A stretch of DNA of 63,345 nucleotides, counting the filler, from Collodictyon triciliatum (lineage: Eukaryota): assembly GCA_043381765.1 (NCBI GenBank). It is 11 parts of 11 records of this genome, joined end to end, with 100 filler letters (N's around TTAATTAATTAA, not from the genome) between each part and the next. Parts side by side here need not be neighbours in the genome. Positions count along the whole stretch, not along the records: positions 56,211 to 61,889 come from JBHJMP010004682.1; 10 more parts are not named here. The stretch is one strand, 5' to 3'. Shown one piece after another: positions 1 through 63,345 of this stretch; position 1 is the stretch's first letter, and every line of letters begins with the position of its first letter. The notes beneath the pieces were generated by a model. It had not been told where the DNA came from. It did no database searches and worked only from the letters and a program-made list of their open reading frames with translations. Made by a program: the position numbers and the translations under genes.

Positions 1-3000
1 GCGCCACTTCAATGGCAAGGCTCCGTCTCCCTTCATTCTTCTGATCAGAGTAACTGCAATTTGAGTGTCTGTTGAATTCATCAATTGATTCAATGTGTCG
101 GGCTGTGAGGTAATGTCATTAAGTGAGCGCATACCCTGGGCTCTGAGTGCGTCCTGGATTTGAGCCCAATCAGTTCCGGCAAGAACGCCACCGATTAAAT
201 CTGTATTACGCCTTAAACCACCATCGGGTGCCCTTGGTCCGAGGAAGCTGTTAATGTAATTGTTGAGTAAATCAAGCAGCTCAACGAGTTCGGGTGATGC
301 GGCAACGGGTGCGGGGCCTGTAGCTCTGCGTCGGTCACCTCTGCGGGGCAATGGCGCAAACTGTGTACTAGATGTAAAAATATTTCTCTGCATAACATTG
401 CCAGGAAAATTATCTGCGGGTGGTGCTGCTGCTGGGGCTGCTGGACGGTTTCTGTACACAATTCGCTCGACTTCACGGACGGGCCCAGGGACTTGGACTT
501 CACGGACAACTTCACGAGTTTCCCCAGGAATAATAATGGGCGGCCCGCGCACAGGGACCTCGACTCTTTCTGTGCGGACAACTTCACGGACGGGCCCAGG
601 AATAACAATGGGTCGATTGGCGCCGAGTGGGGCTTGGGGTCTAACAAGTAATTGCTGACGAGCTTGGGCTAATTCACCTTCAAGATCTCGCACACGGGCT
701 TCGGCTTGAGTTTTTAAATCTAAATCTGCAGCTCTAACTTGATTTAATGCTGTACGTTCTGCTGCAAATGCTGTACGTTCTGCTGCAAGCTCATTTTCAA
801 ATCCTGCGCGCTGTGATTCTATTTGTTCTTGAGCACGTTTAACATCTCGTTGTTTCTTTTCAAGTTCTCTGGAAATATCGGCATTCTCTCGATATAAATC
901 TTGAACTCTAGCTTTTTCAGTTTCAATAGTTCCCCTAAGTTCTGTAATTCTATTTTCGTTTACAAATACTTTATTTTGTTCAGTTCTAAGTTGCTCTTGA
1001 AGTCTACCAATAGTTTCATTACTTTTGCTAATTTGAGCTTGTATTGTTTGTTGGTCAACTGTAAGAGCATTTAAATCTGCTTGTAATTCATTAGCTCTAG
1101 CATCAGCTAAATCATATTTTTCTTGTAATTGTTCATTTTGTACATTCAGTTCGTTTAATCTTTCAGTTAAATTGTTTATATATTCATCAGCCTCTTTTAT
1201 CAAACGATTATATTCATTTTGGGCTTGTCTAATTTTTTCTCTCTCTTGGTCACTAATAAATATTGATTGAGTTAGTCTGTTATTTGTTATTTGTAACTGT
1301 TGTTCAAGGTTTGCTTTTTGGGTATTTGCAGTTTCAAGGTCTTGTTGTAATTGAAATGCTCGTTGATTAGCAGCTGTTAGTCTATCTCCTTGTTCACTGA
1401 CTTGAGCAGCAAGCGTTTTATTTGTAACCCCTAGAGCATCAAGTGCTGTTTTTTGTCTATCAACTATCTCTCTTAGTTTTTCGACTTCAAGTGAAATTCT
1501 GGGTGTAATTGGAAAATTAATAGGGGACGTTGCAGCACTTCGGGGTGAAGGATCTGGACTAGAATCAGGAGACCCGCCGGGTGCGCCGGGAGCAGCAGCT
1601 ACTTGTTGTTGTTGTTTGGCAGCTGCTAATTCATCTTGAAGTTTGGTAATTGTATCATTTAACATTCCGATTGTTTCATCGTTGGTTCGATTTTTCAAAT
1701 TTGCATCTCCTTCTAAATCAAAAATTTTTTTTGTCAAAATATCTACAAATTTTTGATGATCTGCTTCTAATTGTTGAACAAAAACTCTGTATTTTGGGTC
1801 TTGTTTAAGTTCTTTGATAAGGTCCTCATTCTCTTGAATTTGTTCAGTTAATTTTTCAATCTCTTTCACCTTTTCATCTAATCTTTGATTAAATATATGT
1901 TCCGTCTCTATTAATTTTTTGTCCGTTTCTTCAATCACTTTTTTATATGCATCTTCTGCAGTTTTTAGGGTATTTAAATTAGCTTCTATTTGTGCTTTTT
2001 CTCTTTCAAGAGTTGCAATTTTTTGTTGTAGTGTCCTTTCAGTCTCACTTATTAACAGTCCTCTTATTGGACTGCGTTGTTGTTGTTGAAGTTGTTGAAG
2101 TTGTTGTTGAAGCGTCTGTATACTACCTCTTGCTCTATTTAAATCTGCTTGTAATTCATTGTTTGCTCTTTGAATATTATCCATATCTCTAACTTTATCT
2201 CTTTCTAATGCTAATTCTCCTCTAAATTCCTCAATGTCTTCATATGCTTTTTTTATATCTCTGTGAAGATCTTCTTTTTGCTTTGCTAAAAATGCAACTC
2301 GTTTCTTCAAATTTTCAAATTCTGTAGGATCTATTTTTGGTTTGTCTAATTCTTTTTTTAATTCCTCTTTGGCACGGGTTGTTTCAGCTTCGTTTTTTTT
2401 TATATCTCTTTCTAATTGTGTTAATCTAGTAGATTTAGCACTTGTTTCTTCAAGAAGTTGTTTTTTTATTGCTAGTTCATTTTCCAAATCTGCTTTTAAA
2501 TTTGCTATTTCTCTGGATTTTCTTGTATTTTCATCGGAAAGTTTACTTACTTCTTGCATTTTTCCTGTAAAAATTTTATCCAACTCTTGATACTTTTCTA
2601 ACAATTTATTGTATTCCTCTTTTAATTTTTTTAATTCATCCTCACGGCCCTTTAGAGCTTGTTCTAATCCTGGTGCATTTGTTTTTTGTAATTCTTCTTT
2701 TAATCTTTTAATCTCTGCTTCATGAGCACTTATTTTTTTTTGTGCTTCTGTAAGATTATTTTGTGCTTGTAAAAGTTGAGATTGTGTTAGAGTGTCAAAA
2801 ACTGGTGTAGGTTGTCGAGTGCTTACTGACTGTGCTTGTTGTGAAGGCTGTTGTGCAGGTTGTTGAGTGCTAACTGATGCTTGTTCTGAACCTGTATCGT
2901 CTTGAGAAGTTAAACTTCTTCTAGCGGTACTAATAACTGCAGATGCAGTTGCGACTGCACCTCTACCAACTAAAGAAGCAGCACCCAGACTAACATTTAG

Positions 3001-4119
3001 TAAACCACTGCCAAGCGCACTAGCCCCTCGTGATAAAAAATTTGGCGACGCTGATTGACTTCTTTCTGTAAACTGAATCGATTCTGTTTTAAATTCAGCG
3101 GAAGACTCTCTAGCGGATTGAGATCTGCCCCGCACAGGAGTTAAAACATTTTCTTCTGTTTTTATCTGAGGGGTTGGGTCTGGGTTAAGTTCTGTTTTTA
3201 TTCGTTCGTCGCGGGGTGGACGTGCAGCAGGCATTTTAAACTGAGGACCTGGAGTTTTTCCGGCATTCTCCTTTCTTTTGCTTTCTAATTCAGCTGCAAG
3301 TCTAGCTGAAGCCTCTACTTCTGAAGAAGTTTGCTCGCTTGATTCTGTTGGTGTACGTGGTGTTAGTGTAGGTTGTTGATAGTTTGGTAGTAAATATGTT
3401 GCCATCTCTTCTCTCCATATATCATACAATTTATTAGCAGATAATTGTGTATTTCCTTTATATCCTATAAGATCTAATAAATGTTTAAAGTAATTTCTAT
3501 AATACACTGGGTCATTGGCTATGTCTGTATCAGAATGTATACTGGTTCGGGCAAAATCAATAACATCTTTTTTATTTTTAAATACCTGTCTGTAATTAAT
3601 TCGCTTAGTAATAAGTTGCAAATAGTCCATTTTTGTTTGTTTTGACTCTCCTGGAGAAAATGTAAAATGAAATTTATTTAACATAGCTTCGAGTTCAGCA
3701 GTTCTAAATTCATTTATATCAAAATATTTTTGTCGGAGTATGCTTGTTATTTGATCCAGAGTTAAATTTGAAACATCTCTAGGTGTTCCACTAGGTGATT
3801 GTTGTGGTTGAGCAAATACTCTAGGACTAGGACCAGCAGAAGCAGGCGCAGAACCAGGCGCAGAACTAGGAGCAGATCTAGGAGCACCCATCGGGTCCTC
3901 ATCATATTCAATATCAAATGGAGCATCTGCAACTATTCTGTTAGCAATAATTCTACCCGCAACGCCCTTGGATGGCCATTTTCCAAATCTTTGATAATAT
4001 AATTCTCTTAAATTGGCTACACGGTCTTTATCTGATAAATCTTTATATTCATCCAGTAATTCATCTCTCACTTGTTCTAATCCCAGGGTTTTAATATCTT
4101 CTTCTGATAGTTTGACCAT
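1..4119 (-). CDS. Very large coiled-coil/low-complexity hypothetical viral protein, at least 1373 aa, 3' end beyond the window start
   Basis: ATG at 4119 (MVKLSEEDIKTLGLEQVRDELLDEY...). The frame is open at every segment I spot-checked down to position 1 (...IAVTLIRRMKGDGALPLKWR). Long E/K/Q/L heptad stretches (e.g. QKANLEQQLQITNNRLTQSI) are separated by P/S/A-rich linkers. It is absent from the ORF track because it has no stop in the window. Confidence 0.8.
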   Translation of the reverse strand, partial: MVKLSEEDIKTLGLEQVRDELLDEYKDLSDKDRVANLRELYYQRFGKWPSKGVAGRIIANRIVADAPFDIEYDEDPMGAPRSAPSSAPGSAPASAGPSPRVFAQPQQSPSGTPRDVSNLTLDQITSILRQKYFDINEFRTAELEAMLNKFHFTFSPGESKQTKMDYLQLITKRINYRQVFKNKKDVIDFARTSIHSDTDIANDPVYYRNYFKHLLDLIGYKGNTQLSANKLYDIWREEMATYLLPNYQQPTLTPRTPTESSEQTSSEVEASARLAAELESKRKENAGKTPGPQFKMPAARPPRDERIKTELNPDPTPQIKTEENVLTPVRGRSQSARESSAEFKTESIQFTERSQSASPNFLSRGASALGSGLLNVSLGAASLVGRGAVATASAVISTARRSLTSQDDTGSEQASVSTQQPAQQPSQQAQSVSTRQPTPVFDTLTQSQLLQAQNNLTEAQKKISAHEAEIKRLKEELQKTNAPGLEQALKGREDELKKLKEEYNKLLEKYQELDKIFTGKMQEVSKLSDENTRKSREIANLKADLENELAIKKQLLEETSAKSTRLTQLERDIKKNEAETTRAKEELKKELDKPKIDPTEFENLKKRVAFLAKQKEDLHRDIKKAYEDIEEFRGELALERDKVRDMDNIQRANNELQADLNRARGSIQTLQQQLQQLQQQQRSPIRGLLISETERTLQQKIATLEREKAQIEANLNTLKTAEDAYKKVIEETDKKLIETEHIFNQRLDEKVKEIEKLTEQIQENEDLIKELKQDPKYRVFVQQLEADHQKFVDILTKKIFDLEGDANLKNRTNDETIGMLNDTITKLQDELAAAKQQQQVAAAPGAPGGSPDSSPDPSPRSAATSPINFPITPRISLEVEKLREIVDRQKTALDALGVTNKTLAAQVSEQGDRLTAANQRAFQLQQDLETANTQKANLEQQLQITNNRLTQSIFISDQEREKIRQAQNEYNRLIKEADEYINNLTERLNELNVQNEQLQEKYDLADARANELQADLNALTVDQQTIQAQISKSNETIGRLQEQLRTEQNKVFVNENRITELRGTIETEKARVQDLYRENADISRELEKKQRDVKRAQEQIESQRAGFENELAAERTAFAAERTALNQVRAADLDLKTQAEARVRDLEGELAQARQQLLVRPQAPLGANRPIVIPGPVREVVRTERVEVPVRGPPIIIPGETREVVREVQVPGPVREVERIVYRNRPAAPAAAPPADNFPGNVMQRNIFTSSTQFAPLPRRGDRRRATGPAPVAASPELVELLDLLNNYINSFLGPRAPDGGLRRNTDLIGGVLAGTDWAQIQDALRAQGMRSLNDITSQPDTLNQLMNSTDTQIAVTLIRRMKGDGALPLKWR

Positions 4120-4155
4120 AATACATTAGCCAATATAAATTTTCTGCGTAATAGT

Positions 4156-4515
4156 ATGATCGTTGATGTTAGGAAGGGAGCTAGGGGAGTTGGTCGATTT
4201 CTCACGCGACACACAGAAGGTGCTTTACAGAAAATACGAAAACTGGACGATGCGTATATGGATTTGAATAAAGCGTCGGGTGGCTTGGTCGAACTTGGGC
4301 TGCAGGGCACAGGGCTCAAGCCTGCGTTCCAGACAATAGCTAATCCGCTGGTGACGGCAATCACGGCAACCAATATGCTCGGCCGTGGTTTGTCGACGCT
4401 GGGAAAAACAGACTGGAACTTGCAGAACGCTAGGAACATTGGCTCGGGCATCCAGGACATCGGCCAGGCCTACGTGCTTGCTTCAACTGGAAATGCGTTT
4501 AGGCCATATTCTTAA
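4156..4515 (+). CDS. Small Gly-rich, basic, amphipathic hypothetical viral protein (119 aa), possibly structural
   Basis: Clean ATG-to-TAA ORF packed between the giant ORF and the capsid gene, in the same orientation as the capsid gene. Confidence 0.65.
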   Translation: MIVDVRKGARGVGRFLTRHTEGALQKIRKLDDAYMDLNKASGGLVELGLQGTGLKPAFQTIANPLVTAITATNMLGRGLSTLGKTDWNLQNARNIGSGIQDIGQAYVLASTGNAFRPYS

Positions 4516-4536
4516 ATTTTTTTTCTATGTATTGTT

Positions 4537-6117
4537 ATGGCAGATTTTCCGACAGAAGCAAAGTACATGCGTATTAAAAATTACAATGACAAAGTTTTGG
4601 CAAGACACACAACCAGAATTAGTCCGTTCAATGGTTCCGTATTTGGACCAAGAGCAATTGACCGAATACTTTTTAATATACCTTCCGAAACTGGAATGGA
4701 AATTGATATGGACACTTTGATGTTTCACTTTGACGCTCAAATCGATTTGGGTGCAGATTTAGCTGCTAATACCACTGCTAGAGTTATGTTTTTGAATTCG
4801 ATTGAATCGGTCATTCAAACTCTCCGAATTAGGAAAGGCACATCTTTTTTAATTGAGGATATCCAACGGTACAATTACCTTGATTCAATGTTTATGAATT
4901 ATCTTAGTGATGATTATAATAAGTGTGTAGGAAATGCAATGATGGGGATTGGGCCTGTTACTGATAGATTTACACAAATACCTGCTGGATCACGATTAAA
5001 TACTAAAAAGAATTATTGCATTCCGTTTAGATTGTCGGGTATTTCAAATTACAGCGGGTTGATTAGCACCTCATTGATTGACCAGGTGAGTGCCTTCCAA
5101 TTTGAAATTGAGCTGGCCCCTGCAGCAGATGCAATTCAAGTGAATCGGGACGATATTGCTGCGGGCACCGTGGCTGATTTTGGCAAGGCACCTGCTACTT
5201 CAACTTATATTTTGAATAATTGTTATCTTAGTTACGACCTAGTAAGAATGTCACCGGATTATCATGCTCAGCTCCAATCAAGTATTAATCGCGGAATTCC
5301 TTTACAAATTCCATATAAGACCTGGCGCACAAGTATGTATTCAATTGACGGAACAAATACTACATTTACTCTAAATATTAATGACACGGTTAAATCTTTG
5401 AATAGTGTGTTTGTTGCATTCTTTCGGCAAGATGAGCAAGGTAAACTAACAATTAGTGGTAAGGACAGGAAACACAAGCCTGATAATTTAAAGACAGTTC
5501 AACTGCAGTTAGGTTCATTTTATTATCCGTTGCAACCCTGTGATTGTGAGCGACAAGCTACTCAAGCTTTTCTCGAGCTTCAGAAGGCGCTGGGTCTTGC
5601 ATTTGTCCGGTCAGAGTACAACGGGCCTTATGGATTTGAAGGTAAATATTATTCACAGACTTATCCAAATACCAGTGCGAATTTAGTCACACCGAATGGG
5701 TTTGCTGAAAACGCGCCCACTGCATTATTAAATCCTTTTGGTGTTGCTTATACTGCTCCAATAGGTCCAGCAGATGGAGTGGCGTATAAAACAAATTATG
5801 ACGGTGTTGGCCACCAAGCCGGTGGAAATATAGCGCACAATGCTGCTAATATTGCTAGAGCGCCTAGATTTGCTACAGAAGCAGGAGGTAGTCCGTGCAC
5901 AGAATTCCTAATCGGGTTTAATATGCGGAAAGTTCTCGATGCGACGGAAGGGGAAATAGTCGGTACAGACATCCAGTCTTCCGGATCTGGTTTGATGACA
6001 TTAAGATTAGAATTTAATCAGGGTGGTCCGGGCGTTGCATATAATATCGTCGTTGCTTCGCTGTATGATGCCGTACTGGAAATTCAATCCAACCAACAGG
6101 CATTCCGTGTAGAATAA
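4537..6117 (+). CDS. Major capsid protein, double jelly-roll, Polinton-like virus type (526 aa)
   Basis: Motif order matches what I recognise from PLV capsids: SPFNGSVFGP..RILFNIP, IDMDTLMFHFD, SVIQTLRI..G...IEDIQRYN, QFEIELA, SLNSVFVAF, QLQLGSFYYP.QP, AFLELQKALG, FLIGFNM, YDAVLEI. Beta-rich and intronless. Confidence 0.8.
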   Translation: MADFPTEAKYMRIKNYNDKVLARHTTRISPFNGSVFGPRAIDRILFNIPSETGMEIDMDTLMFHFDAQIDLGADLAANTTARVMFLNSIESVIQTLRIRKGTSFLIEDIQRYNYLDSMFMNYLSDDYNKCVGNAMMGIGPVTDRFTQIPAGSRLNTKKNYCIPFRLSGISNYSGLISTSLIDQVSAFQFEIELAPAADAIQVNRDDIAAGTVADFGKAPATSTYILNNCYLSYDLVRMSPDYHAQLQSSINRGIPLQIPYKTWRTSMYSIDGTNTTFTLNINDTVKSLNSVFVAFFRQDEQGKLTISGKDRKHKPDNLKTVQLQLGSFYYPLQPCDCERQATQAFLELQKALGLAFVRSEYNGPYGFEGKYYSQTYPNTSANLVTPNGFAENAPTALLNPFGVAYTAPIGPADGVAYKTNYDGVGHQAGGNIAHNAANIARAPRFATEAGGSPCTEFLIGFNMRKVLDATEGEIVGTDIQSSGSGLMTLRLEFNQGGPGVAYNIVVASLYDAVLEIQSNQQAFRVE

Positions 6118-6133
6118 AATATTGATATAAGTA

Positions 6134-6151
6134 ATGGAACCGATTACGATA
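6134..6151 (+). CDS. Probable start of the next viral ORF (MEPITI...), cut by the contig end
   Basis: ATG 16 nt after the capsid stop codon; only 6 codons are visible. Confidence 0.3.
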
Positions 6152-6251
6152 NNNNNNNNNNNNNNNNNNNNNNNNNNNNNNNNNNNNNNNNNNNNTTAAT
6201 TAATTAANNNNNNNNNNNNNNNNNNNNNNNNNNNNNNNNNNNNNNNNNNNN
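6152..6251. other. Artificial contig-joining linker N44-TTAATTAATTAA-N44; recurs at 12399, 18647, 24895, 31141, 37387, 43626, 49870, 56111 and 61890
   Basis: The same 100-nt spacer, with stops in all six frames, occurs 10 times. Confidence 0.98.
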
Positions 6252-6316
6252 TTTGTCTTCTTTGTCTTCTTTGTCTTCTTTGTCTTCTTTGTCTTCTTTG
6301 TCTTCTTTGTCTTCTT
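6252..6316. repeat. (TTTGTCTTC)n microsatellite at contig start
   Basis: Direct inspection. Confidence 0.95.
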
Positions 6317-6809
6317 TTTTTTTGTTTTGTTTTTTCTTTGTTTATTTGTTTGCATCTGTTATTTATCTCTAGTTTGACAGTTTGAGGTGAAAAATCTATG
6401 AACTTTTGCAAAGAACTGCTTTCAGCTTTGTAATTTCTGTACCACTTGCAGGATAAATGAAAATATTTTTTTGATTTTTTGATTTTTTTTTTACAACGAC
6501 TTAACTAAGACAGGAGTAAATACTTGATTTCCTTTATTCTATTGACGCAGCATATGCTTTTCTAAAAATATAAATAAAAAATGTACTCTTGCAGATTAAA
6601 CTTTCAATGGAGGAGAGGTTTGTCAATTTTTTGTACAATTAAATGTCTCCAAAAGACTTTGGTGATTAATTGCTATTTCCTACCCTATGTAGGCTAATTA
6701 GTGTAAATGTTTGTCTAAAAAAAATGCGATCACATTCTTTTTTCCTTTATATGATACAAATTAATGCATTATATTCTGTAAATCCCAAAAATCTACATAA
6801 TCTAGCCGA

Positions 6810-9800
6810 ATGAAGATGAAGTTAGAGGAAATGCCAAGGCGTGACTTGGGACTAGCTATCTCTCTCTTCGTTGCTTTTTTCATTCTCTCTCTTTTAGTTG
6901 GATTTCATGGTATTAGCTCTATATTTCATTCCTATTTTTTTTTCAAAGAGATATCCAAAGTCGAGGGCTATTGTTTGATTTTACATTCATGTATATTTAT
7001 AATCAATCGAATCAGGCCCGAATGTTTACCACACAAGTTCTCTGTTTTCATACCACTGCACAGACGGATCACTCGTCTACAACGAAACCGTATGCACGGG
7101 TCATTATCTCGGTCAGGTGGCTTATATTTTTGCCGTAAATCGCATCAAAACAATTACAATATTTTGACCATTTTAAAATTTGCCATTGTATTTACAAACA
7201 CAATGAACTTTACAGAAAAACGCAAATTTTGCTGCAACCATTAATAATCTAGACAAACTCGATCGAGAACTTGACATATCTGTAGAGTTTGAACACAAAG
7301 ACTACAAGACCTTATGTAAGTTTAAAATTTACAAATATTTTAAGTAATTGTATGTAATTGTTCAAAAAAATTACTGTACACAAACGAACCCTTCAACTTA
7401 CGTATGTTTTTTTTCATTTTGGAACAAGCGATTGAAACACAGATTGAAATGGAAATATGGGTTGGTGGCTGTAATGAAAAAAATGGAGATTGCAAAATTA
7501 TCAACAGGAAGGATGGATTCATATACCACAGAAAAATAACTTGTGAAAAGGTGATTTGAATGCTGTGTGTTCTTTCCGAAATAAATATGTATTATTGTCT
7601 TGTATTTCTGAATATAATAGTCATGTTTTTTCGAAGCTGGTATCTCATGCAAAATTGAAAAAAATTAACAGGGGAGCTTGAAATGCAAATCGAGTAGACT
7701 CTTTCATATCACCTTTCTGGAATACAATTATTACTCCATGAATTTGACCATGATGAATGATAATCCATGGATGCAAAATGCAAAATTCAACGTAAGTTTT
7801 TGTAGCAGAGTTCCTCATGAATACTATTTTCCCTCAAACGTTCTAACTGTGTTACTGACCAATACTGAATGAATCAACGAACTCGAAATACTGCAGTTTA
7901 GATATGTGAACGAAGGTTTTACTGTTTTCGAGTTGTGGTTTCGGATAGTGTTTACGATCATGTCTGTAGCTATGTTCATTTGGTTTTTCGCTTCTATGAG
8001 TCGTGTTTCAATATACGACTGGACACTGGAACAAAAGTCTATAATTTCATGATTATGATACCAGGCTCAAAAAATGATGTTTATATCTATAGTTTGGTTA
8101 ATATTCGCCTCAAAATTATCGGCTTTTGCACAATTCTTATTTTAGTTGGTAAATATTAGATGGATGATAGCATTATCAGTCGGTGTCATATTCTTAAACA
8201 GTATGCTTAAGTCTGCATCATATGATGTGCATAATATGAAATTTTGACTAATGAATACTTATTGGGGGAAAAATCTGACTAGGTTATTTTAATATATGTA
8301 ATCTGCAGACCCATTTTTTGTATTTACTATGGCGAGTGACCATCTTCTTCCATATGTGATGGACATTATCTTCATGTTCGGATTCGTGGCCATTTTGCTT
8401 AATTTCTGGCTGTGTCTCTTGGATGGACTAAGGAAAGTACGCTTGTAATTATGATAAGTAGCATGTATAGAATTTATTTACTTTTGTTATATCGTAATTT
8501 TTATTGTTTTTTTTCTTTTTTGAAATTTCGGATAACATCGCTTGGTGTAGAATTCAACTTTACGAACCATACGTCGCTTCTACCTTCCTAAATTTGCTCT
8601 CATTGGACTTCTTTGGATTTTTGCTGTCGCTGCTTTCTCGTTAATTAGGTAAGTATTGCCATTCTATTTTAATAATCATAAAAATTGAAAGAATCGCTAT
8701 GATCTCATCTATTGTCAACCTGTCGACAATCTTTACAGCAAGTATCGAAATGATGACCCTGGATATGACCCATCAGAAGATGTGGAGAGTGTCAAGGTTT
8801 GATGACCTATCCTATCGAAAATACGAAAACACCGACAATACATATACAATCATTCACATCATTTTACGGAATCAAACCAGGTGCTTCTTGGATTTTACTT
8901 CTTTCTTGTAGTATACTACATCATTTGGCTTCTATATATTATTTACAAAGCGCTGCGTGATGTTTCAAAAGTTCAAGTATTTAATTTTGCACATTTTTTG
9001 GCCCAATTGTTGACAATTTATTGTCCAATTATCACTTTAAAGTCCAATCACATCATCGAATCTTTTTTGAGCTTTACCATCTGATAGCATCTTAGACTTC
9101 GTGTTCGAATGTTCTTGTCCTTGAAGTTTTCCGTCATATTGATTACCATTATCGGACTTCTCGCTGGTGCTGTCGATACTTTTAACAACAATGGTAAGAT
9201 CCGCGAGCACCTCATATGTTTGGAATATGTCGAGTGCTTAATAAAACAACTTATCCTTTTGGGGGGAAATATGTCATCGCCTTCCATCCTATGAGTGGCA
9301 AGTTCTCAAATATGAAGTGAATTTAGTTCCTGTTCTAACCTTATAATCACATGCGGTGGTGGGGTTTTCAATAGCTGCTTCGTTTTTGGTTTATTTCAGC
9401 TTGTTCAACACATACGTGTGTCTCATGTGCTATCTATACTCGCCTGCTCGTTATCTGTATGACAGTAAGCCTCTCACAAATTCAACCACAGAATTGTCCA
9501 CTTTTCTTTGATGAGAATGATTGACGTTTTGCCTATTTGTAAACCTAGACACTGCAGCTCCAAATGGATTCATGATGTCCAGGTGAGCAAGAAAGAAAAC
9601 GGATAGATTCTGCCGATGCAAACCTTGGTTATATATTTATATATTATTTGGTATTCAGGTTGGACGAAGAGGATGATGGCGCATCAGAGGCCGAATTTGT
9701 TCAGGTCGAAATTGACCGAGACAGTCCCCATCATAATGCCCATGTGTTTGATGATGGTACTAATTTGAATCATCAAAAAGAAAAAATTATAAATTCTGCC

Positions 9801-9812
9801 ACCACAACTTGA
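6810..9812 (+). CDS. TMEM181: TMEM181/GPR178-like (Wntless-related) multi-pass membrane protein, many introns
   Basis: Exon translations include MKMKLEEMPRRDLGLAISLFVAFF, ELWFRIVF, LLNFWLCLLDGLR, RFYLPKFALIGLLWI, DPGYD, VYYIIWLLYIIYKA and FLVYFSLFNTYVCLMCYLYSP. GT-AG introns; stop at 9810-9812. Confidence 0.8.
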
Positions 9813-12003
9813 ATGGCAATGCCGTAGTTTTAACCTTTCATATGTTCCACATCTCCCTATTAAGCCTTGTTCTATGTTAGTCTCTCCAGATAGGACTCCA
9901 AGGAACTCTCCGAGCCAAGAGCAACTTGAAGATAATACTCGAACATTACAACCAGTAACAGTAAACTTGTCTTTTTGTATATATCATTAAAATGAAGCTA
10001 AATGGTGAAAAAAAAATAACCAAATATATCATAGGTCGACTCGAAATCGGCTACGGAGCTGACAACTGTTCAACTTGATATTGATTGATGAAAGAAAATC
10101 AACTGCGTGCAAGCCGATAAGAATGAAACATCAAACAAACCAGATAATAAGGAAATAAATATTTCGCACTCACAGCACCGACGCAATCCATGAACAATCT
10201 AGAAAATGGTGTCTATTTTCTTTAACAGGCACAAACTGCGCGATTGTCTTTGCCTTTTTCTTCGGAAGGTGAAATAGGCTGCGTTCGTTGTACCCTTGTC
10301 ACTAGGGAAGTGTTCGCCTATTGTCCGCGCCAATTCAGGCAAACTTTAAAGACACATTGCCTACCGGAGGAAGGAAATCCAAAAATACAAGCATTCTAGC
10401 AAGACAACAGCCCGTTAAAAACATCTATTGATCAGTAAATCTACGAGCTCCAGTCTTTTGTTTTGTTATTTTATTTCCTAGAAGCATGCACATGCGGGCC
10501 ACAAGTGGAATATGATCCAAAGTGCTAAAGGCAAACCACTTTGAACTCCCCACACTTGGACTTAGATGTTTCAACGAGGGTGATTAAGACGCTATTTCAC
10601 TAGCATAATTTTAATACTTATGTTTACTTTCAATATATGTCCGTGTGCTATTTGTGTGCATTTTCTGGGGCGGTACAACTTCACCCTTTTTTTTTTTTCG
10701 AAGGCAAATGCCAGCAGGTTCGGAAGGGTCACGCATACATCTGCACCGCGCCATTAAACATGCCCTACTTCAAACAAGTCTGCTGGAATCACCAAAACCG
10801 TCCGTTTTCGATATGAGTATCCCTCGAAGCTTGCAAGATATGCTCGAAACCATCAGAGATTATGAGGTAGGAGGAAGTGAAAAAAATGCAAGAAAAAACT
10901 GAGAAGTAGGGATAAGAATTGCATTTGTGTAGAGAATAGCTTTTTGGACTGTAAGTTGAACCATTGATTTTCATTTGTACTCCTAAAAATATGACAGCTA
11001 GTGACAGATGATGTTCTTTTCGTTGCTGTTGTTTACATCCAGCGGTATTTGCACAAAACCTCACACTACTTATCCCTCGGAAATGTCCGAGCTTTGTTCC
11101 TCGTTGCGACGCTAGTAGCATCGAAGTTTATAGAAGACATTCCCTTCGACAACCTGACGTGAGTAGACAGCCTTCCTAATATATTTCTTACACGAATAAA
11201 TCTTTGCAAAGAATTGGTTTTCCAACGTGCATATACTCCACTCTGATATAATGATATGATACGTAATCTTTCTGGGGGACTATCCCACATATTAAGATTT
11301 GTTCCACTTTACTTTCGGCTATTTGAACGCCAGAAACTCGGTGACTATGACACGGGGATGCGTTCGAAAGTATCCCCGCTTTTTTACCCCGAGTGTTTAT
11401 TTCTATAATCGAAACGTAGTTTTTCGCGGCTGGCGTGCATTCCCGTAGGACAGGTCAATCAGTTGGAGCTATCGTTTCTACAGTGCCTTGAGTTTAATCT
11501 GAACTTCGCTCCCGACATAATCCAAGGGACTCGCGCTCATCTCTTGTCGCGAGGCTCTGGGGACTGGGCTCTCGGAAGTCAAGGCAGTAAGGTGATGGCG
11601 CAGCTTCGCCTTCCACCAGCCTTGCTGACGCACCCAGTGGGCTCCAAGAAACGGCAGCAGCCTACGAACGTGTGATGCTTTGAGCCCCGTTGTTTGGTCT
11701 CCTGCAATTAAATGGCATAGTTTACTCGTCCGATGGCTTCTTTTCTCTTGTCTTTTCTCGTGCCCTCTCGTTTGCCCCTTCACCTTGCGACTGTGGTGGA
11801 TGGTTTTATTTATATGCCTCACCTGTGATGAAAGGATGAGGGAAAGAAGAAAAGGAGCAGAGGGGGCGACAGAGTTGGGTTGCTTCGGGTGAAATTGGAG
11901 CGGGGTTGTTTCGTGCCTGTGAGGATTTCGGAAACGTAGGCGGGTGGGCTGGCTCGCTTTTGCGGCTCTTTTTCCGGAGTTGTTGTGTGCACATGAGTTG
12001 GGA

Positions 12004-12201
12004 TTACATGGAGGGATATGCAGGACCGCCTCCGCCTTCGGGAGTGGTCCAGTCGATGTTCTGGTTGGGGTCTTTGATGTCGCAGGTCTTGCAGTGGAGG
12101 CAGTTTTGCGAGTTGATTTGAAGCTGCTTCTGTCCCTTTCCGTCATCAACATACTCGTACACACCCGCGGGGCAGAATCGTTGCTCCAGTCCAGCGTACA
12201 C
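12004..12201 (-). CDS. ETFDH: Electron transfer flavoprotein-ubiquinone oxidoreductase, last exon (4Fe-4S domain), partial
   Basis: [11 protein letters not shown]...[35 protein letters not shown]; acceptor tctcag precedes the exon. Confidence 0.93.
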
Positions 12202-12313
12202 CTGAGATACCAGCATGTGAAGAATCAAATGAGTTTCTAACATCATGTGCTAGAGATTGAGATGTGTAGGTAACATGTATTGATGTTTGAAAGAAAAAAA
12301 TGTATGCTGAGGT

Positions 12314-12660
12314 TCTTTTTTTCTTTTTTTTCTTTTTTTCTTTTTTTCTTTTTTTCTTTTTTTCTTTTTTTCTTTTTTTCTTTTTTTCTTTTTTTCTTNN
12401 NNNNNNNNNNNNNNNNNNNNNNNNNNNNNNNNNNNNNNNNNNTTAATTAATTAANNNNNNNNNNNNNNNNNNNNNNNNNNNNNNNNNNNNNNNNNNNNAA
12501 AAAAAAAAAACAAAAAAAAAAAAAAAAAAAACAATAAAAAACAATAAAAAACAATAAAAAACAATAAAAAACAATAAAAAACAATAAAAACAATAAAAAA
12601 CAATAAAAAACCATAAAAAACCGTAAAAAACCATAAAAACAATAATAAAAAAAAAAGAAA
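12314..12660. repeat. (TTTTTTTC)n and (AAAAAACAAT)n tracts on either side of a linker
   Basis: Direct inspection. Confidence 0.9.
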
Positions 12661-12705
12661 CCAACAATTAAGCATACACTGATTATCTCCAACTACAGTT
12701 GAAGG

Positions 12706-15700
12706 ATGCACCTGTCGGGCACCAAATCCGCCTCTGCAGCCACACCACATCGACCATACTCGACTCTCAGCCCACCCTCCGCAGCCACAGCACACCGAAT
12801 CCCACTGCACACTCTCACGCAAAACGGGCCGCACCATTCGCCCCACTTTACATCTCAAAGCCCCATCCAAAGCCCCATCCAAAGCCCCATCCAAAGCCCG
12901 CGCTTCATTGCCGCTCGCCACACAGAGTCCGCAATCCACCCCTCCCCACGCAATCACACATCACGACAAAGCAACATGCCCATCACAATCGACCCATACC
13001 ACATCCACAACCAAAGTCCACGCGGCACAGCACCGCATCAATCAACCGAGCCGCTGCCCACAAAGTCGGCCCAATCACACGCATTCATCACAAAGAGCGC
13101 CACAGTTTCTGTGATTCAAAGGCCCGCCGATTCCCGCACGAGCCATCACGCATATCAGCTGCAGCCACCAGCGCGGAATCCCGCCAGCGAGCAAAGTTCA
13201 TCCTTTCTGATTGGATCACAATCGGCCTCTGCCTTCTATCGCCAAAGTCTATCAAGCAAGTTGCAGAGCTCCTTACTGCCTCCCGAGCCGTCCTATCGCA
13301 CAAGCTCGCCAGAACACAGAAGCCATCACGCTTCTCCGCTCCGTGGGAATCTGGACCAGGGAAATCTGTCAGGCGAGCACACACAGAAATCCAATCCGCA
13401 AGCGCATCCCCAACGGAGTTCTGCCCCGCCCACGTCGGTTCTTCCAATCTACCGGAAGATCCGTGCAGATCCGATCCGAATGCCCCAGGATATATCCCCT
13501 TTGGACGAATCGGCGGCGACGATTTATGAAGCAGAGCCGCACGCAATCACACCCGTGTCCGATTATCAAAGATATCAGGATGAGCCGGTCAATCGTGCAG
13601 ACCTGATCACAACTTGTGGAGTAGACGAGCCTGTTTTGATGCAGGCTGCTACACCAGTGAAGTCCTTGGAGGTCGATGCAATTAAGGAATCGCAAAACGG
13701 GCATCCAAGCCAAGAGGTTCTAATCACTGGCACAAAGGCCGGCGGAAAGGAATCATCAGACCGCGGGGCAGTGGCAGAAATGATCAAACCAAATATACTG
13801 CAGGATGACTCTAATCACGCAATGTCGCAGTCAGCAGCAAAAGCAAATCCCAAAGACCAGTTCTTTTCTGCATCCAGTTTTGTGTTCAAGAATCATATTT
13901 TATCTCACATATTGATTTATATATATTTTCGATAAAAAGAAGAAAAATACTCGCAGCTTATTCTTTCTTTTTTTTTTATGTCAAGCAAAGATTTACGCAG
14001 GAAACGCGCCCCGACAATGCTTGCTATTCTTACCAGCGTTTCCTCTTTTTTTTTTCTCTCTCCATTATTTCGATTGTTATTCATAGCCTTTTCTCTCTTT
14101 TCTAGGTTTAGAAAAATACTCGATTATTTCAATGGTGGGCGAAGGTGCACAGGGCTTCGTTTGGAAAGGATTCCGAAAAAACACGGATGCGATGGTGAAG
14201 AAACGCCTCAGATTAATACACATATTTGATGAACATAGATTGATAAAATAAGTATAAAAAACAAAAAAACAAAAAACAAAACAAACCAGGTTGCCTTCAA
14301 GGTCATCGACGGCTCCACAAAACATGCCACTGCAAAGTTCATCATGCATCGAGAGGGCTGCATCCTGTCTCGGATATGTCATCCACATATCATCCAGTTC
14401 CACGAGGTGAGTCTGTTTGACATGAAATACAGTCACAGATATCATCGATGGATTCTACCTTCATCAACCTTACATTCAGGAAATAGGAAAAGAAAAAAGA
14501 CAAAGAAAAAAGACAAAGAAAAAAAAGGGAATCAAGTCTTTCTACATTTCTATTTCCTATGTGGCTTCATCTTCATCATCACCATCATCATCACCATAGC
14601 TGATTATGGACGAATCATCGCCACTCCTCTACCTGGTGACCGACTATGTGCATGGGTCCAATCTCCGCGAGTATCTTCTGCACTACGGCATCCTGTCGGA
14701 CAGCGTCACGAAAAAGATTGCGGGCCAAATCCTCGATGCCCTTGCGTATCTCCACGCACACTGCGTCGTCCACCGCGACGTGAAGCCCGAAAACATCATC
14801 GTCACAAAGTCCCGCGATGTGAAGCTCTGCGACTTTGGATTCAGCGCCATTGCCGCGTCCACCACAGAAGGGTTGTTTGCCCCGTGTGGAACAATCGGAT
14901 ACATCGCCCCGGAGGTATATTCACCCAGAAAGAAACAGATATATATTCCCATATTTACATATATACATGTGGAATTACTGTGTCTCTTGATGCGTTTCGT
15001 TTTTGTTTTTGGAGGTGAATTGTTTGGATATTTGATAATCCTTGCTCCTTTTTCATTTTTAATGAATAAATAACCGAATGGGTAATAATCAATATGACGC
15101 ATCTATTTGCATCGCAAACTGTCCCTATCTGACTTGAAAGCACAGATTCTGTTCAGAAGGACGTACGGGACGTCTGTGGACATTTGGAGCTTTGGTGTGG
15201 TTCTCTATTACCTTCTTTGCGGTTCGCTCCCGCTCGACAAAAACTGGCACGAGAAACACAAGTTCGTATACAAAGACGCGCGCCCTGTTCCGGCCACGTA
15301 TCCCCTTCATATGTCGACAGGTGCGTTGTTTTCGAACCCCCTCTACAAATACAAGTATTGAAAATAAATGGATTGAAGTCACATCGACATAAATGACGGG
15401 GCTGCATGGAAATGATAACCCATTCACACACAATAATAAGAATAACAATAAGAATAACAATAAGAATAACAATAAGAATAATAATAGTAATGATAATAAT
15501 GATAATATAACGCGGACATGAAATTGAAACAAAGTGCCCACCCAGTCGCACAGAGTCTCATCAGTCGGATGCTCGTTGTGGATCCGGTTGTGCGAATCCG
15601 AGCCGAGGAGATCCGCGCCCATCCGTGGCTTTCCGGACACGTCAGCGGCCCGCCGAAGTTCAAGGCTCTGATGGTTCCGCGATGCACACCGCCGCGGAAG

Positions 15701-15775
15701 ACTTGGATGCTGTCGATTCATCCGCTGCTGCATCTCCTGATGGGCGGACTCGGGCTCAACAGCACGATTGCCTGA
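12706..15775 (+). CDS. CAMK-group Ser/Thr protein kinase with a long S/P/H/Q-rich N-terminus (start uncertain)
   Basis: Exons give YSIISMVGEGAQGFVWKG, VAFKVID, HPHIIQFHE, HRDVKPEN, VKLCDFG, CGTIGYIAPE, VDIWSFGVVLY and LISRMLVVDP..R..AEEIRAHPW. Confidence 0.88.
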
Positions 15776-16073
15776 TTGACTGGATTTCAGGAGTGTGCGT
15801 GTATGTATGTGTGTGTGTGCAGCGAGACCCGCCGTCCGCAGCATTTATTTGTACGCTTGATTTATTGATTGCTCGATTGATGTTTGTTTAGAAGAATAAA
15901 TAGTCACATGTGAGAAAAATGGCACAAAGATAAAAGGAACTACGTAGGACAATAACGAACCAACCAAAAAGAAAAAGATCGCAAACCAGAATATTGAAAA
16001 AAAAAGGATCAATAAAAGAAAAATGAGAGAAAAAAACAAAAACAAAAAGGAAAGTTGCAGCTCAGAGCCCATG

Positions 16074-18646
16074 TCAGCTTTTGAGCTCGTAGCACTGCGT
16101 CGTTTTTGGGTCGATGAAGCAGTTGAGGGTAGTGTCGTATACTACATCCAGAACGTCGGGATACGCCCGGGCCGGAATCTTTGTGATGGGGTTTCGTGCT
16201 CCGTTTGAGTTTGAGCGAGCCCTGCATAGTAGTGAAACTTTTAATTATTATTTTTTTTTAAAAAAAAATCACAGAAAAGAAAAACAGAACAAAACACAGA
16301 AAAAAAAACAACAATATACACATTCAAATGACATATGTTGTTCACCGATGGCTGAGTGGAGGGCGTCTCCCAGGCGGTATAATGGGTGGAGTGAACGCAC
16401 GCGACGCTCTACGTCGAATTAGATGAGATGTGAGCTTCATTATCATACCGAAATTCGTGAACGAGGCGTAAAATAAGGCATCGGGCCAATTGAACATAGA
16501 GATAAGAACAGAAAGAATGGGCCTGGTTGCAAAGAGAAAGAGATTCCTGATATTACCTGTAGTTTGGAGCTTCCTGAGGTGTTGCAGCGGAGATATTGCG
16601 AATGGAAGTAAGCCCATTTGGATGCGTAATGTCGTCGTTGGTAGTGGTATTCGTGGCTGCATTGAGTGCGGCTGGAAATAATGATTGCTCGGAGACGCTG
16701 TTTCCGTGGTTGAATGTAATTGATTATAATAGATGAGCAAATGATTGAAAAGAAGGATGCTATGCGTCTGATTGAGAAGGACGATAGGAAATAAAAGTGC
16801 TGACTGAGAAGACGAAAAAGGGCGAAATGAAAATAGTTCAAGAGAGAAAAAAATAATCGTTATGCACAAACCTCCAGTTCTCTCGATTCTCGTTGCCAAT
16901 ATAAGAAACACCCTCAACAGGACCGCGTTTAAGAGAGTCTGCTTCGTCGCTGTCTGATTCGCAGGATGACGAGGACGAGCTTGAGACACCATCCAAGACA
17001 TTGTCCTCAGCCTCGATGCGCTCTTCAAGCTTGACGCACATGGGGGCAATTCTGAATCAGGGAAATACCATCCAATTAATTATCAAATTTTTTAAAGGTA
17101 TTATGAGATACGAAAGACAAATGAAGCGCTCATCATTTATCAATAGATTGCCACTTTTTGTACAGAGATGTCACATCGATTGCTTTGTGAGACAAGACAG
17201 GCGCAAGCTCCAATGGCAGGTCTGCTTTCGTGGGTGTTTTTTTTACCTGAAAAAAAAAGAAGAAAAAAGTGCCATGATATCGATTAAATGGTGGGGTTTT
17301 TTTTTGTTTCTGTTGCGATAGCTGGACGAATACAAATATTCTGTGTTTGTTTTTGGTTGTTGTCGACAAATATTCACATTCGACTCTTCGACTTTATCCT
17401 GAGTTGGGATGTTGAGGGCTGGGAGCGGAATGCTATCGAATTGACTCCTCTCTGACTGCATCGTGATGGTTTCCCGCGGAATGTGGGTAAAGGTTGCCCT
17501 ACAGTAAAATTAATTGCATGTTATATTCTATGATTATCCCGTGGCAGATTCTAACATTCCACGACATGTGATACCAGCGTTTTAGTTCAAATATATATAA
17601 AACATGTGAAAATCGATAGAGGAAAGGCGACCATTTATCATGATTTAATCCTTTGAAAGACTTATTTATGCATGAATTTAGATATTTAAACAAAACATAA
17701 TATACTTCAAGAGCGAGCGACTGAAAGGTTGCTTATGCTCCAGAAGTCCAGAGTCGTCAGAATCCAGGGAACCAATTGGTGTGTGAGTAGATTTGACAGG
17801 GCTAATTGAACCAGAGCGGTGAGCACCATCTCCTTTTGAAAAAGAGGGTTGTCCAGACGAGGACGACGGAATAGATGATGGAGCCATCGCGGGGAGTGGA
17901 TTCACTAGGTGGTGAATTCAGGTTGTTACAAGTAGGATTACTAAGCCTTTCCACAATTACAATAGTGAGGATTGATACAAAAAGTGTTTCGAACAAAGAG
18001 TTTGAAGGCGATTTGTTTTCTCTCAATAAACTGTTGAAAAGAAACCAAAAAAAAAGTTTGAAGGCGATAATGTATTTGGAATCGATTATTGGCGATGTAT
18101 AGCTGTTCTTACATCCACGGAACCGTGAGGGTCGCCGTTTTGGTGGGCTTTGCCATGTTGTGTTCTGTTACGAATAGTTGATGTGTAAAAGGATTTAAAA
18201 GCATGCTCTTTCGATCGCTGATTAGAGGAGAGCATAAATACTTGCCTCACAATCAGATATTTTGCCGAGCTTGGACGGTTTAGGCCCTGTTTGCAAAAGT
18301 CGAGACAAATGAAGATAAGACAAATCGAAAATATCAGAATAAGTGAACTCTAGGCAGAAACTTACTTTTCTTTTGGGAATAATTGTGAAATTGATTGACC
18401 TCTGTTTGATTATTTATTATAAAAAAAACTAACCTAAAGAGGCTTTTCTAACAAGGGAGGGAAGAGGAAGTATCTCGGAAGAGAATGTCTTTGGCGCTCC
18501 TTTTGTAGTTTGATGTTAAAAAGACAGAAATTTAACATTTTGGTGATTATTTTCCGTTTGATAGATTGTACATCGAAAGCAAACCTATTGACTCAGCTGT
18601 CTCAGTTGGAAAGGCAATTGAAGCACAATACTTTTGAATCTTCTGC
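16074..18646 (-). CDS. CFAP20DC/C3orf67-like protein, C-terminal part (5' truncated)
   Basis: The last exon reads ...PDVLDVVYDTTLNCFIDPKTTQCYELKS*, resembling the YDP.LNC.FDP.T..YYEL tail of this family. It is preceded by several low-complexity S/D/P-rich exons. Confidence 0.55.
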
Positions 18647-18746
18647 NNNNNNNNNNNNNNNNNNNNNNNNNNNNNNNNNNNNNNNNNNNNTTAATTAATT
18701 AANNNNNNNNNNNNNNNNNNNNNNNNNNNNNNNNNNNNNNNNNNNN

Positions 18747-18870
18747 GATTTGGATTTGGATTTGGATTTGGATTTGGATTTGGATTTGGATTTGGATTTG
18801 GATTTGGATTTGGATTTGGATTTGGATTTGGATTTGGATTTGGATTTTGATTTGGATTTTGATTTGGATT
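18747..18870. repeat. (GATTTG)n microsatellite
   Basis: Direct inspection. Confidence 0.95.
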
Positions 18871-18949
18871 TAATTCTGATTTAATTTTATAATTTCATAT
18901 TGAAATTTATACAATTATTCATAGTTTTGGTGAATAATCATTTACAATA

Positions 18950-20045
18950 GCCAGTATATCTCTGCGTCCACTCAACAACACATTCTTTTTTAGGTCAACA
19001 TTATTTAAAGAAACGAAAGCCTCTCGTGTGGTCGAAATCAAGGCCATGATTAATATAAGAAATCCAGCAAATAATACACCCTTCATTTTGTTTGACACCG
19101 CCTCAGTGTTGCAATTTTCTGAGGGCTCCGAGGAGAGTGATTTTAGTCCTTCCTTGGAGAATATGCCTAGCAAAGAAGAGGAAGAAGCGGTTGCTCTGAA
19201 CAAACCCGGCGAGCAGGGTACGGTCTCCTCTCTGTCCCGGTGGCTTTGGGCTGCGATTGACCGCGGCATCTCATTGTGGGACACCATCGTGCGTCGTGTT
19301 ATGATGGGCGGTATGTGAGGTTCTTTACAAATGCACAAGGTCGAATTTTGTCCAATTTTCCTGTTCAATATCAACCATTGTAATAACATGCATGCCCTCA
19401 AATCACAGCTGAACACAGTTTGATGCCCTCCATCAGTACGTTTGTCGAGAGTCCGTATGAAGAAGAGAGTAACAAAGCTGACGCTGAGATTGCTATGCTG
19501 AAGCCTACATCAGTGAATCATCCACACCATTTCCTCTGCGGGGGGATGATTTCAGCAACCCATAGAAGCGCTTTTCATCACCAGAAATTATTTGCGCTTG
19601 ACTCCGATGCTCGAGCTCGCATGGCCAGCCTTATCCGAAGCTTTGGCCACGTTCCGAGGGAGGAAATCAAGCCGGACATATCCAAGGAGGCTTCGATCAA
19701 AAGACTGCTCCATATTCACTCTGTTTGGCTCGAGATTGTCTGGTCCGGTGGCTTCGCAGACATCAGCTTAGCAGTCCACGAGTTGCGCTGGTATCGGTGA
19801 TGGCGAAAAATTAACAAAATAAAAAATATCATATAAACTCATCATACCTTTTTTTTCCAAAGTTCTAAACTCAAAATCCTGCCGAATTTCTCGCATTTGG
19901 CTTTCCAATTATGGGAGCATGAGACCGAAACGGGGCATCTATTAATAGGGATGCACCTTATCTGCAAAGCTATCGCAATCTCAATGACCAAAACGGGATG
20001 GATTACGATCTTGTGGTTCAGAATCCAAAACTGGATGGTCTATTA
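18950..20045 (+). CDS. 3' exons of an unidentified protein-coding gene
   Basis: Open, coding-like blocks (19028-19311, ~19420-19796, ~19863-20045) with plausible GT/AG ends; no motif recognised. Confidence 0.35.
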
Positions 20046-21271
20046 ATAGAATTTTATTATATGTGGAAAATATAATATAGTTAATTTTTTCTTTGTAGTA
20101 ACAGTTTTAAGCACAAATAATTCGCAAAGTAGCATATTCAAATATATTCATGCATTATAATACATCTTATGTAACCTCTTTAACATGCCTGTTCAATGGA
20201 TTGAGCTAGTTATCATAAGCTTAGTTGGTAGCTAACCACGCCGTTCGAAATTCCAGAAATGGATAACAATAATTTTATCCTAATGTAGCAGCAGGACTCG
20301 CTCTGTTGATTTCAACCGCACACCAAATGAGCCCATGAAACAATCGCAGAAAAAGCCCAAATATATGCATTAATAGAAAATATCAAGTTTTCTTAAATAT
20401 ATCACCAATTACGGGTTTAAATAGTTTGATAAAAGGCACGTATCCATATTAATTCAATTTCCATTTTAAGAATACTATATAGACAGGAAAACAAGCGGAG
20501 AGAAAAAGCAAAGCGCGAGTTGACAAAACACAAATTTCCAAACAATTCGACATCCAATGAAAAAGATTCATTTCCATTAGGGAGAAACCTTGTTGAATAA
20601 CACAAGACTCGCGAGAATTGTTTTTTCTAAATGAAATATTCAAAGGAAAAAACCACATAAAAAAGCCAAAGCGAACGCAAACTAAGCGCATTAGCAAATA
20701 TCGAGGCGAACAATCCGAAAACAACGTGATTTCAAAGCCAATCGAACCCGCGGAGATATCCCAGCCATCGGTTCACTCAGCCGTCGATTCTATCGGCCAT
20801 TTCGGTCCTGCGCCTGCACCAAACGAAACGGGAGATTTCAAACATGAGCATCGACCATCAAANNNNNNNNNNNNNNNNNNNNNNNNNNNNNNNNNNNNNN
20901 NNNNNNNNNNNNNNNNNNNNNNNNNNNNNNNNNNNNNNNNNNNNNNNNNNNNNNNNNNNNNNNNNNNNNNNNNNNNNNNNNNNNNNNNNNNNNNNNNNNN
21001 NNNNNNNNNNNNNNNNNNNNNNNNNNNNNNNNNNNNNNNNNNNNNNNNNNNNNNNNNNNNNNNNNNNNNNNNNNNNNNNNNNNNNNNNNNNNNNNNNNNN
21101 NNNNNNNNNNNNNNNNNNNNNNNNNNNNNNNNNNNNNNNNNNNNNNNNNNNNNNNNNNNNNNNNNNNNNNNNNNNNNNNNNNNNNNNNNNNNNNNNNNNN
21201 NNNNNNNNNNNNNNNNNNNNNNNNNNNNNNNNNNNNNNNNNNNNNNNNNNNNNNNNNNAGCTTATGTCATG

Positions 21272-21487
21272 AAAACACAAAAACACAAAAACACAAAAAC
21301 ATAAAAACACAAAAACATAAAAACATAAAAACATAAAAACACAAAAACACAAAAACATAAAAACACAAAAACATAAAAACACAAAAACATAAAAACATAA
21401 AAACATAAAAACATAAAAACATAAAAACATAAAAACATAAAAACATAAAAACATAAAAACACAAAAAACACAAAAAACACAAAAACA
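21272..21487. repeat. (AAAAACAY)n microsatellite next to an internal N gap (20863-21258)
   Basis: Direct inspection. Confidence 0.95.
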
Positions 21488-21544
21488 CGAGTCGCACCCA
21501 AGTGTTTACACGCACTTGCAACCCCAGACAACAGAAGCCGGAGA

Positions 21545-23295
21545 ATGAGCGACGACTCCGCCAAGCAAACGGCGACAGACTTTCTGGGGACCTTTGCCAC
21601 ATACCAGAAGCGCGGACAAAACGCAGGACCAAACACGCGGCCGGCAGCGCGCCTTTCTCTCTCCGAACCAAGTCCATCGCCCGGGCCAAACGCAACGCCT
21701 CCACTGCACTCGCAATCCATTTCGCCCTCAACTTCACCTTCACCTTCGCCTTCGCCTTCGCCTTTGCCTTTGCCTTTGGCCCCAAACAGCACCGAAACGT
21801 CCCCAACACTAATGGGACACGCCGCCGCCTTGACCACGGATCCGGCCCTGCTTACGTCTCTGCCGCTGTTTATCCCGGCCAACGCAACGCTGACCAACAC
21901 TCACTCACTCAAACCACACTTCCGGCGCGTCCACGAAGCCGGGCCGGGCTTTGGTTCGGACTATGACTCGGGCATCGGCGTTGGGATTGGGACTGGGATT
22001 CCGGCTGGTTTGGCTGCCGCGATGGACATCGACCCCGCACACGGAGTCGACAGCGGCAATGCAGACCGGATTGAAGCGGCTGCCGAGTGCAAAGCGGCTG
22101 CGATTGTGCCGATCCTCAAAGTGCCAAAGAAGTGGCCGTCCTTTGCAGAGACCGGCCATCGCGCATCCCATCCGGAAATCCGCATCACAAACGAAGCCAG
22201 TGACTCGGGGTCCGGCGCAGAGACAGACGCAGATGCAGCAGCAAGACAGGCCGATGCCCTTGCCATCAGTCTGCGCAAGGCGAGCGGGCGCTTTCTGGGG
22301 CTGGCCTTGCCCGAACCCATGGGCCATGCAGCAGACTCCGACTCGCACTTGGATCCGAATCAGAGCCCAAGCCCTAGTCCGAGCCCCAGCGTCCGGTCGC
22401 ACCAGCGGGAGATGCAGAGCAAGAATCTTGCTGCAGACGTGACGGATCCACATGAGCTCGGCTCACTTCACCCCACAAACACGGCACCTACAAAAGTGAA
22501 CGCCATTCCAAACCTGAATCAGTTTGATCCATTCCTGAACGCAGCAACCTTTATGGACGAGATTCATTCCGTGGTCTACCCGCTCACAATATTGAATCCA
22601 AATCAGATGTTTCATCAGTACTGGGACATGTTTATGATGATCATCATCCTGTACAACGCAGTCACCATCCCCATGCAGGTTGCTTTCCCAGTGCTCATCA
22701 CCCCGGGCGTCAGGGCCACAGAAATCTTCTTCAACATTTGCTTCATGATTGACATTGTTATCAACTTCCGCACAGCTTACGTCGACAGAGGTGTTGTGGT
22801 GGTGGACGGCCGGCTGATTGCCAGACAATATCTCACCACGTGGTTCTTTGTAGACTTCTTCTCGGCCATCCCGTACGACTGGATCATCGATCAGTTTACG
22901 GAATCAAACAATCTCTCTCGGCTGCCCCGTTTGATTCGCATGGTGCGTTTAATCAGACTCTTTCGGCTGGTGCGCGTCTTTAGACTCGTCAGAGTTTTTC
23001 AAAAGTGGTTTTCGCACATTCGCCTCAATCAACTTGCTCTTCGTGTTGTCAAGCTCGTTTTCATCCTGTTTTGCATATCCCACTACGCCGCTTGCGGTTG
23101 GGTCTTTGTTAGCACCATAGAAGACCCTGATTATACCTGGTGGTCGTTCTACGATAGAAAGACTTACCAGGATAACACAGTCAGCTCTCGATATCTGAGT
23201 GCTCTTCATTGGGCTGTCACCACCATAACGACGGTTGGATACGGGGACATTGTGCCGAAGGTATTACTAAATATAATTGATATAATCATACAGTA

Positions 23296-23337
<42 letters not shown>

Positions 23338-24758
23338 CCTCTTATTTGTTGCTAATGGACATTAATTGACCATCTAGACTACGAACGAACGCATTTACAC
23401 GATTCTTACAATGGTGATAGGAGTCACAATATTTACATTCGTCGTTGGAAGCATGTCAGCATTTATCCAGCAAAGAGACCACTCCGCAAAGGCGAAAAAA
23501 GAAAAGATGGACCAGGTTGAATGACTCGCTAATTGACTGTCTTTTAAAAATATTATAAAAAAGAAACTTAATAAAGACTGCAGAATTAATAATATTGTTT
23601 GTATTTTTCAAAAATAAAAAAGAGGAAAAGGACTTCAATTTTATGAGATAAACATATTTCTGAAATTCTTTGATTAGGTAAACCAATGGCTTAAATATCG
23701 GGAGCTACCCACGGATATTCAATTAAGAGTTCAAGAATATTATAATACAATGTGGTAAATATCCCCTTATATCGTAGTATTTATACATGCTTCCCAATTA
23801 TTTTCCCCCTTGTCAAGATCGTTCAGTCTATTTGAACTATGAAGCACCCTGAAATACAAACACTTGCTCCATTAGGTCACAAAAATCAAGCTTCTTTGAC
23901 GAATCTACGCTACTAAAAGAGCTTCCAGTAAATCTTGCTCAGATACTTGAATGGCTTCCTCGACGATACAATAACCCTAACCCCAATAATACTACTAATA
24001 AACTATGAACATGATCAATTAGCAATTAGCAATTAGCATCTTTATGAAAAAAAATAATCATCACAATCGTATTGTCATTTCATATTCTAATATTACGTCT
24101 GCGCTCAGGTGGCCCTGAGGACGTCGATAACTTTTTGGCTTAACGAGCAGATTCTCCGAAATATACCCCTCTTTCAAAATTTGGATGACATGGCTATCAC
24201 CCATCTCATCACAAAGATGCAACCATTCAGCTGTAACCAAGGGGATTACCTGGTACGAGATGGGCAGGTAATACCAATATATGATAAAAGCGAATATGAT
24301 TTTTTTTAAAAAAAAAATTCACATTACTAACTTTACACAACGCGCGTATTTTTTAGGAGGGAAATGCGATGTATATCATAAGTCGAGGAGAAGTCGATGT
24401 CACGTCAGGTGATAGTAGAAAGCTTTACAGAACACTGGGTAGTGGGGATTATTTTGGAGAGGTTTCTCAACACTTAGATACCTTAATTCACAGAAACCCA
24501 TATTTTACCATGTCAGTCTATATTTGAGTAAATCATTCGAGGTCTGACATGATACCTCCTCATACATAAGATTGCCCTGATTAATCGGAGTGGAAGAAGA
24601 ACCGCCAGCGCACAAGCAAAGTCATATTGCGAGATGTTTGTCTTATCCAGGATAGAATTTGATCACATGTTCCACTCAAACATCGACCTCCGGAGAACAA
24701 TTAGGACATATTGCAAAGTTGTAGAGTTGAGATTCGCACCAACCAACACAGGCCCAAA
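21545..24758 (+). CDS. Voltage-gated, cyclic-nucleotide-binding-domain K+ channel (EAG/HCN/CNGK-like), 3' truncated
   Basis: S1-S6 with WD..M....LYNA, YLTTWFFVDFFSAIPYD, an Arg-rich S4 and the pore motif TTITTVGYGD. C-linker and CNBD exons give GDYFGE, IALI and RRTASAQAKSYCEMFVL. Confidence 0.92.
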
Positions 24759-24796
24759 GTATGCTCAAAGAACATAATCCTTTATTTTTATAATCC

Positions 24797-24797
<1 letters not shown>

Positions 24798-24894
<97 letters not shown>
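24798..24894. repeat. (TTA)n microsatellite
   Basis: Direct inspection. Confidence 0.95.
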
Positions 24895-25090
24895 NNNNNN
24901 NNNNNNNNNNNNNNNNNNNNNNNNNNNNNNNNNNNNNNTTAATTAATTAANNNNNNNNNNNNNNNNNNNNNNNNNNNNNNNNNNNNNNNNNNNNAAAAAA
25001 AAGAGAAAAAAAGAGAGTAAAAAAAAGAGTAAAAAAGAGAGTAAAAAAGAGAGTAAAAAAGAGAGTAAAAAAAAAAAAAAGAGTTCTCAC

Positions 25091-28000
25091 CATCACGGCC
25101 TCCAAGCCACATCCCCAAATCACGCAAGCCTGGAATCATCATCAACACGGATGCCCCGAGACTGTCTACCTCAAACTTTGGGAATCGCGTTCTCCAAGCG
25201 GACGTCAGCAGACCCCAAATACATGTGTAGGGATATATCCCATGCGGATGCATCCCAAACATATACGCCTTGCCAACCTTCAGCCACAGACAGAGGCGCA
25301 TCAGCCATCAGCCAAGTAAGATAAAAAGAAACCGTAATAACAATAATATATATATGCGACTCGACTTTGAAATAGAAGCAGAGAGAAAAGAGGACGAGAA
25401 TCACATATTTGAGACATACGAGCACCTGTTCGCCTTCTTTTGCAATCTGAAAGTCTGATGCTTCGGCTCCAACAATCCTGAACTGAAAATACCGCTGGAA
25501 ACAATCAAACAGCCACACGGTGTTTCGGAGGCCGTGCCATTTGCGGGCTCCAGTTCGGTGAGACCCATCGTAGGTGAATGCGTAGGGGACCGCAAGAATG
25601 AGGATGAAGATGAGACCGTATCCCTGTGGGCATCCGCATGAATAACAATGAACTTAACATGATTTGGTGTGATTTGCCTGACAAAGGCTCTTAACTTAAA
25701 ATATTGACAAATATCCCTTCTGATTCGTTTTATTCAATCACTATTACTAATTTTAATTTATTTATTTTTAATAAATCATATTACCTGAAAAAACAAAAGG
25801 GTAAATGAGAATATTGCAAACACGAAAAGATGCCAAGTATACAGTGTAGTGACAACCACAAATGAGCGAAAATCAAGGAATATCTCCAGCCAGAAAGTCA
25901 AACTCGCGACTGTGCGCATTACCCCAAAAAGATCTTCGAGTACATTGGTCGGTTTTTCCTGCGATGGTTCAATTATGATTCAGCATTATTCGTACTACAG
26001 TCCAATTATTGCTGATTTTTCTCTATCTTTCTCTCTGTGTTTTTATGTGTATTCACCTGAAGCCCTTTGATTTCCTTGACCTCGGCAATCTTGGATTCAA
26101 AGTATGGCAGCGACCAAAAAACGAGCACTTGTGCAGCAACAGCGCCTGATGAAGTAATATATAAATTATGCATGCATTTTCTCCTTAAACCATATGATGT
26201 CAAAAGGATGAAAACTTGCTCATTGCTATTCTGTTCAATTACCTGTTCCTGTCAATGTCATCAGGCCTTGACCTGGATTCACATTCTTTGCCGTGTAGTA
26301 AATCGATACGAGACAAAGAATCATCGTCAAAGTGTATGCAATCCACGCAAAAGCCTAAAATAGGTATTATAAGGCATTTGATCTTTGTGTTAATTTTTTT
26401 TTTTTTAAAAAAAATCATAATCAAACATGGATATGATAATATGAGCTCAGTAAATGGAGGAATGTTAAATATAATCATATGAGAATATCCAGAATAGTCG
26501 AAAGGAAATGTACTTGAATGATGACGAATTTGAAGCCTCCAACAAATGGCTGGAAAAAGGAGAAGCGGTCTGAGTACTTTGAGCGCCCGCCAATAAAATG
26601 ACTGAGTGGGGCTGCGATGCATGTCGCAACAGATCCAATCAAGACTGCAGGGAATACCTGGGCGATAGAATAAATTTAACCTTTTAAAGTAAATCTGATT
26701 TAAATAATCGGAACGCTGTTTTTCCTCTGGAAGACGGGTGGTAGATAATCAGTTCTCTAAGGAGCTGGCACAAAAACAAAAACAAAAACAAAAACAAAAA
26801 CAAAAACAAAAACAAAAACAAAAACAAAAACAAAAACAAAAACAAAAACAAAAACAAAAACAAAAACAAAAACAAATAAACAAAAAAAACAGAGTTTCAA
26901 GGAGGATGCAATATGTTCTGATAACTCAACGAACCGGAATGGCAGCTCCATGTGCATTCAACTGTGAGTCAACAACAAGAAAGAGAAGGAGTGAAAAAAG
27001 CGCCAGCAAGAGAGATACAAACTCAGCCCCATTTTGGACGAGAATTGATTCCTTTGGACTACAACCGCATAATATTTCATAGTTTAGTTTCATATTTTCT
27101 CTTTTCAAATGCCATCATTTACCATTCATGATATTGTATACATTACAACGTATTTTCTCCATCATTTTCTTTTTGAAAAACCTTTCAGTCGGGTCGAAAA
27201 AAGGAATCGATGCAATGAGCACCAGAAGCGAACCGAACCCCATGATGCCTATAGCAGAAATGAGACCGTCTTGGGCCACATTGTCAAGGCCAAAGTAGAG
27301 GCAGATGCAAACAAGATTAAGCGTCACTGCGTAAACAGCCCACCCGATGGACTGCAGTACAATGAATTTCCATCCGCCAATAAATGGCTGAAAGAGGACA
27401 TATTTTTTATGCCTGAAATATTTCCATTCTTTAAATTAGTCTAATTATGAAAAAGCCAAAAAAAATAAACAAGTAATTAGTTAAACTCAAAAATAATCTA
27501 CAATAAAATAAAATGGAACCCATCTACAATAGATTGGAGCCTTACAAGGCACGTGTAATCTACACTTTCAACCAAGTATCAAATAAAATCCTTGACAACT
27601 CACCAATGACGCCCGAGGACACAGTGTATTATTGGACCAGCTGCAAAAAGAATTACCACACCAACAGTCATGAGCGTGGTTGCTGTGCTTGGACTTGTGA
27701 TGCGAATATAGTCTGCGACGCTTACAAAGCCCATATACCCCACGGAGAGGATGATGCTGATGAAAAGCTCCCCAACGTTCTAAAGGTAATTACATTCTTA
27801 GCGTATACGAAACAAGGCAAAAGTACTTGAAAACGAAAGGAAAGTAAGAAACACAAGACTATAGATAAAAATAATTAAATAGTCCAGTGCGTAAATGAAT
27901 AGTTAAATACGGGAATAGGCTAGCAAACGAAGGAATAAAGCACCAATCAAATTATTCCGAACCCTGTAATTAATGCCAGCGCTAATTGGAGCTGGGACAG

Positions 28001-30750
28001 TCTCGTCGGGCTCCTCGTAGAAACGAATAGACATCATCAAAAAAATGTTTGAAATGAGGCCAAGGACACCAACTGCAGAAGCAACGCCACCAAAATGCAG
28101 CAAATCGGTGGAACTAAAGAGCAAATGGAAATGTACAACCACAACAGATCCGTATAGAAGCCAGCCAATCATCTGAAGGAAAACAAACTTCGCACCCCCC
28201 AAGAACGGTTGCCAAATGGAATATGATGCATGAATTTTTTTTGCACCGAATACGTGGGCTATCGGCGCACTAAAGATAAAAGCTACAGAACATGCAGCTA
28301 TGATTGGATAGAGACTGACAGAGCCTGGACGGAAGTATTTTACAAAGTCTTGGATGAATTGGAACAATAAGTCCATGAAAAAAAATCCAGAGAAAGATGC
28401 CACAGAAAGAACAAGACTGACCAATGTTTCTCCATTCCACCCCCATATAATATCGACATCATCATAGTCATCATCTGATGCAGAAGACAGCCCAGACGAA
28501 ACACGAATACCAAGATTACGAAGGAGTGTGTTTCTGCGATTCGGCTTCCGGGTTTGCGGGTCGTACTGGCGCATAGACGTGGAGATGAGAAAGTGCCCGA
28601 ATATTCCCGTGAATCCAACAGCAATCAGGAGTCCGTCGATTGTTTGGGGTACAAGTGCATATGAGCAACAGATGATCGATAACAGGACTGATGTTGAATA
28701 GAAAAACCATCCACTCATCTGCAGCAGGATAAAAAGGAAGCCACCTTGGAAAGGCTTCCACAACTTCAGTCTACACGTAATAACAATGATCTTGATTTCT
28801 TTTTTTTAAGAAAAAAGGGGGCTGTATATTTTATTCATATTTTCAAAGGCCTGTAAAAGGTTTCTTTTGTAGATAAAATTATCAAGAATACAAATGAATC
28901 AGAAAATTCATGTGAAATTACTTTTTCCTTGTTGTTTCAATCACATAAACAAACGGAGTGGATAACAGATTCCCAGCTGCTCCAAAGTACATAAACAGAG
29001 CCCAGTGGGACTGTGGTGTATGTTTGTATATTTCGGCGCAAATAAACCACAGGAAAGACGAGACTGATATCAAAATGCCCACCATAATTTCTGTACTAGA
29101 AAGCCAAGATGGTTGCTAATGAATTCAAATAAGTAGCTGGGTTAACTATTATTGCAGATATTGCAAGAAGATGATTGATTATGGGGCTGATCATTTGAAA
29201 AGGAATCACTATCGAGGTAGAGTGAGACACCGAGTCTTATTCTTTGGCTAATGAAAATTATTTTGTCTCACCACTTCTTTCTCTCCTTTTTTACCAACGG
29301 TGGATGCATTTGGTTTGTAGAATTTAAGCGATGCAAATATCAGTCCCTATTTATTTGATTGGGAAACATATATTCGGTTATTATTCTTGTGTAGTGCGAA
29401 GTCGTGGAATTGAAAATAGTTCATTTTTAATAAGAAAAAAATGGAGAAAGTAAAGAATGTTACCTGAGATATAAAGCCGAAAAACCCTATAGAGGTGTAC
29501 AAACCAGCGTAAACCGAGAATTCGTCTCTGTTCGTTGTGATTAGAATAGACATCATCACACAAACAGAGTAGAAAGTCCAGCCCAGAGCCTGAAGAAGAA
29601 CAAATTGCCGACCACCCATGAACGGCATAAACCTGGTTAAGTTAAAATCACGAAATGGAATCAATAACATAAAAAAAAAAAACACAACTGAAATTAAATG
29701 CCTGACTAAAATTGACTTGTAAAGGTCTAGGAGATGATGAGTAAACATGTACATACAGTTTGAATGATTGTGAGTAGAGCTTCAATCCTCCCAAGTAATG
29801 TGTTATAGGTGTTGCAACAATTAAAGTGACGGTAGCCACAACAGGCACGTGTCTCGTCATAACATATGACTCAAGCAGATCAGAAACGGCAAATAGAACA
29901 AATGAGCTAATGGCCAGAGCCAATCTAATGGGACATTAGGTATATTTGTGCGCAATTTTTCTCCCTGTCAGCTAATATATATTATGTCTCAAATGATTAT
30001 TCAATTTAGTTGAGGCGCTATCAAGAATGGAAATTAAGTCACAAAGAAACTTACCCTACTAGGGTTTCTCTCATCTGCTTCAAATCAAAAGAAAAACTCA
30101 GCTGTCGTGTCCCACGCATCATTACGATGCTTTCGACATAGGGGACAAAATACCCAACAGATAAAGTCAAGAGGAAATGAGATGCCATGGTAAGACAGCC
30201 AAGAGCCAAGGCAACACTGTAGACGAGTAAAACAAAAGTATCCGTCATAACTCCATATGAATAAACGAAACTTTAAATGTTGCTCAAAAAAAAAAAAACA
30301 GAGTAATCGAACATATAGAAGAATTTGTAAGAATGAACCAACGAATATGATTTATGAAATGGTGGTAATACTTTTCTGCCCACAGCTCCATGGGTGTGGT
30401 GGAGAGCATGATTGCAGCGAATAAGGCGTGTCCATACAGTGTCCATCCAAGCACCTGAAGAAAAATAAACATTGCACCTCCCTGAAAGGGCTGCCACAAC
30501 CGAAACGACGGATGCAGTTGGTAGCCTACGATATGACTCAGCGGGGGCGCTATTACCTTGGATGGTTGATTATGCAAAGTGGTGTTTCAGATACTGCGAA
30601 TCCATCTGCAATCGAGGCAGGATATAAAAAACGACATGAATATAACCCCGATGAAGAGCAGCAGAAGAGAGTGAGATCAAGTTTGAAAAAGAATACATAA
30701 AAAAGGAATACGGGAGGAAAGGTATTGACTAATAAGTTAGAGAGAGAGAG

Positions 30751-30837
<87 letters not shown>

Positions 30838-31140
30838 AAAGAAAAGAAAAGAAAAGAAAAGAAAAGAAAAGAAAAGAAAAGAAAAGAAAAGAAAAGAAAA
30901 GAAAACTACTTACAGAGGCCACGATGGCAACAACGAGAAATGGGACGGTGGGGAAATCTTCATGGCTGCGATGGCGATGGACCTCGACAAGAAACGAAAG
31001 CAGCAGCGAGGAGACTGCCAAGGAAAAGGACACGAAAAAGTCTCCGCGCAAAAGAATCTCCCCGAAGCCGATTTTCACTGCTGGCGGGTGGACGATGCGA
31101 TTGCGTAACTTTTGCGCGTCGGACAGGACATCGGCCTTCT
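25091..31140 (-). CDS. DGAT2/MGAT-family acyltransferase with a large repeated N-terminal membrane region, partial at both ends
   Basis: C-terminal exons give FDCFQRYFQFRIV and YMFGMHPHGIYP...LGASVLMMIPGLRDLGMWLGG (the HPHG motif). Upstream exons carry six copies of (W/F)xPFxGG..F..LQ..GW. Confidence 0.8.
26770..26876. repeat. Intronic (CAAAAA)n
   Basis: Direct inspection. Confidence 0.95.
30739..30905. repeat. Intronic (AG)n/(AAAG)n/(AAAAG)n
   Basis: Direct inspection. Confidence 0.95.
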
Positions 31141-31240
31141 NNNNNNNNNNNNNNNNNNNNNNNNNNNNNNNNNNNNNNNNNNNNTTAATTAATTAANNNN
31201 NNNNNNNNNNNNNNNNNNNNNNNNNNNNNNNNNNNNNNNN

Positions 31241-31338
31241 CAGACACAGACACAGACACAGACACAGACACAGACACAGACACAGACACAGACACAGACA
31301 CAGACACAGACACAGACACAGACACAGACACAGACACA
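31241..31338. repeat. (CAGACA)n
   Basis: Direct inspection. Confidence 0.95.
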
Positions 31339-31409
31339 AACGCAGACAAACGAACCAAATAGAATTTAAATATGACGCATGTGAAAAAGAAATACCGAAT
31401 GATTCACTT

Positions 31410-33054
31410 ACCCTACACTTCCGAATTCAATGTCATCAAAGTCACGATTGAATGCCTCCAACAAAGATGCCTCCTTTTTTGTTTTCCCACCCTAGAATAT
31501 TCACAATATTTTTAACGTGAAGGTCACCCCTGTCACATTTCAATCAGACAAAGTAAAATATATATATATAAAGTCTCATCGTTTAATAGACTATGAGCCC
31601 TGTCCCATATGTTCCGATGGATTTGTTAAAAGCAGCATATATAAAATATTGAAAGCATCTATCAGACTGGCTTCTTACAGTGGGCTTTGTTGATTTCTCC
31701 TTTCCAGCAGCCTTAAACATCTCCTGCAGAGTTTCATCCTCGAAATCGGTTTGTTTGAGCAAGGCAGCCTTAGCCTTCTGGAGTTTCTTGACTTCTTCCT
31801 CCTCCTGCTGTTCATCTGCAAATGAATATGTATGATTTACTTATCATTCACATACAGGACGTCTACAATATCATTTCTCGTATATGTGAGTACAATATCA
31901 GAGAATTGGTGAAATATAATGAAGGTATAGAGACACAGACAATAAAAAAAAACTGCACTATACTAAGTTCCGTAACTTCGACGGTTATTAAAGAGCTCCT
32001 CAAATCGAAATTATAAATAACCTTCATCCTTTGCCTCTTCATCCACTTCAAAATCATCCCGTTCGCGGTCTTCTCCGTAAAAGGCAGATTTGGATTTACC
32101 CCAAGAGCTTAAATTACCCGATTGTTCTTCACCAGCATCTTCATCTTCATCACTGTCCCCATCCTTGCGTCCAAGTTTGGTCTTTAAGTATTTAAGCTTT
32201 TCTATTTCAATTTTTTTTAACCCAGAGTTAGTCTCCTATTTCCGTCGTGGTTGCTGAAGAATCAAAGTAAGGTATCGACAAGGGTATCTCACTGAAATAA
32301 GGGTCATCTTCGAATTCGTCATCGTATGCATCGTCCTCATCTTCCATATCTTCATCATCTTCCTCGTCTTCCTCGTCTTCCTCGTCATCAGGGTTCACTC
32401 CAAGAACTGGGTCAAAGTATTCTTCGAAAGGGTCACCCTCTAATCGGAATGGTGCAGTCTGGTTTCAGCAGAGAATGGCCCATATAAACCAAAGAGGTAG
32501 TCTATTACATGAATAAAAGAGAAAAAAAGCATATCGTTATGCATGTGTGTGCATCACCTTCTTCATCTTCGCTTCCGTCCTCGAAACCGAATTTCTTTTT
32601 TGTTGCAGAACTTCCTTTGGAGCTGCGAGACTGCCCAGTGCGACTTCTGGCGACTGAAAAAAATTGTCGAGTGGGATAATTGATAATGATTTATTTTATT
32701 TACTTTTTTAAAATAAAAACAAAACAAAGTAAAATAAAACAACTATTTTGCAAGTGGAACACTGATGAGTTAAAAAAAAAAAAAAAGAGTATGTGACTGT
32801 TATACTGCTGTAAGAGAGGTACAAAAGCCAGTGTTTCAGAAGAATCTCGAAGGCCTCGCAAGATCATGCGTACGCTATCATTATATTGTGTTTTCTTGCT
32901 TTGTGCGACAAACGAATGGTGAAACGAACAGCTTACAAGTGTCCATCTGATCGTATTTGATGTCGTCGTCGATTTCGTCGTCATTCTCAAAGCTGGGAAT
33001 CGAAGCTCTCTGCAGGGCTGAAGACTTTGAACTACTGTTGCGAGGCTTCGGCAT
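31410..33054 (-). CDS. UTP3: Sas10/Utp3 small-subunit processome protein, N-terminal part
   Basis: Acidic N-terminus, then SSWGKSKSAFYGED...EEEEVKKLQKAKAALL, typical of the Sas10 N-terminal region. Confidence 0.65.
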
Positions 33055-33695
33055 TTTTGACGTCTATCTTGTTTTTGTTTTTTCCCTTTCTGTTGCTCAC
33101 GGGCTTAGCCCACCTCCTTCGTCTTCTCTGCGCTGCTTTAAAGAAAAAGAAAAGAAAAGAAAAGAAAGTCAGTGTTTCTGCTGACAATTGAGAAGATCCC
33201 TTGGCACCTTGGTTTCTTCTGCAAGAGACACGCCTGTGATTCGATCGCACGAGAAGTCGGCGCCTCTGCTTCGGCCTGGCGACTCGCTCTGTTTTCTAAG
33301 TGTGACAAAGAATGCTGCTTTGGAAAGGTTTTTTTTTTGTTAGATTTGCTTTGTGGTTATATGCGTGTTCATACCTTTTATAAAATTCTTGATAGGAAAA
33401 AGATCTAGATCAAAACTTACCCGAATAACTGGTTTCATCGTGCCAAAAATATATTCCAGTTTTAATTGTGTTCGTTAGTGAAGGGAGGTAATCGCATACG
33501 AATTCACAAAATGTGCTTCTTGCATCTCAAATCGTTTGTTTCACACCAGGAAAAGCCACTCCGGAAATAAAGTCAACCAAGATTGGAAACCAGTCCCAAA
33601 CAGAAAACAGAACAGGCCATCGTCCAAAGAGCAGCAATGATGTCAAGAACTAAAGCCACCGAAAGAAAAGCAGACTTCCTGGAAATCAAGCGCGA

Positions 33696-36600
33696 ATGGC
33701 CACGATCGACCCGTCCGAGACCACCGATATTCTCGAGAACATCTCTGAAGTGCCCGGAGTCAAGTTTGTTGTTGTGTCTTGTTTCTGTCTCTTTTATCTT
33801 TCCTTCTTTTTTTTATGTTGTTGCTTGATGTCGCTCTACAAGTCAGTCGAACAAAAGTACACGCCCAGTTTGGCTCGGTCACAAAATCCCTGCGTGTCAA
33901 CAAGCGATCGACAGACGAATAGCAACAACGTGACTAGTTTTCTTTTCTTTTTCTTTTTTCTTTTTTCTTTTTTCTTTTTTCTTTTTTCTTTTTTCTTTTT
34001 TCTTTTTTCTTTTTTCTTTTTTCTTTTTCTTTTTCTTTTTTCTTTTTTCTTTTTTCTTTTTTCTTTTTTCTTTTTTCTTTTTTCTTTTTTCTTTTTTCTT
34101 TTTTCTTTTTCTTTTTCTTTTTCTTTTTCTTTTTCTTTTTCTTTTTCTTTTTCTTTTTCTTTTTCTTTTTCGAACAGCTCGTCGACTCCGCTTACAGATG
34201 GACTTCTTGGGCAAATATCTGCACTCGATGACCCACAAATCCATCTCGACATGGTGAAAGGCCCACAAGAGGCCGTCGAAGAAGAAGGTTGCCTTAATTG
34301 GTTTTGTATAGAGGCGACCAAAACTTAAGTGCAAAACGACTTCATCTTCTTGTAGAGATTGAAAAGGTTGTCCATCGCATGAGCCGAACTGGACTTCCAG
34401 AGGATGACAGCGCTGTTGCAGAAGCAGACAAGAGCGAAACAGCCCATTCTAGTTCGGGACCGATGCAATTGTCTGGCAGGAAATACGGAGACGAGGGTTT
34501 ATTATTGTTTACTATTATCGTTATCGTTATCGTTATCGTTATCGTTATCACTTTATTTCTGAATTACAACATGATTGAGTGGTCTACAAGCTATCTGTTT
34601 TTGTTTTTTTAAAAAAAAATATAGATAACTCAAATCCTAATTGGAGGAAGCACAGGAAACACTTTTTTATTCTTAATAGCTCGGGGAAGCCTATTTATTC
34701 CAGGTTAGTCATTTTACCTTTGAGTTAAACACGTAGCAAAAAGTCGTTTGTTTGCAGAGGAGAATGGTTTAAGTTATTGAAACCAAAAAAAATTATTTAT
34801 TTTCCCACCATTGGTGTTTTTCATAACTTATTCTCACCCTACAAGGTGGTGAAGTAAACATCGAAGTGTTTGAGATTCTCATCAACAAATCACATGCATG
34901 CAGATACGGAGACGAGATGAAGCTATCCGATTTCATGGGCGTTCTCCAGGCGATGATTTCGTTTGTTCACACAGCAGGAGATAATCTACAGTAACGCCCT
35001 AACTATATTTTCTTGTTTTTGTTTTGTTTTGTTTTTTTTTGTATGCGAGATCATTCGGTAAAAGATATTTCATATTTTGCGCCCAGCCTGCTCACTATTT
35101 AATTTTATTTCTTTTATTTATCTGATGATTGAAATTCATTGCAGACAGATTAACGCCGGAGACTACACATTCGTTTTCTATACGTGTGAATCGATCTACA
35201 TGGTTGTTGCATCATGCACTGGAGAGTCACCTATGATGCTCCAGAAGCAACTTAATCTATTGTATCATCAAATTGTCAGCATCCTTACATCGGCTTTTCA
35301 CAAGATATTGCAAAAGAAAAAGACTTACGATCTGAGGAACTTGTTAGGAGGTCAGTGCGTGCTTCAATTCCAATCGGATGCAACCGAGTTGTTATCTATT
35401 TACTAAATCGAGGAAACGTTTTCTTGCAGGGGCGGAAAAAATATTTGATCGGCTTTGCCACAGTTTCGGTCACAACTTTCCATCTCTTATCGGCGCTGTA
35501 CATTGCATGAGAATCCCATCCCAAATTCGAAATCAAATAGGACAATTGATGCTGAATGCCGCAAAAACACATGACATCTTGTAATTTTCCATTTGCAGAT
35601 TCTTTGTCATTGTTGTCTATAATCTTATTTCAAATAATTACCAAGGATGCATTAAAATGAATCCCTTGTTGGTGTGGAAGTCATTGTAATTTAATATTGT
35701 GCCATTATTACAGTTTTGCGATCATGATGGTAGATGACAAACTCATTACTCTTGTTCGCAATCGGAAATACACACTTCATCCGAATGGTATGATGTTCTT
35801 TCCCCTTTCATTTGTGTTTGACTGATCGAATAACATTCTACTGAAAAGTGTGACCTAGAATTAGGCTTTTGCAGCAGTCTTAATGAAATTATTCTTATTT
35901 TCACCGTTTTCTTCTTTCATTTTTTTTTAGATATGGCACTTATTTTCAATACTGTGAATGCATCTGCCACTTTCCGTCAATCAGAATCCTGGTTTCCTAT
36001 TTGCTTGCCGAAGTTTACGGACAAAGTGAGTATACTATCTGGGGCAAATGAAATCCACCAACCAAATTTTTTATACATAGGAAACAGAACCTCATTTCAA
36101 TCACGTCCATCAAGAAAGGAGAAAAACTTTTATTATTGAAACTAGGGGTACATGTATGGCTATACAGATTACCTTGACCAGGACATATGTCTGCTTCTGC
36201 TAACGCCGACCCAGGAACATTTCTATCCTTGCCACCAAGCCAGGAACATGATTGTAGAGGTGCTGTCGAGTAGTATCAACCCGAAACACTACATATATAT
36301 TTTTGTTTTTATTTTGTCAACACAGTTGAAGTTTCCGTGGCACATTTAATTTACTCGAACGGTGAAATGATGAAATGCATTGATTGCATTTTAAAAAAAA
36401 AAAATGTTATTATTTGTGTTGCGAGAATACACTTCTTAAACCAAAGCATTTTTTTTTGTCTTCTGATTTTTATTGGAACCAAATAAAAGGGAATCCAATC
36501 TGCGGGACTTCTCTCGTCACTTAAAACAGCCATTTCAAGATCAAAATATTCTTCAGGTTATCCTATATTCAAAGATTCATTCGCATTGAACGAAACCATT

Positions 36601-37234
36601 TCTTTTATTCTTTTTTTTTTCATGACGTTTGAAACCTGATTATTACGATATACTCATCCAAAGCTGAGGCTGCTGTTCCTGAATTGAGCCACTTTATGTA
36701 CACAAACAAAGTCACATATCAATTCACGTCTCCACTATTTGATGCACCTTACCACACAAAGAAGGAGGAGAAACGGTGCGATGTTCACTACTCATACCAC
36801 AGAGGAAATATAATTCATTCGTTCATTTTATATTCCCAGTATAACCCCCTACTCCTTCTTTCGTGATTGCACGGTTCAATTTCTCATTTATAAATGGGAA
36901 TGCTACATCGCTCAAATCGTTACATTTGCCTTATCTCTGCTGCAATCTTTCACATTTGCTTAGGCTTTACCGCATGTATCAGCAAATCTACTCACGAGTC
37001 CACGAGAAAGACGCATCCCGACAAGAAAAGGACGCGGCACCGCACAAGATATACTACTACGTCGGGCAGTACGAGACCATGCTTGCCTGGGCTGACTCGG
37101 GCTTTGAACTCTACGCAACATTCGGGCCTCTCGTCACCAAGCGCGTGGCTGTCAACTCGATTGCGAGACTTCTTCGCTGGATAAAGAAGGAGGAGGATTC
37201 TCTTTTTATCCTGAACCCGCCTGTCATACGCTAG
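33696..37234 (+). CDS. MON1: Vacuolar fusion protein Mon1 (Rab7 GEF subunit); start approximate
   Basis: [74 protein letters not shown]-type motif (here TFRQ), [10 protein letters not shown] and [14 protein letters not shown]. Confidence 0.93.
33938..34171. repeat. Intronic (TTTTTTC)n/(TTTTTC)n
   Basis: Direct inspection. Confidence 0.95.
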
Positions 37235-39412
37235 ACTCGACCTCCCCTTTTTCTTATTTCTTTTCTTTTTTTTTTCCTTTTTCCTTTTCTTTTTCTTTTT
37301 TCTTTTTCTTTTTCTTTTTCTTTTTCTTTTTCTTTTTCTTTTTCTTTTTCTTTTTCTTTTTCTTTTTCTTTTTCTTTTTCTTTTTCNNNNNNNNNNNNNN
37401 NNNNNNNNNNNNNNNNNNNNNNNNNNNNNNTTAATTAATTAANNNNNNNNNNNNNNNNNNNNNNNNNNNNNNNNNNNNNNNNNNNNTTATTGCTTTTTTT
37501 ATTGCTTTTTTTATTGCTTTTTTTATTGCTTTTTTTATTGCTTTTTTTATTGCTTTTTTTATTGCTTTTTTATTGGGGTTTTTATTGGGGTTTTTATTGG
37601 GGGTTCGCCTCCGGTTCTCCATCTATGAGTTGGAGACGTTGCGATAAACAATCGATTTGAGGCCTTGTGCAATCATTGGTAACTATTGTATGCTTTTGTG
37701 TGTGAATGTTACGAGTTGTTTCTGCTTGATTGATTTGATTGCCTGTTTAAAGAAGAAAAAAAAAAGAATTCTACTTCATCAGACTAATCGTGATTTTCCG
37801 TATCGAAACCGTGGTGCAGCATGGGATACCAATTCACTCGATGTGTTACGTACACTGGTTCTTTGATACGAAAAGACCACGTGACTGTAAGATATACTAA
37901 TACTATGCTCGAGATTATGATTAATATACAAATATCAGTCTCCTACTCGAGTTTGCTCTCTAGCATACGCACCTTTGTCTCCCCTTGTATAGTTTAGCCC
38001 TGTGGCACTTCGAATCGAATGAAGGAGGGGGGAAAACATTCAGATATCAACATGCACAACTCGCACGAAATGAAAAGAAGAGAAAAAAGGGGTAAGATAA
38101 CACGTACAGTTTGAATTTATACAATAATAAAAAAAAAAAATCGATTTGAAGAAAGCGAATAGCCTTGATGCTTTTGATGTTGTTCACGAAATGGATTGCG
38201 AGGCACTCAGCTACAAAGTTGAAGAGGAGCGAGGCCAGCTGGCAGCCTTGGTAGACGCTGCTTTGTCTCTGCATTCTATCTGCAGGGCCGTATGCAGTCA
38301 TAATCCTGATTGTGGTGACCATAGCTGAGGGCCCTTCCACGTAAACCTGGTAAATTGGGTCTCGGCGCTCTGCCACGCCTCTTCTCTTGAAGATAGATGT
38401 TATCCGCGTGGGTGAAAAAGGCTGTCCTGTAAACCACTTTCTGTCTTTGGGGTTTTTAATCCCTAGCGTTCCGCGACAAAACGCCGAAACACTTGGTCTG
38501 TTTTTAGAGAGCGGGGGTAAAAAAAAACATATGTGAGAGTAACAACACAATCATCTTGTCCAATTACGTTTGCAGATATCTTTGTGTTGGCTCTAGTGTC
38601 TTCTCCTACTCGCGTTTGCTCTCTCCCATGCGCTCCCATCCCGCCCCTTTGTATGGCATAACCTCGCTACACTTTGAATCGAATAAAGGAAAAAAAAAAT
38701 CTTTGTGTTGGCTCAGTAGTGAGGATAATGGGTGCATCTGTGGCGATGGTTTCAGTCGATGTTGTTGCATATGCTTCCTCAAGGTGCATCCCTCGGATCT
38801 TTTGGTGATGATAATTTCTTTGTGATATTAATGGAGGTCACTAAGGCCTCCCCTATAGGAAGCTGTGTGCTTTGCGCAGCGCGACAAGAAAAAGAAAGCT
38901 TCAAGGGCTGATTGCCTTCCAGCCTCTTGCAATCCTTCCGTAAGAGCACCACCCGCCTTCGCACTTTGACGAATTGCAGAATCGAACCCACTGCGAGCTA
39001 CTTCCAGAAATGAGACATACCTGCCACAAATATTATCACATTTGGTATGATTGCTTGTATACAACTTGTTTCAAATATGGAAAATAATATAATATATACA
39101 TATTGGTTTCAAATTTTAATATAATTATCTATCTTAATACAATTCAATATAAAAAATTAACAAGCACTTGATTATATATAACCAAAAGCTTCCATGAATC
39201 CGTTACTGGCAGCCGCATCCAGCAAAGCGTTACAACCGCCAGGTGGCACCACGCGGAAAAATCCGTAACGGCCACATCACGCTATTTATAGCCCAGCTTC
39301 ATATATAGCCGGCTTCGCTTTGAAAATATCCTTCTCTAGCACATCACTCATTATCACAAAGCAACACAACCCAAGCCACGAACCAAGCAAGCAACACCTT
39401 CGGTACGCCTAA

Positions 39413-40840
<1,428 letters not shown>

Positions 40841-41128
40841 GCCTGCCTCTCCGGATGGCCGCAGTACATACGAGAACGCGTGTACGTGCCTTTTGACGTG
40901 AGATCCCAACCCCAAACCGTGCCCGCTTCGGTGGCAAAGGAGACCAATGCGTCCCGAATAAACATACCACACCTGGATGAAACCAAAACCGAAGGGCGTA
41001 GCGCGGAGCCGCCACACATCTTGACTGACTCCGAATGGGAGAACGTTTATATAAAAACCAAAATCCCCTGCCAGCTGTCAGGGGGTGACTGGGAACGAAA
41101 GTGACAGGTGACAGCGCGCAGGGTTTTA

Positions 41129-43418
41129 TCACTCTGTGGCGCCACTGATCAGCGCCATCAGGAAGCGGGCCTGATACGGATCGAAGCGGAAGGGGCTCTC
41201 CAGCAAGTCTCTGTACTCGATGCCGAGAAACTCGGCGCCTGTGACTCCGACCTCCCTGAAGCGATCCAGAATGGCCCGGCCCGCATTGTTGGCGTGGAGA
41301 TACGCGACAAGGCCGCCCGAGTCCAGGCCTTTGGGCCCCTGCTTGGCAAGTCCTTGAGGCTCCATCACGCGGGCCAGCTCCATGTCGACTTGGGTGGCGG
41401 TGATGCGCTTTTCATAAGCGGGTTCCCAGCACGCGCGAATCAGAGTCGCCAGCCTGGGCGGACAGGAGGCCGGGATGAGAAGGGAGTTGCCGGTCATGAC
41501 TCTGTGGCCGATTACGCGCGATTCAAGGCCTTCGTAGGGATACTCGCCGGCAAGCATCGACCACATGACGACTCCGAACGAGTACACGTCAGAGGGGAGA
41601 CCAGCGCTCTTGCCGTAGTCAAAGACTTCGGGTGCTGCCCAGTGTTTGGAGCAGATCAAACTGGAGTCTGAGTTGACCGAGACGCCGCTCTTGGAGACCC
41701 CAAAGTCTGACAGCTTGGCCACGCCGTTGACGAGCAGGATGTTTTCGGTCTTGAGGTCGCGGTGCTGGATGGGCGGGGTGGTGGTGTGGAGATAGGCAAG
41801 GCCCTGGATGATGTGCTTTCCAAACCTCATGGTCAGCTCGTTGCCCAGGGCCTTGACCCTTCGAATCAGCGAGCGCAGGTCGCCCCCGTCTGCAAACTCC
41901 ATCAGCATGAGCAGGTCGTTGCCCCGGTAGCCAAAGTCCAGGAGGGCCAGGATGTTTGGGTGGCGTAGGGCGAGCATCATGTAGCCTTCTCTCTCCGCCT
42001 CGAGCGACCCCAATTGCCGGGCCACGAGGGCATCCGAGATTTTCTTGACTGCGTAGTCTACCGACTTGAGAACCACCCGATATGCGGTGCCGAACCCGCC
42101 TTTGCCGAGAAAGTTTTCGGGCTTTTCAAAGTCGGTGGTGAGGATGTCGCTGTACATCCCAGGGGTGAATCTCTTTGGCCCTGTTGCTTCGGTGATTATT
42201 ATTATTATTATTATGTTCGTTCCAGAAAAAGTGCGCGTTAGTAGATAATATAGTAGTTACATGGGAAAGATATCAGGCTGGTGTCTATTTCTAAGGGAAA
42301 AGATTGGGAAGAATAAATCACGCAAATGGAAATATAAGTTATTTTTTTCTTTCTAACCAGAGATTGGCTGCTGCATGGGATAATTGGCAGTGGGGGATAT
42401 TAAGTTAGATTTTATCGTTCGAATACATAAAAACAAACAAACAAACAAACAAACAAACAAACAAACAAACAAACAAACAAACAAACAAACAAACAAACAA
42501 ACAAACAAACAAACAAACAAACAAACAAACAGTCTGAGTTAGTTGTTGGGATACGTTATCAATGGATGAATCAATGGATCATATAAAGCGAACTTTCTCT
42601 TTTTTCTTTTTACAGATACTTTTTTTTTAAGTAGTATTACTGGCTCGTACAGCTGCAGAGTCCTCAAAGCTTGTGCGATTGTTAACTTCATATCTCCCTT
42701 TTTCGGGTCCGTGTGATTGTTCCAACAAGGCAAGTTCGTAATTCCGCTGGGGGCTCTCTTAATGGTCACATTCCCGTTCAGTTCCATGTAGATGTATTCA
42801 AGATTGACCAGTGCTGTTACATGCTGCGGAAGTTCTTGTATCTGCGTTTATAGGGAGAGGGCTTATCAATACACGACCTTTTATCTTGCATCTATTTTCG
42901 ACCACAAGCGCAATCTTCAATGTGCTTCGCAAACATATTCATATATATGCAGCGATGTAATCGCATACCAAATTACCGCGAATACTCAGATGCTCGAGAG
43001 CTGTCAGGCAGGATATCTCCAGCTGCAGTGTTGCCAGTCGGTTCTCTCGAATGCTCAAGTCTTTGACCTTTGTCAAGCACGATATTCCCCTTGGAAGTGA
43101 CGTCAGGCTATTTCCTCGAGCTTCTATCCTTACAAGACTTGTCAACAGGGATATCTCTGAAGGCAGCGATGTCAGCTTATTTTCAGAGACGACTAGCTCC
43201 ATCAGACCCATCAACCGCATTATTTCTGAAGGCAGAGACGAAAGCTGGTTGTTGGAAAGGGACAATCGGACTAAACGGGTCAAGGCAAAAACACCGAGCG
43301 GCACAGACGTCAGGTTCTTGAAGGAGAGTTTCAGCGTCGTGCGGTTTCGGAGTGTGGCCTCATCCGGATCGCCGATCAGCTTTTGCAGGTCTTTGAGACG
43401 TGCAGGGTTGTCTGACAT
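41129..43418 (-). CDS. Leucine-rich-repeat + TKL-type protein kinase + SAM-like tail, spliced
   Basis: LRR exon with LxLxxNxLxSLPxEI repeats (42960-43418), a linker exon near 42650-42850, and a kinase exon (GKGGFG, YAVKK, HRDLKTEN, DFG, WAAPE, SDVYSFG). A helical C-terminal ~65 aa resembles a SAM domain. Confidence 0.8.
42430..42531. repeat. Intronic (AAAC)n
   Basis: Direct inspection. Confidence 0.95.
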
Positions 43419-43725
43419 TGTCACGAGGGGTTGGACCGGAGTCTGGAAACTGCGCGACTGGCGGGGCTGCGGTGGGTGAGGAAAACAGAGGCCGTGAGCA
43501 CTCTGGTGCGCTCCTGGAGCTTTATTTTTCTTTCTTTCCTTTCCTTTCCTTTTTTTTTTTTTTTTTTTTTTTTTGTTCGGGTGGTTTTTTTTTTTTTAAT
43601 GAAATAAAAAAAAAAAAAAACAAAANNNNNNNNNNNNNNNNNNNNNNNNNNNNNNNNNNNNNNNNNNNNTTAATTAATTAANNNNNNNNNNNNNNNNNNN
43701 NNNNNNNNNNNNNNNNNNNNNNNNN

Positions 43726-43841
43726 CATACATACATACATACATACATACATACATACATACATACATACATACATACATACATACATACATACATACAT
43801 ACATACATACATACATACATACATACATACATACATACATA
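43726..43841. repeat. (CATA)n
   Basis: Direct inspection. Confidence 0.95.
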
Positions 43842-43974
43842 AATTATTTACGCTGGCATGAAACAATTAAGCCTTGATTTATAACATATTGTATACTTCT
43901 CTTTTTATATAATTCGATTTTTCTATTCTGAAGTGATTTATGAATTCCATATATTATTTATACTCAAACATGTA

Positions 43975-45946
43975 CCTCCTGCTCCAAATATTTTCCTGAT
44001 AGTTCTACAATTCCACCAGCGCAAGCAAAGCTGTCAGCCAATTCCACCTCCGTGTTGCTCAGAAGGGTAAGCATGGCACCAAACCCATAGTAGCTCTGTG
44101 CTAAATCTGACATCACATAAAAATTTCAGTTGGATTTTAGATTTCATAAATAATGGTTTGTTTTTTTTGTGAATGAGTGATGACGTGAATAAAGCTATCG
44201 TAAAACCTTTTTTGGCCTTTTGCATCCCGAGACAAAACTGCTCTAGTTGTGTGATTTGGTCTTCAAACTCATTAATGTAAGCACCCATATCCGAAAACTG
44301 AGGCGATTGACGACGAATTTTTTTGCTTTTGAATGATGGTCGCTTCGTTTGTGTCACTTATTTAAATATTGAGTGTTGAGTTGGAAAGAAAAGAAGAAAA
44401 AAAGCGGTCCAAAAAATGGAAACAAAAATAATATGCTTTTTATAAAAGTATGAGAATATTCGAAATACCTGACGAATCTGGTAAGTCGCTAACTCGAGAT
44501 TGCTTAAGAGTTTCAAGGGCCTTCAATTTCGATGGGTAATTAGAATTTTGAATATACATTAAGCTTTATTGTTGAGAAGGTTACTATCATCGATAGATTT
44601 GGTTCTTTTAATAGCTTAAAGGTCTAACTTTTCAAGGTGTATGCGAGTACGTTTATAGATAATGAAATAAGATTTTTAATAGGAAAAATGGAAAAAGAAA
44701 AGAAGAAAAAAAGTCTTATGGGAAAATATGTGAATACAATCCACAAACCCATGACTTTGCTTCCAGGAATATATGCAGGTCGACAAAATACCGAAGTTTT
44801 GGATGCTGAGTTACTTTCGACAGAAACCTTCCTAGCATTCTTTTCCGCTTCGCAATGAATTCAGGCGAGAATCGATCGGCTGAAGGTTAATGTATTGAAA
44901 TATTAGCTTAGTGCGGTGAGTCCTCTATATATTTTCCTATCACTCAAAATATTATTATCCGTCGGTATGAAATCATCCCACGGCAAAAAAGTAACTTCCT
45001 TAATCAAGTAAATAATTTATTCTTATTAATATGCACCTGAAACTTGTTTTTCGGGAATGGGTGGGACAAACACAGTAGGGAAAACCTTTTGTAGTTGGCT
45101 CCGCAGCCAAAGAAAGTCATTGTATCTTCTGCGAACAGTAAATTCTTGTGTTGAAAAAACTGGCCAGTTCGTCTGCATATCGGTGTTTTTTATTTTCAGA
45201 AAATGAAAGTGACGTATATGACTGTGAAACAGGATATAGCAGAGAAATAATATATAAAAAGACTTATTTAAGTCTTTATTTTTCATTAAAGAGGAATGAG
45301 GGTAATGCGGCTTCATGGCGACAGAAATGTAACAATAAATACATGACTTTCAAATACATTTAAAAAAAATACGAATGTGTAATTTGTTGTCATTTTGTAC
45401 CTTCGTTTGTATCCCATATGTAACAAAGGAATTAGATACGGTAGACCCGTCATGTTTCTCTGCAAGAATGAACAAAGACACATTAAGTTCCTCATACCAG
45501 CGATTGAATAGAAACATGTTTTATAAATCCTAGTGGGCTTCTGCTCGTTTGTACTTTTGAAAGAAAATAACAAATATGATGCAGTTGCGGACAGGAAAGT
45601 AAATAAATGAGTAATAAAATATATACATATATGGGCCTTTATTGCATGCTCACAAACCGTAGTCAATGATGCTAACATTGATGAAAGAGTTCGGATCGAT
45701 GATCCACTCACTGCTCACATCAGTCTCTGCGTTCGAGAGAATACTCCAGCGCGGATGAAACTCCATCACGGAGCGGGAAAAATTCTTTGGATTTTCGGCA
45801 GCCAACTCCCTTGGCTCTTGGAGGTTTTGGCTGCTTTGTTCATCTGGCGAAGGCGTCTCGGGTTCGTTGGGCGGGGTTGTGGAAGCAGATTGCGCAGCAG
45901 GATTCTGTTCCTCAACCAACAGGTGCTCAGTGTGTGTCTCGTCCAT
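43975..45946 (-). CDS. PX(-BAR) sorting nexin (SNX4/7/30-like), 3' truncated
   Basis: FTVRRRYNDFLWLRSQL...FVPPIPEK and DRFSPEFIAKRKRMLGRFL..V.QHP, followed by a helical BAR-like start. Confidence 0.85.
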
Positions 45947-46297
45947 CTGGGTTGCATGTGGGTGTGGGTGTGGATGTGTTGGTAGATGAAGTTGCTTTGT
46001 GGCAGCGCGACTGGCAAGAGCGGCGATCTGCTTTGCCTTTTGTCTGCTCTTTGACAAGTTGACACTCGCGCTCCGGAAAACAGTTGCTTTTTGGCGTTGG
46101 GCATTGCGGTCGTTTGAAGTTCTTTGAATGTTTGTCGAGTCATTCGGTGGATTAGGGAACAAGCTTGAATGAAAGGATATCCGCGATTTAGGCAGTCTTG
46201 TGTCATTTGTGCGCGTAGAAGTCAACAAGAACTACTTTAAAAACATATGAATAATCATAAACTTAAAGATGTACGAATACATAAATATACACATAAA

Positions 46298-46405
<108 letters not shown>

Positions 46406-46686
46406 AACTAAAAAAATTTATTTGATGGCTGATTAAACGAGCAATCAAAATATGTAAACAGTACTTTTACTATAGAAGGTAAAAATGAAACCCATCCTGG
46501 CGTATGATACAATTACAAAAGGGAAAAAAAAAGAAAAAAAGAAAACATATAGAATTAAAATTTTTGAAAAATTATCACTCCCTCTCACAAAGTTTTTATT
46601 TCACTTGGCATTTCTTCCGCTATTTTTTTGATATTTTATGCAGCCTCGACCTTCTTTAGAAATTAAAATTAGCAAAGGAAAAGGTG

Positions 46687-49317
46687 TTAGAAATCGAGAC
46701 CCGCCCATTCAGATATATCATCCAATTCAACCACGATGACTGCTTCATCATTTGAGGCATCCTCATCACCGAGCCTCACAACTGCCTTTGATTTTTCCAA
46801 TGACTTTTCAATAATCTCACCAAGTTTGCCATTGTGTGTACCTTTCACAACCATGACTTCTCTGCCGACTGCAGGAATTACAGACTCGAGGAATTTTTCG
46901 CCGATTTCTAATTCACAAATGTTGAATAAATAAAAAGGTATATAAAAAGGAATCGTTGGGGCTACATGCCAGAGACATTGGATACATCAAAGGTACAAAG
47001 TTCATTTAAAAAAAACTATGTCTTAGAATACGACATCACAGAGATACTCTGACACTACCATTGATGTCTCTATCTCGTCATTGTGATGAATTAAAATAAA
47101 GAATACCTGGTATAAGATCTCCTGTGTCCATTTTCAATGTACAAACTTTAGGCTTAAGGATGTCCACAACAACACCTTTTTGTCTGAAAAATTTTCTATA
47201 GGGCCCTTTTTCGTCAACAACTCGAAGTCGAAGACCGTTTCGTATCCAAGAACTTTCCTTTCGTGATTCCTTCATTATTATTGTAAGGAGATATATAAGT
47301 AATAAAACACGAGGATAAATGAATTAACACATTCCGGCTTCGTAGAAACTTTGCTATGTAGATGTCAATACTTACATGTTTTTCACTTGGCTTTTTGGAA
47401 CTAGAAAGTGATTGCATGAGAGTCATAATATCAGAATCTGTATAAACGGAGAAGCATATTTAGTTCAATATGAAAATCGAAAAGTTAAACAAACGCGTAC
47501 AAGAGAATATATGGTGGTCTACCTTCAAGTCCTACCGCGTCGGTATAAATAAACTGACTCTTTTGAATTCTAATGTCCTAAAACAAAAAAAACGTGTTTT
47601 AAAATCTTTATGCACATGTTTCTCTATAGATACAGAGAATTAACCCAGTTTTGAAAAGAAAGGAGGGAAATAAATCGTTGTTTTGAAATAACCAGCAAGA
47701 CAGAACCTCTCCATCAGATGTCACAATATGGTATCTATTATCCCCAAGACTTTTTTTGCAGGTTCCATTAAGTCCCTGGTATTGACCTTGAGTTATCAAA
47801 ACTGCGCGGTCAATCGACTTGGATGATGAATCTGCACTATATATATAACCATTAATTGCGTACAGTGTATGTGCATGTGTACGATTTTTATGGTATTATA
47901 TACAATTTAACATATGCTGAATAAAAGCTGCAATTAGAGAGAACCATACAACTAGTATCAAGCAATTGAATAATATTATGGTGAATGATAAATGCCTACT
48001 CCTCTCTGTTCCTATCGTTTTCCCTTCTCTCTTTGTCCCTTCTCTCTTTGTCCCTTCTCTCTTTGTCCCTTCTCTCTTTGTCCTTGTCTCGCTCTCTTTC
48101 CCTGTCCCTGTCCCTTTCTCTTTTCCTTTCCTTGTCCTTATCCCTTTCCCTGTCGTTGTCCTTATCCTTCCCCTTTTCTTTCGATTCTTCTTTTGACCCA
48201 GATTTACTCTGCACGAATGTATGTTAGCATGAAGATGGCATAATTAAAGAAAACATATATGAATTTATACCATCGAATATAAGCAAAACCGAAAAGAATC
48301 CTGCTGGATATATGATGATGGTGCGGACATTAATGATTGAATGGCAGTACCTTTTTCAACGAGACGGAACCGTCTCTCTTAATATCAAATAGGTCTGGAT
48401 TTGCTCCAAGACCCATTCTCCCAGCATGAGGTTTAATCACAACAGGCTTAGGTGCTCTATAAATGATCATTTGGTATTACAACAAGAAAAAACTTGCATT
48501 CTGCATTATGCTCAGTCGAAAGATGATCAAAATCCAGGATATAAAAAAAAAAACGAGAATGACTCAAGAACATATAATATCAAACGAGAAATAATAATGG
48601 TTATTTGTCCATTATCGAGGTTCCGATGATATTAATTTGTAATTATGGTTGTGACATTAATTTGAGAAAAGGACGTTATCAGCAGTTCAACCACTTTGTC
48701 GATACTGGCGACTGAATAAAGAGAAAAAAATGATAAACTAGTAAACAAAAAAAAAATAATATAATATAATATAAATATTAAAAAACAAAAAATTACTCCT
48801 TGTCCTTGTTCCTTCCAATAACCGCACCCTCTGAAAAAATCCCCATCCCTCGAAGAAGAGCACCGCCATACTCGCCAATGGGCATGTCCTCGTAATCATC
48901 AACACCATCTTCGTGGGGCAATGCTGCCAATTGCTCCTCATAGACCAGCCTTTCCCGATGTGATTGAGACATCGCCGGCTGCTTTCCGCGCTCTCTGTCT
49001 GTCTCGTCCCTGTTGTCTTCGTCGCCTTTCTTCCTATCTGCGCCTGTAGAGTCGGCGCTGATCTTGCGGGTGTTTCTGATACTCTCGATGATTCCTTGGC
49101 CAGTCTCCTTCACAGGGATAATCCGGCCCTGGCTTGAATCGTCCAAGCTTCTGCCGTCAAAGCCGGTGCTGTCGATGAAGCCCACGGAGACGCGCTCTTC
49201 TTTGCCGGCGCGAGTCCCGCTCCTGCGTCGAGAGTTTTGCTCGTCATCCTCCTCGTCGTTGAAGATGCTCAGCGCAGATGAAGCAGCTCGCCTCGGCTCT
49301 GGGCCTTTTTTCTCCAT
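46687..49317 (-). CDS. GPKOW: G-patch and KOW-motif splicing factor (GPKOW/Spp2/MOS2); start approximate
   Basis: YEDMPIGEYGGALLRGMG..EG..IGRN, GLGA, an RD/RE-rich exon, SWIRNGLRLRVV...KGVVVD and LESVIP..G..VMVVKG...GKLGEI. Confidence 0.88.
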
Positions 49318-49969
49318 TTCTGTTTTTGCCGTGTTTATTGGGCAACCCACGCGGCGCACGATGCTCAAGATGTCTGTTGTCTCGTGGGTGATATGGTGAG
49401 GCCTTGGCAAAAGCAACGCGGACTTGATGTTTGGGTGATTATCGTTGATGACAGGGCGAGAAAAGAGACAAAGACAAAGATAATCAAACCACAAACGCGA
49501 GCTTATCAATCAAAAAGGCTGGTGTGCGGTTCTTGAGATGAGTTGGGTAAAATTATGTCGCAATCTTTTATGATTGAAATATAATATTTTCCAGATTATT
49601 TTTTTAATTATGGAATATACAATAATTATCTTATAAATCATGAAGCTATTATTCAATTGGTATTGTAATATATATTTGCATCACACATCATCATAGGAGC
49701 ACAAATATGTGGCTTCTTCGATTGTAAACACAGGAGGTGTGTGTTGAAGCCACAAGCGAGAATTATATGCACCAGTGTCTGGTTTAGGCTGGCACTAAAA
49801 TTTCCACAAATATATAAATATTTGTCCAATTCAATAAAAATCATCTATCCTGATGTTCCAGATATATAANNNNNNNNNNNNNNNNNNNNNNNNNNNNNNN
49901 NNNNNNNNNNNNNTTAATTAATTAANNNNNNNNNNNNNNNNNNNNNNNNNNNNNNNNNNNNNNNNNNNN

Positions 49970-50013
49970 TAATAATCATAATAATAATCATAATCATAAT
50001 CATAATAATAATC

Positions 50014-50106
<93 letters not shown>
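49970..50106. repeat. (TAA)n with TCA variants
   Basis: Direct inspection. Confidence 0.95.
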
Positions 50107-50139
50107 TGCTGAGACATGGTTAAATAAAAGAAGGGTAAA

Positions 50140-53100
50140 CCTGGAATGTAAGAGTGCAGATCATTCAGTGGATTACGATTTTTCTAAATAATAGTTCAAA
50201 AGTTAATAGATGATTTCTGACATCCAATTATGCTAAAATCTTACGTCAAATCCACCATACACATAAATATGATTGTCGACCCGGCCACATATCGCCCCAA
50301 TAACATGACTATTTTCATTTGTACTCTTTTTTCTAGTCCACGTATTGTTATTTGGGTGTATATGATAGACACTCGAGTCTGGCACTTCAGTCCGTCCACC
50401 AATCATAACACCATAGGTATCCATTCCGATGAGACAGAACTGTATCCTTGGTCTAGGGATATCTCCAGAGAAATCATCTTGCTTCCAAACAGACTCAACT
50501 ATTAACCCATATATGTATTGAGTAATTCAGAAATAACGATAGAGAACACTATAGTATTATTTAATAGGTACTCACCCGGACTTGTCGTTGAGTAAATGGC
50601 AGACATTTTGTGATATTTTGAAAAATCATCGATATTGACCGATAGACTCCCACCAAGTGCAAATACGGTCGATCCTATAGAGCAGCCTCCACCGTACACC
50701 ATGGGAGGTAGTTCAATAGAGAGCTCAGCCATCTCACTTGGTCGTATCGCGCCGATGTCTATTTTTTTATGCGCGTATGTGTGTTTAGATGAATTTGAAG
50801 CAAAAAGGAAGTATTATCGAAATTCTTACCTAAAGTTTGATGTATTTTTGATTTCTGGTAAATGCAACTTGTCTGTTAAATTAAAATTAGGGGGAGTTTC
50901 TAAATGGGAGAAAATCAATGAAACGTGATACGTTATCGCTCATTAAAAGAATATCAGAATTTACCTGATTGCGATTCGGTTGTAAAGACATGCCAGGACA
51001 AGCTATGCAGTCTCCACGGAAATTAATATACCGGTTTTCGTCACAGTAGCACCCATCCAAATTTGCCAAAAAGCCTTTGTTACACGCTGTAATGATTGAT
51101 TTATTCAGAATAAAAGACTGCTTTTATTGAAAAAGAAAAGGAAAACGGATTGAGTATCCTTACAGAATAATTTCATAATGAAGCCTTGGTCTGGTTTAGC
51201 ATCAGAGGCTACGCGGAACCTCAGTCTGGAATTTGAGGATGGTATTTCAATCAACGAACTCTCGTTTCTCAAGTCAATTTGTACCTGAAATATCAATTGT
51301 TAAATCTCCTATAGTACCACGAAAGAAAAGAAATATAATCGACGAGATGCTTATTACTAAATTGGATAGCTGCGAGCCATAAGTAATATTCTTGTCGCAG
51401 CTTGATATTGTTTCAATGGTTAAATCTGCTCCTAGGCCCAGTTTTAGGTTCTCAATCTTTTAAATATTATAAAAGTTAATTTATTTTAGTAAAATCTCAG
51501 GCTGAATCAAGGAGACATGTATTATGGGTCAATTAAAGGAGTGTCGTTCTGAGCTTACCACAATATAGTTCGCATTACGGATTTCCCAGATGCAATTCGT
51601 ACCAGGGAAATAGAGAAAATCTCCACTCCCATCGCTTAAAGTCACGTTTGAGCTACTGATATATACAGTTCCATAGCACCATAGCTCGTCTGTCACAAAA
51701 TTATGAATAATTCAAAATATAAAACATGCAGTAAATAGTTGAATATGTAATTATTTAAAATTTAAAGTAAATATAAAAAAGTAAGACAGTTGTTCCGAAA
51801 AAAAAATTCACGATTTCATTTACACACATATTTCGTTACGAGTTATCATGAATATAAAACTGTATAGTTCTCAATAAGTTACCTATTCTCAATGAATACA
51901 CTGAATTCATGGATGCACCTCTGGAGTTCATTCCTCCAAATATGAAAATATGCCCAAAGGCAATAGTTGCCGAAGAATAAACAAGGGGTGGCGGTACTCG
52001 TGGCTGTTTTACAATCCTTTGCCACAATCGACTCTGAACTAGTAATCAAATATATAAACAACTTCTTAAAATTATGATTTTTTCCCAAAAAAACAACAAC
52101 TTGGTCTCGAGATTACCGTCATGAATCCAGAATTCATTCACCCGAAGACCTTCTTCGTCGATACCTCCATAAAGAAACAAGCTAGTGGAATATCCAATCA
52201 CCACCGGCTGGTCAGGTACTCCCAAGGGTACATTACTTATGTTTTTCCAAGCACTTAAACCTAATAATCGTAGAAGTTTAGATGACTTTAATTGACTTTA
52301 TGTAAATAGTTTCGAGTGGGCTTAATCGACTAAAACTAACTTTCATCGAAACAAAGTATCTCCCTTTGTCTTTCGACAACGATATACGTATTCACGAAAC
52401 AAAAATCAGTATTTATTATTATTCCTTTTGTCCCATCTAAGAATTTAGTTTTTGAAGCGATTTTTCTGTTGGAAAAGCTTTCTGATCTCATATCAAAAAC
52501 GAGTATGGACTCTTCAGAGGCGAAGCCATCAGATGAATTCCTTCCACCCCATATGTAAATTGTAGAACCTTTCGCTACATTCGTAGTCGAGAATCTCATA
52601 TAGTGTGAGAGAAAAAAGGGAGCACATTTGCAATCTGAAGACCATAATCTTGTTTCTAATTTGGTTGGTTCGAGTCAATAAATATAATTTTTTTTTCTCA
52701 AAACGAATCCCCTGGTTTTTTTTTTTTTTTTACAAACCTATGGAAAATTTTCTGAATATCAATCCGCTGTGTCCTTCATAGAATCCCCCAAGGAGGAAGA
52801 ACGTATTGTTATAATAACTGAAGGCCTGTCCATTATTTTTAATAAAAAGAAGAAAATATTTTACCCACACAGTTTACTTGTTTTAACTTATGTAAATACC
52901 GACGGCATGTTGAACTGCAGGTGCACAATTCATATCGCTCGGTCGACATATAGATTCCTCACACATTTTGATCCATTTTTGTGTAACTGTAATTGAATAT
53001 GTCAAGGTCTTACATAGGAAAACATTTCACGTACATGAGGAAAAATAAGATTAGAAAAAAAAAGCATCCAAAAAAGAAATAACCTGTAACATAAACCCAC

Positions 53101-55285
53101 AAATCATTGATGGGTTGCTTCTCGTAATATGTTAATCCACCAAACATGGCAATTCGTTTTTTGTCAAGGACTGCTAAATGAGAAAAACTTCTACCAATAG
53201 GGTATCGGGAGAGACTGCTATCGGTCCAGTTTTTTATATCTTCACAAAAGTTTTCCGTTAATAAAAGATAACAACAACATTCATTCATGCGATGAAAGGT
53301 TATTATGGATGTTATTTTGATTTCTGCGCGGTTGATCTATACCTGTATCGAAAACCCAAAAGTCATTAAGTCTTGCATGGATATTACCTCCAAAAAGGTA
53401 TAGTTTATGTCCCACTGAGGCCATGGCCGAGTAATATCTCCTTGGAGGAGTTTTTATCGGGTATGTACTGGTATAGTTTGCATCGGGAGACTCGATAACA
53501 TTCATAGATATGTTTTTTTCTACATGATTATGAATTACTGGCGGGACACGTGTCTTCTACTGAACCATTTATAGTGATAGATAATTACTTACGAATATCT
53601 ATGATATTTAGGTCTCCGATTGACTTGAAGAATCCTATATAGTGAACTCCTCCAAAAACGTAAAACTTATCTCCCAAAACCACAGCTGAACCATACACAA
53701 TACCTTTTTTCTCGTCGAATGAGTGAGGTACACCCCACATCTCAGTTGCTGTATAAAAAGGAATTAAATAGGAAAGTGCAATTACATTAATAACAAGTCA
53801 AAAGAAAGGTCCATACTCAAGTTGTAAGTCCAAAATCCTGGAGTGAAGTAGTAATTTGTGTCACATCCGCTGTATATTACGAGTGAGTCCTTATATAAAC
53901 CCATTTGACTATACATCAAATTTGGGACATTCTTGGTATTTTCAGCCTTAGCTCTGATTTTCTTCCATTTTCTTGAATCTATTTTTAACGTGAAGCCAGA
54001 CATAGGGAATTTATGGATGCATAAAAATGAATGGCATTTCCTTGAATGAATATTTCGATTTAGATTTAAACAATACTGAAATCAAACACCCAGAATGCAG
54101 ACTCCATGTAACCATTATTTCCTCCGAAAACATAAATCTTGTTCTGATAAATACTACAGCTCATGGTATTCATCGGATCTGGTACATTGGTCGACTCATA
54201 ATCAATTATTTTCCATGAGAATGATGTCAAATTAAGTGAGTAAAGGTCATTGAAATCAACAAGTCCAGCCCACGAACGACCACCAAAGACATACACCTGT
54301 TAGACAAATGACGATACTAAAACGTTAGATGTATCTATTTGATTAATATCTCTCTTGGAAAAGCCTTAGGAGGGACAGAGGATTTATCAGACCCAAAAAG
54401 TAGAAAAATAAATAAAAAAATTATGTTCAGAAGGTTAAAAACAATAATAAAAATAAGAATATTTTGCAACATCGCCACGAAAATGACCTCATTCCCTGCT
54501 CTCGACGCACAATAAAAGCTTCTTCTCTCAGGAATGTCTCCGGTGGTATGATTGAAACTCCAGAGAGAGCTTGCTACAAAAATTTAATATCACAAACCAA
54601 GTAATCAATAAAGATAATTTTATTGAGATATGAGACAGCCGGGAAAAATGTTTTATTGTCATAAAACCATATTTAAAATGAATTGTTTTGAGTAAGATTA
54701 TAATTCTAAGATATCTGGGGATACTTGAGTTAAAAATCCAAATTGGATCCATCATCGGTCTTCGCGATTGATATTCTTGATTCGTTCTTTTTTCATGGAT
54801 TAAGGCACTTAGGTAGAGCGAAATGAACGAGACTGTGTTTAGATATTCACACATGTAATATAAGAAAATACCCGTCACCAAGAAGGTAGATAAGGGTTCC
54901 GTCCGACACAACCGAAGCACCATAAAAAGAGACCGGTTCATCAGACGCAAAGCGCCAGTCTGCCCCATACGAATATGATGAATTAAAGATCAATTAGATT
55001 ACCAATGTTTTCAATTGAAAATACATGAAATGTTAGTTGCAACTTTGGCACTACATTTCTGTAGACAAAATGAGCTTTCCTCAAGAAAGAAAAGATGGTT
55101 AAGTTATTTGCCAAAAGTTCGTATATATATATCAATATTGTCAAAGATTGATAAAGAAAGACCAAGAGAATAAAAACAGAAGAGAGCGAAAGCTAACCTC
55201 CAACGGCCGATGTTTGGGCAGATACAGCCCCCAGATGACAGAGACAAAGCATGATCAAAACGAAAAGCATCCTGGATAGCTTCAT
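50140..55285 (-). CDS. Secreted or surface Kelch-repeat protein with a CUB-like domain and a Cys-rich segment (attractin/MEGF8-like architecture), 3' truncated
   Basis: Signal-peptide-like start MKLSRMLFVLIMLCLCHLGAVSA. Many YVFGG/LYLFGG...NDxWxxD Kelch blades. CUB-like SDGSGDFLYFPGTNCIWEI...LRFRVASD..PDQGF. C.KGF..CYC...CIACP, then more Kelch blades. Confidence 0.75.
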
Positions 55286-55990
55286 TTTGCTTTGTGAACT
55301 CACAAGGATACAAAAGGAAGGTGAATAGTGGATGTGATTACCGGTGAATAACCTCACAAAAAAAGATGTACAAAATCCCGCCAATAAGTAAGCGATGCTC
55401 CTATCTTCATTTTTTTTATTTTATTCTTTTATCCAGTGCACTGGTATTTGCATACGCAAAGAACTTGACTCCGAGAATGAACTTAATTCAACAACTTATG
55501 CACTGGTAACAGTTTTCTTCGTTACGAAACTTGATCGGCTGCATTTAAACGGCCCAACTCATGTCATTTTCTCTCTTTCAAAGTGAACCTGTCGCCGATG
55601 CAAAAGTAAACTGATCCTGTTCGCAAAAGAGGCACCAGCAGCTTGCATTGCTTATTCTGCTGTGTGGTTTGTACGCACTTCAAACAACCGGGCGCCTCTG
55701 CGGTGCGTGTCGACGTTTTGGCTGCCAAGGCAAACTGCCGAGTGGCGCTTAATGCACCGCAGATAACTTTTGGACATGACTGGCTTATTCAATTGCTTAT
55801 TGTGGAGTATGTCGTTTGTTTTTTTTTTTTTTTGTGTGTGTATTTTCCACACAAAATGCATCCGCATCTATACTCCTTTTTTTTTCCGTTTCGTGCAGGT
55901 CGAGTGGCGTCAAAAAGGAATGGGCAAACTAAAGAGCTCAAGGCACCTAAGAAATAATCAAATAATTGAACAAATGAGTCAAAAAGAAGC

Positions 55991-56110
55991 AAAGAAGTAA
56001 AGAAGTAAAGAAGTAAAGAAGTAAAGAAGTAAAGAAGTAAAGAAGTAAAGAAGTAAAGAAGTAAAGAAGTAAAGAAGTAAAGAAGTAAAGAAGTAAAGAA
56101 GTAAAGAAGT
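55991..56110. repeat. (AAAGAAGT)n
   Basis: Direct inspection. Confidence 0.95.
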
Positions 56111-56210
56111 NNNNNNNNNNNNNNNNNNNNNNNNNNNNNNNNNNNNNNNNNNNNTTAATTAATTAANNNNNNNNNNNNNNNNNNNNNNNNNNNNNNNNNN
56201 NNNNNNNNNN

Positions 56211-56700
56211 TTTTTATTCTTTCTTTTTATTCTTTCTTTTTATTCTTTCTTTTTATTCTTTCTTTTTATTCTTTCTTTTTATTCTTTCTTTTTATTCTTT
56301 CTTTTTATTCTTTAGTCTTTTATTCTTTTTATTCTTTTTATTCTTTTTATTCTTTTTATTCTTTTTATTCTTTTTTATTCTGTTTTATTCTGTTTTATTC
56401 TGTTTTATTCTGTTTTATTCTGTTTTATTCTTTTTATTCTTTTTATTCTTTTTATTCTTTTATTCTTTTATTCTTTTATTCTTTTATTCTTTTATTCTTT
56501 TATTCTTTTATTGTGGCAATATTTCATGTTTTTCCTCTGCATCGACTTTTTATTATTATTATTATGATTATTATGATGACTATGATTATTATGATTATGT
56601 TTATTATGTTTATTATGTTTATTATGTTTATTATGTTTATTATGTTTATTATGTTTATTATGTTTATTATGTTTATTATGTTTATTATGATTATTATTTT
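56211..56700. repeat. (TTTTATTC)n-type and (TTTATTATG)n simple repeats upstream of the TRIM-like gene
   Basis: Direct inspection. Confidence 0.9.
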
Positions 56701-56728
56701 GATAAATAGCCACCGTAGCAGCCAAACA

Positions 56729-59700
56729 ATGGAGAGTGAATGCAACTGCCCAGGATGTGGAAAAACTTTCGAAGATCCGCGCATTCTCCCTTGCAAACAC
56801 GTTTATTGCGTGACCTGCGTCAGAGATATGAGCAAAACACCCATCGACTTTCTAGACCAAAGCAAAGGAACGAAGTCGTGTTGCTTTCTGTGCGAAACTG
56901 GATTTACACTCCGCAATGGTGATCCGAAGTCCCTCCCTCAGTCAGAAAAGCACTTGGATATTGTGGAGACTTACAAGAAGGCGCCAACTTTCGTGACTTT
57001 CAAGTGCGATGAGCATCCTGAGAAAGAAGCAGTGAAGAGGTGTCTGAGTGGCTGTGACCATATTTGCGAAGATTGTGTTTCCGCTCATAAAACTTTAAGG
57101 CTACTGAAACCCCATAAACTTGTGTGAGTTTTATTTTATATTTATATATTCTACGCTTTTTCATAACTTTCCAGATACTTTTATTTCTTTGTTTCGAATG
57201 TCAAGATATAATATATTATTGCATCTTTTGTTTAATTTTTACTTCTGTTTACATAAATAAATAAACTCAGTGATGTGGACAAATCGAGGCCAGTTGTTTT
57301 TGATACTGCGTGCCCAGAGCATATGCAACCCTTCACAGAATTCTGCCCAAAAGAAAGCTCGGAGAATCCTTTCATGTGTGCAATGTGCATCGGCCAGCAT
57401 TTAAAACAAGTTGGAAAGTGCGAACATGGGGAATTCAGCACGGGTGCTCAGAAAATTTGTAAAGATTTAGGCGATAATAAAAAGAAGATGGACGAGCATA
57501 ACAAATCCACTGCAACCTTAGTGAACAAAATCGAAGAAAAGCAGACTGAGGTACGCGAAATTCAATCATGGACATCTACACATTTCTTGATTTCATGACT
57601 TCAGCATTTCATGATGGAACTCTTTGCATGTAAGGTTGAAAATTACATCTCGAACTTGAAGAGCAAGGCCAAAGAGGAGTTTGAAAAAATAAGAAAGGTA
57701 GTAGATGAGGAAGAGCTGCGATTTATGGAAAAGGTATGTGTTCATTTCAGCTTACTTTTATGCCAACGTAAATAATGCGATTATAAAATGACCTATCGAA
57801 TATTTCAACAGATTGACGCCTTCCACAAAAAAATCATATACCCATTTTCTACCATGGGAGGGCATCTGAAATTCTTGAAGGAGCATTTGCAACATTCAAA
57901 TAAATTTGTGGATGAATCAATTAAAGTATTTGTTGAAGGAAAATCCCCAGTTAAACTTCCTCTTGCTAAAAGAACCTCGATTTCGGTGTTGTCGAAAAAA
58001 ATCCCTACGATACCCGAAAGCTTTGCTGAATTTGCTGAAACCGTGCCATCATTCACTTTTACTGAGACAAAACCTGGAGATATACGACCTCCTGCTGCGG
58101 TGTTCACTGAGTTAATTTCATCCTCCTCTGAAGCCCCATTGAGACAGTATTCATCATGTGAGCCTGAGTTACCTTCATCAGAATCAAAATAGACCCTCAT
58201 CTAAACAAGCTCTCCAATTCAAAGCTCATTCATCGCGCCAAGCTCGACTTCATGGGCCCAAAGCTCAACCCACACAAGCAGCACGTTCACAGGTGAACTC
58301 ATTATGTAAACATGTCAGTATATAATTGCCCATAATTCCTTGAAACACAACTCCTGAATTTCAACGATGGGTTGGTGGCATAAACACTGAAGGAGGTAAC
58401 ATTTTAATTTATAAATACGTTAATGGCTGAATATTCAAAAATCAATGTTCTCTAGCTCTTTTATCTTGATATACACAATTTATGTTTTAACCAGATCCTT
58501 TTGACAACCATCAATTTTTTTCTGTTTTAAAAACCTTTCCTCTAATAACTATTTTGCATTTTTTTTAAGGGTGTAAGTTTCATTTTATCATGATGTTATA
58601 TTTACATATTGTTGAAGTCATATTACATCGATGGTGTTGATGTTTCTGTGGAATTATATCGGTGTGAGCTAAAATGGAATATATGCCTGAATATCGTGAC
58701 AAACTTGGTGAAATCATAGGTGGTAAGTTTATTATTCCTGGAAAAAGAATAATTCTATTTAATTGTTAGATAATATGATCTCTATTTTCAATTAGAGATG
58801 CATAACTATGTTTATAAGATATAAGTGTTAACCGATTCATATGAATACACTATGATGAAATATTCATATAATTTCTGTGTCTGATACGTGTATAATCATA
58901 GCAAGTAATTTTTATTCTGTTTTAAGATACGATAATTTGCTAAAAATAAACATATTCGGTTGTAAATACGAGACGCATAATTATGTATACAAGATATAAG
59001 TGCTAAATAATTCATGTGAATACATCATGATGCAATATTCATATGATTTCTGTGCCTGGTATGGTATAATCATAGAAAGTAAGTCTTTATTCTCACGAAA
59101 GATAAGATAATATGATATGATATGCATAATTATGTATACAAGAAATAAGTGTTAACCGGCACATGAGAATACACCGTGATGCAATATTCATATGGTTGCT
59201 GCGTCTGGTACATGTATAATCATAGAGAGTAAGCCTTTATTCTCACGAAAGATAAGATGATATGAGATGATAAAAATAAACATACATGTTCGTTTCTAAT
59301 TATGTGATGCATAATTATGTATATAAGAAATAAGTGTTCATTGACACATGTGAATGCACCATGATACAATATTCATATGATTGATGTGTCTGGATTGCAT
59401 AATAATAGGTTGTAAGTTGTTATTAGTCTTGAGAAATAAGATAATACGAGATAATAAATAGAACCATATTCGTTTCTAAATGTGTGATGCATAATTATGT
59501 ATATAAGAAATAAGTGTTAAGCGGCATATGTGAATACATCATAATGCAGTTTCATATGATTGATGTCTCTGACATTTATAATCATAGCTTGTAAGTTGTT
59601 ATTAATCTTAAGGGATAAGACAATACGATATGATAAAAATAAACATATTCCTTTGTAAATATGAGATGCATAAGTATGTATGCAAGAAATAAGTGTTAAC

Positions 59701-61752
59701 TGGCACATGTGAATACATTTTGATACAATATTCATATGATTGATGTGTCTGGATTGCATAATAATAGGTTGTAAGTTGTTATTAGTCTTGAGAGATAAGA
59801 TAATACGAGATAATAAATAGAACCATATTCGTTTCTAAATGTGTGACGCATAATTATGTATATAAGAAATAAGTGTTAAGAGGCATATGTGAATACATCA
59901 TAATGCAGTTTTCATATGATTTATGTGACCGACATGTATAATCATAGCTTGTGAGTTTTTATCCCTCTTGAAAGATAAGATTATATGAGATGATAAAAAT
60001 AAACATATTTGGTTGTAAACATGAGATGCTTCATTATGTATACAAGAAATAAGTGTTAACTGATTCATGTGAATATGCCATGATGTAATATTTAATAGAT
60101 TCTGTGTCTGATACGTTTGTAATCATAGCCTGTAAGTTTTATTAGTCTTGTTAGTTATATAAAATGAGATGGTGAAAATAAACATAATCCTTTGTAAATA
60201 TGAGAAGCATAATTATGTTTACAAGAAACAAGCGTTAACCAACACATGTGAATACACCATGATGTCATATTTAATAATTTTTGTCTGATTTTTGTTGATA
60301 ACCATAGGCAGTACGTTTTTTCACTCTTGAAAGACAAGATATTATGAAATGCTAAAAATAAACATATTCGGTTGTAAACATGAAATGCATAATTATGCAT
60401 ACAAGAAATAAGTGCTAAATGAAGCATGTGAATACGTCATGATGCAATATGCATGTGATTTCTGTGTCTCATTTTTCTGTAATCATAGTTTGTAAGTTTT
60501 TATTTTCTTGAAAGATAAGATAATGCAAGATGATAAAAAGGACCATAAATTCCTTTGTAAATATGGGATGCATAATTATTTATACAAGAAACATGTGATA
60601 ACTGACACATGTGAATACACTGTGATGCAGTACTCATATGATTGAGTCTGATATGTGTGTAATCATAGGACGTATGTTTTTATTTCTATTTAATCGTTAA
60701 ATTACGTGAGATGATAAAAAGGACCATACATTCCTTTGTAAATATGGGATGCATAATTATGTATACAAAATATAAGTGTTAACCAACACATGTGAATACA
60801 CTGTGATGCAGTACTCATATGATTGTTTCTGATATGTATACAATCATAGCAAGTAAATTTAATTCTCTTGGAAGACAAGATAATAAGATATAAAAATAAA
60901 CTTATTAATTTGTAAATATGTTATGTATGTTTATGTATACAAGAAATAAGTGTTGACTGACACATGTGAATACAATATGATGCAATATTCATATGATTGC
61001 TGTGTTTGGTACGTATATGATCATAGATTGTAAGTTTTTATTCACTTGAAGGTTAAGATAATATTATATGCTTAAAATATACATATTCAGTTGTAAACAT
61101 GAGATGCATAATTATGTATACAAGAAATAAGTGATAAATGATTCATGTGAATACACCATGATGCAATAATCATATGATTGAGTCTGATATGTGTATAATC
61201 ATAGAAAGTTTGCTTTCATTTGTCTTGAAAGAAATATATAATATAATATTAGATGATAAGATAAATATATTCGTTTGTAAATATTTGATGCACAACTATG
61301 TACATAAATATAAGTGTTAACTGAGACATGTGAATACACCATGATGCAATACTCACATAATTTCTGTGTCTGTTTGTGTATAATCATAGTTTGTAAGTTG
61401 TTATTCTCTAGAAGATAAGATAATATGAGATGATAAATATACCCATACATTCGTTTATAACTATGAGATGCATAATTATGTATACAAGAAACAAGTATTA
61501 ACAGACACATGTGAATGAACCATGATGCAATACTCATATGATTTCTGCATTTGGTACGTGTATAATCATAGCTTGTAAGTTTTTATTCTCTAGAAGATAA
61601 AATAATATGAAGTGATAAAAAGTTAACATATTCGTTTGCTAATATGAGATGTATAATTATGTATATAAAATATAAGTATTCACAGACACATTTGAATATA
61701 CCATTATGTAATATTCATATGATTGAGTCTGATATGTGTATAATCAAAGAGA
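56729..61752 (+). CDS. TRIM-like RING + two B-box + coiled-coil protein, predicted to continue through a chain of 3-nt micro-exons; 3' end missing
   Basis: RING (CPGC..PRILPCKHVYCVTC..CFLC), B-box-like CDEH..C..C.HICEDC..AH..H and CPEH..FC..C..C..H, then coiled-coil exons. Approximate exons 56729-57122, 57271-57550, 57635-57733, 57812-58157 and 58225-58292. The RBCC part is secure. The extension past 58157 is inferred; unspliced, the frame stops at 58192. Confidence 0.75.
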
Positions 61753-61779
61753 GTAAGTTGTTATTAGTCTTGAAAGCAA
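58723..61779 (+). repeat. Tandem array of 17 complete diverged ~180-bp units (one shortened to about 150 bp) plus a truncated one; each unit has the form of a GT...AG intron plus a 3-nt exon
   Basis: Consensus gtaagtttttattctcttgaaagataagataatatgagatgataaaaataaacatattcgtttgtaaatatgagatgcataattatgtatacaagaaataagtgttaactgacacatgtgaatacaccatgatgcaatattcatatgatttctgtgtctgatacgtgtataatcatag-NNN. Confidence 0.95.
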
Positions 61780-61889
61780 TATGTTATGTTATGTTATGTT
61801 ATGTTATGTTATGTTATGTTATGTTATGTTATGTTATGTTATGTTATGTTATGTTATGTTATGTTATGTTATGTTATGTTATGTTATGT
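61780..61889. repeat. (ATGTT)n microsatellite that truncates the 180-bp array at the contig end
   Basis: Direct inspection. Confidence 0.95.
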
Positions 61890-61989
61890 NNNNNNNNNNN
61901 NNNNNNNNNNNNNNNNNNNNNNNNNNNNNNNNNTTAATTAATTAANNNNNNNNNNNNNNNNNNNNNNNNNNNNNNNNNNNNNNNNNNNN

Positions 61990-62106
61990 CGAATCCTTGT
62001 TCTTGACAACGGGCAGGTGGCTGAGTTTGAGCAACCGGAGCGACTTTTGAGCTCGAAAAGCGGCATCTTTTTCAACCTCGCCCGGGAGGCTGGCCTTGCA
62101 AGCTAA
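61990..62106 (+). CDS. ABC transporter subfamily C (MRP-like), extreme C-terminus
   Basis: RILVLDNGQVAEFEQPERLLSSKSGIFFNLAREAGLAS*. Confidence 0.85.
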   Translation, partial: RILVLDNGQVAEFEQPERLLSSKSGIFFNLAREAGLAS

Positions 62107-62625
62107 TGATAAATTTTTCCCTCATAGTGAAAATTAATCGTCAGTATCTTGCGAATTCTAACACATAGATAGCATTAAAATGATATTAATGGACAAACAT
62201 ACTTTATTTCTCTCTAAAACCTTTCTGTTCTGTGGAAACCACTGAATGAAAATGTTACATTTCGTGTGATAATCCATAGAACACTTTTGATAGAGGAAAC
62301 TATTGATGATTTTTTGGTTCATGTCTATTCTGAAAAGAATTTTGTTATGTTTTTACTTGTTGCCTACCCACCGGCATTTTAAATATCTTATTTTCACATA
62401 AGGCGCAACCCGCTATGACGTCAGGATAATAAGTATCATTTTTTTCGGGTTGAATACAAGTTACGAAATATTTGCCCCTAATTTAGATTTTTTTTTGACG
62501 TGTCTTTATGTAGAAGTATTTCACATGGCTGTTCTTTTATTCCATTCAAAATGTAGCGAGGTTATGCCATACAAGGAGCGAAATAGGTGCGCATGGGAGA
62601 GAGCAAACGCGAGTAAGAGAAGACG

Positions 62626-63345
62626 CTACCGTGGAGGGGTTAGCACTGGAAAGAAGTCAGTGATAGCGAGTTGGTCAGGTGGGCGACCCAACTGGTTGAT
62701 TGGCTGTGTGGGCAGCAGGGGTTGGATATGCTGTGGGAGATATCTCACGACACATTCCCACATCTCTCTTCGCTTGCGGTCAGAGTAGCGAAGAATGCGG
62801 GCGTGTTTCAGCAGGATGTTCAGGAAGCTGTATTGCACGAGGCTCTCCAGCTTGGATACATTGATTTCTCGTTTGGGCGAGTCATTTGAGCGAGAGAATG
62901 CGCGCACACTCCATAAGGACCACAGCATATGTTCCTTGTGACTATCCAGAGTATTCTAGAGTCGTGGGTCATTTGGTATTGTGGGCCAAACAGGATGTCA
63001 GACGCGATGGGTAGGTTGAGGGAGAATAATCAAGATCAGAAAGCATCTTGTGGGTAGATTCTGTTACTTTTTGAGCAAGAGAGCACTTCACAAATGTGTG
63101 TTCGATAGAGTCACCTCCACCATGGCACATGGTGCATTCTGGAGAGGTCGTTGCTGCATGGACTACACGCGCACCTATTCACAGCTCTCTGTTGGAGATA
63201 TTGAGAAGTAGGGCGCGGTGTTTCGGGAGTAACTGAGGTAATCTGGCTTGCTTCCAGCTTTTGACTATCGGCGGGTCTATAATGCCTATAGTTTCGGCCC
63301 AACGACTCATCTTCTCCGGTTTGTAGGGATTCGGACTGATGATTT
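62626..63345 (-). mobile_element. Decayed non-LTR retrotransposon (L1/Tx1-like), 3' end of ORF2
   Basis: Zinc-knuckle CTMCHGGGDSIEHTFVKC followed by ILFG...WSLW..R, as at the end of L1-clade ORF2. It has an in-frame TGA and frameshifts. Confidence 0.75.

What the first reader, a model, noticed from the sequence alone, without database searches (positions are those of the whole stretch)
58570..61758. A 180-bp 'satellite' that reads as a tandem array of introns separated by variable single-codon (3-nt) micro-exons
Seen: every unit boundary is (T/A)AG|NNN|GT. The triplets and their start positions are ggt 58570, gtg 58720, caa 58902, aaa 59076, aga 59226, gtt 59409, ctt 59588, gtt 59768, ctt 59948, cct 60129, gca 60308, ttt 60489, gac 60669, caa 60850, att 61027, aaa 61205, ttt 61390, ctt 61572 and aga 61750. 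AG, GT and the exact 3-nt spacing hold at all 19 junctions, although the units carry substitutions and indels elsewhere. The triplet takes 12 different values and is never a stop codon. Donor variants stay splice-like (gtaagt mostly, also gtgagt, gtacgt, gtatgt, gtaagc, gtaaat, gtaatt, gtttgc). A branch-point-like CTGAY lies about 15-20 nt before the AG in many units. The first micro-exon (ttttttaag|ggt|gtaagt) follows a non-repeat intron, so the pattern is not simply a property of the repeat consensus. Established: exons whose length is a multiple of 3 can be skipped without frameshift, and Schistosoma micro-exon genes use short symmetric exons to vary proteins. Inference: this is a one-amino-acid-per-exon cassette array, spelling GVQKRVLVLPAFDQIKFLR if all exons are joined in phase 0, in which skipping could generate many variants. 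I do not know a described system built from tandemly amplified introns flanking single codons.
Basis: partly seen in the sequence, partly recalled or inferred. Interest (0 to 1): 0.95.

Follow-up and report, generated by a model that had tools for sequence, protein, structure and literature searches.

The report
Intron-like satellite behind two tiny exons
A 180-base repeat inside a TRIM-like gene looks like many copies of one short intron plus one codon; RNA from related organisms supports only the first two single-codon exons, so the proposed one-codon-per-exon cassette is still unproven.

Summary
The pattern is real: all 19 listed junctions read AG-NNN-GT. In 17 aligned junctions the triplet is the most variable 3-column window, while AG and GT never vary.

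The window is about 11 unrelated pieces joined by artificial linkers. The array sits on a 5.7-kb piece and runs into its end. It lies on the sense strand of a RING/B-box (TRIM-like) gene.

Spliced contigs from two related organisms remove the TAG at 58190 as part of an intron and use exon 58225-58292. They join it to GAG GGT GTG CCT GCT CGA TAT TCT CAA TCT. The later ones (CAA AAA AGA...) do not.

The stretch between GGT and GTG is a unique 147-nt intron, not a repeat unit. The satellite starts exactly at the donor after GTG.

Best reading: an intron-plus-codon module was tandemly amplified. Inclusion of the inner triplets is untested. The absence of stop codons is not significant (p = 0.16).

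The parts
56729..57123 (+). Exon 1 of a TRIM-like gene (start codon, RING finger, first B-box)
   Evidence: Pfam zf-RING_UBOX E 6.6e-06, zf-C3HC4 1.1e-04, zf-B_box 3.4e-04. A contig of X2 joins 57123 to 57271 with GT..AG ends. The frame stays open across all joins.
57271..57550 (+). Exon 2
   Evidence: The joint 57123->57271 is bridged by an X2 contig. The 3' end is inferred from GT at 57551 and the open frame.
57635..57733 (+). Exon 3
   Evidence: The open frame. The joint 57731->57810 (cut +2, GT..AG) appears in contigs of X1 and X2.
57812..58157 (+). Exon 4
   Evidence: Contigs of X1 and X2 cover 57973-58155 and then skip to 58225.
58158..58224 (+). 67-nt intron (GTGAGC..AAG) that contains the TAG at 58190-58192
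   Evidence: The joint 58155->58225, with two substituted letters, appears in X1 and X2. Removing the intron keeps the frame open.
58225..58292 (+). Exon 5, ends in phase 0 at CAG|GT
   Evidence: It is covered by the spliced contigs. The X1 contig leaves the stretch at 58293 and goes on for 80 unlike letters.
58293..58569 (+). Unique 277-nt intron ending in T8-AAG, with no similarity to the repeat
   Evidence: z 0.1 against the monomer consensus. The pyrimidine fraction before the AG is 0.87, the highest of all intervals.
58570..58572 (+). GGT, probable 3-nt exon
   Evidence: It lies between a strong acceptor and GTAAGT. GGT followed by GTG stands right after exon 5 in the relatives' spliced contig; chance 0.0012-0.0019.
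58573..58719 (+). Unique 147-nt intron (GTAAGT..ATCATAG), not a satellite unit
   Evidence: Local z 1.1 and global interior z 0.22 against the consensus. Its ends match the monomer ends about as well as the ends of intron 1 do (8 and 8 of 10, against 8 and 7 of 10).
58720..58722 (+). GTG, probable 3-nt exon
   Evidence: Same evidence as for GGT.
58723..61779 (+). Satellite: 17 monomers of 147-182 nt, each GT..AG, separated by 3 nt; the last monomer is cut after 27 nt
   Evidence: (first monomer z 46, aligned from its first base).
61780..61889 (.). (TATGT)22 microsatellite at the end of the piece
   Evidence: 22 copies, 100% matches.
61890..61989 (.). Artificial linker N44-TTAATTAATTAA-N44; what follows is another piece
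   Evidence: ten linkers of this form occur in the window.

Best explanation
The repeat is a sense-strand satellite that grew inside a TRIM-like gene by tandem amplification of a module made of one short intron plus the 3-nt exon next to it.

The gene runs: exon 5, a 277-nt intron, GGT, a unique 147-nt intron, GTG, then the array. Each monomer is therefore a copy of an intron (GTAAGT at the start, often CTGAY about 20 nt before the end, ATCATAG at the end) followed by one codon. That accounts for the invariant AG and GT, the fixed 3-nt spacing, and the array starting exactly at a donor.

Shown: the pattern itself, the gene model, the use of exon 5, and GGT-GTG in the mRNA of relatives.

Inferred: the amplification history, and that the array is removed by splicing.

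Open: whether the inner triplets stay in the mRNA of this organism. My estimate is about one in three. If the inner sites are used they add stop-free, in-frame codons to a linker, so they would be tolerated rather than designed.
For: - All 19 of 19 junctions are AG-NNN-GT.
- The first true monomer aligns to the consensus from its very first base, directly after GTG. The intervals before it are unique sequence.
- Monomer length (147-182 nt) lies within the range of this gene's introns (67-277 nt). Monomer ends resemble those of intron 1, with 8 and 7 of 10 positions matching.
- Contigs of X1 and X2 lack three upstream introns at GT..AG borders, so they are spliced RNA. They join exon 5 to GAG GGT GTG CCT....
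- GGT next to GTG arises by chance with probability 0.0012-0.0019.
- Exon 5 ends in phase 0.
- An unspliced contig of X1 carries exon 5, the intron, the 147-nt interval, the junction and a satellite unit. The relatives therefore have the same layout.
Against: - The RNA is from relatives (about 93-95% identical), and only 30 of the 80 letters beyond exon 5 were shown.
- The relatives' mRNA has an extra GAG before GGT that the window lacks.
- In the relatives, 216 nt around the first junction are replaced by 41 letters that I could not see.
- A second contig family has a different sequence upstream of 58256. Paralogues therefore exist, and the spliced and unspliced contigs may come from different loci.
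- Simple duplication does not explain why the triplet differs far more between units (0.68) than the rest of the unit does (0.24).
- The right end of the array and the next exon are not on the piece.
Confidence: 0.5

Rival explanations
1. Every monomer is spliced as its own intron, so the mRNA carries a run of 19 or more single-codon exons, and skipping of these exons makes many protein variants.
For: - Splice-like ends at 19 of 19 junctions, exact 3-nt spacing, no stop codon, sense strand and phase 0.
- The triplet is the most variable site.
- The monomers carry the same signals as the two upstream modules, which have RNA support.
- Monomer length fits this gene's short introns, so unit-by-unit splicing is mechanically plausible (an inference from intron-definition splicing).
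Against: - After GTG the relatives' mRNA does not follow the window's triplets.
- Those letters are 52% G+C, against 33% for the triplets.
- The contig runs 80 letters as a single path, with no sign of branching from alternative inclusion.
- The absence of stop codons has p = 0.16.
- Closely related units share their triplet, as ordinary descent predicts.
Confidence: 0.17
2. An ordinary intronic satellite whose monomer happens to contain TAG-NNN-GTAAGT. On this view the GGT-GTG match to the mRNA is a coincidence and the junctions have nothing to do with splicing.
For: - Satellites commonly show alternating conserved and variable blocks. Here other 3-column windows reach 3.6-3.9 bits, and 44 of 177 columns are invariant.
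- The pattern was picked out of a very large scan, so there is a look-elsewhere effect.
- Branch-like CTGAY is kept in only 8 of 17 monomers.
Against: - GGT-GTG adjacency has a chance of 0.001-0.002.
- The array starts exactly at a donor.
- The triplet ranks 1 of 170 in contrast with its flanks.
- The array is on the sense strand and in phase 0.
Confidence: 0.15
3. Each GT..AG unit is, or descends from, a mobile intron-like element (an introner-type transposon). The 3 nt are target or flank letters. That would explain conserved ends next to unrelated triplets.
For: - The ends are conserved while the triplet is near saturation: 0.68, against about 0.70 for random draws at this composition.
- Metagenome contigs and contigs of the relatives carry related units in other surroundings; see the loose ends at 58256, 58668 and 60128.
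Against: - I saw no terminal inverted repeat or matching target duplication around the units by eye.
- Independent insertions would not give a constant 3-nt spacing with differing triplets.
- No dispersed copies were found in 2 scans of metagenome contigs.
- The triplets group with unit subfamilies.
Confidence: 0.08

Closest known systems
Microexons, including very small and adjacent ones (plants: 1-nt exons, and adjacent 5-nt and 12-nt exons; Drosophila: lengths enriched at multiples of 3)
   Same: Tiny in-frame exons flanked by strong GTRAGT donors. GGT and GTG here would be 3-nt exons in phase 0. I read passages of PMC8831610 and PMC8042270.
   Different: Here two 3-nt exons lie next to each other, followed by 17 more candidate ones that sit inside a tandem repeat. 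The passages I read describe nothing like that.
[quoted passage not shown]
   Same: A tandem duplication that spans splice signals yields a new intron whose donor and acceptor come from neighbouring copies. I read the abstract of PMC4974935.
   Different: The published cases are single duplications that leave the mRNA unchanged. Here there are 17 copies, and each copy would add 3 nt if it were used.
Schistosoma micro-exon genes
   Same: Runs of short symmetric exons that can be skipped in frame.
   Different: As I recall, those exons are 6-36 nt, are not embedded in a satellite, and encode secreted proteins. This gene is a RING/B-box protein.
Introners (transposons that create introns)
   Same: Repeated elements of roughly this size, bounded by GT..AG and removed by splicing. 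I saw only search listings and abstract starts for 10.1101/2022.06.06.494994 and PMC12130899.
   Different: Introners are dispersed single copies in many genes. Here the copies are tandem at one locus, and no dispersed copy was found.
Short satellite-like arrays dispersed in mollusc genomes, some carried by Helentron-type elements
   Same: AT-rich monomers of about 160-180 bp in short arrays near or in genes, next to microsatellites. I saw only search listings and abstract starts for PMC7492417 and PMC5139131. The nearest protein clusters to exon 1 are mostly molluscan.
   Different: I could not show any sequence similarity, since no repeat library was available. Splice-like monomer borders are not part of what those abstracts describe.
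Recursive splice sites (ratchet points)
   Same: An acceptor lies directly before a regenerated donor inside a long intron. This comparison is from recall.
   Different: Ratchet points have AG|GT with no letters between and leave nothing in the mRNA. Here 3 nt separate the two sites.

Membership tests
Satellite DNA (tandem repeat) | Head-to-tail monomers of constant length in many copies | tested here: met
   Period 180, 14.8 copies, 75% matches. 17 monomers aligned, with mean column identity 79% over 16 of them.
Satellite DNA (tandem repeat) | High copy number across the genome | not testable with these tools
   No genome is held for this window. The metagenome scans found nothing related.
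Microexon (3-nt exon) | Flanked by a functional acceptor and donor on the sense strand of a transcribed gene | tested here: met
   AG and GT at 19 of 19 junctions. The gene and its strand are confirmed by spliced contigs.
Microexon (3-nt exon) | The letters are present in mature RNA between the neighbouring exons | tested here: inconclusive
   GGT GTG follow exon 5 in contigs of related organisms. The inner 17 triplets are not recognisable there. I have no RNA of this organism.
Micro-exon gene of the Schistosoma type | Alternative inclusion of the small exons gives protein variants | tested here: inconclusive
   The one spliced contig path runs 80 letters past exon 5, with no branching seen. 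Contigs drop rare variants.
Micro-exon gene of the Schistosoma type | Secreted product made mostly of micro-exons (definition from recall) | tested here: not met
   Five ordinary exons encode a RING/B-box protein of 396 residues before the array. I ran no signal-peptide test.
Intron gain by tandem duplication | The duplicated segment carries the donor and acceptor, so that the sequence between copies can be spliced out | tested here: met
   Every monomer begins with GT and ends with AG, and the array begins at a donor.
Intron gain by tandem duplication | RNA shows that the new introns are removed | tested here: inconclusive
   The relatives' mRNA passes from GTG to CCT... while their unspliced contig has a satellite unit after GTG. 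The two contigs may come from different loci.
Introner | Many similar copies dispersed in unrelated genes | tested here: inconclusive
   0 related loci in two metagenome scans. No genome was available to search. A few contigs show units in other surroundings.
Introner | Terminal inverted repeats and/or target-site duplications | tested here: not met
   The unit ends are not inverted copies of each other, and the flanking triplets of a unit differ. This is by inspection; I ran no formal scan.
Recursive splice site | Acceptor and donor directly abutting (zero-length exon) | tested here: not met
   Exactly 3 nt lie between AG and GT at all 19 junctions.
Ribozyme-bearing satellite (hammerhead and similar) | A self-cleaving RNA motif in each monomer | tested here: not met
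   No Rfam family reaches its gathering score in the window. Only two sub-threshold chance-level matches occur in the array. The consensus fold is -2.8 kcal/mol, with 1 of 15 pairs compensated.

The most novel reading that the evidence does not exclude
Every monomer is spliced as its own short intron, so the mature mRNA carries a run of 19 or more single-codon exons. Unequal crossing-over in the array then adds or removes one intron and one amino acid at a time. That would be a new route both for intron gain and for lengthening a protein linker.
Probability: 0.3. Interest if true: 0.9.

Novelty: new variant of a known kind. Interest (0 to 1): 0.6.

Why it matters
Two neighbouring 3-nt exons would already be near the lower size limit of what spliceosomes are known to handle. 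A satellite built from intron-plus-codon modules would be stronger still. It would show introns multiplying by plain tandem duplication while staying harmless, because every copy brings its own splice sites and keeps the reading frame. That would make an old question directly testable at one locus: how genes gain many introns quickly, and how repeats inside genes are tolerated. If the inner sites are never used, the locus is instead a clean natural test of how a spliceosome ignores 17 consensus decoy sites.

Tried and rejected
- **Own genome:** none is held.
- **Sequencing runs:** no RNA holder is listed. Four runs with small shares were laid. Stretches of the array without cover in X1 and X2 say nothing.
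- **Next exon:** the 30 shown letters are not in the window at up to 3 mismatches, and not in other windows of the scan.
- **Earlier findings of the scan:** nothing by sequence, place or words.
- **Metagenome contigs:** a 21-base monomer pattern gave 0 hits. A second pattern gave 20 loci with one match each, and none resembled the array by blastn, so these are chance hits.
- **Protein searches:** exon 1 (longer proteins) and exon 4 (similar length) gave no hit at E <= 0.001. I therefore found no orthologue that would show the next exon.
- **Known RNA families and structure:** nothing found.
- **Triplets versus the relatives' codons:** ordered matching is not significant. Codon LCS of 4: p 0.06, 41 of 387 real windows, shuffle p 0.017. 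Residue LCS of 5: p 0.14-0.25.
- **The 147-nt interval as a decayed monomer with conserved ends:** rejected, because intron 1 matches the monomer ends about as well.
- **Transposon reading:** terminal inverted repeats and target duplications are not evident by inspection.
- **Minus-strand ORFs across the array** (up to 127 aa): they are broken every unit or two and have the composition of AT-rich repeat, so I do not take them as coding.
- **Literature search with four monomer words:** only unrelated papers.
- **X1 loose end after 60128:** it resembles the letters after GGT at 12 of 25 positions by my own count. That is too weak to use.
Full report
**What the window is.** The window is not one locus. 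Ten linkers of the form N44-TTAATTAATTAA-N44 cut it into about 11 pieces of roughly 6.1 kb. G+C ranges from 0.25 to 0.61 across them. The contents are unrelated: an intron-free tubulin and a kinase in a 60% G+C piece, and an ion-channel gene elsewhere. The finding lies on the piece 56211-61889. That piece begins in a (TTTTTATTC)n repeat and ends in (TATGT)22. The ABC-transporter tail at 61990 onwards belongs to the next piece and says nothing about this locus. No genome is held for the window.

**Checking the observation.**
- All 19 listed positions read AG, three letters, GT. Spacings are 150-185 nt, there are 12 distinct triplets, and none is a stop codon.
- Tandem Repeats Finder gives a 180-bp period with 14.8 copies at 75% matches, plus a 359-bp higher-order period.
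- In an alignment of 17 junction-centred units, AG and GT never vary. The three letters between them carry 1.90, 1.76 and 1.25 bits, against a column mean of 0.59. That is the most variable 3-column window of the unit (4.91 bits; the next is 3.85), and it ranks first of 170 for contrast with its flanks.
- Pairwise difference is 0.68 at the triplet and 0.24 elsewhere.

Four qualifications apply:
- 44 of 177 columns are also invariant.
- The absence of stop codons has a chance probability of 0.16.
- The triplets are structured. There is an NTT group and an A/C-purine-A group, and the two closest unit pairs (6% and 14% apart) share their triplet.
- CTGAY sits 19-23 nt before the AG in 8 of 17 monomers.

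**The gene.**
- A RING plus B-box gene starts at 56729 on the + strand (Pfam). The nearest protein clusters are TRIM2/3-like and mostly molluscan.
- Four runs hold parts of the stretch, and I laid all four.
- Two freshwater metagenome runs hold 151-letter contigs identical to parts of the gene.
- Two small runs, X1 and X2, hold contigs about 93-95% identical to it. The tool only guesses that these runs are RNA.
- Those contigs lack three intervals with GT..AG ends (57124-57270, 57734-57811, and 58158-58224 after allowing for two substituted letters). They are therefore spliced transcripts of close relatives.
- With a fourth, inferred intron (57551-57634), the frame is open from the ATG through exon 58225-58292 and ends there in phase 0.

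**What follows exon 5.**
- The X1 contig leaves the stretch at 58293 and continues for 80 letters, of which 30 are shown. In frame they read GAG GGT GTG CCT GCT CGA TAT TCT CAA TCT. The X2 contig has the same length and the same joints.
Under codons drawn from this gene, or under shuffles, that adjacency has probability 0.0012-0.0019.
- The remaining codons do not follow the window's list. An ordered match of 4 codons is found in 41 of 387 real ten-codon windows of this gene, and an ordered match of 5 residues has p 0.14-0.25.
- The 31 letters are 52% G+C, against 33% for the triplets and 43% for the coding sequence. The next exon is not in the window.

**Which part is repeat.**
- The interval between GGT and GTG (58573-58719, 147 nt) has no similarity to the monomer: local z 1.1, global interior z 0.2. 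The first true monomer (58723-58901) has z 46.
- Its ends match the monomer ends at 8 and 8 of 10 positions. Intron 1, which the contigs show to be spliced, matches at 8 and 7. These are simply this gene's usual intron ends.
- The 277 nt before GGT are also unique (z 0.1). They end in T8-AAG, the most pyrimidine-rich acceptor region of all intervals.
- The layout is therefore: exon 5, intron, GGT, intron, GTG, then a satellite whose first monomer aligns to the consensus from the very G of the donor.
- An unspliced X1 contig shows the same order in the relatives. There, 216 nt around the first junction are replaced by 41 letters that I could not see.

**Most likely mechanism.**
- I read the array as a tandemly amplified module of one short intron plus its neighbouring 3-nt exon.
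- This explains four things at once. Every monomer begins with a donor and ends with an acceptor. The spacing is always 3. The array starts at a splice site rather than at an arbitrary point of the unit. Monomer length (147-182 nt) fits this gene's introns (67-277 nt).
- The amplification itself is inferred, not shown.
- GGT and GTG are probably real 3-nt exons; I put that at about 0.8, given the RNA match.
- If the founder module was spliced, its copies should be spliced too. Each would add one codon to a linker between the coiled coil and whatever lies downstream. The relatives' mRNA does not show this, but the relatives may have few monomers at this locus.
- I put inclusion of inner triplets in this organism at about one in three. 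I put a purpose-built variability cassette clearly lower.

**What stays unexplained.**
- Duplication with ordinary drift should make the triplet no more variable than neutral intron positions, yet it is about three times more different. Either most of the monomer is constrained or homogenised in a way that spares the triplet, or the triplet mutates or is selected differently. I have no test for this.
- The extra GAG in the relatives, and a second contig family with a different sequence upstream of 58256 (paralogues), also leave room for error in linking the spliced and unspliced contigs.

**Rivals.**
- Pure coincidence is hard to hold against the GGT-GTG match and the array's exact start.
- A mobile, introner-like unit would explain conserved ends beside unrelated triplets. 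However, it has no inverted ends and no matching flanks, and no dispersed copies were found.
- Known RNA families and conserved folds are absent.

**Comparison with what is known.**
- Very small exons are established. Passages of PMC8831610 report 1-nt exons, and adjacent 5-nt and 12-nt exons, with conserved GTRAGT donors. Passages of PMC8042270 report Drosophila microexon lengths enriched at multiples of 3.
- Intron gain by tandem duplication is an accepted model with few proven cases (abstract of PMC4974935).
- Introners and mollusc satellite-like arrays I know only from listings and abstract starts.
- In searches I found no description of a satellite made of intron-plus-codon modules. That is a limited search of open-access text, not proof of absence. 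Supplementary files were not consulted.

**Verdict.** This is a new variant of known kinds (microexons, and intron gain by tandem duplication). One RT-PCR would settle it.

Noticed in passing
window 6152-6251, 12399-12498, 18647-18746, 24895-24994, 31141-31240, 37387-37486, 43626-43725, 49870-49969, 56111-56210, 61890-61989: Ten linkers of the form N44-TTAATTAATTAA-N44 join pieces of about 6.1 kb. Most pieces begin or end in a microsatellite, and G+C differs strongly between pieces. The window is therefore a concatenation of separate contigs, probably from several organisms.
   Followed up: partly
window 39413-40840 (+) and 41129-42256 (-): A piece with about 60% G+C carries an intron-free tubulin (Tubulin E 3.7e-64, Tubulin_C 1.4e-52). 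A protein kinase (E 1.1e-46) lies on the other strand. This is clearly a different organism from the AT-rich TRIM piece.
   Followed up: partly
window 1-6117: The first piece holds an uninterrupted 1375-aa coiled-coil-like frame on the minus strand and a 533-aa frame (4516-6117, +) with no Pfam match.
   Followed up: partly
window 22400-23296 (+): An ion-transport domain (Ion_trans E 5.4e-26) lies inside a 615-aa open frame next to a 396-N gap (20863-21258).
   Followed up: no
window 59079-59225 versus the other monomers: The monomer contains an internal direct repeat (ATATGAGATG then A or C then ATAA, about 37 nt apart). The 147-nt monomer at 59079-59225 lacks exactly the segment between the two copies, as expected from a deletion between them.
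   Followed up: partly
window 59409-60128: There is a higher-order dimer. Units at 59409 and 59768 are 6% apart and both carry GTT. Units at 59588 and 59948 are 14% apart and both carry CTT. Tandem Repeats Finder also reports a 359-bp period.
   Followed up: yes
window 58256 (contigs of X1 and X2): A second contig family shares 58256-58396 and the 147-nt interval but has more than 255 different letters upstream. By my own reading those letters stay open in the exon-5 frame. Relatives probably have a paralogue sharing the end of exon 5 and what follows.
   Followed up: no
window 60128 and 59228 (loose ends of X1 and X2 contigs): One contig of a relative follows a monomer up to its final AG and then continues with unrelated letters. 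Another does so right after a triplet. These could be array ends, or donor use at other loci. I could not tell which.
   Followed up: no
window 59517-59834, 60155-60436, 61199-61582 (minus strand): Open frames of 93-127 aa run through the array on the minus strand, because the period is close to a multiple of 3. They are Cys/His/Tyr/Ile-rich and are broken every one or two units, so they look compositional.
   Followed up: partly

What the first reader, a model, noticed from the sequence alone, without database searches (positions are those of the whole stretch)
56729..58572. The micro-exon array is joined in frame to a TRIM-like RING/B-box/coiled-coil gene, near where a target-recognition region would lie
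Seen: an RBCC gene lies on the same strand and contig. A donor at 58158 (T|gtgagc, phase 1) and an acceptor at 58224 (ctaaac...tctccaattcaaag|) give a 68-nt exon ending in phase 0 at 58292 (cag|gtgaac). That makes each downstream triplet exactly one codon. A further candidate triplet, aag|gag|gtaac, sits at 58393-58395. In phase 1 the joined triplets would hit TGA; in phase 0 no combination can create a stop. Established: in animal TRIM E3 ligases (TRIM5, TRIM21) the region C-terminal to the coiled coil determines targets and is often fast-evolving in antiviral members. Inference: a protist ubiquitin ligase whose C-terminal segment is diversified by splicing, possibly for defence. The function is speculative, and the final exons are lost at the contig end.
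Basis: partly seen in the sequence, partly recalled or inferred. Interest (0 to 1): 0.85.

Follow-up and report, generated by a model that had tools for sequence, protein, structure and literature searches.

The report
Single-codon exon array on TRIM-like gene
A RING/B-box/coiled-coil ubiquitin-ligase-like gene of a freshwater eukaryote continues into a tandem array of about twenty exons that are each only three bases long, and transcripts of a close homologue show the first three of these one-codon exons spliced in order, which is an unusual way to encode a variable protein tail.

Summary
A five-exon RING/B-box/coiled-coil gene (56729-58292) ends exon 5 in phase 0. Twenty sites of the form AG|NNN|GT follow on the same strand: three single sites, then 17 in a 180-bp tandem repeat.

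Assembled RNA contigs of a ~93%-identical homologue (two runs of one study) join 58157 to 58225. After exon 5 they read GAG, GGT, GTG, exactly the first three predicted 3-nt exons in order, and then run on for 24 more codons. An independent freshwater metatranscriptome also leaves exon 4 at the same donor.

Across the 17 regular units, AG and GT never vary. The triplet between them is the most variable 3-column window of 177 (pairwise difference 0.68 against a mean of 0.25).

Use of the 17 regular units as exons is inferred, not shown. Alternative splicing, a defence role and the missing 3' end are untested.

The N-terminus is TRIM-like, but only distant relatives exist (at most 38% identity).

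My searches found single 3-nt exons and schistosome micro-exon genes in print, but no array of uniform one-codon exons. I call it a new variant of a known kind, of high interest.

The parts
56729..57123 (+). Exon 1 (395 nt) from the ATG: RING finger and B-box 1
   Evidence: Pfam zf-RING_UBOX scores E 6.6e-6 (26.5 bits, cut-off 25.2). zf-B_box scores 21.1 bits, below its cut-off of 24.1. RING and B-box zinc ligands are invariant in alignment A2. The 57123/57271 GT..AG joint is in an X2 contig.
57271..57550 (+). Exon 2 (280 nt): a Cys/His-rich stretch where relatives have B-box 2, then the start of the helical region
   Evidence: Frame continuity. No Pfam hit. Residues 55-85 align just behind B-box 2 of relative P0006, E 4e-4. 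The intron 57551-57634 has next to no RNA depth; no joint was listed for it.
57635..57733 (+). Exon 3 (99 nt): coiled-coil segment
   Evidence: The 57733/57812 GT..AG joint is in X1 and X2 contigs, with 99 letters on the short side in X2. Hydrophobic 3.5-residue periodicity.
57812..58157 (+). Exon 4 (346 nt): end of the helical region and a Ser/Thr/Pro-rich linker; ends one base into a codon
   Evidence: The joint to 58225 is in X1 and X2 contigs. An X3 contig leaves the stretch at the same point.
58158..58224 (+). Intron 4 (67 nt, GT..AG). If retained, the frame stops at TAG 58190-58192
58225..58292 (+). Exon 5 (68 nt): 23 codons together with the carried-over base; ends in phase 0
   Evidence: Fully covered by the spliced X1/X2 contig.
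58393..58395 (+). Micro-exon 1, GAG (Glu); not in a recognisable repeat unit
   Evidence: AAG|GAG|GTAAC. It is the first triplet after exon 5 in the homologue's transcript contig.
58570..58572 (+). Micro-exon 2, GGT (Gly)
   Evidence: AAG|GGT|GTAAGT behind a T run. It is the second triplet in the transcript contig.
58720..58722 (+). Micro-exon 3, GTG (Val); its downstream intron is the first regular array unit
   Evidence: ATCATAG|GTG|GTAAG. It is the third triplet in the transcript contig.
58723..61779 (+). Array of 17 repeat units of about 180 bp. Each unit is an intron-like stretch (147-182 nt, GTAAGT...ATCATAG) ending at a 3-nt candidate exon. Triplets: 58902 CAA, 59076 AAA, 59226 AGA, 59409 GTT, 59588 CTT, 59768 GTT, 59948 CTT, 60129 CCT, 60308 GCA, 60489 TTT, 60669 GAC, 60850 CAA, 61027 ATT, 61205 AAA (weak donor), 61390 TTT, 61572 CTT, 61750 AGA
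   Evidence: TRF gives period 180, 14.8 copies. AG and GT are invariant, and the triplet is the most variable 3-column window of 177. Use as exons is inferred; it was not seen in RNA.
56211..56697 (.). Microsatellites (TTTTTATTC)n and (TTTATTATG)n at the contig start, ending 31 nt before the ATG
61780..61889 (.). (TATGT)n run that ends the contig inside the last unit

Best explanation
The contig carries the 5' part of one gene for a TRIM-like (RING, B-box, coiled-coil) protein. After a Ser/Thr/Pro-rich linker (exon 4) and a 23-codon exon 5, the reading frame continues through a series of exons of exactly one codon each.

Each micro-exon sits between an invariant acceptor (..ATCATAG) and a near-consensus donor (GTAAGT). 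From the third micro-exon on, each one, together with its roughly 177-nt intron, forms one unit of a 180-bp tandem repeat. The array grows by unit duplication and changes by point mutation of the triplets.

Shown: introns 1, 3 and 4 are removed, and exon 5 is followed by GAG, GGT, GTG in mRNA of a homologue.

Inferred:
- The 17 regular units are used in the same way. The tail encoded on this contig would then be 20 residues, one per exon.
- A 3-nt exon cannot hold both splice-site complexes at once. Splicing should therefore proceed stepwise from 5' to 3': each ligation puts the next GTAAGT behind a long exon, as at a recursive-splicing ratchet point, but leaving three bases each time.
- Every exon is one codon, so any subset can be skipped without a frameshift. 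This could give combinatorial tails where TRIM proteins carry their target-binding part.
For: Gene model and phase.

RNA:
- An X2 contig joins 57123/57271 (GT..AG).
- X1 and X2 contigs join 57733/57812.
- One 334-letter contig occurs in X1 (depth 16.6) and in X2 (depth 7.7). It consists of 183 letters on 57973-58155, 2 changed letters, 69 letters on 58225-58293 and 80 loose letters, and 183+2+69+80 = 334. The loose end starts so that exon 5 is followed by GAG, GGT, GTG. A nine-letter match to an order predicted beforehand has a chance of about 4e-6.
- In all, 27 further in-frame codons follow exon 5. The ten that are shown contain no stop.
- X3, an RNA library of another study, leaves exon 4 at the same point into a diverged exon-5-like sequence.

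Array:
- 18 of the 22 motif matches in the window lie here; 0 of 100 shuffles reached 22.
- AG and GT are invariant in 17 of 17 units. The triplet has pairwise differences of 0.76/0.71/0.58 against a mean of 0.25 over 179 columns, rank 1 of 177 three-column windows.
- The triplet differs about three times as much per site as its flanks in unit pairs of 0.18-0.27 flank divergence.
- The candidate introns are 100-182 nt, the size range of the gene's confirmed introns (67-147 nt).
- The homologue's unspliced contig runs on behind GTG|GTAAGT into unit-like sequence (table 7).

TRIM-like N-terminus.
Against: - The RNA evidence comes from assembled contigs, not reads, and from a homologue about 93% identical (12 other letters in 183), not from this very locus.
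- X1 and X2 are one study, and their label as RNA is a guess; only the spliced joints show that they hold transcripts.
- After the third triplet, the seven visible triplets of the homologue do not match the reference's next seven. The only likeness is a CCT, GC(T/A) pair like units 60129/60308. I estimate by hand that this has a chance of about 0.09.
- No regular unit has therefore been seen as an exon.
- Unspliced contigs over 58273-58396 and 58613-58730 have depths (27.9 and 34.7) at least as high as the spliced contig. Those contigs replace 58397-58612, which holds the GGT site, by 41 letters that were not displayed.
- One unit (61205) has a poor donor.
- Stop-free triplets are expected by chance with P = 0.14.
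- No conserved RNA structure explains why the intronic part of the unit is conserved.
- No second locus was found for comparison.
Confidence: 0.68

Rival explanations
1. Only the three upstream single micro-exons are real. The regular 180-bp array is a satellite inside one long intron (over 3 kb), and the transcript continues in a conventional exon beyond the contig end.
For: After GAG, GGT, GTG, the homologue's visible chain does not follow the reference's triplet order and is richer in C than the reference triplets (table 7). No RNA piece shows a regular unit spliced.
Against: It does not explain why AG and GT are invariant in 17 of 17 units while the three bases between them are the most variable window of the unit. 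Micro-exon 3 already has the unit's acceptor and donor, and its downstream intron is a regular unit. A 3-kb intron would be 20 times longer than any confirmed intron of the gene. No stretch resembling the homologue's further chain was seen by eye in 58723-61889.
Confidence: 0.2
2. The array acts mainly as a series of termination points. Splicing stalls at some unit, the intron is retained, the frame stops a few codons into it, and the transcript is polyadenylated there. This would give tails of graded length rather than combinatorial content. It could coexist with the main explanation.
For: Read-through from each triplet meets a stop after 3-36 intron codons. AATAAA lies 41-48 nt into 9 of the 20 downstream intron stretches. 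Unspliced array contigs are at least as deep as the spliced one, while introns 1 and 2 have almost no depth.
Against: No poly(A) end was seen (table 6: none), and contigs cannot show ends. AATAAA is common by chance in DNA with about 27% G+C. The spliced contig runs on for 27 codons.
Confidence: 0.12
3. The gene ends at the TAG at 58190-58192. What follows is untranscribed or non-coding satellite whose splice-like motif is chance, or it is a repeat protein encoded on the minus strand.
For: An open frame reaches the TAG at 58190-58192 if intron 4 is kept. The unit length of about 180 is near a multiple of three. The minus strand has fewer stops (44-53 per 1019 codons) than the plus strand (89-113).
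Against: Spliced contigs skip 58158-58224 and continue into the micro-exons. Minus-strand frames are open for at most 127 codons. Stops are depleted equally in all three minus frames. Unit spacings (150-183) are mostly not multiples of three. Three minus-strand ORFs have no Pfam hit.
Confidence: 0.03

Closest known systems
Micro-exon genes (MEGs) of Schistosoma and other trematodes
   Same: The coding region is built from very short exons whose lengths are multiples of three, so exon skipping keeps the frame and gives protein variants. The abstract of bioRxiv 10.1101/2023.06.21.545858 gives exons of 3-81 bp (listing and abstract only).
   Different: MEG exons vary in length, are not units of a tandem repeat, are separated by long introns (up to 5 kb in that abstract) and make up secreted parasite proteins. 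Here all candidate exons are exactly 3 nt and sit in a 180-bp repeat with introns of about 177 nt. They form the tail of a RING/B-box protein, whose N-terminus starts with the RING and has no hydrophobic leader. No sequence comparison with MEGs was made.
Recursive splicing at ratchet points (Drosophila Ubx and others)
   Same: An acceptor lies directly in front of a strong GTAAGT donor, so that ligation to the upstream exon recreates a usable 5' splice site and the RNA is shortened stepwise (abstract of bioRxiv 10.1101/006163).
   Different: Ratchet points are zero-nucleotide exons and leave nothing in the mRNA. Here three bases stay behind at each step and are translated. Stepwise order is my inference and was not observed.
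Isolated 3-nt micro-exons (Drosophila homothorax, human RPS24, MAP4K5)
   Same: They show that a spliceosome can include a 3-nt exon (PMC7392893, PMC12686416, PMC8632122; listings and abstracts).
   Different: Those are one per gene, or one of three different micro-exons. They are not about twenty uniform ones in series.
TRIM/RBCC E3 ligases (TRIM28, TRIM2/3, TRIM25, TRIM5, TRIM21)
   Same: RING, then B-box, then a helical region, in that order. A profile built from this exon 1 and 19 distant relatives hits TRIM28 at E 1e-40, and also TRIM3, TRIM2 and TRIM25.
   Different: At most 38% identity to anything among 1.84 billion representatives. B-box 2 is not detected. In place of a SPRY, NHL or filamin domain, the known part has a linker and the micro-exon tail. 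The true C-terminus is missing.
Dscam1-type arrays of duplicated alternative exons
   Same: Tandemly duplicated exon-plus-intron units give many possible isoforms of a recognition protein (recalled, from no call).
   Different: Dscam exons are more than 100 nt, mutually exclusive, and chosen through docking-selector RNA pairing. No conserved pairing was found here: the consensus fold is -2.74 kcal/mol with 12 pairs.

Membership tests
TRIM / RBCC | N-terminal RING finger (C3HC4) | tested here: met
   Pfam zf-RING_UBOX E 6.6e-6, 26.5 bits against a cut-off of 25.2; zf-C3HC4 22.4 bits against 21. C7, C10, C22, H24, C27, C30, C52 and C55 are invariant in A2. PDB phmmer hits TRIM69, TRIM5 and TRIM34 at E 1e-3 to 5e-3.
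TRIM / RBCC | One or two B-boxes behind the RING | tested here: inconclusive
   zf-B_box at residues 92-127 scores 21.1 bits, below the cut-off of 24.1. C93, C105, C113, H120 and H129 are invariant with relatives whose B-boxes pass Pfam. The second Cys/His stretch (exon 2) has no Pfam hit.
TRIM / RBCC | Coiled coil behind the B-boxes | tested here: inconclusive
   Only a crude test was run: 3.5-residue hydrophobic periodicity is above the 95% shuffle level for almost all 28-residue windows starting at 183-282. Exon 2 residues 55-85 align behind B-box 2 of P0006. No dedicated coiled-coil predictor or fold was run.
TRIM / RBCC | C-terminal target-binding domain (SPRY, NHL, filamin and others) | not testable with these tools
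   The contig ends inside the array. Exon 4 has no Pfam hit and no homologue.
Micro-exon genes (MEG) | Most of the coding region lies in micro-exons whose lengths are multiples of three | tested here: not met
   Only the tail is in micro-exons. 396 codons lie in five ordinary exons and 20 codons in 3-nt exons.
Micro-exon genes (MEG) | Secreted product with a signal peptide | tested here: not met
   The protein starts directly with the RING cysteines and has no hydrophobic leader (read by eye). No predictor was run.
Recursive splicing ratchet point | Acceptor and donor juxtaposed (zero-nucleotide exon) | tested here: not met
   Three bases lie between AG and GT in all 20 sites.
Recursive splicing ratchet point | Stepwise 5'-to-3' removal with a regenerated 5' splice site | not testable with these tools
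   Contigs show products, not order.
Dscam-type mutually exclusive exon array | Conserved docking/selector RNA pairing | tested here: not met
   RNAalifold on the 17 introns gives -2.74 kcal/mol and two small hairpins.

The most novel reading that the evidence does not exclude
The array is a one-codon-per-exon combinatorial cassette. Each of 20 or more single-codon exons is included or skipped independently, always in frame. One gene would then make a large library of short peptide tails at the target-recognition end of a TRIM-like E3 ligase. Unit duplication and triplet mutation would renew the repertoire quickly. That would be a splicing-based diversity generator for recognition, possibly of viruses, in a unicellular freshwater eukaryote.
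Probability: 0.2. Interest if true: 0.93.

Novelty: new variant of a known kind. Interest (0 to 1): 0.8.

Why it matters
Exons of three bases are known only as rare single cases. They are hard for the spliceosome to recognise, and most annotation and read-mapping software misses them.

A gene that strings about twenty of them together, each inside a copy of a 180-bp repeat, would show three things:
- Serial splicing of one-codon exons is workable.
- A tandem repeat can add residues to a protein one at a time.
- A frame-safe substrate for combinatorial isoforms can sit at the end of a TRIM-like ligase where targets are normally bound.

It also gives a natural test bed for how very short exons are defined. 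And it warns that similar arrays elsewhere are probably annotated as satellites.

Tried and rejected
- Whole genome: none is held, so paralogous arrays could not be sought.
- Earlier notes of the scan: nothing of use.
- Protein searches with exon 4 and exon 1 in the word-indexed collection: no hit (near lengths only).
- Two scans of metagenome contigs, with exon 4 and exon 2: 542 and 222 pattern matches, none confirmed by tblastn.
- A planned scan for the array unit by DNA pattern was given up, so no second array could be compared.
- Rfam on the contig: no match up to E 0.1.
- Consensus RNA fold of the 17 introns: no meaningful structure.
- Minus-strand coding repeat: rejected.
- tblastn of the spliced product against the window: no paralogue.
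- Literature: six searches and passages of PMC12584245. These turned up single 3-nt exons, plant micro-exon clusters, MEGs and recursive splicing, but no tandem array of 3-nt exons. Supplements were not seen.
- Parts of the stretch without RNA cover (58404-58545 and introns 1 and 2) are not used as evidence beyond what is stated.
- The run shares were small (0.05-0.20) and are not used to name a habitat beyond 'freshwater/aquatic by record'.
Full report
**Setting.** The window is not one molecule. It is made of about ten contigs of roughly 6.1 kb, joined by N-TTAATTAATTAA-N linkers. The finding lies on the contig 56211-61889. This contig begins and ends in microsatellites. No whole genome is held, and the scan has no earlier notes on it.

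**Gene model.** Reading the + strand gives five exons:
- 56729-57123
- 57271-57550
- 57635-57733
- 57812-58157
- 58225-58292

All introns are GT..AG and the frame is continuous for 396 codons. Exon 4 ends one base into a codon. If intron 4 is kept, the frame stops at TAG 58190-58192.

**What the protein is.**
- Exon 1 has a RING finger: Pfam zf-RING_UBOX at E 6.6e-6, above its cut-off.
- Exon 1 also has a B-box that scores just under its cut-off (21.1 against 24.1 bits).
- HMMER against 1.84 billion representatives found 173 proteins at E <= 1e-3. The best was 8.7e-11, and none was above 38% identity over the RING-plus-B-box span.
- Ten of these hits were scanned. Nine have B-boxes behind the RING (P0001 shows tandem RINGs). 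Four carry NHL, filamin, Kelch or Deltex C-terminal domains.
- In an alignment with 19 of them, the eight RING ligands and five B-box ligands are invariant.
- A profile of that alignment hits TRIM28 (1e-40), TRIM3, TRIM2 and TRIM25 in the PDB. This profile is dominated by the relatives.
- The sequence alone hits TRIM69, TRIM5 and TRIM34 weakly.
- The language-model atlas puts it beside TRIM2/3-like clusters.
- Residues of about 183-310 show 3.5-residue hydrophobic periodicity above the shuffle level. Exon 2 aligns just behind B-box 2 of a relative.
- A second B-box was not detected. The second half of exon 4 is a Ser/Thr/Pro-rich linker without relatives.

So the label TRIM-like holds for architecture. 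Full membership cannot be settled, because the C-terminus is missing.

**The array.**
- Behind exon 5 there are 20 sites of the form AG|NNN|GT on the + strand.
- The first two (58393 GAG, 58570 GGT) lie in sequence that no longer resembles the repeat.
- The third (58720 GTG) has the repeat's acceptor and donor.
- The following 17 are in register in a 180-bp tandem repeat (TRF period 180, 14.8 copies; alignments).
- Candidate introns are 100-182 nt, comparable to the gene's confirmed introns.
- A unit motif matches 18 times here and 4 times elsewhere in the window. Shuffles give 5.4, and 0 of 100 reached 22.

In the 17 regular units, AG and GT never vary. The three bases between them have pairwise differences of 0.76, 0.71 and 0.58, against a mean of 0.25 over 179 columns. 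This is the most variable of 177 three-column windows; the next reaches 0.57. For unit pairs whose flanks differ by 0.18-0.27, the triplet differs by 0.6-0.7 per site.

The two youngest pairs (59409/59768 and 59588/59948, about 10% apart) have identical triplets. This shows a recent duplication of a two-unit block.

The triplet is therefore either under diversifying selection or evolving freely while the intronic unit is constrained or homogenised. Either way the splice signals are kept. None of the 20 triplets is a stop, but this alone is weak (P = 0.14).

**RNA.** Four public runs hold parts of 56700-58800:
- X1 and X2 are from one study, and their label as RNA is a guess.
- X3 is a freshwater metatranscriptome.
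- X4 is an aquatic metatranscriptome.

All four are kept as assembled contigs. Laid at 90% likeness or more, they show:
- Introns 1 and 3 are removed at the predicted GT..AG sites, and there is almost no depth in introns 1 and 2.
- A 334-letter contig is present in X1 and X2. It covers 57973-58155, has two changed letters, continues at 58225 through 58293, and then has 80 letters that fit nothing in the stretch. The lengths add up exactly (183+2+69+80). It has 12 differences in its first 183 letters, so it comes from a homologue about 93% identical (a relative, allele or paralogue).
- Counting the last aligned letter, exon 5 is followed by GAG, GGT, GTG. These are the three predicted micro-exons, in genomic order.
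- The contig then runs on for 24 more codons. Seven of them are displayed, and none is a stop.
- X3 leaves exon 4 at the same point, into a diverged exon-5-like sequence.

**Limits of the RNA evidence.**
- The displayed triplets after GTG do not follow the reference's order. Only a CCT, GC(T/A) pair recalls units 60129/60308, and I estimate that at a chance of about 0.09.
- The regular units have therefore not been seen as exons.
- Contigs with the array introns unspliced (58273-58396 and 58613-58730) are at least as deep as the spliced contig.
- In those contigs 58397-58612, which holds the GGT site, is replaced by 41 letters that the tool did not print.
- Several sequence variants occur in the runs (loose ends at 58126, 58155 and 58256). 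This suggests a small gene family but prevents linking spliced and unspliced contigs.

**Mechanism.**
- A 3-nt exon cannot be defined across the exon. I infer that it is joined first to the long upstream exon. That places the next near-consensus GTAAGT behind a normal-sized exon, and the step repeats.
- This is the logic of recursive splicing at ratchet points (abstract of 10.1101/006163), with three bases left behind each time.
- The uniformly strong donor and the invariant ATCATAG acceptor fit this, given that the exon side of the donor varies freely.
- No conserved RNA pairing was found in the introns, so a Dscam-like selector mechanism is not supported.
- Each intron carries an in-frame stop 3-36 codons in. 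Nine of the 20 carry AATAAA at 41-48 nt. Together with the deep unspliced contigs, this leaves room for truncated isoforms ending inside the array.

**Rivals.**
- The array as a mere intronic satellite behind three real micro-exons is the serious rival (0.2). It fails to explain the variability pattern.
- A gene ending at 58192 is contradicted by the spliced contigs.
- A minus-strand repeat protein is contradicted. Frames there are open for at most 127 codons, stops are depleted equally in all three frames, unit spacings are mostly not multiples of three, and there is no Pfam hit.

**Comparison with what is known.**
- Single 3-nt exons are documented: Drosophila hth, RPS24 and MAP4K5 (listings and abstracts).
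- Schistosome micro-exon genes have symmetric exons of 3-81 bp (abstract).
- Six full-text searches gave no paper describing a tandem array of uniform 3-nt exons.
- The Amphidinium paper only mentions that exons can be as short as 3 nt (passages).
- Supplements could not be seen.

I therefore rate it a new variant of a known kind (micro-exon coding), not a new category.

**Organism.** It was not determined. The run records say freshwater or aquatic. An intronless, GC-rich alpha-tubulin on another contig has a motif that I recall as the non-opisthokont type; this comes from recall, not from a call. 'Protist' is plausible but untested.

**Verdict.**
- Observation: confirmed.
- In-frame join: supported by RNA of a homologue.
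- One-codon-exon array as coding tail: likely (0.68).
- Diversification by alternative splicing and defence: open.

Noticed in passing
window 4516-6117 (+) and 1-4125 (-): On the first contig, a 533-codon ORF has no Pfam or PDB sequence hit. The protein atlas places it (score 0.98) beside virus clusters, mostly Preplasmiviricota; some members of these clusters carry capsid families (Capsid_N, Sputnik MCP). This looks like a virophage- or polinton-like major capsid gene. A 1375-codon coiled-coil-rich ORF lies next to it on the other strand.
   Followed up: partly
window 39413-40840 (+), 41129-42256 (-), 42939-43595 (-): An intronless alpha-tubulin gene sits in a GC-rich island (0.61 G+C in a window that averages about 0.38). 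Next to it are a protein kinase and an LRR protein.
   Followed up: partly
window, all linkers (e.g. 56111-56210, 61890-61989): The window is a chain of about ten contigs of roughly 6.1 kb, joined by N runs around TTAATTAATTAA. Neighbouring pieces are not physically linked. Several contigs break at microsatellites.
   Followed up: yes
window 59229-59950: A two-unit block of the array (triplets GTT, CTT) was duplicated recently. The copies are about 10% apart and keep the same triplets. TRF also reports periods of 334 and 359.
   Followed up: yes
window 58723-61779: Nine of the 20 intron stretches behind a triplet (all nine among the regular array units) carry AATAAA 41-48 nt behind the donor. 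Every one has an in-frame stop 3-36 codons into the intron.
   Followed up: partly
window 58126, 58155, 58256 (loose ends): The RNA runs hold several diverged versions of the exon 4 end and of exon 5. This points to a family of related genes or species sharing this gene end.
   Followed up: no
window 58723-61779, minus strand: Stop codons are depleted in all three minus-strand frames (44-53 per 1019 codons, about 76 expected from composition), without any long frame being open. This is unexplained; it is probably a composition effect of the repeat.
   Followed up: partly
window 21449-23296 (+): A long open frame with an ion-transport (voltage-gated channel type) domain follows a low-complexity region and an N gap at 20863-21258.
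   Followed up: no

Follow-up and report, generated by a model that had tools for sequence, protein, structure and literature searches.

A tandem array of intron-shaped repeat units separated by hypervariable triplets within a RING/B-box gene of Collodictyon triciliatum

Downstream of its fifth exon, a RING/B-box gene of Collodictyon triciliatum runs into a tandem repeat of about 180 bp whose units begin with GT, end with AG and are set apart from one another by three nucleotides. The locus raises the question of whether these units are introns and, if so, what the nucleotide triplets between them are. A preliminary description had read the triplets as one-codon exons. The sequence analysed is a stretch of 63,345 nt (the window) made of 11 parts, in which the block 56,211-61,889 is JBHJMP010004682.1. 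Transcript evidence comes from contigs of two related organisms (X1 and X2) that are 85-99% alike to the window; that these contigs originate from RNA is a guess, and the two runs, the only ones listed and neither of them an RNA run of C. triciliatum, cover small shares (0.09 and 0.07). The gene and the array features described below lie on the plus strand.

The host gene is TRIM-like. Exon 1 (56729-57123) starts from an ATG and matches Pfam zf-RING_UBOX, zf-C3HC4 and zf-B_box, and an X2 contig (side 151) carries the GT..AG joint 57123>57271 that connects it to exon 2 (57271-57550). The 3' end of exon 2 is predicted from the sole open GT..AG combination; the start of exon 3 (57605-57733) is likewise predicted, and its end comes from taking a second GT..AG joint, 57731>57810, in the 'cut +2' reading. 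Exon 4 (57812-58157) has its donor GTGAGC at 58158, upstream of a TAG at 58190-58192, and is connected to exon 5 (58225-58292; donor GTGAAC at 58293) by a third GT..AG joint, 58155>58225, seen in both X1 and X2 (side 69, with 2 other letters). The reading frame is open for 406 aa across the joined exons to the end of exon 5, which ends in phase 0. Given these three joints, the gene is spliced in the relatives and the TAG is intronic, so that transcripts do not end there, an outcome that would have spoken against the preliminary description. Exon 5, which that description had proposed, is real in related transcripts: related contigs match 58225-58293 and then continue with 80 other letters. Joints and loose letters together extend the transcript at least 80 nt beyond 58293. 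A second contig family splits off at 58126, indicating that paralogues exist. No relative came out of protein searches for which exon 57812-58156 served as query at longer and near lengths and exon 56729-57121 at longer lengths, and the expected C-terminus of the protein is therefore unreadable from homologues.

Exon 5 is followed by an intron-like stretch of 277 nt (58293-58569) that ends in T8AAG and has no match to the repeat profile. Related contigs cover 58273-58396 unspliced, and 41 other letters stand where the window has 58397-58612. In the related transcript, the first 7 letters after 58293 are identical to window 58568-58574, which is the first junction of the series and includes the first triplet, GGT (58570-58572). 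The homology breaks off after 5 exon bases, at the start of a GTAAGT. From this match, GGT is probably the start of the next exon. A 7-letter match arose in 92 of 200,000 shuffles at the first junction and in 1221 of 200,000 at any of the 19 junctions (about 0.0005-0.006), and among 1534 real 30-mers of the gene it occurred 3 times (first junction) or 9 times (any). The homology between transcript and first junction is 7 nt long and was spotted post hoc. Allowing up to 3 mismatches, the window contains neither the transcript's continuation nor the two sequences found next to the repeat in relatives.

GGT is followed by a 147-nt stretch, unit 0 (58573-58719), which starts GTAAGTTT and ends AATCATAG. 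In a profile search of the window, it has only its two ends in common with the repeat, its interior showing no detectable kinship; this search is the sole basis for judging unit 0 as a possible old copy of the repeat. The second triplet, GTG (58720-58722), is the array's first junction and the junction at 58570 lies outside the repeat, since the profile has no match in 58293-58707; the preliminary description had likewise placed the first junction beyond the repeat. The profile, built from 16 units, finds 17 units at 58811-61793; a partial hit at 58708-58808 is weak (E 0.005), and elsewhere in the window (the remaining ~57 kb) there is no match of E<1. Tandem Repeats Finder (TRF) reports a period of 180, 14.8 copies and 75% matches at 59115-61776. 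The array thus delimited (58708-61793, 17 units) lies within the gene in sense orientation. Read from GT to AG, the 17 repeat units (58723-61749, from TRF, profile and junction list) measure 147-182 nt with one triplet between neighbours, and the last triplet, AGA, with the first 27 nt of another unit occupies 61750-61779.

The arrangement AG-NNN-GT, with a spacing of 150-185 nt, holds at 19 of 19 junctions at the positions first reported, and all 18 stretches between consecutive triplets (unit 0 and the 17 repeat units) start with GT and end with AG. The donors had been described as mostly gtaagt, which they are (12 of 19), and GTRAGT occurs 12 times on the plus strand of the array and once on the minus strand. 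Compared with the only five reference introns of the gene, the units are similar in length (147-182 versus 54-277 nt) and in pyrimidine share before the AG (0.40-0.75 versus 0.45-0.75). A selected donor would favour G before GT; G stands directly before GT at just 1 of the 19 junctions. The branch-point-like motif that had been reported in many units was sought as CTRAY 10-40 nt upstream of the AG, and only 8 of the 18 units have it there; no more than about half of them contain CTGA.

Column conservation was scored over 178 columns of 16 aligned units. Invariant columns number 45, including A, T, A and G before the triplet and G and T after it, and 76 columns, in several blocks, are at least 90% conserved. 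The three triplet columns have pairwise identities of 0.23, 0.33 and 0.43 and form the lowest of all 3-column windows (0.33; next 0.425). This is the pattern that had been named in advance as support for the micro-exon idea. On a tree built from the units without the triplet, the triplet columns require 7, 6 and 5 changes, the first codon position being the most variable, against a mean of 1.85; five or more changes are required in only 11 of 170 columns, and columns 142, 26 and 83 likewise require 6-7. Three pairs of sister units have the same triplet (GTT/GTT, CTT/CTT and AAA/AAA, with support of 99, 94 and 81), suggesting that the array grew by copying a unit together with its triplet, and one sister pair differs (TTT versus GAC). 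A process in which each duplication added noise at the junction is rejected for the recent growth on account of these common triplets. Adjacent identical triplets, as expected of a target-site duplication, are absent among the 19.

Contigs of the relatives bear on the splicing of the units, and parts of the array that they leave uncovered carry no weight either way. Excision of a unit is absent among the joints listed, obtained with an aligner that cannot place 3-nt exons, and of the joints, the two that fall within the array (58730>60324 and 59058>59939) lead from one repeat copy to another and are not GT..AG. Related contigs cover 58613-58730 unspliced and thereby pass over the junction at 58720, as they do over others. 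The repeat meets unlike sequence directly after ...CATAG in X1 (at 60128) and 3 nt later in X2 (at 59228), which holds for both loose ends listed, two of six. The letters beyond both boundaries differ from the continuation of the transcript, implying that other loci are involved.

The account favoured here, tentatively and at somewhat less than an even chance, is that the array arose from an intron-shaped element placed where the next exon starts, which multiplied in tandem along with three flanking bases and is spliced away. An intron-like element would have landed at the start of the exon following 58225-58292, with the array beginning 3 nt into that exon, and the element and its 3 flanking bases would then have been amplified, multi-unit duplications included. 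Each unit is intron-shaped in that it opens with a consensus 5' splice site, closes with ...ATCATAG and has a length like that of the gene's introns. The spliceosome would take the array out of the transcript, either as a single intron or stepwise, and the triplets would be the spacer remaining between intron copies, mostly not retained, rather than a designed coding cassette. Counted in favour of this account are the 3-nt spacing between invariant ATAG and GT, with the conservation minimum at the triplet; the intron-like lengths and pyrimidine shares of units on the gene's strand; the transcript match at the first junction, which breaks at GTAAGT; the likeness of unit 0 in its ends only, together with the repeat ends at CATAG in relatives; the joints that show the gene to be spliced; and the sister units that keep their triplets. 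Counted against it are the lack of an excised unit and the unspliced crossings, in contigs that come from relatives only; conservation beyond what splicing needs, in the ATCATAG block and the other blocks; the scarcity of G before GT and of CTRAY along with recurring AG-N6-GT; the shortness and post hoc detection of the transcript match; and the sequences beyond the repeat boundaries, which point to other loci. The variability of the triplet, which exceeds that expected of a neutral spacer (as in the sisters TTT and GAC), is unexplained by this account.

A serious though less probable rival explanation is that the array is an ordinary AT-rich satellite in an intron or the 3' flank of the gene, in which the intron-like phase of the units was merely chosen. 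Satellite monomers have conserved and variable segments, and the array resembles satellite DNA in its head-to-tail, AT-rich units of ~180 bp with a partial two-unit higher-order pattern. AG and GT would then be two of many conserved dinucleotides and the triplet one of several variable patches, which fits the many conserved columns in several blocks and the other columns that change as often as the triplet. AG-N6-GT forms another conserved in-frame pair, with 17 occurrences along the array, and AG-N1-GT has 13 (AG-N0-GT has 4, none with GTRAG); the conservation of AG-N6-GT implies that such pairs arise in the repeat unit anyway. In base composition the triplets match the repeat (G+C 15/51 versus 27.5%), and the observation that they are never a stop codon holds as a count (0 in 19) but has no significance (P ~0.14 for 19 triplets, ~0.3 for 12 independent values). 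The unspliced contigs also agree with a satellite, and the pattern was selected from a very large scan, in which a rare coincidence is expected. However, the satellite explanation is opposed by the fit of the transcript's continuation to the first junction and its break at GTAAGT, by the retention of just two ends in unit 0, by the repeat-to-unique boundaries of the two loose ends noted above, which fall at CATAG or 3 nt beyond it, by the triplet being the single lowest window with invariant columns on either side, and by the agreement of strand and position with the gene. The array differs from the usual satellite in this position at an exon start, in its sense orientation and in its splice-site termini.

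It is less likely still that a repeat-bearing insertion broke the next exon near its start, leaving a truncated gene copy with the satellite as 3' UTR or flank, and that the spliced transcript comes from an intact paralogue. Transcript homology does end after 5 exon bases, a straight reading from 58570 meets a TGA at 58591-58593 (a stop after 7 codons), and the contig family diverging at 58126 attests to paralogues. Depth in the relatives is also higher for the unspliced contigs (27.9 at 58273-58396 and 34.7 at 58613-58730) than for the spliced contig (16.6 and 7.7). An insertion nevertheless leaves unexplained the consensus donor at its start and the unit-like end of unit 0, followed by GTG as in the transcript. 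Moreover, spliced and unspliced related contigs are equally distant from the window (12/183 versus 8/124 other letters), so that one locus fits better than two.

The reading in which every triplet is a one-codon exon between separately excised short introns, the chain being translated as a variable insert with or without skipping, appears quite improbable. It draws on the same evidence for intron-shaped units, on the invariant 3-nt spacing and absence of stops, on the phase-0 end of exon 5 and on the hypervariable triplet, and the short introns of the gene would make recognition unit by unit plausible. With GT..AG removal of both unit 0 and the array unit next to it, 9 nt rather than 7 match the related transcript, covering the first two triplets and one base; the 2 letters gained have a chance of 1 in 16. 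Beyond GGTGTG, however, the transcript departs from the window's triplets, and its letters resemble the Ser/Ala/Gln/Arg-rich coding typical of exon 58225-58292. A chain of the window's triplets is found in no related contig. The triplets have background composition, their first codon position varies most, and the absence of stops is not significant. The preliminary description held for exon 5 and the intronic TAG, the invariant AG and GT, the least conserved triplet and a transcript matching the first two triplets, but neither a triplet chain nor an excised unit appears in the contigs of relatives. A stronger form, given a slim chance, would have all 180-nt units excised singly, each excision leaving one codon, and the 19 or more 3-nt exons, products of the tandem amplification of an intron, adding a fast-changing peptide insert to a disordered linker of the RING/B-box protein, with the excess triplet variability due to selection or to splice-linked mutation. 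Combinatorial skipping that varies the protein is pure speculation.

The idea that the units are introns kept as hosts of small RNAs (C/D-box snoRNA or mirtron) is rejected as extremely improbable: 6 units match the C/D-box family RF04330 only weakly (25-34 bits, where the gathering score is 80 bits), the letters at the model's C-box and D-box positions form no boxes, the consensus fold (-2.74 kcal/mol, 12 pairs) has no terminal stem, and CTGA is present in too few units. A coding repeat on the minus strand is also rejected, as stops are depleted evenly in its three frames (53/44/44); frames there are open for up to 127 aa, the longest was reached in 20 of 500 simulations, and the 3 longest frames tried had no match in Pfam.

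Several known systems resemble the array in part. In the potato RdRp case of intron gain or duplication by tandem genomic duplication, a tandem duplication at an exon-intron boundary gave rise to extra GT..AG-bounded copies that splicing can remove (PMC4974935). The present array shares such removable copies but has 17 or more of them with a fixed 3-nt spacer and a satellite-like appearance, and its origin would be analogous only by conjecture. Introners are intron-creating transposons, reported in only two animal groups (PMC9860276). The likeness lies in the intron shape, the break inside an exon and the repeat that ends at CATAG beside unlike sequence elsewhere in relatives. In contrast to Introners, the array copies are in tandem and not dispersed, no further copy occurs in the remaining ~57 kb of the window, no terminal inverted repeats join the unit ends (3 of 18 units examined) and there is no target duplication.

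Micro-exon genes of Schistosoma have exons of 3-81 bp between long introns (PMC10526429). Like the triplets of the array, their exons are divisible by three in length and can be as short as 3 bp, so that skipping keeps the frame. Exons of these genes are backed by cDNA, lie between long unrelated introns and encode secreted proteins, whereas here a single repeat supplies all the 'introns', the gene encodes a RING/B-box protein and the triplets are known from DNA. At the ratchet points of recursive splicing in Drosophila, an acceptor adjoins a strong donor and long intronic sequence is removed stepwise (bioRxiv 10.1101/006163; PMC8605326). The acceptor stands beside a donor in the array too, and stepwise removal would be possible. 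Ratchet points have zero bases between AG and GT, in contrast to 3 nt at 19 of 19 junctions here, and each ratchet-like step would therefore leave one codon. SNORD115/116 likewise consist of tandemly repeated introns in a single transcription unit (PMC3413130), but each intron there carries a box C/D snoRNA and lies between ordinary non-coding exons, and the present units give no support for a snoRNA.

If the units are spliced, an intron or intron-generating element has been amplified in tandem inside a gene. The locus would then link satellite DNA, intron gain and stepwise or micro-exon splicing, topics that are usually kept apart, and would offer a natural test for the spliceosome, with acceptor and donor only 3 nt apart many times over. 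If the units are not spliced, the locus is a cautionary case in which the conserved columns of a satellite convincingly mimic splice signals. When metagenomes were scanned for a pattern from inside the repeat, clear of the junction, 14 loci had a single match apiece and none had an array, and these single matches are read as chance. The sequence block terminates while still within the array, at a (TATGT)22 microsatellite (61780-61889, strand unassigned) that is followed by N runs and linker at 61890-61989.

Each of the 19 positions at which the preliminary description claimed AG-NNN-GT reads so, with spacings of 150-185 nt. Tandem Repeats Finder assigns 59115-61776 a 180-nt period (14.8 copies, 75% matches), and a 359-nt period scores as well. 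A profile built from 16 units located 17 units at 58811-61793 plus one weak, incomplete hit at 58708-58808 (E 0.005), with no match at 58293-58707 and none with E < 1 in the remainder of the window. The junction at 58720 is therefore the first of the array, and the junction at 58570 lies outside the repeat, as had been described. The block carrying the array (56211-61889) ends inside it in a (TATGT)22 run; sequence beyond 61990 is unrelated to this block.

The array is preceded on its own strand by a RING/B-box gene (identified with Pfam), whose open spliced frame of 406 aa extends through 58292. RNA evidence comes from two small runs from two related organisms, compared at 85% likeness, whose kind ('RNA?') was guessed. 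Their contigs contain GT..AG joints at 57123>57271 (side 151), 57731>57810 (side 99) and 58155>58225 (side 69), which argues that both runs are RNA. The joints also make the exon at 58225-58292, previously a guess, real, and the TAG at 58190-58192, named earlier as a possible transcript end, is spliced out in the relatives as part of an intron. The contig with the joint 58155>58225 matches through 58293 and continues for 80 further letters, of which 30 are AGGGTGTGCCTGCTCGATATTCTCAATCTC. The first seven of these equal window 58568-58574 (the AG and next five bases at the first junction), the only seven-letter match at offset 0 within the block. When 200000 shuffles were made, a seven-letter match across a junction appeared 1221 times if any of the 19 junctions was allowed and 92 times if it had to be the first; the corresponding counts for 1534 real 30-mers taken from the gene were 9 and 3. 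Identity of the related transcript to the window stops exactly at the start of GTAAGT. Removing unit 0 (58573-58719) and the next unit at GT..AG lengthens the match by two letters, to nine, an extension expected by chance once in 16 cases.

Other contigs from the same runs are unspliced across 58273-58396; 41 other letters then replace 58397-58612, followed by 58613-58730 and the repeat, so the relatives have the array and its start too. The repeat passes into unlike sequence directly after ...CATAG in the contig of one relative (X1, at 60128) and 3 nt after ...CATAG in that of the other (X2, at 59228). GTRAGT occurs 12 times on the plus strand of the array and once on the minus strand, placing the array in sense orientation. 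Its units measure 147-182 nt versus 54-277 nt for the gene's introns, with similar 3' ends, and unit 0 has only its two ends in common with the repeat. This orientation, the lengths, the ends of unit 0, the homology break at GTAAGT and the CATAG boundaries jointly indicate an intron-shaped unit and a next exon that begins at 58570. We tentatively favor, at somewhat short of an even chance, a reading in which an intron-like element was placed at the start of the exon following 58225-58292. The element would then have been amplified in tandem along with three flanking bases, and splicing would remove the array, whole or stepwise. Support for splicing of the unit is indirect, from the relatives.

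An ordinary satellite with coincidental splice signals is unlikely, yet the strongest of the alternatives. In an alignment of 16 units centered on the junction (the degenerate first unit dropped), 45 of 178 scored columns are invariant, among them the A, T, A and G before the triplet and the G and T after it. Pairwise identity in the three columns of the triplet is 0.23, 0.33 and 0.43, which makes them the lowest three-column window in the unit (0.33 versus 0.425 for the next and a mean of 0.76). The proposed column-conservation test thus came out in favor of the earlier observation, a result qualified by the following points. Conservation extends beyond AG and GT to the whole ATCATAG block and several further blocks, and a second conserved in-frame pair, AG-N6-GT, is present 17 times. 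A G directly precedes GT at 1 of 19 junctions. None of the 19 triplets is a stop codon, as stated, an outcome with P ~0.14 for 19 triplets, and the branch-point-like motif reported in many units was found, as CTRAY, in 8 of 18 units at a distance of 10-40 nt upstream of the AG.

It is improbable that an insertion truncated this gene copy and that the spliced transcript derives from a paralogue. The 30 letters of the continuation after 58293 are not found in the window; beyond nine letters the related transcript departs from the window's triplets, and its later part is similar to the exon before it, whose coding is rich in Ser, Ala, Gln and Arg. The sequences after the repeat in X1 and X2 match neither the related transcript nor the window. 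The contigs suggest that the relatives carry paralogous copies of the 3' portion of this gene. A second contig in both runs diverges from the window after 58126, and in the unspliced contig 58256 is preceded by 255 unlike letters.

The cassette of one-codon exons first proposed is very doubtful. The observation in the preliminary description was confirmed, and its interpretation was supported in part. None of the joints listed in the relatives' contigs excises a single unit, and the two within the array are jumps between repeat copies. On a unit tree computed without the triplet columns, these columns require 7, 6 and 5 changes versus a mean of 1.85, and at least 5 are needed in only 11 of 170 columns. 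Sister units carry the same triplet (GTT/GTT, support 99; CTT/CTT, 94; AAA/AAA, 81), and thus the array grew as units were copied together with their triplets, in part two units at a time. In one sister pair, 60489 and 60669 (support 85), the triplets are TTT versus GAC, different at all three bases, and the units themselves differ by ~23%, a hint that several bases of the triplet were replaced at once. The excess triplet variability is without explanation in the favored reading of an amplified intron-like element. A small-RNA host array is rejected, since the scores of the Rfam matches, 25-34 bits, fall below the threshold of 80, boxes are not formed and no fold is conserved. A repeat that codes on the minus strand was also rejected: stops at 58723-61779 (141 versus ~195 expected) are depleted in all three frames, which looks like trinucleotide bias rather than coding, and the open frames reach up to 127 aa, the three longest having no Pfam match.

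In the way it works, the closest parallel to the array is the duplication of introns through tandem genomic duplication (PMC4974935). Its termini resemble those of Introners, which among animals are reported from just two groups (PMC9860276); tests of the array for transposon marks were negative, and three units examined have no terminal inverted repeats. The 3 nt separating AG from GT set it apart from Drosophila ratchet points (10.1101/006163, PMC8605326). It is unlike Schistosoma micro-exon genes in that a single repeat supplies all of its 'introns' and its triplets, as exons, are without cDNA support (PMC10526429). In a limited search of the literature on tandemly repeated introns and tandem Introners, the papers listed dealt only with snoRNA host arrays or with single duplications, and novelty is not claimed. 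The array is worth a targeted cDNA experiment.

The window is discontinuous, consisting of ~6.1-kb blocks joined about every 6.2 kb by ten linkers of 44 N, TTAATTAATTAA and 44 N (6152-6251, 12399-12498, 18647-18746, 24895-24994, 31141-31240, 37387-37486, 43626-43725, 49870-49969, 56111-56210 and 61890-61989). Blocks start or end in microsatellites, adjacent blocks carry unrelated genes, and a 396-N run occupies 20863-21258. Directly after the last linker, in a block other than the array's, an open frame at 61990-62106 ends in TAATGA; its 37 aa have no Pfam match, and we take it to resemble an ABC-transporter C-terminus. A 1375-aa minus-strand frame (1-4125), open off the window start, has only a weak coiled-coil-type Pfam match. 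An ion-transport channel frame lies at 21449-23293 (plus strand), and Kelch/attractin-type beta-propeller repeats are encoded by a series of short exons at 50236-54299 (minus strand). An intronless tubulin frame (39413-40837, plus strand), a protein-kinase frame (41132-42256, minus strand) and leucine-rich repeats (42942-43595, minus strand) lie in a G+C-rich stretch, 39413-43595 (0.61 at 40001-42000), unlike the remaining window in composition.
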